A DNA stretch of 64,000 nucleotides from Eledone cirrhosa (lineage: Eukaryota), in contig OZ024743.1 of the NCBI GenBank assembly GCA_964016885.1, forward strand, positions 225,742,001 through 225,806,000. The letters run 5' to 3'. The first letter of the stretch is position 1; every line of letters begins with the position of its first letter. Both the position numbers and the translations under genes were made by a program. This document shows positions 1-64,000 of this stretch, one piece after another. The notes beneath the pieces were generated by a model. It saw only the letters and a list, made by a program, of their open reading frames with translations, did no database searches and was not told the DNA's origin.

Positions 1-1010
1 AACCCGGCTGTCAGTTGAGAATCCACCTCGTCATTCTATAGAGGGCTGGTGGTTAGCAGGTGCGACGACGCCCTCGGAGAAGCCCTAGGCATGGAGGAAG
101 ACGAACTGGCCAACCTGTTCGGTAGGACATTCAGCCCGAGACCCATGGATAACTTCCAGAGGTCCCTGGCCTGGCAGTGCTACAGAAGGGCTCTGCCCGT
201 TCGAGAAAGGCTCTACAGAGACGAGCGCCCGGGTAGGGACCCCTCGAAAAAGATCTGTCCCAGATGCGTGTGCGACGAGGAAACCGTTGCACACGCATTG
301 GTACACTGCTCGGGCATTGCCGATCTGTGGGGCTATGTCGAACAACTGCTGTCAAGGGTGGGACCGATCCGGTTGACCACCGAGTCTATTGTAACGATCA
401 AGCCGCCTCCCCTCTTCAAAAATGAAGGACAGGCGGTGTTTCTGTGCGTAATAGCCATGGCGAAAGAGGTTGTATGGTGGACGCGTCTGAAAGGACTGAG
501 GTCAGACACCTTTCTCTCTGGCCAACAACTGGTCCGTTTCTTCCGATATCATTTCGGAAGAAGGATCAGGATGGAGAGAGAGGTGCTGCACTCCAGCCGT
601 TTTTATGAAAGATGGGTGAAAGTGGCGAGAATGGCCCGTGTGAATGGGCCTTCACTCTACATCAGACTATAGGTGAGGAAGATGAAAAATCAAGGGAGCA
701 CCTCCTCTCTGTGCTCCTGAGGAGAAGGGTTGCACACTTTTTTCGGGGGTGTGTGCGACCCCAAGGCGCCTCCTCCCTATTGAGGATTTTGTTATAAAAT
801 TTATTTTGTTATATTTTATTTTATTTTTATACTTTGTTATTGCCTCCTCCTTATTGAGGACGCCTTTTCATGTAAACTCCCCCCATTGTACTTGTCCCAC
901 TTTTTGATGCCCTGGTGGCAAATAAAAAGAAAATTATCTATAGTAAAACCCCTACCGTCACGTCTTGCAATGTCCCATTTTTGTGCGCCTCTGTGGCAGA
1001 TAAAGAAAGA
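1..1010 (+). mobile_element. Tx1/L1-clade LINE 3' portion (ORF2 C-terminus with zf-RVT-like CCHC motif, 3' UTR, duplicated terminus)
   Basis: ORF 49..672 has CPRC..EETVAHALVHC and is homologous to the Tx1 ORF2 C-termini at 53414, 55036 and 60735. Terminus motif CC..GTGGC..ATAAA(A)AGAAA occurs twice (~911 and ~988), followed by TATC/TGTC repeats. Confidence 0.9.
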
Positions 1011-1069
1011 TATCTATATATCTATCTGTCTGTTTGTCTGTCTGTCTATCTATATATGTATATGTTTAT

Positions 1070-1102
<33 letters not shown>

Positions 1103-1127
1103 CACACGCACACACACACACACACAC

Positions 1128-1169
<42 letters not shown>

Positions 1170-1178
1170 ACACATACG

Positions 1179-1215
<37 letters not shown>

Positions 1216-1217
<2 letters not shown>

Positions 1218-1418
1218 GTAAGCTATCGTCGTATTTTGACTAAAGAAATTAAAGAAATTATTTAGCCTGATAGTGGGGTTAAGAACCCTCGGAGAAATGG
1301 AAAAAGATGAGTATTGTCAATAATCATTTTTTTCCATTTCTCCGAGGGTTCTTAACCCCACTATCAGGCTAAATAATTTCTTTAATTTCTTTAGTCAAAA
1401 TACGACGATAGCTTACAT
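1216..1418. repeat. Near-perfect ~100-bp-arm fold-back palindrome inside CA/TA microsatellite
   Basis: ATGTAAGCTATCGTCG...GGAAAAAGATGA is mirrored by TCATTTTTTTCC...CGACGATAGCTTACAT with a very short loop. Confidence 0.9.
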
Positions 1419-1484
1419 TTATCATAACTTCAAACCCACTCGCTGTTTCGAAAATATTCTTACACACACACACACACACACACC

Positions 1485-1532
<48 letters not shown>

Positions 1533-1669
1533 ATGTTTACCTGTCCTACGGTTGTGCTCGTATCCTTTCGTCTAGTGGGTAACTCATTTGTCCAAAGAGC
1601 CCAATCTTACTGGAAAAATCATAATAATACCTACACTCTGTTTTCTTAAGTATAGATTACTAAGCTGAA

Positions 1670-1856
1670 TAATTGTTTCTACTTTTGGCACAAGGCCAGC
1701 AATTACCCAGTGTATTACTGGTACTTTATTTTATCGACCCCGTAAGGATGAAAGGCAAAGTTAACCTCGGCAGGATTTGAACTCAGATCATAAAGAGCCG
1801 TAACTCTATGCTGCAAAGCATGATGTCTGATGCTCTACCGATACTGCCAATCCATC
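1670..1856 (-). mobile_element. tRNA-derived SINE (family A; tail CCTTGTGCCAAAAGTAGAAAC+(TTA)n)
   Basis: Minus strand has A-box TGGCAGTATCGG, B-box GAGTTCAAATCC and the shared body and tail; more than 10 copies in the window. Confidence 0.9.
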
Positions 1857-1872
1857 GAACAGTAACAGTAAT

Positions 1873-1990
1873 AATAATTGTTTCTACTTTTGGCACAAGG
1901 CCAGCAATTACCCAGTACATTACTGGTACTTTATTCCAGTAATGCATTGGGTAATTGCTGGCCTTGTGCCAAAAGTAGAAACAATTATTA
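1873..1990. repeat. Inverted pair of SINE family A 3' tails forming a hairpin
   Basis: TAATTGTTTCTACTTTTGGCACAAGGCC...CTGG is mirrored by CCAG...GGCCTTGTGCCAAAAGTAGAAACAATTA. Confidence 0.85.
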
Positions 1991-2802
1991 CTGTTACTTA
2001 GAGTTACTGTAGAGTTACTGTAGAGTTACGGCCCATGCCATTCTGAGTAACAGTAATAATAATAAGAAACAATACTACTGACAACAACAATAACAACACA
2101 AAAAACAAACCCAACCATATCATCATCAGCAACAGAAGTACAAAGAACTGTGACAATAGAAATAATAACAACAACAACAACAACAACAATCGCAACAAAA
2201 ATAGATATATAATATAATTATTAGGAATATAATATATTTCTGTTGATCAGAATCAAAATGGAAATTAAAGACAGAGGCAGTCAGAAAGAAAGAAACGTAT
2301 ATAGAGGAAAGAAAGAAGGAAAGAAAGAAAGAAAGAAAGGAAGAAAAAAGAAAGTAAGGAAAAATAAATAAAGAAAGAAATAAAGAAAGAAAAAAGAAAG
2401 AGAGAAAAAATAAAGAAAGAAGGAAAAAAAGGAAGTAAACAAATGATGAAAGCGCAAAAGAGTAAAGAAAAGCCATCACCAGCACCACCACCATCACCAT
2501 CACCATCACCACCACCAACACCACCACCGCGACCACCTCCACCACCAATGACGACAATAACAACAAGAACATCAACAAATGAAATCTAGATGAAAAGGGA
2601 GACGTAATAAAGTCATAAAAAGCTGGAATGAAATTATAAATTAATCAGGAATTAAATAGATAAAACACAGCAGAAGAAAATTACAGACTTTTAAAATGTT
2701 TATTCCTTATTGTTTTTCTTTCATCTCTCTTTCTATTTTTCTATCTACACACACGCATGCGCGCACACATGCGCATACACACACAGACACACACGGATAT
2801 AT

Positions 2803-3117
2803 AACTAGCACTCCGTCAGTTACGACGACGAGTGTTCCAGTTGATACGATCAACGGAACAGCCTGCTCGTGAAATTAACGTGCAAGTGGCTGAGCATTCC
2901 ACAAACACGCTTAACCATAACATATTTCTCAGGGAGATTCAGCATGAAACAGAATGTGACAGGGCAGGGCAGACGCTTCCAATTACAGGTACAACTCATT
3001 TTTGCCAGCTGAGTGGACTTGAGCAACGCTCAAGGACACAACCTGCCGCCGAGGATCGAACTCACGACATTACGATTGTAAGCTGAATACCCTAACCACA
3101 AAGCCATGCGCCTTCAC
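2803..3117 (-). mobile_element. tRNA-derived SINE (family B)
   Basis: Minus-strand head GGCGCATGGCTTTGTGGTTAG..GAGTTCGATCC and TGTGTCCTTGAGC central motif; partial paralog at ~32630-32815, related head at ~10465-10570. Confidence 0.75.
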
Positions 3118-3223
3118 GCATATATCATACACTCAAACACACTTAGGTACACACATACACATACACTCAAACACACTTAGGTACATACACATACACATAC
3201 ACGAAATGTTTAGCACGTATACA

Positions 3224-3298
3224 TCCTAGGTTGTATAGTAGTAAGTATCCCCGATTGTCATGCGAGAGACCGAAGTTCGATTCCCCGCCGGGGAGCCA
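3224..3298 (+). pseudogene. tRNA-Asp(GTC) processed pseudogene ending in CCA
   Basis: 72 nt colinear with eukaryotic tRNA-Asp (TCCT..GTATAGT.GT.AGTATCCCCG..TGTCA.GCG.GAGACCG..GTTCGATTCCCCG.CGGGGAG), anticodon GTC at 3257-3259, several stem-breaking substitutions, then CCA at 3296-3298. Confidence 0.9.
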
Positions 3299-3661
3299 CA
3301 AGGGCGGTGCCCCAGCATGGCCTCAGCCGGATGGCTGGAACAGGTAAAAGAGTAGAAGAGTATACACACACACACATAGGTACAATCCACAACACATACA
3401 TCCATACTGCCATATAAACACACATGTTAACATATATATAAACACACACATAAACACACATAGAAACATACATACACACGAAATACTCTTGACAAGAGTG
3501 GAGACAATAAAAGGAGGTGTTAACAGTTTCTTAAAGAAATGGTTGGTCTCCTGTCAAAATTGACAAGATTTAGGCTTTATAGAACTACCGTAGCCCTCAT
3601 ACAGCCGTTAACATCCCTGGTGGAGGTATTAAAGTCTGAAACAATATGATGTTACGGGATT

Positions 3662-4202
3662 ACGAGGATCCCATTATTTGAGTCACCCACGAGAATCCCA
3701 TTATCTGTGTCACTCACCAGAATCCCATTATCTAAGTCACCCACGAGGATCCCATTGTCTAAGTCACCCACGAGAATCCCATTGTCTGAGTCACCCACGA
3801 GAATCCCATTATCTAAGTCACCCACGAGGATCCCATTGTCTAAGTCACTCACGAGGATTCCATTGTCTGAGCCACCCACGAGAATCCCATTATCTAAGTC
3901 ACCCACGAGAATCCCATTATCTAAGTCACCCACGAGAATCCCATTGTCTAAGTCACCCACGAGAATCCCATTGTCTGAGCCACCCACGAGAATCCCATTG
4001 TCTAAGTCACCCACGAGGATCCCATTGTCTAAGTCACCCACGAGGATCCCATTGTCTGAGCCACCCACGAGGATCCCATTGTCTGAGCCACCCACGAGGA
4101 TCCCATTGTCTAAGTCACCCACGAGGATCCCATTGTCTGAGCCACCCACGAGAATCCCATTGTCTAAGTCACCCACGAGGATCCCATTGTCTGAGCCACC
4201 CA
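3662..4202. repeat. 27-bp minisatellite, ~20 copies
   Basis: Unit ACGAG(G/A)ATCCCATT(G/A)TCT(G/A)AG(T/C)CACCC repeated contiguously with no spacers. Confidence 0.95.
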
Positions 4203-5799
4203 TCCAAGGGCGGTGACAGGAAGGAAATGAGTGAGAAAAGCGGTAAAGAAAGAAGAGAATATCTTAGAAATGAAGGTGATAGTTATAGTACAGAACGCAT
4301 GGTTAGGGCTGTCATGGACGTAGAACAAGTGGATATCCTGTCAATAAAACAAAAGAAGGTGAGAAATTATAACAAGAAGTTAGCCACATCGAGGTGGAGC
4401 AGCATTTGACCTAAACTGTAGGATTAGAGAGCTTCTTCTTATCGTGACCACTTGTGTGTGTGTGTGTGGGGGGGGTGATAGGATTAGCAGTATCTTGTCG
4501 ATCTACTTGATCTTGTCGATCTTGTTCATCTTATCAATACTCCCAGGGCCGCAGCGTGGACACTCCTATCTTGACCCCATTAGAGAGCTAAAGTTCTTGG
4601 ATAGTATGGGAGATAGCGGAACAAAGTAAACTGTCGTGAAACAGATTAAGGAAAATGGAACCGATCAAGCTGCAATCCCTTCTGAGAGTAGTGTATGTTG
4701 TGCTCCCATTCCCAGCCAATATTAGGCGGTGGGGATGGAGTGGCACTGTTGAGTTTTATTGGCGTGGAAGTTATGCATCATTAGAATATATTTTGGCAGT
4801 ATTGGGTCTATTCCTGACAAAGCAAACTTGGCGACATATCGAAGCCCTGAGTGTTCTCGTTAATGCACTACAAAAACAATGCAGCACTGTTAATGTAATG
4901 AAAACCAATACAAGCTGACAGGGAAGGCGATGAAAGGGACGTTGGTATCTAGACTTCTGCAAGGAGCCAATGACTGGAAAGGACAAGCTGCCCGAAAAAA
5001 GCGCTAGTATTCTCCAGCCATATTGCTATAATACTACAACACCCCTATCTTATGGTATGGTCTGCCTCATCACAAAATCCTCATTGAGGAACTGACTGTG
5101 CCTCGGTAAGACAATATGGAATGGGCTGGTGAAAGTACATAAAATTTGAATTAAAAGAGTCATGTGGTAATCCAGATTGACAGTGTACATTGCTTCCAGT
5201 TGTCATTCTTGGTTAGTATTGGACTTGGATAGGAAAGTAGAGAGTTGTTTCAAGAACTACAGTGGGAGGCGGATAAAGCTTCATTGTGGATATCGTAAAA
5301 GTATTTCAGTGATAATCCATCACTGAGAACAGAGAGAAAAACCTCAGCAAGAAGTAAACATCATAAATTTTAAATGATGGGAATGATCACAACAGTATCA
5401 CGATTCTGGTGATAGTGACATGGATAACAAGGAACATTGTACTATTACCATAAAATCCAGGAATTTCCTGGCAGTATCAACGCAGCTTGGCACCACTGAT
5501 GGGGTGATACTGTCGGAGGGTGCTGACAATGTAGAGATCTTCAGGCGACAGTGCAAGCTGTATGTGGAATATAATAATATACATTACATCCTACCTTTAT
5601 TCCTAACTGCCCCACCACCACCACACACAAGTATATGTATTTCGATTTCGATCTTCAGAATCAACCTTTATCTTTTTCACTTTTCTCCCTCACCTCTTTC
5701 CGTATGAATATATACAAATATATATATATATATATATATATCAACGTGTATGTACATATAATGCATACATACATACAGACATAATACAGGAATACATAC

Positions 5800-6341
5800 A
5801 TAGATGATGATGATGGCTGCAACACGATTTGGAGTAATGCCATCGCTTTATACTTAAGCATAAGCATTACGGATGTGGCTTTTTAGACCTGCCAGGGACT
5901 TGCCTATGGCCAGCAATACCATGCATTGCAAACAATGTCACATAACAATCGATGCCAGTGCTTGAAGCTTTTTTAAGTGAGGAAAAGCTTTGTACAGGGC
6001 CAGCCCCATTCTCTGAAAATCGAATACATTTGCCCCAAAAGAAGAACTGGTCTACATCATTGGATGCAAACTAAGTCGCAGCTTTTATATCAGAGTCATC
6101 TTCTCCCAGAGAGATGTATTAATGAAGACCAGGAGTCTCTCGCTCCACAAAAAAGAAAAAAACTTTATAGGATGGCGTTTGACTTTACTGAGTCCCTCCA
6201 CTTTTTCACGGGTTTTGTTTTTCATCCCGCAGGGTGTCCAAATTCACCCTCCTCACCAAGCAAGCTTGGTGGGGTTGCCGGTTTAGTCGCCGACTCTCCG
6301 ACCATGCACAGGTTGTACCGGGTTACATATAACGCTGAACG

Positions 6342-6345
<4 letters not shown>
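5800..6345 (-). mobile_element. Short non-autonomous element with RTE-like 5' leader and GCAGCCATC-(ATGT)n 3' end
   Basis: 5' part aligns with 27858-27997 and with the RTE leader at 43423-43562; body aligns with 27135-27280 and 28143-28290. Confidence 0.65.
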
Positions 6346-6410
<65 letters not shown>

Positions 6411-6437
6411 TCACACACACACATACACACACATACA

Positions 6438-6485
<48 letters not shown>

Positions 6486-6717
6486 AATATCTGTGAGTGT
6501 GTGTGAATGTATGTATGCATACTCAAGTGCACATGTTGCTTTTAATATATAATTAACCAGACACACACATATATATACACACACACCTATATATATACAC
6601 CCCCCCACCACACATATATATACACCCACTCACACATATACATAAATATCATGGACAAACTTATACACGGAAACACTGGTAAGCGGATATACAAACATTC
6701 GTTTTTACACACACACA

Positions 6718-6810
<93 letters not shown>

Positions 6811-7071
6811 TGGACAAACTTATACACGCAAACACTGGTAAGCGTATATACAAACACTCGTTTATACACACGTAATGCCTGAGCGTGATTGAAACTCGTT
6901 TTTGTAATTTACATAAACAGCAATTCTGCCTGAAACATTAAAGAGAAAAAAAATACAAAGTTCTTTGGTTTATTTAGTTTATGTGTATAGGTGTGTGTAT
7001 ACGTGTGTAATAGAGAGAGAAAGACGGTGGAAGTGACAGAGAGAGGGAAAGAGAGGGAAAGAGAGAGAGAG

Positions 7072-7079
<8 letters not shown>

Positions 7080-7103
<24 letters not shown>

Positions 7104-7199
7104 TGTGAATGTGGGCGTGTGAACGTGTTAATGTGTGTGAGTATGTGTATGAATGTGTGCCCATGTGTGTGTGTGTGTGTGTTTGTGTGAGTTTGTATA

Positions 7200-7237
<38 letters not shown>

Positions 7238-7365
7238 TTTGTGTGTGTGTTGTGTGTGTCTGTATGTGTTTGTGTGTGTTTGTTTGTGTGTGTGTGTGTC
7301 TGTGTGTGTTTGTTTGTGTGTCTGTATGTGTTTGTGTGTGTGTGTTTGTGTGCGTTTGTAAGTTT

Positions 7366-7399
<34 letters not shown>

Positions 7400-8285
7400 C
7401 TGTGTGATGTGTATGTGTGTGTATGTGTGTGTATTAGTCTCACTAATAGTAAACTTGTTAACCCTATAAATACCATGATATTATGCACTTTATATTTGTT
7501 GATAGCATCACGAAATAAACAAATTAAAAAAAAAAAAGAACTTACTATCAGACGAAACTGATTTTTGCATAATATCGATATCAATACAATTATGAACTAA
7601 TTATTTTCATCCTTAGCTGAAACTCGCGAGAGATGAGTGATTCAGTGTAAAATTATATACCAAATGTAAACATATGCAAGTGAGAGAATTGACAGTTGAT
7701 AGAAGAGTTTGATAAGTTCAATTAAGATATGAGTGTAGAATCTGACGTTTTGGAATCTTGTACTTCGTCAGGAAGTGAGGAAGAGATGTAAAGAAAAAGA
7801 GACAGAGAGGAATAGAAGTGGTAGACATAGAGGAGGAGAGGGACAGAGGGACAGAGGGAGGGAGTGAGGGAAAGAGAGAAAGCGAGAGAGGGAGAGGGGA
7901 AAGGAGAAACGAAGAGAGGAGAAGGTGGAAAGAGTGGAGAGAGTAAGAGAGATAGGAGAAAGGAAGACAGAGAAGAGAGAGGAAGGGAAAGAGGAGAAAG
8001 GGGAAAGAGAGGAGAGAGGAAGAAAAGAGAGGAAAGAGGAAAAATAGAGGAGAGGAGAGAAGGCGAGAGAGAAGAGAAGATGATAGAGAAGAGAAGACGA
8101 GAGAGAAGAAGGGAGAGAGGGAGAGAGAGAGAGGAAGAGAGGACGAGAGGAAGAAAAGAGAGGAGAGGAGAGAAGACGAGAGAAAAGAAGAGAGAGAGGA
8201 AGAGAGGACGAGAGGAAAAGAGAGGGAGAGGAAGAGAGGACGAGAGGAAAAGAGAGGGAGATATATATAGAGAGGAGAGGGAAAA
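7080..8285. repeat. GT-rich and GA-rich low-complexity tracts flanking a short unique segment
   Basis: (GT)n-like 7100-7432 and purine-rich 7780-8285. Confidence 0.9.
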
Positions 8286-8689
8286 CAATGACAATAAGTG
8301 ATGCCTCTAATATCAGATTAAGCGATATCACTGGTTGCTTTAATATTTAGAACATTTCAGTAAGACTTAACTTGCAGCTTCGAACTTCATCAAAACCGGC
8401 AGTGACTTTGCTGACAATATTACATGTTATTGTAGCACTTCTCGCTACGGCGCTATTATAGTAAGTAGCAGTTTTATTAAATAGGTTTTGCCTGTCAATA
8501 CGCCAGCTAGTATTACCTGTAATGTGGTGCATGATCGTTGCCGGGTGCCTGTAATAGTGTCCATTAGTGTTTAGGTTTATTGTTTCATCAAAGAAGCTTG
8601 ACATATATTTCAGTTTACCTTTATACACACATAAACAAACACACCCACACATACACTCATTTATATATTCTCTTTTACGCTTTTACCTG

Positions 8690-8945
8690 TATCAGCCATC
8701 CGGCTGGTTCAGGACCTCGATGGCTGAGCTTCGGTCGTTTCGACAGCTAGATCCGAACGCATTCGGAGCTAGCTGTCGAAACGGCCGGAGTTTCAGAAGA
8801 TCTCGTTAAGGGTGAAAGCAGCGATTCTTTGCTTAAACGTTAATTTGTTATTTTAATAAATATTTGCTCTACGGTTCTTATATATTTGATATATATTTAT
8901 CCTTATGGAGCCCTCTTCGGATTTTAGTCTTCACCTTTATTATTA
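8690..8945 (+). mobile_element. Small structured repeat (pLTR-like) carrying a CAGAAGA-core hammerhead-like motif
   Basis: Core block GTTTCAGAAGATC(C/T)CGTTAAGGGTGAAAGCAGCGATTCTTTGCTTAAA recurs at 24040, 26080 and 26306; 8862-8910 recurs inverted at ~26628-26680. Confidence 0.7.
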
Positions 8946-9127
8946 TTACTATAAATATATATATATATACATATACATGTGTGTGTGTGTATGTGTGCAT
9001 GTATATATGTATGTGATTATGTTTGAATGTATGTATGTATGTATGTTTCTATCTATCTTCTATTTGTGTATGTATATGTACATGTATATGTATATGTTAA
9101 AGTATATATATGTATATGTATGATATA

Positions 9128-9206
<79 letters not shown>

Positions 9207-9634
9207 TGCGCGTATGTGAAAAGTTTATGTATGTTAAATACGTGTAGAAATACGCACACACATATATTCGTGTGCGTGTATCCATTCTGAAATACAACCT
9301 AGCTTATCCTTTAAGGAAGTCCAACACAGCGAAAAGCAGTTTCTATTTTAGTCAACTTTGTATCTATTTACGGCTTCAACAACACACTAAAGCTAAAGTC
9401 GTGAATAAAATTTACTATAGTTTGGTTTGGTTTGTTTATCTCTATACATACATGTAAATGAAGCCAAAAGCATACATGCACGTGCACATGCACAAATACA
9501 TATAGAGATACGCATGCATACACTCCCCGTCTCTCACACACGCTTATATATATATATATATATAAAATATATGTGTCTGTATGCATGTAAAAGATAAACA
9601 GCAATAACAAAACAAACGGCACAATACATGGAAG

Positions 9635-9730
<96 letters not shown>

Positions 9731-10675
9731 TGTGTGTGTGTGTGTGTGTGTTCATGTTTCTTGAAACATCGATATATGTATCTTTTTGTTTTACTGTGAT
9801 GCAGTATATAGCATGCTTCAGGTTATAGGCAGGTTTATAACTCCACTGTCATTCAATTAACTGACGCACTGTGTTACACAGGTTGCGTTGATTATATGAC
9901 TACTGCTGACTGTGTATATGTGCTTATTGTATCTGTTCTTAAATGTGTTGTTTGTGAATGTGATATAATTTCCTCAGCGAGATTTGAACTCAGAACATAA
10001 AAGGAAATAATAATGGTTTATGATTTAGGCACATGGCCATCAATTTGGTGAGAGCGAGGGGAAAGTCGATTAAATCAACCCCAGGGCGTTACTGGTACTT
10101 CATTTCATTGAGACAAAGCTAACCTCAGCGGTATAGGTGCTAAACTCGTGGCAAATCATGACCGAATGGAGGGGGGGGGGGGTGTCTTCCTTTTCTTCTG
10201 TTCTCTTTATAAAAACTTCAACATCATTTACCAGAACGTTTTTTCTATTTAAGCGACATATTCAAAATAATTCAACATTGACATCTTTCACTACCATGTG
10301 ACAAAGGATTTCCTATTTTTTATAACACTTTCAATAGATGCAAATATCTAATTGATTGTAAACAATAAAAAAAAAAGCTGCAGTTTCGATAGAGTGTCAC
10401 ATATTTGGAGTTAGTTTCAATGTCCTTATTTCTTCAAAATATATATTATAGAATGACCATGAAAGAACGTGGCCTATTGGACTCACGATCATAAGGTCGT
10501 TGTTTCATTCTTGTATTGGAAGGCGCGTTGTGTTCTTGAGCAAGACACTCCATTTCATATTACATTTTCATTCTAGGGCCCTTATCATTAAAGCACCAGA
10601 GAACCCTCTCATGCAATACAATCTAATAGGAGGTCAGCTAAACCTACATAGGTGTGAATTTCATTTTATTTTCAT

Positions 10676-10905
10676 GATAAACCGGTCGCTCTCCGATAGG
10701 TTGCGGTCGTGCCCTTGGCGGTGGAGATCTCTGGCGTCCTTGGACCTAAGGCTACGTCCCTATTTACCACCATAAGCGCTGAGCTGGTCAGCCGCAGGTG
10801 TGAGCCTCGCGAGATGGAATGGCTCTTCCAGCGCATCTCCCTTACAATCCTCCGGCGAAACGCCTTCTCCATTCTGTCCGCCGGGGCTGTGGGGCGACCA
10901 TTTGC
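10676..10905 (+). mobile_element. CRE-clade LINE 3' fragment (restriction-like endonuclease end)
   Basis: VPLAVEISGVLGPKA...WLFQRISLTILRRNAFSIL; homologous to the 45280-45450 minus-strand copy. Confidence 0.8.
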
Positions 10906-11354
10906 TCATAATAGTGAGAGATGGGTAGGGCGAGAGAGATGGAGGCGATGACAGTAGGAGTTCGGCTCTTCCGTATTCGGACACATTGGTAAGCACTTGG
11001 AATTCTTTGATTTTTACACACTGAAAATATATTCTTATCCCAATAGGAGATTATTTGTATGCAGTAGGAGAAGCATCTATTTGTTAGAGACTCTTTAGGT
11101 AATTAGTGTAACCGAGATTAAACCAGATTAATGGACAAACACAACATGGGATAGACAAGCTAGCACTGACAATAATGAATTCGATAAAGGTGTATGTAGA
11201 ATTACTGCTGCTTTAAATCCATATAAGCTTTGCAATCATTGAGATAAACCTTGTTTCTTGAAAAATAAAACCAAATGATGGAAACGATGATAATGATGGT
11301 GATGGTGATGATGATGATGATGGTGATACTATCAATCACATCAACACGTATACG

Positions 11355-11431
<77 letters not shown>

Positions 11432-11446
11432 GCACACACACGCACG

Positions 11447-11535
<89 letters not shown>

Positions 11536-11569
11536 GTTTACATATGAATATATATAAAGTCATAAATAT

Positions 11570-12017
11570 ATATGTGTTTTGCAACGGGTCACTTTGTGGC
11601 TCAATGAAGAATTAATAAATTAAATAATCAGAGCTATATATCATAAAACATGTCTATAGAATCACCAGATAAAATACATACCGTTTCCTCTCCCAATTAG
11701 CATAATTAACCATATAAAAAATCAATTAGACCAAGTTATAAGAATAAACGCTCCTATGAAGAAATCTCCGACAAATAACCGAAAGCAGCCCCTTCGCGGC
11801 GGTTACGACGGATCATTTATCGAATATTTCAACAGCATGTATAAATCGACCAGATATACAGTAAACTAAACAGAATTAGGTGTAAAATAAACTAGAAGAA
11901 AAGTGTACATATTTATTCTTATAGCTTGGTCTAATTGATTTTTTTATATGGTTAATTATGCTAATTGGGAGAGGATACGGTATATATTTTATCTGGTTAT
12001 TCTATAGACATGTTTTA

Positions 12018-12022
<5 letters not shown>
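11570..12022. mobile_element. TA-flanked non-coding repeat with internal inverted duplication
   Basis: Aligns with 40830-41322; arms ~11636-11748 and ~11911-12022 are reverse complements. Confidence 0.75.
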
Positions 12023-12092
<70 letters not shown>

Positions 12093-12116
12093 GGTATATA
12101 TATATATATATAATAA

Positions 12117-13230
12117 GTAAGGCAATCAAAGATATGAAGACGGGTAAGGCGGCTGGGCCTTCGGAAATTGTTTCTGAAATGCTGAAAGCATCTGAAACGG
12201 TGGGACACACTATGGTCACCCGGATAGTAAACCAAGTCATACGGAATGGGGTCGTTCCGAAGGACTGGCGTAGCAGCATAATCATTAACTGCTACAAGGG
12301 TAAAGGAGATGCCCTAGATATGGGTAACTATAGAGGCATTAAATTAATCGACCAGGTCATGAAGGTCACAGAAAAAGTAATAGCGCAACTAATCAGAGAG
12401 CGAATTGATCTAGATGAAATGCAGTTCGGGTTTGTGTCAGGTAAAATTACCACAGACGCTCTTTTCATTGTACGACAACTACAGGAGAAGTACCTAGCTA
12501 AAAGTAAACCCCTATACTTAGCTTTTGTTGACTTGGAGAAAGCCTTTGACAGAGTCCCCCGCTCAATTATCTGGTGTGCTCTTAGAAAACTAGGTATTGA
12601 TGAATGGCTTGTGAGAGCTATACAAGCCATGTATAAAGAAACAGTCAGCAAAGTTAGAATTAACAACGAATATAGTGAAGAGTTTAGCGTGAAAGTTGGT
12701 GTTCATCAGGGCTCCGTCCTTATCCTCCTCCTATTTATTATTGACCTTCAGGCTATAACAGAGGAGTTCAAGACCGGCTGCCCATGGGAACTCCTATACG
12801 CAGATGATCTAACGCTCATAGCTGAATCAATGGCCGAACTAGAGAAGAAATTCCAAATATGGAAGCATGGCCTAGAATCAAAAGGCCTTAAAATTAACCT
12901 GTCTAAGACTAAAGTTCTAGTTTGTAGGAAGGAAAATAGGGCACCAGTCCCATCTGGGAAATGGCCATGCTTAGTGTGTAGGAAAGGAGTAGGCAGAAAC
13001 TCTATTTTATGTCCCAAATGCAAAGTATGGGTGCATAAAAGATGTAGTGGGATCACAGGTAAGCTAACTAAGTATATAGATTTTATATGTGGCCGGTGCT
13101 CTGGTGCAATAAGTAGCAGCAAGTGCCCACAGAATACTAGCCCATTCCATTGCACAGATGGTTCTATAGAAATAGTGGACACCTTCCGTTACCTGGGTGA
13201 CAAAATCAGCAGTGGTGGAGGGTGCTCTGA
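12117..13230 (+). mobile_element. RTE-clade LINE reverse transcriptase fragment with embedded PHD-like zinc finger, truncated by a Penelope-like element
   Basis: KAAGPS, NYRGIKL, QFGF, FVDLEKAFDRVP, GVHQGS, LLYADD, then C-x2-C..C-x2-C..H-x2-C..C-x2-C, then FRYLG. Confidence 0.92.
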
Positions 13231-14547
13231 ACTTTTTAGTGCAATTGTGGACTGCAAATAGGGCGTCGTCCCTGTATATTCCGCCTTGCAAGGGTTGGAT
13301 TTCGGCTCTGATGTTATGTAATAGGTAAATTCCAACTAAATCGGTGATTTGCGCAGAGTCACTTGAGCCCATCGTGATGTCAAAGTTGTCTGTTCTATCC
13401 TTTCTAGTCCAGAGTGCTCCGTTGAATTCAATGATGGTCTGCCTAGCCATAAGTATGATGTTAATCTCATTATTGGTTATGTCCGAGTTGGTGCTGGCAA
13501 GGGTTAATGCTTTGTTGAGCGGGGTTATTGAAGCGTAATAGCTGTCGATGTCAAATTGGATGAACCTCATACATTGCTTGGACCTTAGATCGGAGAACCA
13601 CCTTGGCCGGTGTTGGACCACGACTTGTAGGTGATGTCATCCCGTAGCCCAGGGATTATCCTATCAAGGATGTTCTTACTGATACAACCCAGGTCGGATG
13701 TGTTTGGGCTTATAAGTCTAATAGATGGGTTCTCTATAAAGTTTGGCTTATGATCCTTGATAGAGAACCTTGGGGTTGTTGGTACATAAGGGTGGGTAAA
13801 TCTATCCAGATGCAAGACCTTAACCAAACCCTGGGCTTTTCGGTTAAGTACGTTTACACTGGAGGGTATAGTTTTTTTATAGTTTTAAGAAGGAAAGAGT
13901 TGTAAGTTTCAGGAGTCATGGTGTATAGATTTTTAGTTTTGTCAGACATAACATGTAAGAGGTGGCTATCTTTAATTTTTGTTATAGTTGTTACTAATTT
14001 AGTGAGGAAATTATTCTTGTGTCTATAATGCTTTTTGAATTTAATGCCCCTGACGAAGTTGAATAGATCTTTCTCAAAAGGGTCCAGCAGGATGTTGTGT
14101 GGGGGGTTCTTGCAGGTGGTAAATCCATATCTATTTACTGTACTTCCGGCGTCAGCAGCACTCGCATGGTCAAAGTGGAAGGCTTTCCATCTTATTCTTC
14201 GGATGAAAGAGTTGACACTCTGTATTAGGAGTTTGAGGTATGTCTTCCTGTCCGGGATAGGTACGGACTTAAGTGAGATTCTGAGTTCTCGCTTAATTAA
14301 CATGGTGACTTCAAACAGTAAATAGCTCAACTACGGGAGCTCAAGTATACACAGTTCAAAAGTAACCAATCTTAAAGAGAGAGATGGAGATAGGAGAGGA
14401 GATAGGAGAGGAGAGATTGGTGAATTAGTTAGAAGCCAAAGCGTAAAGGCATGTGCTCAATGTGCAATATGCAGTAGAAAGCAGCTAGGTGGTTGGGTTC
14501 ATGCAGAAGTTAGGCGCGCAGAGCTGATATATATATATATATATATA

Positions 14548-14609
<62 letters not shown>

Positions 14610-14610
14610 C

Positions 14611-14671
<61 letters not shown>

Positions 14672-14946
14672 TTAGTTAAGCAAAACAAGACCACAAATTT
14701 CACAAGGAAGACATTATTAAAAGATTGTCAACATATTTAGTTTGATGCAAAGAATGTAGAGAATAATAATAATGCCCGTTTACAATTGTTTCGCTACTCC
14801 GTATAATATTTCTGGATCAGATGACTATGTATCATAATTGATCTGGTTCAGTTGAAAATAATTAACATATTTAAAAAAACAGAGTGGCTCATCGGAACTC
14901 AAAGGAATATAAATTAAAATAATGTTACATAATATAATGTTCCATA
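13230..14946 (-). mobile_element. Penelope-like element (Naiad-type), inverted 5' half with pLTR; frameshifted
   Basis: SDKTKNLY, KDHKPNF..P.IRLI.P, FIQFDIDSYYASI, TMGS.DSAQITDLVG, YRDD; pLTR ~14664-14946 is split from the 5' UTR by a (TA)n run. Confidence 0.9.
14778..14898 (-). ncRNA. Type I hammerhead-like motif in pLTR (CCGAUGA core, long stem II)
   Basis: Reverse complement of the 15008-15128 motif. Confidence 0.65.
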
Positions 14947-15007
14947 TATTAGTTTTTACTATGGAACATTATATTATGTAACATTATTTTAATTTATATT
15001 CCTTTGA

Positions 15008-15128
15008 GTTCCGATGAGCCACTCTGTTTTTTTAAATATGTTAATTATTTTCAACTGAACCAGATCAATTATGATACATAGTCATCTGATCCAGAAATAT
15101 TATACAGAGTAGCGAAACAGTTGTAAAC
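15008..15128 (+). ncRNA. Type I hammerhead-like motif in pLTR (CCGAUGA core, long stem II)
   Basis: GUU CCGAUGA GCCACUCUG..CAGAGUAGC GAAA CAGUUG UA AAC; predicted cleavage after 15125. Confidence 0.65.
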
Positions 15129-15438
15129 GGGCATTATTATTATTAATATTATTAATATTATTATTCTCTACATTCTTTGCATCAAACTAAATATGTTGAC
15201 AATCTTTTAATAATGTCTTCCTTGTGAAATTTGTGGTCTTGTTTTGCTTAACTAATGAATATTTCCAGCTCTGCGCACCTAACCTCTGCATGAACCCAGC
15301 CACCTAGCTGCTTTCTACTGCATATTGCACATTGAGCACATGCCTTTACGCTTTGGCTCCTAACTAACTCACCAATCTTTCCTCTCATATCTCCTCTACT
15401 ATCTCAATCTCTCTCTTTAAGATTGGTTACTCTTGAAC

Positions 15439-15528
<90 letters not shown>

Positions 15529-17733
15529 AATAATGGAGCTGCGGCGTTGCAAATGGGATACATATGAAAAAGTGAGTCCTTCATCAGTGACCCTCCAACC
15601 GTCCTAGGCATTTCATCGCTTTAAGGGCCATATGCCTCAGGTTGGTGCGAACAACGACTAAAAAAAGTAAGAACATCCTTGATAGGATAATCCCTGGGCT
15701 ACGGGATGACATCACCTACAAGTCGTGGTCCAACACCGGCCAAGGTGGTTCTCCGATCTAAGGTCCAAGCAATGTATGAGGTTCATCCAATTTGACATCG
15801 ACAGCTATTACGCTTCAATAACCCCGGAACTGCTGAACAAAGCATTAACCCTTGCCAGCACCAACTCGGACATAACCAATAATGAGATTAACATCATACT
15901 TATGGCTAGGCAGACCATCATTGAATTCAACGGAGCACTCTGGACTAGAAAGGATAGAACAGACAACTTTGACATCACGATGGGCTCAAGTGACTCTGCG
16001 CAAATCACCGATTTAGTTGGAATTTACCTATAACATAACATCAGAGCCGAAATCCAACCCTTGCAAGGCGGAATATACAGGGACGACGCCCTATTTGCAG
16101 TCCACAATTGCACTAATCGGGGCATTGATTTGCTAAAAAAACAATTACATAGATTTTTTTAAAAATAACAGTCTCTCTATCACCATCGAGCCGAACCATA
16201 AAGTAGTAAACTACCTAGACATCACCCTGGATATCAACAATAACCTATATTACCCTTACCATAAACCAGGTGAAATACTCACATATATTAGCCCAAACTC
16301 TAACCACCCACCGGCAGTCATCAGAGCAGTAATCAAATCTATCTCATATAGGATCTCCATGCTATCAGCAAATGAGGAGATATTTATAAACCATGCACAA
16401 TATTATAATAAGGCTCTTTCTGAATCTGGTTATGAACAATCCATTTACTACATACCTAAATGCCATAACACAGCAATTCACCATAATAAACTTAACACTA
16501 GAACTAGAAATACCTTAGCATATAGCCAGATCCGCCGGAATTTTAGCAGTAACAGCACCTACACAGGGAAGTTTAATGGTGGCAGCGGCCTGCTCCCCAC
16601 TCCAAGTAGCAAACTAAAAATCAACCCTAGAATAGGAATGAGAAATGGGATGACAAATAACAAATCCCCAGGTAATAATAACCCTAGGAAGGCCCCTACC
16701 AACTCCACTAGAACCCCTAAAAGGAATAGACCTAGAAATATCACCTGGCTTAACCCCCCCCCATTCTCATCCAATCTAGCCACTAATATCCCTAAACGCT
16801 TCTTCTCTATCCTATCTACCCCCCCCCAACCATAGATATTACAAACTCTTTAATAAAAAATAACATTAAAATCTCATTCTCCACAACACCTAACCTAGCT
16901 AGCCACATCGCATTCAGTAACCATCATAAACTAAGACAGTATTACTCCCACACCGCGGTACCACCACCCCTATCAAATACACCACGCCACTACACCAATA
17001 ATTACTCTAGTAGCACACCTCCCCCATCTAATCCTTCTAGCACTGACCAACTGCTTAGGTTAAACTACCCTACTCTCACTAACCGCAGAAGCAACTGCAA
17101 CTGCCGTTACCTTAATGCATGCCCATTAAATGGACACTGCCTGACACTCAACATAGTTTATAGGTGCACGGTTAAAACTGCTTCGAATACCAGCTCTTAT
17201 ATCGGGTCTACCTCTAACCTTTTTAAGGTAAGCTATAACGCACACTCTTTTTTCCTTCCGAACCCTAGCAACAGATGTTCGACATCTCTAGCTAGGTTCA
17301 TTAAAAACCTTAAATTAAGCAACATTGAACACTCACTAAAATGGGATATCGTGGTTAGGGCCCAACCCTTCAATGGACGAAGAAAATCTTGTGATCTCTG
17401 TATTACCGAAGCATATTACATAACTCTATCACGACCTCTACCGATTAACGATAGAACGGAGGTAACTATTAGCTGTCAACATCGAAGGGCTAATTCCTTC
17501 GCCAATAGAATATTTGACCCAACATAGTCATCTAGCCCCATTTTCACTTGTAGCTAATAAGTTAAATAGCTATAACTAACTTAGATAATTATAAGTTACC
17601 TCCCCTACATTGTCTCTCAATTAAAAAAAATTAAAAATTAGCACTTAACTATAAACTACCCACAATTTCTAATCTCTTGAGGATTTACTTCCCCAGAAAC
17701 CACCCTCTAATTAGTAAGGTAAATATGTCCTTT

Positions 17734-17746
17734 GGCGGCCATCTTG
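17734..17746 (-). promoter_or_regulatory. YY1-like motif upstream of the 3' pLTR
   Basis: CAAGATGGCCGCC on the minus strand; motif match only. Confidence 0.3.
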
Positions 17747-17905
17747 TTACCCATAGGAAGATATCACAGAATGCAGCCTCGACAGATGAATACTGCTTGA
17801 TTATGGCTGACAACTGATCCAACCAGGACACCATAGTGAAACACCAATATATGGAACACTACATTATGTAACATTCTCTCCTTATTTTAATTTATATTCC
17901 TTTGA

Positions 17906-18026
17906 AGTTCCGATGAGTCGCTCTGTTTTTAAATTTGTTAATTATTTTCAACTGAACCAGATGAATAATGATATATAGTCATCTGATCCAGAAATATTAT
18001 ATGGAGTAGCGAAACAATTGTAAACT
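17906..18026 (+). ncRNA. Type I hammerhead-like motif in 3' pLTR
   Basis: AGUU CCGAUGA GUCGCUCUG..UGGAGUAGC GAAA CAAUUG UA AACU. Confidence 0.65.
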
Positions 18027-18147
18027 GACATTATTATTAATATTATTATTATTATTCTCTACATTCCTTACATCAAACTAAAATATGCTGACAATCTTTT
18101 AATAATGTCTTCCTTGTGAAATTTGTGGTCTTGTATTGCTTAACTAA

Positions 18148-18235
<88 letters not shown>

Positions 18236-18271
18236 TATCATCATCATCATCTTCATCATCATCTTCGCCCT

Positions 18272-18531
18272 CTGAGTTTCTCTTTCTTCTTCTGACCAAT
18301 GTAAATAACATTAAAGAGAAATAATGGATTTTTAGAAATCAGTTCTGGCATACAAACATATATATATAGCGGTGGAGGAGGATAATGACGATGATAGTGA
18401 TGATGAGAGGATGATGAAGAGACTCTATAATTCCACCAACTTCCTGTTTGTATGCCAGAACTGATTTCTAAAAATCCATTATTTCTCTTTAATGTTATTT
18501 ACATTGGTCAGAAGAAGAAAGAGAAACTCAG
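18272..18531. repeat. Inverted repeat with ~87-bp arms inside (GAT)n microsatellite
   Basis: 18272-18358 is the reverse complement of 18445-18531. Confidence 0.9.
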
Positions 18532-18557
18532 CTTTTCTCACAATTAATGAGGGCGAA

Positions 18558-18603
<46 letters not shown>

Positions 18604-18648
18604 TTGGTGCTGTTCATTTTGATGATGATGCTGATGCAACACATGTGT

Positions 18649-18712
<64 letters not shown>

Positions 18713-18962
18713 GAGAGGTATAGAGATTGTTTTAGCAAGAAGCTAACGGCATTCTATAACATATATGCGACTATAACGTCAAGATGGGAAAAGTAGTTAA
18801 CGAAAGATTTAGGAAAAATAACTCAAACTCATCTCAAAAGAGAATCAGGATATAAATTCATCCACAGAATTTAGTAAAATCCAGGGAAAAATCTATAGAC
18901 CTTTAACTCATGATAAAATACAGTTTGAAACACTTATCCTTCAATTTGGAATAACATCAAAT

Positions 18963-19043
18963 GCTCTGTATAGTCTTAAAAGACTATTTCATGAAAACTT
19001 TCAGTGGAGATGGTCACGGTTGGATTTCATTCATCAGCAGAGC
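18963..19043 (-). ncRNA. Type I hammerhead ribozyme, unit 1
   Basis: GCUCUG CUGAUGA AUGAAA..UUUCAU GAAA UAGUCU UUUA AGACUA UA CAGAGC; intact core and three stems. Confidence 0.92.
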
Positions 19044-19590
19044 TCAACAGAAACCAGGGCTCTCACAGTAGTATAATCCGAAAAAGGGAATTCTAAAACT
19101 GGCTAGTTCGCCTTCATGTGTATTTATGAAAAAGCACATGAGGAAAAAACGGGGCTAGTGACGTCAGGATGGAAGTGAATGTTTATTTACAAGAAATAGC
19201 AGTCAAATACATTCTGAAAAAAACTCTACAAAGGAGTTCAGCAAAATAGCAATAATTATCACAGTTTTTATGAAAAAAACCGGGATTAGTCACAGATAGT
19301 TTAAGCACTCTAGGAAAAGAATCCGAGTATAAATATAAATGAGAGGTATAGAGATTGTTTTAGCAAGAAGCTAACGGCATTCTATAACATATATGCGACT
19401 ATAACGTCAAGATGGGAAAAGTAGTTAACGAAAGAATTAGGAAAAATAACTCAAACTCATCTCAAAAGAGAATCAGGATATAAATTCATCCACAGAATTT
19501 AGTAAAATCCAGGGAAAAATCTATAGACCTTTAACTCATGATAAAATACAGTTTAAAACACTTATCCTTCAATTTGGAATAACATCAAAT

Positions 19591-19671
19591 GCTCTGTATA
19601 GTCTTAAAAGACTATTTCATGAAAACTTTCAGTGGAGATGGTCACGGTTGGATTTCATTCATCAGCAGAGC
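19591..19671 (-). ncRNA. Type I hammerhead ribozyme, unit 2
   Basis: Same motif, offset +628. Confidence 0.92.
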
Positions 19672-20218
19672 TCAACAGAAACCAGGGCTCTCACAGTAGT
19701 ATAATCCGAAAAAGGGAATTCTAAAACTGGCTAGTTCGCCTTCATGTGTATTTATGAAAAAGCACATGAGGAAAAAACGGGGCTAGTGACGTCAGGATGG
19801 AAGTGAATGTTTATTTACAAGAAATAGCAGTCAAATACATTCTGAAAAAAACTCTACAAAGGAGTTCAGCAAAATAGCAATAATTATCACAGTTTTTATG
19901 AAAAAAACCGGGATTAGTCACAGATAGTTTAAGCACTCTAGGAAAAGAATCCGAGTATAAATATAAATGAGAGGTATAGAGATTGTTTTAGCAAGAAGCT
20001 AACGGCATTCTATAACATATATGCGACTATAACGTCAAGATGGGAAAAGTAGTTAACGAAAGATTTAGGAAAAATAACTCAAACTCATCTCAAAAGAGAA
20101 TCAGGATATAAATTCATCCACAGAATTTAGTAAAATCCAGGGAAAAATCTATAGACCTTTAACTCATGATAAAATACAGTTTGAAACACTTATCCTTCAA
20201 TTTGGAATAACATCAAAT

Positions 20219-20299
20219 GCTCTGTATAGTCTTAAAAGACTATTTCATGAAAACTTTCAGTGGAGATGGTCACGGTTGGATTTCATTCATCAGCAGAGC
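20219..20299 (-). ncRNA. Type I hammerhead ribozyme, unit 3
   Basis: Same motif, offset +1256. Confidence 0.92.
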
Positions 20300-20524
20300 T
20301 CAACAGAAACCAGGGCTCTCACAGTAGTATAATCCGAAAAAGGGAATTCTAAAACTGGCTAGTTCGCCTTCATGTGTATTTATGAAAAAGCACATGAGGA
20401 AAAAACGGGGCTAGTGACGTCAGGATGGAAGTGAATGTTTATTTACAAGAAATAGCAGTCAAATACATTCTGAAAAAAACTCTACAAAGGAGTTCAGCAA
20501 AATAGCAATAATTATCACAGTTTT

Positions 20525-20562
<38 letters not shown>

Positions 20563-20857
20563 TACACATACATATCTCCTTATAATATATAACCAGCAAT
20601 TTCTCTGTCTGTCTGTCCGACAGTGGAAACACGTGCGCGCGTGGTTGCTATCTCTCTCTCTCCAGCTATCCCTCTCTTTTAGTCTGTCTGTTTCTCTCAC
20701 TCTCACTCTTTCTCTTTGTAACACACTAACATTCCTCCCCTCTATCGCTGTGACGAATGGGGAGATGGAGGAGGAGGAGGAGGAGAGAATGACTTCGTCA
20801 CTTCACCTCTGCCTTTCTTTCTCTCCCCTCTCACTCCCTCATTACGTACAGACATTA

Positions 20858-21052
20858 GGGCGGTGGATTGGCAGAATCTGTAGAGAGTCGGACACCATGC
20901 TTCATAGTCGGACACCATGCTTCCCTTTACGGTCTGAGTTCAAATACCGCCGAGGTTAACTTTACCTTTCATCCTCACGGGGTCGATAAAATAAAGTACC
21001 AGTAATGTACTGGGTAATTGCTGGCCTTGTGCCAAAAGTAGAAACAATTATT
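20858..21052 (+). mobile_element. tRNA-derived SINE family A
   Basis: GGCGGTGGATTGGCAG head, GAGTTCAAAT B-box, shared tail; internal duplication of AGTCGGACACCATGCTTC. Confidence 0.9.
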
Positions 21053-21169
21053 AGAAACATTGCTTCATTTTTACATATCTAAGCATTAGTAAAATAACTA
21101 ATAATTTCAAAAGTAATTTTTCAATTCCAATTGTTATGAACAGCAAAACATTAATAATAATTTTGTTCT

Positions 21170-21380
21170 AAGAAATATATATACATTTCTGTGTGTAATA
21201 TATATATATATACACACAGAAATATATATACATTTCTGTGTGTGTAATATATATATATATACACACAGAAATGTATATACATTTCTGTGTGTGTAATATA
21301 TATATATATACACACACAGAACTATATATATATACACACAGAAATATATATACATTTCTGTGTGTGTAATATATATATAG
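21170..21380. repeat. ~60-bp quasi-palindromic minisatellite
   Basis: AGAAATATATATACATTTCTGTGTGT(AT)nACACAC repeated about 3.5 times. Confidence 0.85.
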
Positions 21381-21424
21381 ACTAGAACTGTTACATTCTT
21401 GAGAAATCACCAGGAATATATTAA

Positions 21425-21478
<54 letters not shown>

Positions 21479-21482
<4 letters not shown>

Positions 21483-23950
21483 CTCCTTTCTCTCCTTCTT
21501 CTGCTCCTTCCACCCCTCCCTCCACTTCACCACCTCTATCTCCACCACCCACGTCCACTTCTTAGACATCTCCGTCGCCTTCGACCCCTCCCACCACTCC
21601 CTCGTCACCTCCGCCTTCTTCAAACCCACCGACTCCCACTCTTACCTCGACTTCACCTCTTCCCACCCCACCTACACTAAACTCTCCATTCCCTACTCCC
21701 AACTTCTCAGGAGCCGCCGCCTCTGTAGCCGTGATGCTGACTTCGAGTACCAGGCCCTTTCCCTAGTCAGCCATTTCATCCGCAGAGGTTACCCCCCCTC
21801 TCTCGTCTACACCGCTCTCACCCGCGCCCGTGCTATCCCCCCCCCCCCACGCCACCGCACACCCACCCACCGTCTCCCCTTCCCCATCACCTACCACCCT
21901 CCACCTTACCCCTCCACCGCACCATCCGCCGCCTCTTCCGACGCCTCCAGTCCGACCCCTCCACCTCCCACATCTTCCCAACCCCACCACTCCCCTCCTT
22001 CAAACGCGCACGCAATCTCCGCACCCTCCTCGTCCACAGCTCCCTACCCCCCAACCCACGCTCCGGTTCCCCCCCCGGTTCCTTCCTCTGTTCTATGCCC
22101 CGCTGCAACACCTGACCCACATCACCAACACCACCACCTTCCAGGGTCCCAATGGCCACACTCTCTCGGTCCGGCATGCCTTCCGCTGCACCTCCTCCAA
22201 CCTAGTCTACGGACTTCGTTGCACGAGGTGCAGCGCGACTTATGTCGGACAGACGGGACGTCGCCTGGCGGACCGAGTCACGGAGCACCTCCGGGATATT
22301 CGTCTCGGGGGCAGTTCCCCCATCGCCCGCCACTTTGGTGGCCCTGGACACTCCGCACGCCATCTCACAGTCTGTGGCCTACTCCAGTGCCACGGAACAC
22401 CCGCCCATCGCCTTACGGTCGAACAACGCACTATCTTCATCTTACAGACCCACACTCCCCCCGGCCTGAACTCCCCACCCTTATTCCTTTAGCGTTCGAC
22501 CGCCCCCTCCCCCTCCCCCCACACTTATCCCCCACTAACACCACTAACACACCCCTCCTTTTCACCGCCCACCCCACACTAACAATACTAACACCTCCAC
22601 TCCACCCCTCATCTGACCACCCTTCCCCAACTAACATACTAACATCCCTTCCCTCCCCTCTTCTCCTCCTCCCCCTCCTTATCACACGCACACACGCACC
22701 CACTTACACCACCCACCCCACACGCAACTAACATCACTAACACCCCCCAACCCCACGCACACGTACCCACACATCCTCGTACACCACCAACTCTACACAC
22801 CCTACCACCACTAACCCCACTCACACCTGCATTCCACCCCTCCCCACCTCCCGTATACTAACACCCACTAACACCAAACTACACACACACCAGTACACCA
22901 TACTCCCTCCATAGAACCACACACACCCTTCTCTCCTCGCTCCACACTCACTCATCCCACTAACACCCCTACTAATACACACACACACACACACACACCC
23001 TCCTCACTCCAACTCTCACACCTACCCATCCTCGCCTCCCTACCATTCCGCCGACTGCTGCTATGCCCTTCCGACCACCTCTCAGCACCAACTGACCACA
23101 GCACTCCCACTGCTGACCACTTCCTGTTGCGCGCGCACCCCACATCTCTCCTCTTCCGACCACCACTTCTTGGATTACCCACACACGAAATTGACTTCTA
23201 ACCAAATCTCCAAACATCCGTGGAACTTACCAACTTTTCAACCATCCTCTTACACCATCACCTATATAACTCACCCCCCCCCCCCCCCAAAAAAAATTTT
23301 TTTTATCCACACGCCACCCACACCCACAACACGCTTAAACCACACACACGTGCTTCCCACCACATATTTACACCCTCAGCCTCCTGATTTCTCTCCCCCC
23401 ACCCCGCTATCCACACACGCACAGACACTTCGACCCCCCAAAACACCCCCACACACACACCTTCCTGAACATGCAACCCCGTTCTTCCCCCAACCCTCAC
23501 TTTCACATACACACACACACACACACGCACACCTAACCACACACACCACCTTCAGCCCTCCCCGCTCGGACACCCCGTCTCCCTCTCCCCACTCCACCCG
23601 CCACCACCCCTACTCACCCCACACCCTTCCACCACCTGTTTACCCCCCTTTTAATTTCAGTTTATTTTGATCATGCCTTTATTTTTAAATTTTCTCATTC
23701 CTTGTATTTTGATCATGCTTTATTTTTATTTATTATATTTTTTGTCTTTATTTGTTAATTTTTCATTCGCACCGTTTCCTTTCGCTATATGTCTCTCCAC
23801 CACTCCCCTACACACCTTTTGAACTCTCACCTGAAGAAGGGCTTATGCCCGAAACGTCGTCCCCCACCTACCCCCCACTCTCCTGAGCGTGAATTTAATA
23901 AACATTTATTGTACTGCCTCTCTGTTCTGTCCCTGTTCAATTTTTCATTA
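21479..23950 (+). mobile_element. Penelope-like element (Neptune-type), 5'-truncated: RT thumb, GIY-YIG, long C/A-rich 3' region, pLTR; flanked by (TA)n
   Basis: HFLDI, KPTDSHSYLDFTSSHP, IPYSQLLR, RGYP; FRCTSSNLVYGLRCTRCSATYVGQTGRRL..R..EH; PPGLN; stop at 22492. Confidence 0.9.
23826..23862 (+). ncRNA. Minimal Penelope-type hammerhead motif
   Basis: CUGAAGA A GGGC UUAU GCCC GAAA CGUC with palindromic ACGU stem III; stem I weak. Confidence 0.75.
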
Positions 23951-24002
23951 TATATACATATATATATATATATTCCTGGATAACGGGATCTTCTGAAACT
24001 AA

Positions 24003-24042
<40 letters not shown>

Positions 24043-24204
24043 TCAGAAGATCCCGTTAAGGGTGAAAGCAGCGATTCTTTGCTTAAACTTTAATCTTTTA
24101 TTTTAATAAATAAATATATATATATATATATATATAAATAAATGTACGTATGTAATATATTAATAATATTAATAATATATATTAATAATATTAATAATAT
24201 ATAT

Positions 24205-24393
24205 ATAATTGTTTCTACTTTAGGCACAAGGCCAGCAATTATCCAGTGCATTACTGGTACTTTATTTTATCGACCCCGTAAGGATGAAAGGCAAAGTAAA
24301 CCTCGGCGGGATTTGAACTCAGATCGTAAAGGGACGTAACTATGCTGGAAAGCATGGCGTCAAACCCTCTACCGATACTGCCAATCCACCACC
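24205..24393 (-). mobile_element. tRNA-derived SINE family A
   Basis: Full-length match to the other copies. Confidence 0.9.
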
Positions 24394-24943
24394 CTATATA
24401 ATGTATGTATATATGATATATAATATATATATATATGTTAGTAAATACGAAGAAATATTTATACTATTCCACACACATATAATATATATGTTATGTCGTC
24501 GACCACTGAATCCAACAACCAGCGTTCTAGGCCAGCACGTGACACCTGCGTTCCCAGCCATGGCACGCGCGACCTTAGAGTAGTTACCATGGAGATCTAG
24601 CCAGACACAGCCGAGTTCTTTGAATTTACAGACGACAACTTTAAGACTGGCTTTTGGTGTTTTAACCAACTCACTGGGGCTGAGCATATAATATATATAT
24701 ATATGTGTGTGTGTGTTATATGTGTGTGAATGCGTGTGTGTGTGTGTTATATGTGTGTGTATGCGTGTGTGTGTGTGTATTATATGTGTGTGTGTTATAT
24801 GTGTGTGTGTATGTGTGTGTGTATGTGTGTGTGTATGTGTGTGCGTGTGTGTGCTATATATGTGTGTGTGTGTTATATGTGTGTGTGTATGTGTGTGCGT
24901 GTGTGTGTTTTATATATGGGTGTGTGTTATATGTGTGTGTGTG

Positions 24944-25000
<57 letters not shown>

Positions 25001-25003
<3 letters not shown>

Positions 25004-25111
25004 GCACATACACACTTAAACCTATATATATGTATATATATAGAGAGACACACATAATATACATATATAATATATATATATAATATATATATATATATAT
25101 TATATATATAT

Positions 25112-25157
<46 letters not shown>

Positions 25158-25230
25158 ATTATATATGTATATTATGTGTGTCTCTCTATATATATACATA
25201 TATATAGGTTTAAGTGTGTATGTGCGTGTG
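25001..25230. repeat. Fold-back palindrome centred on a TA tract
   Basis: CACGCACATACACACTTAAACCTATA..GAGAGACACACATAAT is mirrored by ATTATGTGTGTCTCTC..TATAGGTTTAAGTGTGTATGTGCGTG. Confidence 0.9.
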
Positions 25231-25574
25231 TATGTGTGTGTTAGCGTGTGTGCATATGTGCGTATGTATGAGTGTGTGTATGGTATGTGTGTGTTTGCGT
25301 ATGTGTCTGTATGCGTGTGTGTCTGTCTGTGCGTGTGTCTGTGTGTATCTGTGTAAGTGTTTGTGTGTGTGTGTGTGTACACAAATTCATAAGTTTCCTA
25401 AAATATGTCTGTATGCTTAATTTTTCTTAAAAATTATAAACTGGTTCCTTCTGTCAGAGATAATAATCTGATTTGAGAATAATGCATCTCAAAATATGAA
25501 CATGGGTGTATATATATATATGTATGTGTGCGTGTGTCTGTGTTTGTGTTTGTGTGTGTGTTAAATATATATCA

Positions 25575-25800
25575 ACTAGCAGAAAACCACCCACCGGGTG
25601 GTTTTCTGCTAGTCTATATATCTAAAACAGAGAATGTCTGTCTGTCTGTCAGCTCACTAAAACTCGAGAACCACCCAACCGATTGTTTTCAAACTTTACA
25701 AATGTAATACTTATGGTCATGTGGGTGTTTTGAGCAAATTTCAAATTTTCAATGCCCTAGGGACCAAATTAGGCGATTTAGCGATCTTTCTCTATAATTC
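25575..25800 (+). mobile_element. Non-autonomous Helitron-like fragment
   Basis: CTAG-ending palindrome directly followed by TCTATATATCTAAAA and a (GTCT)n run, typical of invertebrate Helitron 5' ends. Confidence 0.55.
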
Positions 25801-25976
25801 TTAGTCTTTCTTTTTAGATAGATACATAGATATAACGTTGCGCCCTTATAATATCTGTCTGTATGTCTGGCTGCCTGCATTACGCCATTAAGACGCGATC
25901 AGTGTGTGTGTGTGTGTATATATGTATATATAGTGTGTGTATATATGTATATATAGTGTGTGTATATATATATATT

Positions 25977-26705
<729 letters not shown>

Positions 26706-26782
26706 AGTATATACTATATATATATATACATACATATAGTATGACATATATATATAGATCATATACATATATATATATGTCA

Positions 26783-26819
<37 letters not shown>

Positions 26820-27129
26820 TTAAAACAATGAAATTAAACAAAAAATGGTTAATTCATAGTAAAACTCTGATATGTATTGAGTACCTTACTTACTGTGGTT
26901 ACCCCCGATTGAACCCGGGATAACCCCCCCCACATATATATATATGCATACATATACTGGGAAATATTCACGCCTAAATATATATATATATATATATAAG
27001 CACAAATATACACATAAATAAATCTTCGAATCATCCTTCCATCGAAGGTGAAACGGAAATATACACACATATATAAACACAGCTATACATACAAAATTAC
27101 ACACGCATATATAAACATACATACATAGG

Positions 27130-27380
27130 AAAAAAACCTGCGGCTTTGGAAGCATCCGATAATGTTGACCAGTTCTCCTTTTCGGGTAGTGTTTTCGATG
27201 CTCAGAGGGTGGGATTGGTCGAGTGCAAGGCCTTTCCCCACTTAAAAAAACCTTCACAGCACAGACATTGCTTGTTCAGGATATGTTACAGGTTCGTCTA
27301 AAAGTGCACCAAACTCTATAATCTGGCAAGCGATTGCAATACTCTTAGCAGAATTTGCAGCCATCATGTATGTATGTATG

Positions 27381-27414
<34 letters not shown>

Positions 27415-28555
27415 TGTATGTATGTATGTATGTATGTATGTATGTATGTATGTGGGACTGGCTTTGTGCAGTGCCTTTGCTCACCATAAAAGCTTCACGG
27501 CACAGGCATTGCTTTATATCTGGAGATCTCTCTGCACTTGTCGTCACATGGTACCATGGATCCAGCACTATGTGTCAATAATTGTCACAAGTGTAGTGTT
27601 TGTACCAGAGTTTTCAAGTCGCTGGCTGGACTAAAAAGTCACACTCGTTCAGCGCATTGGTAGTTCTCCTACATGGATATAAAGTAGTGGCCGTACTCGA
27701 AAACGAGTTGGCAACCGCCATGTATGTATGTATGTATGTATGTATGTATGTATGTATGTATGTATGTATGTATGTATGTATGTATGTATGTATGTATGTA
27801 TGTATGTACGTATGTATGTACCTGTGTCGGGTCACTCTTGAGTGCTACTGGTATCTTGTAACCCAGTACAACCTGTCGCATGGTCGGGACGTCGGCGGCT
27901 AAACCGGCAACCCCACCAAGTTTACTTGGTGAGGAGGGTAATTTTGGACACCCTGCAGGACAAAAAACAAAACCTGACAAAGGGCGGAAGAACTCATAAG
28001 AGTCAACGACCATCCGAAATTGTGTAAATATGTATATAGACATGTACCGCCCGGTTAAACCACTGGGAGCGAAGGACCCCTAGCCTTTGTCAGGGCATTC
28101 TTCTAGGAGAAGGCAACTCATGAAACTGGGATAACTCCGATATAAACCTGCAGCTCAGTAGTTACCGATGATGTTGATCTTTTCTTCTTTTCGGGTTATA
28201 GCTATTGTCGCTCAGAGAGTGGGATTGGCTCAGAGCACAGTCTTTCCTCACTTAAAAAAATATCATCACGCACAGGCATTGCACGATAGAATTAATTGTT
28301 TCTACTTTAGGCACAAGGCCAGCAATTATCCCAGTGTATTACTGGTACTTTATTTTATCGACCCCGTAAGGATGAAAGGCAAAGTTAACCTCGGCAGGAT
28401 TTGAACTCAGATCATAAAGGGCCATAACTCTATGCTACGAAGCATGGCGTCCGACCCTCTACCGATACTACCAATCCACAGAATTAATTAATAATTATTA
28501 ATAATGTTATATTGAGCAATGGCCATACTCGATGACGAGGGGGTAGCCATCACGT
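27130..28555 (+). mobile_element. Three copies or fragments of the RTE-leader non-autonomous element separated by (ATGT)n; last copy interrupted by a SINE
   Basis: Segments ~27130-27366, ~27453-27720 and ~27820-28555 are mutually similar and end GCAGCCATC, GCAACCGCC or GTAGCCATC before (ATGT)n. Confidence 0.65.
28290..28480 (-). mobile_element. tRNA-derived SINE family A
   Basis: Full-length match; AGAATTAATT occurs on both sides (possible TSD). Confidence 0.9.
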
Positions 28556-28565
28556 ATGTATGTAT

Positions 28566-30323
28566 GTTCTTCTGGTTTTATAATTTCACAAAATTTTACC
28601 AATAGAGAGAGAGTCGGTTTCTAACATAGACACAAGACTCTCTCATTGGAATTTACACAACATCAACTAGGTAGAGATGTATGTATGCATGTGTAGATAT
28701 GGATTTTATTGTATGTGTGGATGTGTATGTTTTGAGTTGTATGTGTGCATGTGTATATGCTTTGCATCTGTACATGTGTATATGCAGTTATTAGATGCAA
28801 AATTTCTGGAATGTTTTACATATTTTTACTGTTCCATTAATGGATTGTACTTGTAATTTCCTAATTAGTTGTGTTCTTTCTGTTCCTGTGAAGCCTAGCT
28901 TCTCAAGATTTGTATTGAGGCAGTTACTAACATACCCCAGTGCCCCAATAATCACAGGCATAAATCTGAAGGTGTAATCAGGGTGGAGTATCTGCAGATT
29001 TCTCAACAGTTCTGCATAAATATTCTCCTTTTCACTAACCTTTGATATTATATTGGCATCTGCTGGGTAGCTAATTTCTACTACTGTGCATGCTTTCTTC
29101 TCCCTGTCCCATATCATAATATCTGGTCTGTTATGCCTGCATTTTATTGGGGTTTTTACTGGAACATTCCACCAGTACACTTTCATATTATGTACATGGA
29201 TGTCTTCCACATTGCTGTAGCTTTTAATGTGTTTATTATCGGGGCTATCTTTTTTACGAACTGCATTGTACAGTGTTTTGGCCACTACATCGTGCCTCAT
29301 AGGTACATAGTACCGCGATGACATCTTTGGACAGCTGCTGATGACATGGGTGATATCCTCGATGTTAGTTCTGTAGAGTCTGCACTTGTTATCACATCTA
29401 GGTGTTTTGCCTGCATTCCTATCTCTTTTGTGAATCAGGTATTTCGTGTTAATCTCCTGTTCTTGGATTGCAAAAGCGTATCCTTCAAAGTGGGAGCCAA
29501 TATTGCGGTTGTTGGTCCAAGATAGACTACTTTCCATATCTATATTACTCTCATTCTGGAGCTTCCTAGCAACACATCCTTGCATGAAGTTTTGCTGATA
29601 AGCATGCAGTTTTTCATCGATGGATTCACTGCGATACTGCTGAGCGACTTCCCTGGGTGTGAGTTTTTGATTATCACACAGGGAATATCTCTCGAGGAGT
29701 TCCTTCCCAACTCTCATGATCTTATCTGTTTCATGCAGATAGACTTGCTCGAGAAACGGGCTCCTACGCTTCGAGGTTTTTAGATGTTGTCGGAGAGATA
29801 TAATGCGAAATTCAAATGTTGTCTGGACTAATGTTAGGCCTCTGCCTCCCTGCTTACGTTTCAAGTAAAGGCGGTCTATGTCACTTTTGATGTGGAAGTA
29901 TCCGGTGTTGTTTAGTATTTTTCGAGTTCCAACATCAACTGCTCGGATTTCGTCTATCGTCCAATTGAGTATTCCAAACGTTGGTGTTAGGACAGGCACA
30001 GCAAACACATTGTGAGCCACTGTTTTGTTTTGCGCAGAGAGTTCCGATGACCAGTTCTTTCTTAATCGGGTGTAGTATTCCCTGGTTACGCGTTCTTTAT
30101 TACAGATACCATTATAGGATATGTTCTCATCTATCCCCATGTATCTGTAGCAGTCCTCATCAGATATCGGTGAAACAGTTAGGCCACTGATGACAATGTT
30201 GCTAGATTGGGTTGTTGTTTTTCCCCACTTTACAGTCATATATGAGCATTTATCTTGGCCAAACTCCATTCCTATATCCTTTGAGAACGTTGTAACCAGG
30301 TCAAGATTTTTCTTCATTTTTCT
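28566..30323 (-). mobile_element. R4/Dong-clade LINE, 5'-truncated, open RT C-terminus plus restriction-like endonuclease, inserted in (TACA)n
   Basis: FSKDIGMEFGQDKC, YRYMG, RLYLKRKQGGRGL, AIQEQEINT, CRL..EDITHVISSCP, RHD, RPDI..VVEISYP..K..Y. Confidence 0.92.
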
Positions 30324-30467
30324 ATGTATGTATGTATGTATGTATGTATGTATGTATGTATGTATGTATGTATGTATGTATGTATGTATGTATGTATGTA
30401 TGTATGTATGTATGCATGCATGCATGTATGCATGTATGTATGTATGTATGTATGCATGCATGTATTA

Positions 30468-30930
30468 TGTTCTGGTTTTATAATTTTATAAAAGTTTTGC
30501 CAAAGTCGGTTTCTAACATAGACACAAGACTTTCATAGGAGTTTAGACAACATCAACTAGATAGATATGTATGCATGTCTGCATGCATGCGTGTGTGTGG
30601 GGGTATGGATGTTATTGTATGTGTGTATGTATGTATGTATGTATGTATGTATGTATGTATGTATGTATGTATGTTCTTCTGGTTTTATAGTTTCACACAT
30701 TTTTACCAATAGAGAGAGAGAGTCGGTTTCTAACATAGACACAAGACTCTCTCATTGGAATTTATACAACATCAACTAGGTAGATATGTATGTATGTCTG
30801 CATGCATGTGTAGATATGGATGTTATTGTATGTGTGGATGTGTATGTTTTGAGTTGTATGTGTATATGCTTTGTATCTGTACATGTGTATATGTTTGTAT
30901 GTATGTATGTATATATGTATGTACTATATG
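30468..30930 (-). mobile_element. Two further short 3'-end copies of the Dong element
   Basis: GTTCT(TCT)GGTTTTATA..AGTCGGTTTCTAACATAGACACAAGACT..CAACTAG at ~30468 and ~30673 match 28566-28780. Confidence 0.85.
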
Positions 30931-30936
30931 TATGTA

Positions 30937-30969
<33 letters not shown>

Positions 30970-31844
30970 TGTATGTATGTATGTATGTATGTATGTATGT
31001 ATGTATGTATGTATGTGTATGTGTGTGTATGTGTGCATGTATGTATGTATGTATGTATGTATGTATGTATGTATGTATGTATGTATGTATGTGTATAGAT
31101 ACACACTCACACACGCAACCAATGCTATCTCCCACATCACATCCTCGACGCTGATGGTGGGAATGTCAAGTCCCCACCTTCATGCAACCACTGCTACCAC
31201 CACCATCACCATCAACATCACCATTACCACCACCACCACCACCACCACCACCGCCGCCACCACCACCAACAACAACAATAACAACAACATCTCACAAAAT
31301 TGTCTTTGACGAAGATGTCCTTTTCGAAAAAAATGATAATTATTTTATTTTTTTTTCTTCTGATTCTGCTCTATTTGTTATTGTTTTGTTGCTGTTCATG
31401 TCGCTATTTTTGTTGTTGCTGTTGTTGTGTTGACAAACAGTTTTGTATTACAAGACATAGATAACATATTGAGGTGTGACATTCTTGAGAAATTGTAAAT
31501 ATTGGCTTTTTTTTCTTGTTTACGCGATGCAGTGTTATTGTTGTTGTTGTTTAGCCACAGGTCAGCGTTGATCAAGCAGACGTAGGATCAAAATGATCTT
31601 TGATCCATGATCATCCAATCCAATCCAATCCAATCCAATCCAATCCAATCCAATCTTTTTTTTTTTTCGGGCATCGTATATTTCAGATGACATATAATGT
31701 GTTATTGTTTATGATGCTGCTAATTTCTAACGGATTGAATTATCATACACAAGCGTCTTTGTTCTACATGATGTAGTGTAGTGTGGTGTTGGGGGCAAAT
31801 GTAGTTTAGTGCAGTAGCAGGTATATACAGGAAGGGCTCCTGCA

Positions 31845-31995
31845 GCCCATCTACCGAATTTTACTCACGAGTAATTGATCAATGCGAGACTGTAATAGAA
31901 GACACTTGCCCAAGCGGTCGAGCAGAATGGGACTGAATTGGAAACTACGTGGTAGTTGTAGTGCGAATTCCTTAAGTACACAGTCATGCCTGCGC
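31845..31995 (-). mobile_element. Degraded SINE (family C)
   Basis: AGAAGACACTTGCCCAAG..TGGGACTGAA core-like and B-box-like pattern; a weaker copy at ~32820-32955. Confidence 0.55.
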
Positions 31996-32329
31996 ATATT
32001 TTTATTTTTACCTTAGTTTTACGTAATTTTGAATTTCTAAAGGACTAAGATTAATTAAGACGCAGGATTAGAACAAATGAATAAATACGTATAGACATGG
32101 CTGTTTAGTTATGTAGCTCTCATAACAAACACAAGGTTTTGCCACGGAAGAAATATATTTTATCGATATAGTTCACTAATAACATTTGTTAGCACCGTTT
32201 TTCTTTTTCTCTGTTTCTTGTTTACCCTCATCTTTCGTTTTCTCACTCCGAGCCACTCATTCTGTCGAATAACGTTACTCCCAAAACCCTTCGGATGAAC
32301 CCCATTTAGGCCGCTTGTATTCGCGATCG

Positions 32330-32552
32330 AATATTACCAAAGATTCATGATCATAGGCAAAGGCTGGCACGAATATCGATTTGAAGATAGCGAGTTTGGC
32401 TTTTACACCTATCTTCCCCTTCTGATTACTGAATGATGAATTTGGCGCATTACTGTACCAGCTCCAGCAATTCTTGCAGTTAATTCAGCTTCCTGCCTTC
32501 CATCACTCATGAACACGGCCCCGAGATACTTGAACTTTTCAACCTGCTCATA
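32330..32552 (-). mobile_element. RTE-like LINE RT-thumb fragment
   Basis: Minus-strand translation EQVEKFKYLGAVFMSDGRQEAELTARI..KAKLAIFKSIFVP; related 3'-end fragment at 47390-47640. Confidence 0.7.
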
Positions 32553-33049
32553 GCTTTAAGAATTAATACTTTCAAGTAGTAGCGCACAATTCTGAAAAGC
32601 TCAATTGGGCAGTCTTGCATCTACCATATAAACTAGTAATCGATGGACCTCCGTCGGTTTTGACGATGAGTGTTCTGGCTGCTCGATCAACGGAATAACA
32701 TGCTCATGAAATGTAAGGGGATGAGCATTCCACTGATACTTGTACCTGTAACTTAATTCTCAGGGAGATTCTGCCTGACAGAGTATAACCAGGCTGTCGT
32801 TTGAATTACATGTAGACATTTCTAAGCAGTTTCTGTCTACTCAATATCCTTATTAACACATGAGTCGACTCGAAGGTATGGTAAATGACGAAGATGTCAT
32901 GCAATGGGATTGAAGCTGTGGCCTAATAATTATGAAGCAAACTTCTTAATCATTTGGCTACGCTGCAATCACACATCCTGTATTGAATGAAGAGAAAATA
33001 GCTAAAAACAAATTTGCTAATTCAAAGGATTTTATTATCTTTACTAACA

Positions 33050-33430
33050 AACATATATCTGTGGAAATTTGCAGTGTTGGAGTAAAAACATTAATGTTTA
33101 GTATAGTATGGTCATATTGCCCTTTTGTACTAGATGTATATAATATCTTTACTTTTAAATGTGATGCGGCCATAGATATTTCTGGAAATTTGTAGCGTTG
33201 GAGTAAAGACATTAATTATTAATGTGATATGGTCATAATAGTATCTTTATTAGTGGACAGATCTTTGTGAGCATTTGCAGTAAGCTAAAAACTTTAATTT
33301 CTAATGTAATGCAGCTATATTTGTTGTTTCGTACTAAATCTTTGTAGTATCTTTACTGGTGGTCATATCTTTGTCCAAATTTGCAGTATTAAAGTAAAGG
33401 TTTTAATGTTTTAAGTAATGCAATCATACT
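33050..33430. repeat. Old degenerate tandem repeat, four ~90-125-bp units
   Basis: ATTTG(C/T)AG..TAAA..TTAAT motif at ~33065, 33185, 33272 and 33378. Confidence 0.6.
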
Positions 33431-33748
33431 GATGTTTTTTACTTTTCAAGAATGTCTTGCTAATATAGTTTCATGTGGTATAGGACGTTAAGATATCATG
33501 GTGGTCATTGAAATATATGGGTGGTTCAGGACACTAAGATTTTCTTAATGATGCATATTTCATAAAATGTCGTGGATACACACTTTTGAAGAGGCCGATT
33601 GCGAATATTTTGAATTAAAAACAAAATGAAAGAATATCTTTTTTTTTTTATCTAGATAGGAACATTTCCATACATTTCTAATCACGGGGTAACCTGTACA
33701 CAATTATTGCACAACATAATGACGAACATAAGATTAACAGAGTACAAT

Positions 33749-33917
33749 CAGCGCTGGATTAACTATTAAGCAAAATATGCACGTTCTTAGGGGCTCTGTG
33801 CAGAATTTCTACGGACCCTGATGCAATGTTGCAGAAAAAAACAAAGACCACAAAAAGGAGACCCGTCATACAATATGTTTAGTGTTTTGGCTTAAAAAGA
33901 TGTTAATCCGGCCCTTG
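33749..33917. mobile_element. MITE with hAT-like terminal inverted repeats
   Basis: CAGCGCTGGATTAAC ... GTTAATCCGGCCCT; TSD not cleanly resolved. Confidence 0.5.
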
Positions 33918-34036
33918 TACATACTAAGAAATCATTCATCTCAAATTGAAGGACTCAAAGGGGACATTACGTCTGTGGAAGAGGCACAGTGGTCAAACGT
34001 GAGATGAGATGGGTGGAGGCATATTTGCAACCAGTT

Positions 34037-34555
34037 ATAATTGTTTCTACTTTAGGCACAAGGCCAGCAATTACCCAGTGCATTACTGGTACTTTATTTT
34101 ATCGACCCCGTAAGGATGAATGTTAATCTCTATTACAACTGATAGGCTTCCATATGTTTATTTATCCATTTATTTATTCAAAATGAATACATATGATATT
34201 AATAGGATATGTGAATTACTACAAAATGTAGGGAAACAAATTTTCTTGAATTAGTCACGAATATTCTTCTTCTGCGGGCCATAGAAAAATAGTTTGCGGA
34301 TCGCACGGTTAAGAACCTTGATCAAACGTTATTATGTTGTGAATTGGCAATATCGGCAGAGCGTCGGACAACATGCTTTACGGTATAGAGTTACGTTCCT
34401 TTATGTTGTGAGTTCAAATCCCGCCGAGGTTAGATTTGTCTTTCATCCTTACAGGGTCAATAAAATAAAGCACCAGTAATGCACTGGAGTCAATTTAATC
34501 GACTTTCCTCTCTCCCAAAATATTTGGCCTTGTGTCTAAATCAGAAATCATTATG
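34037..34555. mobile_element. SINE family A: partial minus copy (34037-34120) and older plus copy (34340-34555)
   Basis: Shared A/B boxes and tail. Confidence 0.8.
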
Positions 34556-34929
34556 TTGAACAATGGTGTCATGTGGTACAATTAAGAGTTAATCAAATGA
34601 ACGTGGCAATGGTCCAGGTGAGGGTATGTACACGTATTCTTCTTTTATTTATTTCATCATCGAGCCCGCGATGTGCGACAAAGACACATTTTTTTACCCT
34701 GACATTAAGTTTAAACCCATAATACAATAATAAAATGAAAAGAAATGATGAAACAGTGTAGGTCAGGTGGTGTTCTACCGTTTCTATAGAATCACTACGT
34801 CACCAAATATAAAAGAAGTAACATAGTAAACATAAAAAGGAAGTTTTAATAGTGGGGGTGGGTGGGGGTGGAAGGTCAACATAGCAAACTAGATCTTTTT
34901 ATAGGTAAGCATACACACGCATACCCACC

Positions 34930-38330
<3,401 letters not shown>

Positions 38331-38429
38331 AAATATGTATGTGAATGTTTATATATATAAGTTGACGGGACTAGCATGAGTTTCACTCATAAATATATAC
38401 ATATATGTATATATATATATACATACATG

Positions 38430-38476
<47 letters not shown>

Positions 38477-38785
38477 ACACACACACACACATACACATAT
38501 ATATACATGAAAACTTGTTTATTTATCCGTGTGCTGTTGACGAACGTGAGGATTAGAACTCAATACAAAAATAGAATTTAAATATTTCTTATTATGGCTA
38601 AGCAATGATTCTTGTTACTCAGGAATTTCACTTGTCTACTATCAGGGTCAACAGACAAAATATGGGTCTACAAAACCTTACTTCAAAATTTGAAGTACAA
38701 TATAAATGATGTATCTAAAATGGAGATGTGATTTATGCTCGAGTTATATGATATCTATTTTTTGTAGATCTAGTGTCCTGTACAC

Positions 38786-38847
<62 letters not shown>

Positions 38848-39281
38848 CGGTCTGTCTGTATGTCTGTCTGTCTCAACCTTAACCCCTCTGTATATAATAT
38901 ATATATATATAAAATATATATATATATCAACTAGAAATTGATTGACATATATATATATATTTAAAATAAAGACATGAAATAATCACAGGGGATAATTTGT
39001 AAAGTGTGTAATCACACATAGCTAGGTAGGTAACTAATTAAAGTTTAACTAGAGCTTCAAATATTACCCTTTAAAAAATTATTAATCCTCCTTGTATATA
39101 TTTCATTAAAGAAATATATTTCACAATTAATCCGTAAAAAGTCACAGTAGTCAAATGTTGGATTTTCAGCAAGGGGGAAAATTTCACTATCTGTGTTTAC
39201 ACATCAAATGCAAATCTGCGAGTCACCCATCTCACGTGTTGCAATTCTAAAACTACTAACAACATGCTAGCGTCATCCCAG

Positions 39282-39345
39282 TGACGTGAATAGGGTGGTC
39301 GACAGCTATAAATAGCAGCCGAGTCCTTTCAACTGAGTTAGTTCT
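39282..39345 (+). promoter_or_regulatory. Candidate Pol II core promoter inside a TA-flanked repeat
   Basis: TGACGT, TATAAATA at 39307 and initiator-like TTAGTT ~31 nt downstream. Confidence 0.35.
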
Positions 39346-39439
39346 ACAATTAAGGAGCCGTGTATATACCCAAAATTAATTTAATGGCGCATGTCTCGGA
39401 CATGACTCCCTTAATTTAATTAAATTTAATTAATTTTGG

Positions 39440-39470
<31 letters not shown>

Positions 39471-39649
39471 TGGATGAATACCTCAACAGGTACAATGTAC
39501 TTGTAGAAATATGCAAGTTGTTTATAATACATGTGGTTCAATGGTACTAATTCGAGATGCCAGAACAATATAAAAAGTAGCGAAGCAAGCGGTTATTAAA
39601 CAATTTTCTAAATAAATTAAAAAACAATTTAAATAATCACCTGTTCCAT

Positions 39650-39682
<33 letters not shown>

Positions 39683-39783
39683 GAAAATGTGTGACCCCGA
39701 CGGCAGAGCTCAAGCCGTTTCGACTCAGTCCAGAAATCCCCGTAGAAACGACTTGAGCTCTGCTGTCGGGGTCACACATTTTC
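39683..39783. repeat. GC-rich hairpin with ~38-bp arms next to (TA)n
   Basis: GAAAATGTGTGACCCCGACGGCAGAGCTCAAGCCGTTTC / GAAACGACTTGAGCTCTGCTGTCGGGGTCACACATTTTC. Confidence 0.9.
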
Positions 39784-39863
39784 CTATCACCCACTCTACT
39801 ACCCTAAGTATTGAGTACTCTAGTGCGTTATGGTCCATTTGGTTCCTTACCACAACTCCTTCG

Positions 39864-39941
<78 letters not shown>

Positions 39942-40006
39942 AGAATAGAAATGGCTGTGTAGTTGCTATTTAAGGTAGCTTAAAAAATATATATATACAT
40001 ACATAT

Positions 40007-40302
40007 ATAAATTAATAAAAACAATGAAATAAAAATAAAGAACAGGTTCCTTATATTGAAAAATTCATCATTTTACGATCGTTTCTGGGATATATATGTG
40101 TGTTGGTATGTATATCATGTTAAAGATCTATGTAAAAAAATTACAAATTATCCTCTGATAATTAGTAATTTTTTTACATAGATTTTTAACATGATATACA
40201 TACCAACACACATATATATCCCGGAAACGATCGTAAAATGATGAATTTTTCAATATAAGGAATCTGTTCTTTGTTTTTATTTCATTGTTTTTATTAATTT
40301 AT
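40007..40302. repeat. ~145-bp-arm fold-back (pLTR-like) with a hammerhead 3' half
   Basis: Arms are near-perfect reverse complements; GAAACGATCGTA at 40224-40235. Confidence 0.85.
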
Positions 40303-40759
40303 CTTGACTCTGTTTTCGTATGATTTTCATCGTTAATTTTTGAATGCATTTTCTCTTTTCATGATCCCTTCTATATTTGGATTACATTGAGTTCTTCATA
40401 CGTATTGGACACTACCGTTTATTTTGGTAGATTTATCTATATACATACATATATATATTGTTATACTTTGGGAGGGTCATGCCCCCAATAAAAACATGCA
40501 CCTGTTGGGTTTCACTTCAATTAATTATTATATCTTCCCAGTCGTTTAGTTTAATAACCTGATTGTTGTTTAGTTGTTGATTTCATCGTTACACATTCTG
40601 TGACCTTCCCAGTGACTACTTTTGTTGTTATTTATTGGTGTCTCTTTTGTTCTCTCCTATACCACCTTGTATATATATATATATGTATATATATATGTAT
40701 ATATACATATATATATGTATATATATATGTATATATATATATATGTATATATATATATG

Positions 40760-40790
<31 letters not shown>

Positions 40791-40829
40791 GTAAATATTT
40801 GCACATACACCAATTAAACAAAGTTACAG

Positions 40830-41319
40830 GTATATATGTGTTTTGGCAACTTTTCACGATGTGGCTCAATGGAGAATTAATAAATTAAATAATCAGAGCT
40901 AAATACTATAGAGTAAAGCATGTCTAGAGAATTATTTGATAATATATATACATCATCTCTACTCCCAATCAGCATAATTAACCACACAAAAACATCAATT
41001 ATACCAGGCTATAAGAATAAAAGGCATCTATGTAGAAACAGTAAATAAATACGCCACAGCGGCGTCTTCGCGTACAACCGCTATAGAATATTTACCCAAC
41101 ATTTCAACAGCACGTGGATATTAATTAAATATACGGTCAACCATACATAATTATGTAAAAATTAATGTTAGAAATGCTTATATACATACCAGGATTAAAT
41201 CACTAAATCCCGACCCAAGGGTTTCGCTCACTTTTGAGATACCTTATTAAGGATAATACTCGAGTTTTAGAGCTCTATATATATTATCAAATAATTCTCT
41301 GGACATGCTTTACTCTATA

Positions 41320-41322
<3 letters not shown>
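40830..41322 (-). mobile_element. TA-flanked repeat (paralog of 11570-12022) with decayed hammerhead and terminal inversion
   Basis: GTGGCTCAATG.AGAATTAATAAATTAAATAATCAGAGCT is shared; 41275-41322 inverts ~40904-40950. Confidence 0.7.
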
Positions 41323-41404
<82 letters not shown>

Positions 41405-41487
41405 CAATAAAGAGAGACAAACATAGATATGCCTTCAAATCACAAGGGACGTAAATATTGTGAGTTTTTAACTCAATGTATACTTTT

Positions 41488-41529
<42 letters not shown>

Positions 41530-41533
41530 CTTT

Positions 41534-41662
41534 CCCGCTGATGAACCGTTGCAAAGCTCTAGTTATGTAACATTTGACAATATTATATGGCTTCTGTGTA
41601 TAACACTCGCAGATGTAAATGTTACGTACAGGATGTAGCACAGAAACTGCCGACAGTCCGGG
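41534..41662 (+). ncRNA. Type I hammerhead motif with extended stem II
   Basis: CCCG CUGAUGA ... GAAA CUG CCGA CAG UC CGGG; base of stem II mismatched. Confidence 0.75.
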
Positions 41663-42022
41663 TTTATTTGGTATAGAGATACCATTACTCACACAGCCGT
41701 TTATTTATTAGTAACAAAAACGTGTGCATTCTGAATCATAAATTGATATTTCTAACGTACGATTCTTATAAAATCAGAAGTGAGTAAATAGCGGCCGTAA
41801 CTGTAAGGATTTGATCCGATTAGTGCTCCTTAACCAATATTTCTTCTTCTTCTTCTTCTTCTTCTTCTTCTTCTTCTTCTTCTTCTTCTTCTTCTTCTTC
41901 TTCTTCTCCCCCCCCCCCCCCCACACATATATACACATACATATAATATGTGTGTTGGTGCGAGAGGTAAAGAGTCAAACAGTCAGAGACAGATGCATTT
42001 ATTTCTATAAATATTATTGCAG

Positions 42023-42100
42023 GAAGAGATAGATATATAGTTAGGAATGATATGAAATCAAATGAAAGTGGTTATGCCATTCCAGTAAAGGCGAAGTACG
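42023..42100 (+). CDS. Candidate 78-nt phase-1 host micro-exon (RDRYIVRNDMKSNESGYAIPVKAKY)
   Basis: TTGCAG acceptor, G|GTGAGT donor, open frame in non-repetitive sequence; no recognised homology. Confidence 0.35.
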
Positions 42101-42492
42101 GTGAGTAAAATGGTCGTTTATTTGCGTTTCAGATTTTTAAGATAAGCCGCTGGATCGATGGCTAATGAGAAATATATTCATTGCATATATCTGCAATTTA
42201 AAAAAATGCTAATATATATACATACATATATGCACATACACACATACACACATATTTATATATATAGAGAGATTATACAAACACACTCATATATGCTAAT
42301 GTATAAATAAATACAAAAATATATACATTTACATGAATATAAATATATAAATGGAAATGAATATATTCATATATAAATTTATATATATGTATATAAACAT
42401 ATATGTAAATGTATATATATATACACTAAAATATATATGTTTAAATATATATGTATATATATATATGTGTGTATCTCTGTATCTCTCTCTCG

Positions 42493-42540
<48 letters not shown>

Positions 42541-43389
42541 TTGTGTGTATGTGTGTGTGTGTAAGTTTGTGTTAGTGTGTATAAGTGTGTGTTTGTGTGA
42601 ATATACATTCATAAAAAAATGAATAAATATAAACAAAAGAAATTATTTTACATCGATAAAATTTCGGAAATTCTTTGATTCTTTGCTCCGAAGACAATTG
42701 AGTGAAATGGATTGTTTTTGAAATTTTTGAAATCAATGAAACTGATTCTACCCTAAAATAAACAACAGACAGATCCACCACCTCTTTCTTCCTGTTTGGT
42801 TGACTGAGATTGAACCCACATACAGTAGGAATGGACAGACATTCTCTTTGGTTGTTGACATTATTGATTTGTGAGAAATCTTCGTGATTGTGCTTTATCG
42901 ATATATTTTATTTTTTAGGAATTTTTTTTTGTATCTTTGCTAATTTTTTCTCCTTCTTTGAGCAGAGAATAAACATAATTTTTGGTTAAAAACATAACGA
43001 AGGTTTTTTGTGTGTGTCTGAAGTAATGCTTGCGTCTAACACACAAACACACACAAGCACACACACACATACACACACACATATACACATGTACATATGA
43101 ACATGTAATCACATAACATGTGTGGATGTATGTATGCACGTATGTATGGATGTATGTATGTATTTATTTATGTTTGTATGTATGTATGTACGTACGTACG
43201 CACGCATGCATGCATGTATGTATGTGTGTGTATGTATGTATATTTGTATGTATGTATGTACGCACGTACGAACATATGTGTGTATGTATGTATGTATGTA
43301 TGTACGTACGTAGTATGTATGTATGTATGTACGTACGTATGCATACATGTATATATGTATGTGTGTATGTATGTATGTGTGTGTGTTAT

Positions 43390-44910
43390 GTCAGGTCAGG
43401 TCTCTGCTTCCTACTGGTTCCATGTAGTCCAGTACAACCTGTTTCATGGTCGGGTGGACGGTGACTAAACCGCCCTCCTCCACCAGACCCTGGTTTGGCA
43501 AGGAGGGTATGTGGAAACCCAGCAGCACAAAAAGAAGAGCTGTCAAAGGGTGGATGAACTCCACACAGTCAACGCCCATCCACCCCAACTATAGGTTAAA
43601 TAGCCTCACCAACCTGCAGTTGGCCAAGCTTGGTGAGTACGACTACACCTCCTGGAGAGGTTAAACTCCGTGATATTAACACATATCCTTGTAACTGTCG
43701 TGTTATCTTGTCTCAGTTGTCACTTGACACATAGCTGCGGGGGTGGAGTGAGAGCTATCTGTGTAACACAAGCACGTAGCATTGCTATCTTTATGCGCAG
43801 ATATTTCTTCATACGTCCCATGGCGATGGAAGAGTGGCAACTTTGCACACTCGACCAGTTAGAAACACAGTCACAAATCTATACGTGGGAGACTCGTGTC
43901 ATATCCTTACGTAGCTGTACTGTTAACCTGAACAGCAACATGCTGCGGTGGAGTGTCAGCAATCTTAGGGGTTGCACTGCTCACACATAGCACATGGGAA
44001 GGGTCTAGAAAAAAGGTGACCAAAACAACGCCTGTTCAGTCATCAAACTGGCCAGCCACCTGCGGTTGGCGGTAGTTCATAACAGCAGGACTAAAAACCA
44101 AGCGATACTATAACAAAAAGTACAGAATGAATGTTAGTACTTGGAACGTAAGGACACTTTTGACAGTAGGGTGTCTGGTAATCCTGAACGTCGAACTGGT
44201 TTGATGACAAAGGAATTGGTTCAGTATGGTATTGACATAACTGCACTCTCTGAAACATGACTGAGTGGTGAGGATAAATTGACAGAATCCGGAGTGGATT
44301 ACTCCTTTTTCTGAAAATGCAAGCCCGAGGGGGAGAAACGTGAGGGAGGTGTAGGCTTTGTCATTCGCACTGAGTTAACAAGCCATCTGGAACAACGCTA
44401 CGGTGTTAGTGACAGAATCATGATCCTTAGAGTTACCTTACCGCGCAGTCGTTCTTTGACTATATTTTCCAGTAGCGAAGAATACATAATGGTATTCTAT
44501 GAAAATCTTTGATCTACCATCGCCAAAGTCCCAAAAGCAAACAAGATTCTTCTCTTTTATTTTTTATGCCAGGGTTGGTAGGGATCATGAGACTTGGGAA
44601 GCATTGGGGAAGTACAGTCTTGGAAGCACGAATGGCAATAGACTGCACCTTCTTCAGCTCTGCACTGAATTTGAACTGGCCATTTGCAACTCCTTTTTCC
44701 ACCAGAAGGACGCTCATAATGTTACATGGATTCATCCAAGATCCAAACATGCAAATATTCTTGATTATACCATCTGTCGTAAACGAGATTTTCTGGATGT
44801 TTGCACAGTCCGGGCCATGCGTGGTGCTGAGTGTGGGACAGAACATGCTCTAGTATGTGGCAAAATGAAATTTCGCGTGAAACATAAAATAAGATCTAAT
44901 GAGACAAGGC
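43390..44910 (+). mobile_element. RTE (BovB-like) LINE 5' leader and decayed AP-endonuclease
   Basis: MNVSTWNVRTL, PERRT, IDITALSET, REGGVGF, NG..LL.LC..EL.I.NSFF, TWIHPRSKH..LDY. Confidence 0.85.
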
Positions 44911-45274
44911 TTACGTATGTATATATATATGTCTGATGGCTGGCCCTGTGATAAACACGACTCACTATTAAGACTTAATGAAATGAGCTCATAACAATCA
45001 GCAGTCTGGGTTCGATTATGTTGGTGTGCTCCCTAGCTCTTTTTGATTCCCAAATGTAAGGAGTACTCGATACTTCCCCTATTCTGTCATGGCTTACTAG
45101 CTCGATACGGACGTTTAAAATTATTAAATAAATAATAGATAAATAAATATATAAAGTTAAATCGTATATATAGAGTAATGTAAATGTTATGTGAGATATT
45201 GCTCAAGAACACAATGCGTTGCTGCTTTCACCCTAATAATAATGATGGCAATGTCTGTATACAACAACTACAAC

Positions 45275-46410
45275 GGCACGCGATGGGGCCCACCCACAGC
45301 CCCGGCGGACAGAATGGAGAAGGCGTTTCCCCGCAGAACGGCAAGGGAGACGCGCTGGAAAAGCCACTCCAACTCGCAGTTCTCAAACCTGCGGCTGGCC
45401 AGCTCAGCGCCTATGGTGGTGAGTAAGGAGTTAGCCCTGGCGCCGAGGACACCACTGCCAGGGGTACGTCCGCAAACCTGTCGGAGAGCGACCGGTATTT
45501 GAGGAGTTTGGCCTCCTTAGCCGTGCAGCAGAACCTGGGTCAGTCGCTGACTGCACCAGGTTGTGGTTGCAGAAAGCGTCGGTGCAAGTGGCATCCCAGA
45601 CGAGAGGTTTGCCACCGTGGAACGGGAAGATGGTCATGCCATCTAGCCTTTTGCCGTCCCCTCGATCCAGCCCCACCGGCTCGAGCTGGGAAGGGAAGCC
45701 TGCAGCGTCCAAGCCATGCTTAATGACTTCGTTGAGGGCAGCATGGCGTGGAATGCGGGTGGAATGTGGCGACAGGAAAGCGGGTGGAGGCCGAAAGAGT
45801 CCACGGTGGAACCGCAGCGACATTGGTGTGGCTGGCAGATCAGGAGGCCGAGCCTCAGGGAAACGCCGATTCGCAGGCTATGGTTGTCTAGCTGCGTGCC
45901 AGTGGAGAAAGAGGGCAGAGCATGGAGCCAGGCACCACTGTGGGGTTTGGAGGCCGCACGAAAACAAGCAAGGCGGTGCTGGTCGAGCTGGCGCGTGAGC
46001 CTCTCTGAGGCCAGGATGCACTGGATGGCATCCCAAGTGCGTTTGGGGGACTTGACGTCAACAGGGGGAGAAGGAGGAGGGACGTCTACTGGGCTAAGTC
46101 CCAGCCGGTCCCACGTCTCACAGGCGGCCTCACGTTCTCTGAACACAGAGAGTTCTGTTGTGTTTTGGAGAACCCTGCTGACGAGGACGCGGCACGAGGT
46201 TACTGACGAAAGATACGCCGGCAAAGCTAGTGAGATCGGGGATGTGAGGCCAAGGCCGCCATACCTGACAGGTAAAGTGGCCTGTTGCCACCCTATGTCG
46301 TCAAACTTAACGTTGCATATCCCCTCGGCTGCTGCTCGGATACAAGTATCGAGGTCAGCGAGGAGAGATGTCTGGGTGGAGCATGGAGAGCTGCGGAGTG
46401 TAAATCTATA
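45275..46410 (-). mobile_element. CRE-clade LINE 3' fragment (RT thumb, Zn finger, restriction-like endonuclease)
   Basis: QATLPVRYGGLG, SGAWLHALP, CRCG..D.FGLHPLSC, RHAALN, LEP.GL.RGDGKR.DG, LVWD.TC. Confidence 0.9.
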
Positions 46411-47389
46411 AGTTAAATCTATAAATACATAGCTTGTAATCGAGACTGCACCAATATGTATACATATACACACATCTAATATGTAGGCAATGACACATCC
46501 CAGAAAATACGAATTTCCATGTACATAAAAACAACGATAAACATCTTTAATCTTATTTTACATGTCTACAACCAGTTAATTTTTTTTAGATAATTCTATT
46601 GACTGATTAATTGCTTAAGTTTTTTAAAAACTACCCGGTCGAGAGCTTAATTCGATTTGTGTTGTTTTTGAAATTTTTGCATCGATTACACATACTGAAT
46701 TCATTTGCCATAATTTGGGGTTTTCTCCCCTGTAGAGTTACACATGTGCTTTCAAAACACTGAGATTCAAAACGCTGGCGCAGAAAATACCTGTTGAGAA
46801 AGTGATATCCTTGTTCGATCATTATACCAAAGGCTTATTTTTTTTAAGCAGACAGTATTATTGATTTAGGTGTCGCAGAAACCCTGCACTGGATTATACT
46901 ATCATTTCCAAAGGGGCCGGGTAAATTTTCCTTTCATATTTTGTTTGACCCGTTTAGCTTGCTTCGTTTTTTTTTGGCTTAGGTGGTTGATAGCTTCTTA
47001 ACCGCCGTCTCAGTGTGTATGGCCTTTATAACATATGTGTATTGCTCTGGTCTTTTTTGGTCCATGGAGCGCTTGCCACACAAATCGGAAATTGAGTTTT
47101 GCTGAATTTATATTTGTATTAGATATGTGTATACAGTTATACATCACACTATTCTGCACAATATCACATAGAACATCCCCACACTACACTATTATATCAT
47201 ACACTATTGTTGTCACACACCACTTCACCACACTACACTGTAATATATCACACCGCATTAAGCATCACTATATACCACTAAGCCACAAATTACAATTGAA
47301 GGAGTATGCCTCCACGTGGCCGCTCATATTGCTAGAAATAGTAGTCAAATCTTGCTAACACCACATGTCTGCCACATTTAAATAGAAAC

Positions 47390-47640
47390 AGTTGGGCATG
47401 TGGTTAGAATTTCTCAGGCAAGAATCACTGGACAGATTTTCACGAGCCAAACCAGCCTGCAGGAGATCCAGGGGTAGACTCCAAACAAGACTCCATGAGC
47501 TTTGCTGGTCTCGCTTGGGGATCAAGCAGGATCAGTTAGAGACGGTTGCTTCTGAAAGGACCCTCTGGAAGGAATGTTTTGAGGATTCTGCACCCCATGA
47601 CCCTCTCAGGAATAAGTGGTCGAAGAGTTGGGACGAAACA
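47390..47640 (+). mobile_element. RTE-like LINE 3'-end fragment
   Basis: AKP..RRSRGR..TR..LCWSRLGI..L..VA.ER.LW pattern typical of RTE C-termini. Confidence 0.6.
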
Positions 47641-47731
47641 TTTTTGTATGTGTATGTGTTTGTGAGTGTGAGTGCGTGTGCATGTGTGTTTGTTTGTGTG
47701 TGTGTGTGGTGTTTGTATCGTGTCGTGTGTG

Positions 47732-47764
<33 letters not shown>

Positions 47765-48232
47765 ATGTGTGTTTTTGTGTGTGTTTGTATGTTTGTGTCG
47801 TGTGTGTGTCTGTGTCATGTGTATGTGTCGTGTTTGTGTGTGTGTGTGTGTTCCGTGCATGTGTGCGCCGTGTGTGTGCGTGTGTGCGCCGTGTGTGCGC
47901 GTGTGTGCGCCGTGTGTGTGCGTGTGTGTGTGTACATGTGTATGTGTGTGTACATGCGAGCGTGCACCTGTGTGTCTGCGTGTTTCAAATAGCTATCACG
48001 ACTGTTCCACAATACAATTGTATGTAATCTCAGTAATATCAGTATATGAAAGTAACAAGTAATAAGTCAGTTGAACAACCAACAACCCAGTTTTGCCAAC
48101 CTCTTCAAAGTGAAGAAAATCCTACTTCTTTCTTCTCTCTTCTTAGTAGTGTCATATATATTCTATTTGTTGCTGTGTATAGACTATATAAGTAACAGTT
48201 GTTATGAATGGAACTATGAATGTAACTGTTCT

Positions 48233-48281
48233 CAGATGTTGATGATGATGATGATGATGGCGCCAACGACGGAGAAGATGT

Positions 48282-48336
<55 letters not shown>

Positions 48337-48398
48337 CACTGCGGCAACGACGGCGAAGATGTTGTTGATGTTGATGTTGATGTTGATGTTGATGATGT

Positions 48399-48438
<40 letters not shown>

Positions 48439-48779
48439 CAGTCCGTCTTTCATCTTTTCTTCTTTACCTATTATTTTCTCAACAATATTTGATCGTTCTG
48501 TTGCACTCAGTCTGTCTGTCTCACTCTTTGTCTCTCTCTGTCTGTCTGTCTGTCTGTATATCTGTCTCACTCTCTCTCTATCTTTCTCTCTCTCTGTCTC
48601 TCTGTCTGTCTGTCTGTCTGTCTGTATATCTGTCTCACTCTCTCTCTATCTCTCTCTCTCTCTGTCTCTCTGTATGTCTGTCTGTCTGTCTGTCTGCATG
48701 TCTGGCTGTTTGTCTCTCTGTTTCTCACACTCTCTCTCTGTCTCTCTCTGTCTGTCTGTCTGTCTTTCACTCTCTCACA

Positions 48780-48825
<46 letters not shown>

Positions 48826-48854
48826 GTCTCTCGCTCTCTATCTCTCTCTGTCTG

Positions 48855-48887
<33 letters not shown>

Positions 48888-48914
48888 GTGTCTCTCTGTC
48901 TCTCGCTCTCTATC

Positions 48915-48983
<69 letters not shown>

Positions 48984-48986
48984 TTG

Positions 48987-49082
<96 letters not shown>

Positions 49083-49750
49083 CACTTTTTTATTTGTCTC
49101 TTTCCATTTGTTACATTTACCACACGACTGTTATTGTTCTCGTTTTCATTGTGATAATTGTTATGGTTGTTGTTGTTGCTGTTGTTGTTGCTTTGTGTGG
49201 TCGTGGTGGTGGTCGTGGTGGTGGTCGTGGTGGTGGTGGTAGTGGTGGTGGCGGTGGTGGCGGTAGTGGTGGTGGCGGTGGTGGTGATGGTGGCGGTGGT
49301 GGTGGTGGTTGTAGTGGTGGTGGTTGTATTGGTGGTTATTGTTGTTCATGTTCTTGTTACTGTTGCTTTGTTTGGTTTGGTGATAGTGGTGGCGGTGGTT
49401 GTGCTGGTGGTGGTGGTGGTGGTGGTTGTGGTAGTGGTGGTGGTGGTGGGGCTGGTTGCGCTGGTGGTGGTAGTGATTGTAGTAGTAGTGGTGGTGCTTG
49501 TGGTGGTGGCGGTAGTAGTTGTTGTCGTGGTGGTAGTGGTGGTGGTGGTGGTAGTGGTAGTTGTTGATATGATCATGATGGTGGTTGTGGTGGTGATGGT
49601 GGTGGATGTGGTGGTTGTAGTAGTAGTGGTGGTGGTTGCTGTTGAATGTTGTTGTGATGGTGGTTGTGGAGGTGTCATGATGGTAATGGTAGTGGTTGTG
49701 GTTGTGGTGGTCGTAGTGGTGGTGGTTGTGGTGGTGGTAGTGGTGGTGTT
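48233..49750. repeat. (GAT)n, (TC/TGTC)n and (GGT)n microsatellite block
   Basis: Directly visible. Confidence 0.95.
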
Positions 49751-50158
49751 GTGCGTGTACACGTGTATGTGTGTGCGTGTATTTATGTATGTATATGAAT
49801 GACTGTTTTTGTTTATTTTTGTTACAGATATTTATTTTATTTTATTGTTGTTGTTATAATTATTACCTTATCATTGTTGTTGTAGCTGCTGATGTACTTG
49901 TTGCTGTTGTTCAGTTTAGTGTTGGTCTCTAAATGTGTGTATGTTTGTTTTTGCAGTGCCCTCGCAGGAGAGATGCACTTCTCGCCATTGAAAAACAGAT
50001 CATCAATGTCTATATACACTAGCTTCCTATCACACACACAACAACAAATTCAATAGCAAAAATAGTAAAAATAGCAAAAATAGCAAAAATAGCAAAAATA
50101 TCAAAAAAAAAAAAAAAATAGTAGCCATATGTTATCCATTGTCTTTCATGCCTTACAG

Positions 50159-50212
50159 ATAAACCGAGATATTGCCATTTCAATGAATGGCAGCAAACTC
50201 GTGAATTATTAG
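50159..50212 (+). CDS. Candidate 54-nt phase-1 host micro-exon (KPRYCHFNEWQQTRELL)
   Basis: CCTTACAG acceptor, AG|GTATAT donor, open in phase 1. Confidence 0.3.
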   Translation: MNRDIAISMNGSKLVNY

Positions 50213-50874
50213 GTATATGTATATATGTTATATATGTATATCACACAAAACTGTTTTACACCATAGAATCTGCCACAACAAAGGATATTTAGCAACGAAA
50301 TAATGCCGTTAGCTTCGTTTCCACTAAATCCTCCTATCTCTTATACATCAGTTCTGATCAACTGATATTGGTCTTTTTATTCCCATTTAAAATAATAATA
50401 ACAATAACAACAACGATAATAACAATAATAACAATAAAGAAGACAATAATAATAATAATAATAATGATAATAATTATTATTTTTAGTATTATTATTAGTG
50501 TTATTTGTGTTGCTGTTTTCGTTTTCCTACAGTACAGCAATGGTTTTTCATAGTATTCATTAAATTATTGTTAGTGTACAAATGTACCTAACAACGGTCC
50601 TCAGGTGCAACACTAAACAATGATGTTGATGATGATGATGATGATGATAAAGATAACAATGACGATGGTGACGGTGATGACGAAGATGACAAAATGTTGT
50701 TGGTCTTTTTTTTTTCTTTTCACAGCTTTATCAGTGATCTTTCCTTGATGCTAGAAAGATGTTGGTGTGTTGAAGAATGGCAACCTTCACATAACACATT
50801 GGTGCATATTTGAAATTGGTTGTTACATGAATTGTAGCAATAGATGGACTCTGATGATGATGATGATGATAATA

Positions 50875-51927
50875 ATAATTGTTTCTACTTTTGGCACAAG
50901 GCCAGCAATTATCCAGTACATTACTGGTACTTTATTTTATCGAACCCGTAAGGATGTAAGCCAAAGTTAACCTCGGCGGGATTTGAACTCAGACCATAAA
51001 GGGCCGTAACTCTTTGCTGCAAAGCATGGCGTCCGATCCTCTACTGATACTGCAATAATAATGGTTTCTTATATAGGCACAAGTCCAGCAATTTTGGGGT
51101 AGGAGTAAGTCAATTTAATCGACACCAGTGCGTGACTGGTACTTTATTTTATTGACTCCGTAAGGATGAAAGGCAAAGTTAACCTCGGCGGGATTTGAAC
51201 ATGAGTTCAAATGATGATGATAATAATAATATTAATAATAATGTTTCTATTTTTGGCACAAGGCCAGCAATTTCTCCAGTGCATTACTGGTGCTTAATTT
51301 TATCAACTCCGTAAAGATGAAAGGCAAAGCTAACCTAGAACGTAAAGGGCGATAACTCTATGCTGCAAAGAAAGGTGTCTGACACTCTACCGATACAGCC
51401 AAAAGACTGCCCTATAATATTAATAATAATAATAATTGTTTCTATATCTGGCACAAGGCCAGCAATTTTCCCAGTGCATTACATAAAAATAATAATAATG
51501 ATTTCTTTATTATATATCATTACTATTGTGGATTGGCAGTATCGGTAGAGGATCGGACGCCATGCTTTCCAGCATAGTTACGTTCCTTTGCGGTCTGAGT
51601 TCAAATCCCGCCGAGGTGAACTTTGCCTTTCATCCTTACGGGGTCGATAAAATAAAGTACCAGTAATGTACTGGGTAATTGATGGCCTTGTGCCAAAAGT
51701 AGAAACGATTACTATTATTAACAGCCATTAACATGGCGGTGGATTGGCAGTATCGGTAGAGGGTCGGACGCCATGTTTTGACGCATAGAGTTACGGCCCT
51801 TGCCATTCTGAGTTCAAATTCCGCCGAGGTTAACTTTGCCTTTCATCCTTACGGGGTCGATAAAATAAAGTACCAGTAATGTACTGCGTAATTGCTGGCC
51901 TTGTGCCTAAAGTAGAAACAATTATTA
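50875..51927. mobile_element. Cluster of six SINE family A copies (four minus, two plus) separated by (AAT)n
   Basis: Copies start near 50875, 51062, 51240, 51432 (minus) and 51527, 51733 (plus). Confidence 0.9.
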
Positions 51928-54320
51928 ACAGCCGGTGAAATACAGGAAGCGATGGCTAACTGCACAAGGGGTAAATCGCCAGGTTTGGATGGTCTGCCCT
52001 ACCAGCTTTATGCATTTATGCCAGACTTGTTCGGTGACCTCTTGGCAGACGTCTACTGCAACTGGAAGCAGAACGGGAGCATTCCCAGTTTTGTGAGCCG
52101 GGGAGAAGTGGCGCTGCTGAGAAAAGACCCGAACAAGGGGGATGTTATCGATAATTTCAGGCCCATAACCCTGCTAAACGCAGAGTTCAAGATTTTGGCC
52201 AAGGTGTTAGCAACGAGGTTGGCGCTTGTCAAGGGTCTGGTGGGAGAGGCGCAGACATGCGTCATTCCGGACAGATCCATTCACGACAACCTCCACCTCA
52301 TGCGATACATCATAGAGAGGGTGGTTAAGGAACCTGGCACGGGTGGGGCCCTGATCAACTTGGATCAATCCAAAGCATTCGACAGGGTCGACCATCGGTA
52401 CCTGGCGGCGGTCCTCGAGGCAGCCGGTTTCGGACCCGTTTTCAAGGGTTGGATCGCAGCAATGTACAGCGACATCTGCTCAGTTGTGAGGGTGAACGGT
52501 CACCTGTCGCAGCCGTTCAGCATCATGCGCTCAGTCCACCAGGGTTGTCCCCTCTCGTCCCTCTTGTACGTATTGGCTCTCGAGCCGTTACTGCACAAAC
52601 TGGGGGCGATGAGGGGCGTCCCACACGAACTAGGATGCGGGAAATCCGAGTCGGCTTACGCCGACGACGTCACCGTGGTGGTGTAGAGCACCAGACACGT
52701 CCAGATGCTCGGCACCGCTCTCAAGGAATACGAAGCGGTGACAGGAGCAAAGATAAACTAGGAAAAGTCGGTGGGCTTCCAGCTCGGTACCTGGAGAGGC
52801 AAGTCCATGCCGTCCGACAGCGTCGTGGGGCGTTGAACGGACGGACCGGTTAAATTGCTCGGGGTCTGGTTCGGACCAGACCTCCAGATGGAGGAAAACT
52901 GGAACGAGGTGACGAGCAGGGTGGCCTCCCTCACCCAGAAATGGGCTGAGAGGAAGCTGTCCCTGAAAGGCCGGGCGGAGGTGGCGAATGCGTACATCGC
53001 ATCCGTTATCTGCTACCGCCTCACCGTCGTCCCTTGCTCCAGCCCAACTCTCACCAAAATGGAGCGCCTCCTCTTCCGCTTTTTGTGGAAGGGACGCGCT
53101 CCCATGGTCAGACGATCCATCTGCTGTCAACACCCGTTGCGTGGAGGACTGGGCATGCCATGACTGATGATGGGCAAACATGCGCTGAGGCTGCGACATC
53201 TCTGGTGCTTCCTTGATGGTGAACAGGTGTGGTCGCCGTTCGCCAGGAACGTTTTCCCACAGCTCGTCTCCTTGACGGAGCTGCAGTCCTGGGTCAGAGA
53301 AAAGACCGAAGGATAGCGCTTGGAAACTGGAATGTCTCCAGGCGTTCACTGCCCACTGCCAGCTGGGCACCAGTATCGGTGGAACATCCACCTCGGCGTT
53401 TTATAGAGGACTAGTGGAGGGGAAGAGCGACGACATTATCGGAAAGATCCTGGGCGTCGAAGAAGATCAGCTGTTTGCTCTCTTCCGGAGAAGTTTCAGC
53501 CCGGGGCCTATGGATAACTTCCAAAAATCCCTGGCGCGGCAGTGCTACCGGGGAGCGCTGCCGGTTCGAGATAAGCTCTACAGGCACGGAAGTGCCGTCA
53601 GCCGAGCCTGTCCGAGATGCGCGCAGAACGACGAAACCGTCGTGCACGCACTCGTTCAGTGCCAGAGCATTGCTGATTTGTGGAGCTATGTCGAACAGTT
53701 GCTGTCGCGTGTTAGACTGATCCGGTTGTCGACTGAGTCCATTGTGCAGATGGTCTCACCGTCTTCCTTCAAGGAGGAAGGCCAGGCGGTTTTCATCTGC
53801 CTGGTGGCAATGGAGAAAGAGATTGTGTGGTGGACAAGGTTAAAAGGGTTAAGACATACACTTTCCTCTTCGGCGAATCCCTAATTAACTTTTTCAAGTT
53901 TCACTTGAAGAGGAAAATCAGGGTGGAGAGGCAAGTGCTGCCTTCTAGCAAGTTTGTTGAAAGGTGGGTGAATGTAGCGAGAATGGTCCGAGTGAACGGG
54001 AATATACGTCTGTAGTTTGAGAAATGGAAAAATTGAGAGAGGGCGCTTGCCCTGGTGGTCAGGGTGGCCATGGTCTTTTGTGTGGTTTTCGGAACGAGTA
54101 ACCCTCGGAGGTTTCCCCCCCTATTGGGGAATTTTTCATTGTTTCAATTTTCATTTTTATTGTTTATATATATATATGTTTCTATGTCCTTTTTTTTCTT
54201 TTCTTATATAAATAATAAAAATATTTACACGCACAAAACCCACATCGTACAGTCCTGTACCGTCTTGTACCGTCTGTAATGTTTTTCTTGATGTCAGCCC
54301 TTGTGGCCAATAAAGAAATC
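51926..54320 (+). mobile_element. Tx1/L1-clade LINE, 5'-truncated, decayed (RT to 3' end)
   Basis: KSPGLDGLP, NFRPITLLN, DQSKAFDRV, QGCPLS, YADD; several stops; ends CCCTTGTGGCCAATAAAGAAATC(ATT)n. Confidence 0.95.
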
Positions 54321-54636
54321 ATTATTATTATTATGTAATGCACTGTATAATAATAATAATAATAATAATAATAAAGATTTCTTTATTAACCACAAGGGTT
54401 TACATAAAGTAGACATTAAGGACAGTGCAGGACAATGCAGGACGGTACAAATGGGCATTTCTGCGTGTAAAAAACAAAAACAGAGGATGTAACAAAAATA
54501 ACAATGAAAATAACAATGAAAAATTCCCCAATAGGGGGGAGACTTCGGAGGGACATTTGTGGAGAAAGCCCAGTAAAAAGCCACAATGACCCTGACCACC
54601 AAGGCAAGTGCCCTCTCCCAGTTTTCCACCTTTAAT

Positions 54637-57600
54637 TTACAGATATATACTCAGAGTAGGCCCATTCACTCGGGCCATTCTTGCTTCTCTCACCCATCTT
54701 TCAACAAAATCCTGGGAAGAGAGCACCTCCCTCTCCACTCTGATTTTCCTTTTCAAATGAAATTTGAAAAAGTCAATCAGAGCATCACCGAAGAGGTAAG
54801 TGCTCGTCTTCAGCCCTTTCAAACGTGTCCACCATACTATCTCTTTCGCCATGGCCACCAGACAGATAAAAACTGCCTGCCCTTCCCGGCTAAAGGAGGA
54901 GGGCGGGGCAATCCTCACGATGGACTCAGATGATAGCCGGATCCGTCCTAAACGCGACAGCAGGTATTCAACATAAACCCACAAGTCAGCAATTTTCGGA
55001 CACTGGACGAGTGCGTGCAGGACGGTTTCGTCGCCCTACGCGCATCTCGGACATGCCCGGCTGACGGCACCTCCATGCCTGTAGAGTTTATCCCGAACTG
55101 GCAAGGCTCCTCGGTAGCACTGCCAGGCCAGGGATTTCTGGAAGTTGTCCATAGGCCCCGGCCCGAAAGTTCTTCCGAAGAGATTGGCTAGTTGATTTTC
55201 GTCGACGCATAGAGTTTCCCCAAGTACGTCGTCGCTCTTACCCTCCACTAATCCTCTATAGAACGCCGAGGTGGAGTTTCCACCGATCACATTGCCCGAT
55301 TGGTCGAGGGCTGTGAGCGCCTGAAGACATTCCAATCTCCAGGCGCTCCCTCTCGGTCTTCGCTTGACCCAGGACTGCAGCTCCGTCAAGGAAACGAGCT
55401 GGGGAAATACGCGCCTAGCAAACGGCGACCACACCTGATCACCGTCGAGGAAGAGGTGGAGATGTCGTAGCCTGAGCGCGTGCCTGCGCATCATCAGCCA
55501 CGGCATGCCCAGCCCTCCACGTAGCGGGTGTTGACAACAGATGGACCGCCTGACCATCGGAGCACGTCCCTTCCACAAAAAGCGAAAGAGCAAACGCTCC
55601 AGCGCAGTCAGGCGAGGCTTAAGACAAGGTACGACGGTCAGGCGGTAGCAGATGACAGACGCGATGTACGCGTTAGCCACCTCCGCTCGACCTTTCAGGG
55701 ATAGCTTCCTCTCCGCCCATTTCTGGGTGAGAGAAGCCACCTTGCTCTTCACCTCTTCCCAGTTTTTGTCCGTCTGGAGGTCCGGACCGAACCAGACCCC
55801 TAGCAATTTAACCGGTCCGTCCATCTAGCGTCCGACGACGCTGTTGGACGGCATGGACCTGCCTCTCCAGGTGCCGAGCTGCAGGCCCACTGACTTTTCC
55901 TGGTTGATCATTGCTCCTGTCACCGCTTCGTATTCTCTTAGTGTAGTGCCGATCGCCTCGATGTGTTTGGCGTTCGACACCACTACGGTGACATCGTCCG
56001 CATATGCTGACACGGATCTTCCGCATCCTAGTTCGCGCGGGACTCCCCTCAACGTCTCCACTCTGTGCAGTAATGGCTCGAGAGTCAATACGTACAATAG
56101 GGACGAGAGGGGACATCCTTGGCGGACCGAGCGCATGTTGTTGAACGGTTCCGAAAGGTGACCGTTCACTCTCACTACAGAGCAGATGTCTCTGTGCATG
56201 GCAGCGATCCAGCCTCTGAAGACGGGCCCAAAGCCAGCCGCCCTCAGGACTGCCGCTAGGTAACGATGGTCGACCCTATCGAAAGCTTTCGACTGATCTA
56301 AATTGATCAAGGACCCACCCGTGCCAGGTTCCTTAGCTACCCTCTCTATGATGTATCGCATGAGGTGGAGGTTGTCGTGGATGGATCTGTCGGGAATGGC
56401 GCATGTCTGCGCCTCTCCCACCAGACCACCAACGACAAGCGCCAACCTCTTTGCTAGCACCTTGGCCAAAATCTTGAACTCTGTGTTTAGCAGAGTTATG
56501 GGCCGGAAATTGTCTATGTTATCCCCCTTGTTCGGATCCTTTCTCAGCAGTGCCACCGCTCCTCGGCTCACAGAACTGGGAATTCTCCCGTTCTGTTGCC
56601 AGTTGCAGTAGACGTCCGCCAAGAGGCCTCCGAACAAGTCTGGCATCTGTACGTAAAGTTCATAGGGCAGACCATCCAAACCAGGCGATTTACCCCTTGT
56701 GCAGCCAGTCATTGCCTCCCTTACTTCAGCGGCTGTTATCGGCTTTTCGCAACACTTCGCCTCAGTGGCCGAGAGCCGCGGCAGTCCGTCGAGGTAGACA
56801 CTAAAGTCCATCCCTCTACCCGGCCCACCGCTGCCCCCGAACAGCTGAGCGAAGTGTCGCTGAAAAGCTTCACACATTTGCCCTGGATCGAGTAGCATGC
56901 GCCCGTCGTGGTCCACCAAAGACCGGATCGTGGCTTTGTTGCCACGACGCGCCTCCGCCACTCGGGCCCATTGAACGGCTTTCGTCCCCTCGTGTCTGAG
57001 AGCACGCACTCTTGCTCTGACAACGCAGCCTTCGCCGCAAGCCAATTTTGCCGCAAGCACGTCGGTCGCAATGCCTTTGCTAAGCGCCTCGTCTAATTTT
57101 CTAACTAGTTCTCCCTCTGCTCTATTTTTCTCTATTGCTAAAGCCTTACTAAACCTAATCGATTCTATTCTAATCGCTCTTTTCAGAGCAAACCACCACT
57201 TGTTGTTGACGATGGCCCCCGTCAACGCCCGCTTAACTAGTTCGCTAATCCGGTCTCTGTAGGCCTTGCGCGCTGGTAAGGACGCGTTTAGCTTCCAGTA
57301 GCCGGGTCCTCGTCTATGAAGCCTATCTAAGTCAAGCACACAGATCACGAATTTGTGGTCCGTGTAGCTGACTATCTTGAATTGTGGACAGCCTATGCTA
57401 GACCTATCTATTTCCCTACAAAATACTCTATCTAGATATGATCTGGATGACCCTATGCGGTTTGTCCAAGTCCACATTGGCACATTCGAGAAATCCAATC
57501 GGTACCTGTCAGACAGTTCAAAACGCCTGAGCAGGTTGGTGAGGCTGTTGCACCCTCCACCCCTATCCGCTAATCCCACATAGTCCCAGCGTGCATCTAA

Positions 57601-58035
57601 GATCCCGTTCCAGTCGCCCACTAACACTAAAGAGCGGGACGTTCCAAGAAAGGTCTCCAGACGCCGGAAGAAATCAGGCCGCCCTGCTCCTGTCGGGGCA
57701 TAGACGGCCACTAGCCTGAAAGCTTGCCCGTCTCCGCTGGTCACGTCCAGCACCACCAGCTTACCCTCTGGGTCCAGGAAGATGGCCCGTATGGCGAGAT
57801 CCAAACCTCTCCGAAAAAGCACAGCAACTCCTCCACCCGATCCAGGACGGCTGGGAGATGCGTACACATCGTAGCCGCCGAAGATCGGTGCGAAGGCCCG
57901 TGCTTCGGAGATTCTGGTCTCGCTGATGGCCACTACATCTATGTTTAGTGACCTGAGGTCGTTAAACAGGTGACCCTGCTTCCATGACGACCCCAAGCCA
58001 CGCGCATTTATGCTGCCTATTCTGAGTGAGGTCAT
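54637..58035 (-). pseudogene. Tx1 ORF2: AP-endonuclease, RT, CCHC finger; two in-frame TAG stops (55825, 55036)
   Basis: SINARGL, ISET, VYAP, GDWN, SYLDR, TDH, WKLN, YADD; the three ORF pieces share one frame. Confidence 0.92.
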
Positions 58036-58216
58036 GTTTAAAATAAAGTGGAAAAGATGGGAAAGACCACTTACCGTACTTTTGGTAGAGGAGGGATGGT
58101 TTTTACATCCCTTTTCACTTGATCGTCTGGTGAAGGGACCGTTGAATCGTCCCTTCGGCTGGTCGTCGGCTCTTCTAAGAGAATGTCTGAATATACTCTT
58201 CGATTGATGGTTCCTC

Positions 58217-60175
58217 CTAGGTCCCTGAATCACCAACTGCGTTGGGGAATTTCGTTTTAATGTTTGTGTATTGTTTCTGTGCTATTTTTAGCAGTCTTAT
58301 GTTAGTTGGCGTTTTGATTGGTGCTGGTATTATGTAGTCCTGTTGTGAAATGTCTGTGTGTTCAATTATGTAAGTCATTAGTTTCTTGTTGTGTGTATTT
58401 ATTGCCGTGCATTTGTTTTTCTGGGGGTGGGGTGTGGTTCTGCTATTTTCTTGTCGTTGTTGCTGGGTGTGTGTGTTTTGTTGTTGTGTTTGCGATGTTG
58501 GTGCTTGTGGTGGTGGTGTTGAAGGTGTTGTTGGCGGTGGGGTTGTCGCCGGTGGTGATGGTGGTGCTAGTGTGGGTGGTGATGGTGTTGGTGGTGTTGC
58601 TGCTGTGGGTCTCTTTGCAGTAGACTTTACCCTTTTCTCATTTCTTTCCTCCCTTTTCAAAGGCGACGATGCGCTGCTTCTGCGTTTGTGCCTTCTTACG
58701 ACCTTTTGCCATCCCTTTCCCACCTCACACTCCATGTCTGATTCTGTGAGGTCGGGGAGGGGTACCAGCTCCACTCTTTCACTTGTTGTTGTTGGTGATG
58801 TTTGCACTGGAGTCTCTGGTGCAGCTGCATTTGGTATTGCTGTTGTTGTTGTTAATATTTCCACTGCTGCTGCTGTTTTTGATTTCCGTGGAGTGGGTAT
58901 GGGTGCCACGACCCTATCGTTCCTGGTTGCCGCTTGTCCTGTTGCTGGTAGCCGTGGAGCCGGATTCGGAAGGAGGGGGGTTTTCTCCTTTCTCAGGGTC
59001 TTCTCGCTGCAGAGGCTCTGAGGTGAGTCTTCGATCCACAGCGAAAGCATTTCGTTTGCCCTCAACACTTATGGGCAGTTGAGTGCCGTTATCGAAGTCT
59101 ATTACATCCGGGATAACTTCGATGCACTCCTGGTTGGTTTGGATTAGCATCTCAATGGAGGTGCCTACCTAATCTTCTCTTACTTTTTTCTGTACTTGCA
59201 TTACAGTTGTTTTGTCCTCGATTCCGACGAGGACAGACGCGGCCAGCCAAGAAGGGGCCATTCCGGGGGGGGGGGGGGGGGGGGGGGGACGTGGGTCAGT
59301 TTGACCTTCACAATTTTTTGCCCGCAGTAGGAGGGCACCAACACCATTTCCTCGCTCCTTAGGGTCACTACTGATTGGGCCTTTGCCTCCTGGGGTGTGG
59401 CAAAAAGTACGTCTACGGTGGCATATTTTTTGCCTCGGGTGATGTGCGTTTTCCGCTGCCACACAGACCCCAAGGCTTTTTGTATTTGGGCCTCTGTGGC
59501 TCTTTCCACCCTACGGAATTTTGTACTTACTGTACGGCACGTGACCGTACAGTGCTCTTGGGTTTCGAAACATTTTTCCGCTGCCTTGCAGATTGCTCGG
59601 TGTCCATTCTTTGTCACCATCTTCTTCGCTTCCTCTAATTCCTCATTTGTTATGAGGATTGTTTCCAAGTTTTTCGCAATACCTGCAAATGAGATTGGTT
59701 TTTCTCTGCTGCTGTTGTTGTTGTCGTCAGAGCTGCTGGTACTTTTGTTGTTGCTGCAGGTACTACGACTACTGCCTCCGCCGCTGTTGCTGTGGTTGTT
59801 GTTGGCGTTGCTGCTGCTAATGCTGTTGTTGTTTATGCTGCTGGTGATGCTGTTGCGGCTGCTACTGTTGTTTTCATTGTCACTGTTGCTGTTGTTATTA
59901 CGGCTGCTACTGCTATTATTCCTGACGTCAGACGAATGAACTGGGTTTTCGTATTTCCCGCACACCTGTTTCGTCGCTGTCGTCGTGGAGAAACCTTGCA
60001 CGCTTTGCACGAGACTTTTCTTTTCTTTCGTCACTTGCGAAAGAGAAGGGAGGGAGAGAGACACATTTAAAGAAGGGAGGGAGAGAGACAATCTTCTCTC
60101 TGCTGTAGTGATGATTGAGGAAGAAGAAAACGGAATGAGTGGGAGTGACGTATGAAATTTCTTTTTCGTAGCCAT
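58217..60175 (-). pseudogene. Tx1 ORF1, frameshifted around a G homopolymer (~59263-59288)
   Basis: ORFs 59201..60175, 58914..59150 and 58217..59068 lie upstream of ORF2; SFAGI and WQKV motifs with S/N- and P/T-rich linkers. Confidence 0.75.
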
Positions 60176-60427
60176 GTTGTTTTTTGTTTAAAATGAATAT
60201 TGGGTACAAAACCCCAATAACTGGTTATTTAACCCCGAAGGGCCAAATAACGGACAGAAAGACCCCTCTCACGAGGAGGAGGGTGTCTTTATCAACAATT
60301 TGGTTCAAGTTTTAAACAATTTACAATTGTTTTAACGGTTAAAAATTACTATACCTTACAGAGCCGAGCCTCCGTCAACCATGGCATTCAATAATAATAA
60401 TAATAATAACAATAATAATAATAATAA

Positions 60428-63400
60428 TGTTTTCTTTATTAACCACAAGGGTTTACATAAAGTAGACATTAAGGACAGTACAGGACAATACAGGACGGTA
60501 CAAATGGGCATTTCTGCGTGTAAAAAAACAGAGGATGTAATAAAATAACAAAGAAAAATTCCCCAATAGAGGGGAGACTTCCGAGGACATTTGTGGAGAA
60601 AGCCCATTAAAAGACCACAGTGACCCTGACCACCAGGGCAAGTGCCCACTCCCAGTTTTCCACCTTTAATTTACAGACACATACTCAGAGTAGGCCCATT
60701 CACTCGGACCATATTTGCTTCTCTCACCCATCTTTCAACAAAATGCTGGGAAGAGAGCACTTCCCTCTCTACCCTGATTTTCCTTTTCAAATGAAATTTG
60801 AAAAAAGTTAATCAGGGCATCACCGAAGAGGTAAGTGCTCGTCTTCAGCCCTTTCAAACGTGTCCACCATACTATCTCTTTCGCCATGGCCACCAGACAG
60901 ATAAAAACTGCCTGCCCTTCCCGGCTAAAGGAAGAGGGCGGGGTAATCCTCACGATGGACTCAGCTGATAGCTGGATCCGTCCTACACGTGACAGCAGGT
61001 GTTCGACATAAACCCACAAGTCAGCAATGCTCGGACACTGGACGAGTGCGTGCAGGACGGTTTCGTCGCCCTGCGCGCATCTCGAACATGCCCGACTGAC
61101 GGCACCTCCATGCCTGTAGAGTTTATCCCGAACTGGCAAAGCTCCTCGGTAGCACTGCCAGGCCAGGGATTTCTGGAAGTTGTCCATAGGACCCGGCCCG
61201 AAAGTCCTTCCGAAGAGATTGGCTAGTTGATTTCCGTCGACGCCTAGAGTTTCTCCAAGTACGTCGGTGCTCTTCCCCTCCACTAATCCTCTATAGAACG
61301 CCAAGGTGGAGTTTCCACCGATCACATTGCCCGATTGGTCGAGGGCTGTGAGCGCCTGAAGATATTCCAGTCTCCAAGCGCTCCCTCTCGGTCTTCGCTT
61401 GACCCAGGATTGCAACTCCGTCAAGGAGACGAGCTGGGGAAAGACGTGTCTAGCAAACGGCGACCACACCTGATCACCGTCGAGCAAGAGGTGGAGATGT
61501 CGTAGCCTGAGCGCGTGTCTGCGCATCATCAGCCACGGCATGCCCAGCCCTCCACGTAGCGGGTGTTGACAGCAGATGGACCGCCTAACCATCGGAGCGC
61601 GTCCCTTCCACAAAAAGCGAAAGAGCAAACGCTCCAGCGCAGTCAGGCGGGGCTTAGGACAAGGTACGACGGTCAGGCGGTAGTAGATGACGGACGTGAT
61701 GTACGCGTTAGCCACCTCCGCTCGACCTTTCAGGGATAGCTTCCTCTCCGCCCATTTCTGGGTGAGAGAAGCCACCCTGCTCGTCACCTCGTCCCAGTTT
61801 TTGTCCGTCTGGAGGTCTGGACCGAACCAGACCCCTAGCAATTTAACCGGTCCGTCCGTCCAGCGCCTAACGACGCTGTTGGACGGCATGGACCTGCCTC
61901 TCCAGGTGCCGAGCTGCAGGCCCACTGACTTTTACTGGTTGATCATTGCTCCTGTCACCGCTTCGTATTATCTTAGTGTAGTGCCGATCGCCTCGATGGG
62001 TTTGGCGTTCGACACCACTACGGTGACATCGTCCGCATATGCTGACACGGATCTTCCGCATCCTAGTTCGCGCGGGACCCCTCTCAACGTCTCCACTCTG
62101 TGCAGTAATGGCTCGAGAGTCAATAGGTACAAGGGGGACGAGAGGGGACATCCTTGGCGGACCGAGCGCATGATGTTGAACGGTTCCGAAAGGTGACCGT
62201 TCACTCTCACCACAGAGCAGATGTCGCTGTGCATGGCAGCGATCCAGCCTCTGAAGACGGGCCCAAAGCCAGCCGCCCTTAGGACTGCCGCTAGGTAACG
62301 ATGGTCGACCCTATCGAAGGCTTTCGACTGATCTAAATTTCTCAAAGACCCACCCGTGCCAGGTTCCCTAGCTACCCTCTCTACGATGTATCGCATGAGG
62401 TGGAGGTTGTCGTGGATGGATCTGTCGGAAATGGCGCATGATTGCGCCTCTCCCACCAGACCACCAACGACAAGCGTCAACCTCTTTGCTAGCACCTTGG
62501 CCAAAATCTTGAACTCTGTGTTTAGCAGAGTTATGGGCCTAAAATTATCTATGTTATCCCCCTTGTTCGGATCCTTTCTCAGCAGCGCCACCGCTCCTCG
62601 GCTCACAGAGCTGGGAATTCTCCCGTTCTGTTGCCAGTTGCAGTAGACGTCCGCCAAGAGGCCTCCGAACAAGTTTGGCATTTGTACGTAAAGTTCATAG
62701 GGCAGACCATCCAAACCAGGCGATTTACCCCTTGTGCAGCCAGTCAATGCCTCCCGTACTTCAGCGGTTGTTATTGGCTTTTCGCAACACTCCGCCTCAG
62801 TGGCCGAAAGCCGCGGCAGTCCGTCGAGGTAGACACTAAAGTCCATCCCTCGATCCGGCCCGCCACTGCCCCCGAAAAGTTGAGCGAAGTGTCGCTGAAA
62901 AGCTTCACACATTTGCCCGGGATCGAGTAGCATGCGCCCGTCGTGGTCCACCAAAGACCGGATCGTGGCTTTGTTGCCACGACGCGCCTCCGCCACTCGG
63001 GCCCATTGAACGGCTTTCGTCCCCTCGTGTCTGAGAGCACGCACCCTAGCTCTGACAACGCAGCCTTCGTGCTTTGCATTGAAGAATTTGTCAAGGGCCA
63101 ATTTCGCCGCAAGTACGTCGGTCGCGATGCCTTTACTAAGCGCCTCGTCTAATTTTCTAACCAATTCTCTCTCTGCTCTAATTTTCTCTATTACTAAAGC
63201 CTTACTAAACCTAATGGACTCTATTCGAATTGCTCTTTTCAGAGCAAACCACCACTTGCTGTTGAGGATGGCCCCCGTCAACGCCCGCTTAACTAGTTCG
63301 CTAATCCGGTCTCTGTAGGCCTTGCGCGCTGGTAAGGACGCGTTTAGCTTCCAGTAGCCGGGTCCTCGTCTATGAAGCCTATCTAAGTCAAGCACACAGA

Positions 63401-64000
63401 TCACGAATTTGTGGTCCATGTAGCTGACTATCTTGAATTGTGGACAGCCTATGCTAGACCTATCTATTTCCCTACAAAATACTCTAGATATGATCTGGAT
63501 GACCCTATGCGATTTGTCCAAGTCCACATTGGTACATTCGGGAAATCCAATCGGTACCTGTCAGACAGTTCAAAACGCCTGAGCAGGTTGGTGAGACTCT
63601 TCCACCCTGCTCCCCTATCCACTAATCCCACACAATCCCATCGTGCATCTAAGATCCTGTTCCAGTCTCCCACTAACACTAAAGAGCGAGACGTTCCAAG
63701 AAAGGTCTCTAGACGCCGGAAGAAATCAGGCCGCCCTGCTGGGAGATGCGTACACATCGTAGCTGCCGAAGATCGGTGCGAAGGCCCGTGCTTCGGAGAT
63801 TCTGGTCTCGCTGATGGCCACTACATCTATGTTTAGTGACCAGAGGTCGTTGAGCAGGTGGCCCTGCTTCCATGACGACCCCAAGTCACGCGCATTTATG
63901 CTGCCTATTCTGAGTGAGGTCATGTTGAAAAGGAGTGGAAAAGATGGGAAAGACCACTTACCTTACTTCTCGTAGAGGAAGGACGGTTTTTCCATCCTTT
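60428..64000 (-). mobile_element. Second copy of the same Tx1 family, head-to-tail with the previous one; runs off the window; ORF2 disrupted
   Basis: ORFs 63726..63923, 63464..63757, 61968..63527 and 60735..61925 closely match 54637-58035; internal deletion near 63737. Confidence 0.95.

Follow-up and report, generated by a model that had tools for sequence, protein, structure and literature searches.

Metazoan non-LTR retrozymes are non-coding repeats arranged head to tail, with a type I hammerhead ribozyme in each unit (PMC7229834; bioRxiv 10.64898/2026.07.22.740005). According to Li et al. (bioRxiv 10.64898/2026.07.22.740005), their units range from 51 to 972 bp, with an average for ray-finned fish of 650 bp, and most metazoan type I motifs have a helix III of 1 to 2 bp and need a dimer (PMC4209133). 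The idea that an RNA circle is the insertion template is a proposal from the discussion of PMC7229834, and Li et al. 2026 call the insertion mechanism of retrozymes unresolved (bioRxiv 10.64898/2026.07.22.740005). A Penelope-like element (PLE) protein studied in vitro initiates internally on AT-rich targets; uncut RNA is its dominant substrate, and ribozyme activity is dispensable in that system (PMC11167929). Non-autonomous PLEs of Chlamys, such as MRC1, are non-coding, multi-copy and head to tail, have a 3' end that resembles an autonomous family, and belong to a clade described as mostly hammerhead-less (PMC8557442). Plant LTR retrozymes also yield hammerhead-processed non-coding RNAs, with circles of 600 to 1000 nt, but carry type III ribozymes in LTRs, have a PBS and a PPT, generate 4-bp target duplications and depend on a Gypsy helper.

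Here we describe a family of 628-bp hammerhead-bearing repeats in Eledone cirrhosa, represented by an array within a 64,000-nucleotide stretch of contig OZ024743.1 (positions 225,742,001 to 225,806,000; hereafter the window). The coordinates of its features are collected in the table. A first-pass annotation had proposed 2.9 near-identical, ORF-free 628-bp units set in (TA)n, and the period (as assembled), the flanks and our frame scan agree with this description. Unit 1 is identical to unit 3, and unit 2 departs from them at 19436 and 19555 only; the array interior contains no stop-to-stop frame of 120 aa or longer, and the GC content of the unit is low (34%). The architecture is that of a permuted tandem with one fixed end and no LTR layout, and none of the features that set plant LTR retrozymes apart is found in the 628-bp family, for which hammerhead processing is predicted. 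The array stems from the very recent insertion of a non-coding repeat that occurs dispersed. An autonomous PLE was considered and rejected, as the array lacks a reading frame with reverse transcriptase and GIY-YIG domains and the neighbouring PLE frames are separate. Upstream of the ribozyme lies the palindrome TGACGTCA, which we take to be CRE-like; 7 of its 8 columns are invariant across 60 loci and the remaining column is conserved in 55/60. The palindrome is a candidate internal promoter element. Immediately to the left of the array is a perfect 87-nt inverted repeat (18272-18358 and 18445-18531). Elsewhere in the window, endonuclease-reverse transcriptase frames of 818 and 530 aa, presumably L1/Tx1-like, cluster at 51916-63560, and further LINE-like frames are located at 12092-13261 and 28791-30464.

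Table. Features of the 628-bp repeat array and its flanks (window coordinates; RNA sense is the minus strand)
Feature	Position	Strand	Remarks
Retrozyme array	18705..20528	-	2.9 tandem 628-bp units, head to tail
(TA)n target, 3' side	18652..18709	.	
(TA)n target, 5' side	20525..20575	.	
Fixed 3' end of the family	18705..18712	-	merges into target (TA)n; putative internal RT start
Truncated, variable 5' end	20526..20528	-	unit position 568; abuts (TA)n
Type I hammerhead 1	18963..19043	-	predicted cut 18969/18968; 7-bp helix III, 28-nt loop II
Type I hammerhead 2	19591..19671	-	predicted cut 19597/19596; period 628, matches unit 1 here
Type I hammerhead 3	20219..20299	-	predicted cut 20225/20224
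Predicted cut-to-cut monomer or circle	18969..19596; second 19597..20224	-	putative
Conserved TGACGTCA palindrome upstream of ribozyme	19159..19166; again 19787..19794, 20415..20422	.	column conservation

A complete type I hammerhead with an open helix I is present in 3/3 units, and consists of stem I (GCUCUG/CAGAGC), CUGAUGA, stem II (AUGAAA/UUUCAU, with a non-standard A.U at its base that was ancestrally U.U or A.C), GAAA and an AUA cleavage triplet. Both the minus-strand ribozyme in every unit and the three cut positions of the first-pass annotation were recovered as proposed. The Rfam match that it suggested looking for did not materialise: there was nothing at E<=10 on the array, and for the whole window just sub-threshold, microsatellite-driven matches among the 150 of 191 listed. 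This miss is probably explained by the length of loop II and of helix III; it bars filing under an Rfam family but says nothing against the hammerhead fold. In the stems, 93.5% of cells are paired, compared to 23-49% in slid controls. Equilibrium folding of the isolated 96-nt ribozyme gives mean pair probabilities of 1.0, 0.76 and 0.96 for stems I, II and III, and the same fold is obtained with 60 nt added upstream. In longer contexts the ribozyme is not the favoured fold and the stem I probability is 0.01-0.16, which may reflect locking of the circle or else poor cleavage. The predicted circle is more stable than 25 shuffles (z = -3.9; antisense -2.5). Just 5' of stem I, a conserved GUUG (19044-19048) is complementary to CAAC in loop II (19019-19022), and both are nearly invariant; their pairing is a possible loop I-loop II contact or pseudoknot. 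In contrast to the helix III of most metazoan motifs (PMC4209133), the one found here is 7 bp long and closes a non-palindromic loop, and loop II measures 28 nt.

The repeat is dispersed throughout the genome (G000, 3.0 Gb). Exact motif matches, which are not counts of loci, number 298 for a 22-mer of the young ribozyme, 1,333 for a 20-mer of the young 3' end, 1,476 for an older internal 20-mer and 2,149 for the stem III pattern, with 0 matches for each of the reversed controls. The array thus belongs to a large dispersed mobile family, with more than 1,000 genomic occurrences of the repeat. Since exact motifs recur genome-wide with empty controls, and the head-to-tail unit junction is present in contigs from 2/4 public runs, the 628-bp array is neither a chance occurrence nor an isolated artefact. 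The genome comparison that had been recommended on first pass returned identical units on four contigs (C1-C4) with different flanks, and relatives that reach down to 74% identity while keeping a unit length of about 625-640 bp. The earlier label "young" therefore holds for the subfamily of the array but not for the family as a whole, whose subfamilies are 74-100% identical; "unusually large" does not hold, given that 628 bp falls within the published size range. A search of the literature on retrozymes, hammerheads and octopus returned no account of this family, which the supplements of PMC7229834 and bioRxiv 10.64898/2026.07.22.740005 may list. A ribozyme-dead relative with 66 matches was rejected as a mobile subfamily, being one decayed fragment within a macro-repeat. 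This macro-repeat of 30-50 kb has ~46 copies at 124.7-126.5 Mb of C28 (L263-L280) and more on small contigs, and one period also contains a histone 3' stem-loop and a fragment of the 28S rRNA end.

Insertions of the family are strongly polar. When an internal motif is used for selection, 24/25 distinct insertions from 30 loci have the same 3' start, L216 being the exception; it is also found, within 15 nt, in 28/30 insertions picked on the upstream region (exceptions L242 and L248). It sits 264 nt downstream of the cut, inside the cut-to-cut monomer; the opposite (5') ends are scattered, and the target is (TA)n almost always. A fixed 3' start combined with a variable 5' end is the polarity of target-primed reverse transcription (TPRT). 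Inverted copies occur (L081, L242), long direct repeats resembling target duplications are present at 3/96 ends, and a 30-40 nt PLE-type tail is not evident in the sampled insertions. At one TA-rich spot that has been used repeatedly (L058; C1, 105.59 Mb), two arrays of different age, one with 95% and the other with 100% identity to the unit in the window, are placed in opposite orientation ~1.6 kb apart, facing one another.

Insertion lengths and stops were determined for the 73 loci behind the first 100 of the 1,333 3'-end matches, all on C1; the sample is length-unbiased. The 73 measurable insertions include L058 twice, leave out L041 and do not count the inverted half of L081. The median length is 299 nt and mean processivity about 0.4 kb. 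Lengths fit a single exponential (KS p=0.25), with 17 insertions longer than one unit compared to 15.8 expected; above 2,512 nt, 2 insertions are observed against 0.1 expected. Stops occur at 2.61 per kb ahead of the cut site and at 2.42 per kb beyond it. Of 40 insertions that reach the first cut, 39 run past it, and stops within 5 nt of a cut account for 1/60 arrivals; the unit junction is passed by 17/17, and the cut-site columns are unscarred in 70/73 aligned loci. Because the stop rate is even, the cut is passed and the cut columns are unscarred, cut linear RNA is not the usual template. Only insertions of about 1.1 kb or more (7/73) contain the promoter-like motif together with two ribozymes, so that about a tenth of new copies could act as sources, the three-ribozyme array in the window included.

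The multi-unit arrays bear on the template as well. By inspection, each of 31 such arrays keeps to one age group except at single sites, and in L011, L036, L039, L104 and L107 variants private to the locus recur in every unit, as repeated copying of one molecule would give; these "private" variants may also be present in unsampled parents.

To what extent the ribozyme is conserved can be judged from 46 loci that were not chosen on it, in which shared variants affect 0/23 core and stem I columns compared to 128/509 columns overall (p=0.002; core columns alone, p=0.07). When 73 loci are divided into four identity (age) groups, the commonest letter differs between groups in 0/35 core, stem I and stem III columns and in 111/434 background columns (p=1e-4). 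A second measure, a variant in at least 3 loci, is weaker (6/35 versus 147/434, p=0.06). Core position N7, which is free in hammerheads, varies between U, C and G. In stem II, for which 30 of the 46 sequences formed the covariation set, 8 of 27 sequences show a double change from UA to CG and 1 shows one from AU to UA; these may represent two inherited events. Taken at the level of sequence, a core and stems I and III that are fixed across subfamilies, together with a covarying stem II, indicate that the ribozyme is under constraint, and a free N7 within a fixed catalytic core is the pattern of a catalytic motif, with activity being predicted. Blocks other than the ribozyme, among them TGACGTCA, are likewise conserved.

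We propose that the family is a non-autonomous, Penelope-type non-LTR retrozyme that is copied from a re-ligated circle via TPRT, a reading to which we assign a probability of roughly 0.6. It builds on the observed family size, polarity, target, length distribution and ribozyme conservation. Tandem units would be transcribed through, likely from an internal promoter, and the transcript is predicted to cut itself into 628-nt monomers. These would likely be re-ligated into circles, perhaps by RtcB by analogy with PMC7229834. A Penelope-like reverse transcriptase would then likely copy the circle into nicked (TA)n, starting at one internal site and going round the template until it falls off. Array units are later gained and lost at the DNA level, as observed. 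Re-ligation into a circle is the simplest explanation for a ribozyme that is kept while its cut products are never seen as templates, and a start site inside the monomer is consistent with the in vitro behaviour of a PLE, which initiates internally (PMC11167929). The first-pass identification as a non-autonomous retrozyme with a type I hammerhead per unit thus finds support in the dispersed family, the TPRT-like polarity and the conserved ribozyme.

The main rival dispenses with the circle: a small number of long source arrays would be read through, giving linear multimers that serve as the template uncleaved, and the hammerhead would have been retained as a protein-binding or slow, regulated fold. 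We regard this as clearly the less probable of the two. Uncut RNA dominates among the substrates of the PAc PLE, and its ribozyme mutants still insert (PMC11167929); Li et al. (bioRxiv 10.64898/2026.07.22.740005) saw in vitro cleavage for 1/9 predicted Xenopus dimers. The predicted misfolding of the ribozyme in long contexts counts against the circle and would suit an uncut template, and long arrays that might act as sources exist (7-11+ units in L104, L281 and L282). However, the 5' ends do not pile up at a transcript start or at the edge of a parent, subfamilies are unmixed within arrays, and the conservation pattern is a catalytic one; under such a model, cutting would do no more than destroy templates. 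Clear 5' transduction was not found either. The sole fully shared 5' junction among the ends compared is that of L085/L086, which have a common 3' flank too. Three old copies (L121-L123) share a truncation point and adjoining sequence; L122/L123 share 1.9 kb on the 5' side only, which is ambiguous between a duplication that breaks in the TA tract and a 5' transduction.

The tempo of the family raises a further possibility. A tree of 57 units, with a midpoint root and a bootstrap that is not settled, is ladder-like, with ~0.27 changes per site summed along the backbone from the oldest to the youngest group and end branches that lengthen from 0-0.015 (young) to 0.02-0.05 (old). The groups are separated by 127 substitutions, compared to singletons of 0.004-0.022 per site in individual copies; the oldest group consists of best matches and is biased towards low divergence. 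Transversions involving G or C make up 15/127 lineage changes and 176/521 changes in copies (p=4e-7). Evolution driven by ADAR was rejected since there is no RNA-strand A>G excess (12/164 A versus 31/252 U>C, p=0.14). Fast serial copying, selection on RNA structure and RNA-level replication could each contribute to this tempo. It is improbable, in our estimation, that the genomic copies are the fossil record of a viroid-like replicon, the 628-nt circle, whose evolution takes place mostly outside the genome; if true, either an animal retrozyme circle would be copied from RNA to RNA, or the family would have gone through thousands of insertion cycles in series.

We consider it more doubtful still that insertions are born at about one unit, as a terminal repeat plus short extension of an undiscovered autonomous PLE or as a deletion derivative, with tandems arising later by unequal exchange. 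Units are indeed gained and lost at the DNA level after insertion: block duplications of two and three units are present in L053, L083, L104, L108 and L281-L283, and many old-subfamily insertions stop just beyond one unit, which we interpret as collapse. The duplicated pair L085/L086 differs by one unit, so the number of units does not reflect reverse transcription alone, and since family arrays change after inserting, the 2.9 units in the window may not all be as old as the insertion itself. Yet none of the family loci screened is joined to a PLE reading frame, the zero-divergence arrays L002 and L005 already have 2-3.5 units, the length distribution is smooth across the junction, and an insertion shorter than one unit would be unable to expand alone. 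The least probable reading, by a small step, is that cut linear monomers are copied as a pseudo-circle or by template jumping, the enzyme switching at the 5' end of one monomer to a 3' end, either its own or that of a second molecule. Stem I would keep the cut ends close to each other, and tandems are known for PLEs (PMC8557442), but there is no excess of stops at the cut, no scar in nearly all loci and no mixing of subfamilies inside arrays.

With respect to a helper, the genome contains open frames of 808 and 822-823 aa that are inserted in (TA)n and that, from their motifs, we take to be PLE-like; Pfam gave no name to the 808-aa frame. Protein searches for PLEs scored 150 of ~30,000 candidates each. 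The profiles of the unit showed no similarity to PLE termini from 62 loci of two intact families and fragments of ~10 others, a set that takes in a minor part of the PLE families. A minimal hammerhead built on the same stem I matched the genome once, in a degraded family member, and the loose-end motif gave 0 genome matches. The PLE frames adjoining L076 and L081 were rejected as partners, being separate insertions. Several other elements in the window and in the flanks are of a related kind. A 5'-truncated copy of a young Penelope-like family, which we assume to be Neptune-like and which has 822-823-aa frames elsewhere (L287, L288), lies at 21403-23900 (+); it terminates in (TA)n and carries a CUGAAGA...GAAAC core close to the 3' end. 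A second Penelope-like clade is represented by broken fragments at 16137-18150 (+) and 13064-14330 (-), and for the window's other PLE fragment Pfam returned a sub-threshold GIY-YIG match only. A relative of the second clade (L153, L289) has 808-aa frames and a ribozyme-like core of the variant form CCGAAGA, and its long terminal repeat is interrupted by a (TA)(TG) run. Finally, the flanks of L011-L105 (e.g., L032, L043, L055, L056, L073 and L085) contain many other minimal hammerheads. At least 5 further families of type I hammerheads cluster there within the (TA)n tracts that the 628-bp family occupies; in most of them helix III is minimal and palindromic, and some form inverted pairs.

Judged by features that can be read from sequence, the 628-bp family shows everything that characterises non-LTR retrozymes (PMC7229834; bioRxiv 10.64898/2026.07.22.740005). 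In addition to the non-coding head-to-tail units with a hammerhead in each, it shares with the metazoan representatives the lack of visible LTR, PBS and PPT, a low GC content, a size within their range, a structured predicted circle and the presence of PLEs in the same genome. It differs in targeting (TA)n almost always, and no likeness to the sampled PLE terminal repeats was found, whereas 24/57 Xenopus families match known elements. The family likely behaves as a non-autonomous PLE. Its insertion anatomy is of the PLE type in the fixed 3' end, the 5' truncation, the inversions and the microsatellite target, and PLEs and their pLTRs also have a fixed internal 3' start, partial tandems, inverted copies, AT-rich or microsatellite targets and a hammerhead upstream of the start site (PAc, PMC11167929; PMC8557442). 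Unlike PLEs, it has no reading frame, one start site, no clear 30-40 nt tail and a monomer-type rather than a minimal hammerhead, and its start-to-cut distance is 264 nt compared to about 90 nt in PAc. With respect to the Chlamys elements of the MRC1 type, the ribozyme is the best-kept part of the 628-bp family, for which no partner was found among the PLEs sampled.

For the one PLE that has been reconstituted in vitro, the ribozyme proved dispensable (PMC11167929), and the present family lets the circle-template model be tested. To the animal hammerheads it adds one that has a long helix III and is predicted to act as a monomer. With more than 1,000 dispersed insertions, sharp ends, graded ages and recent copies, it allows the form of the template, the start site, processivity and selection on the ribozyme to be read from the genome and then put to the test.
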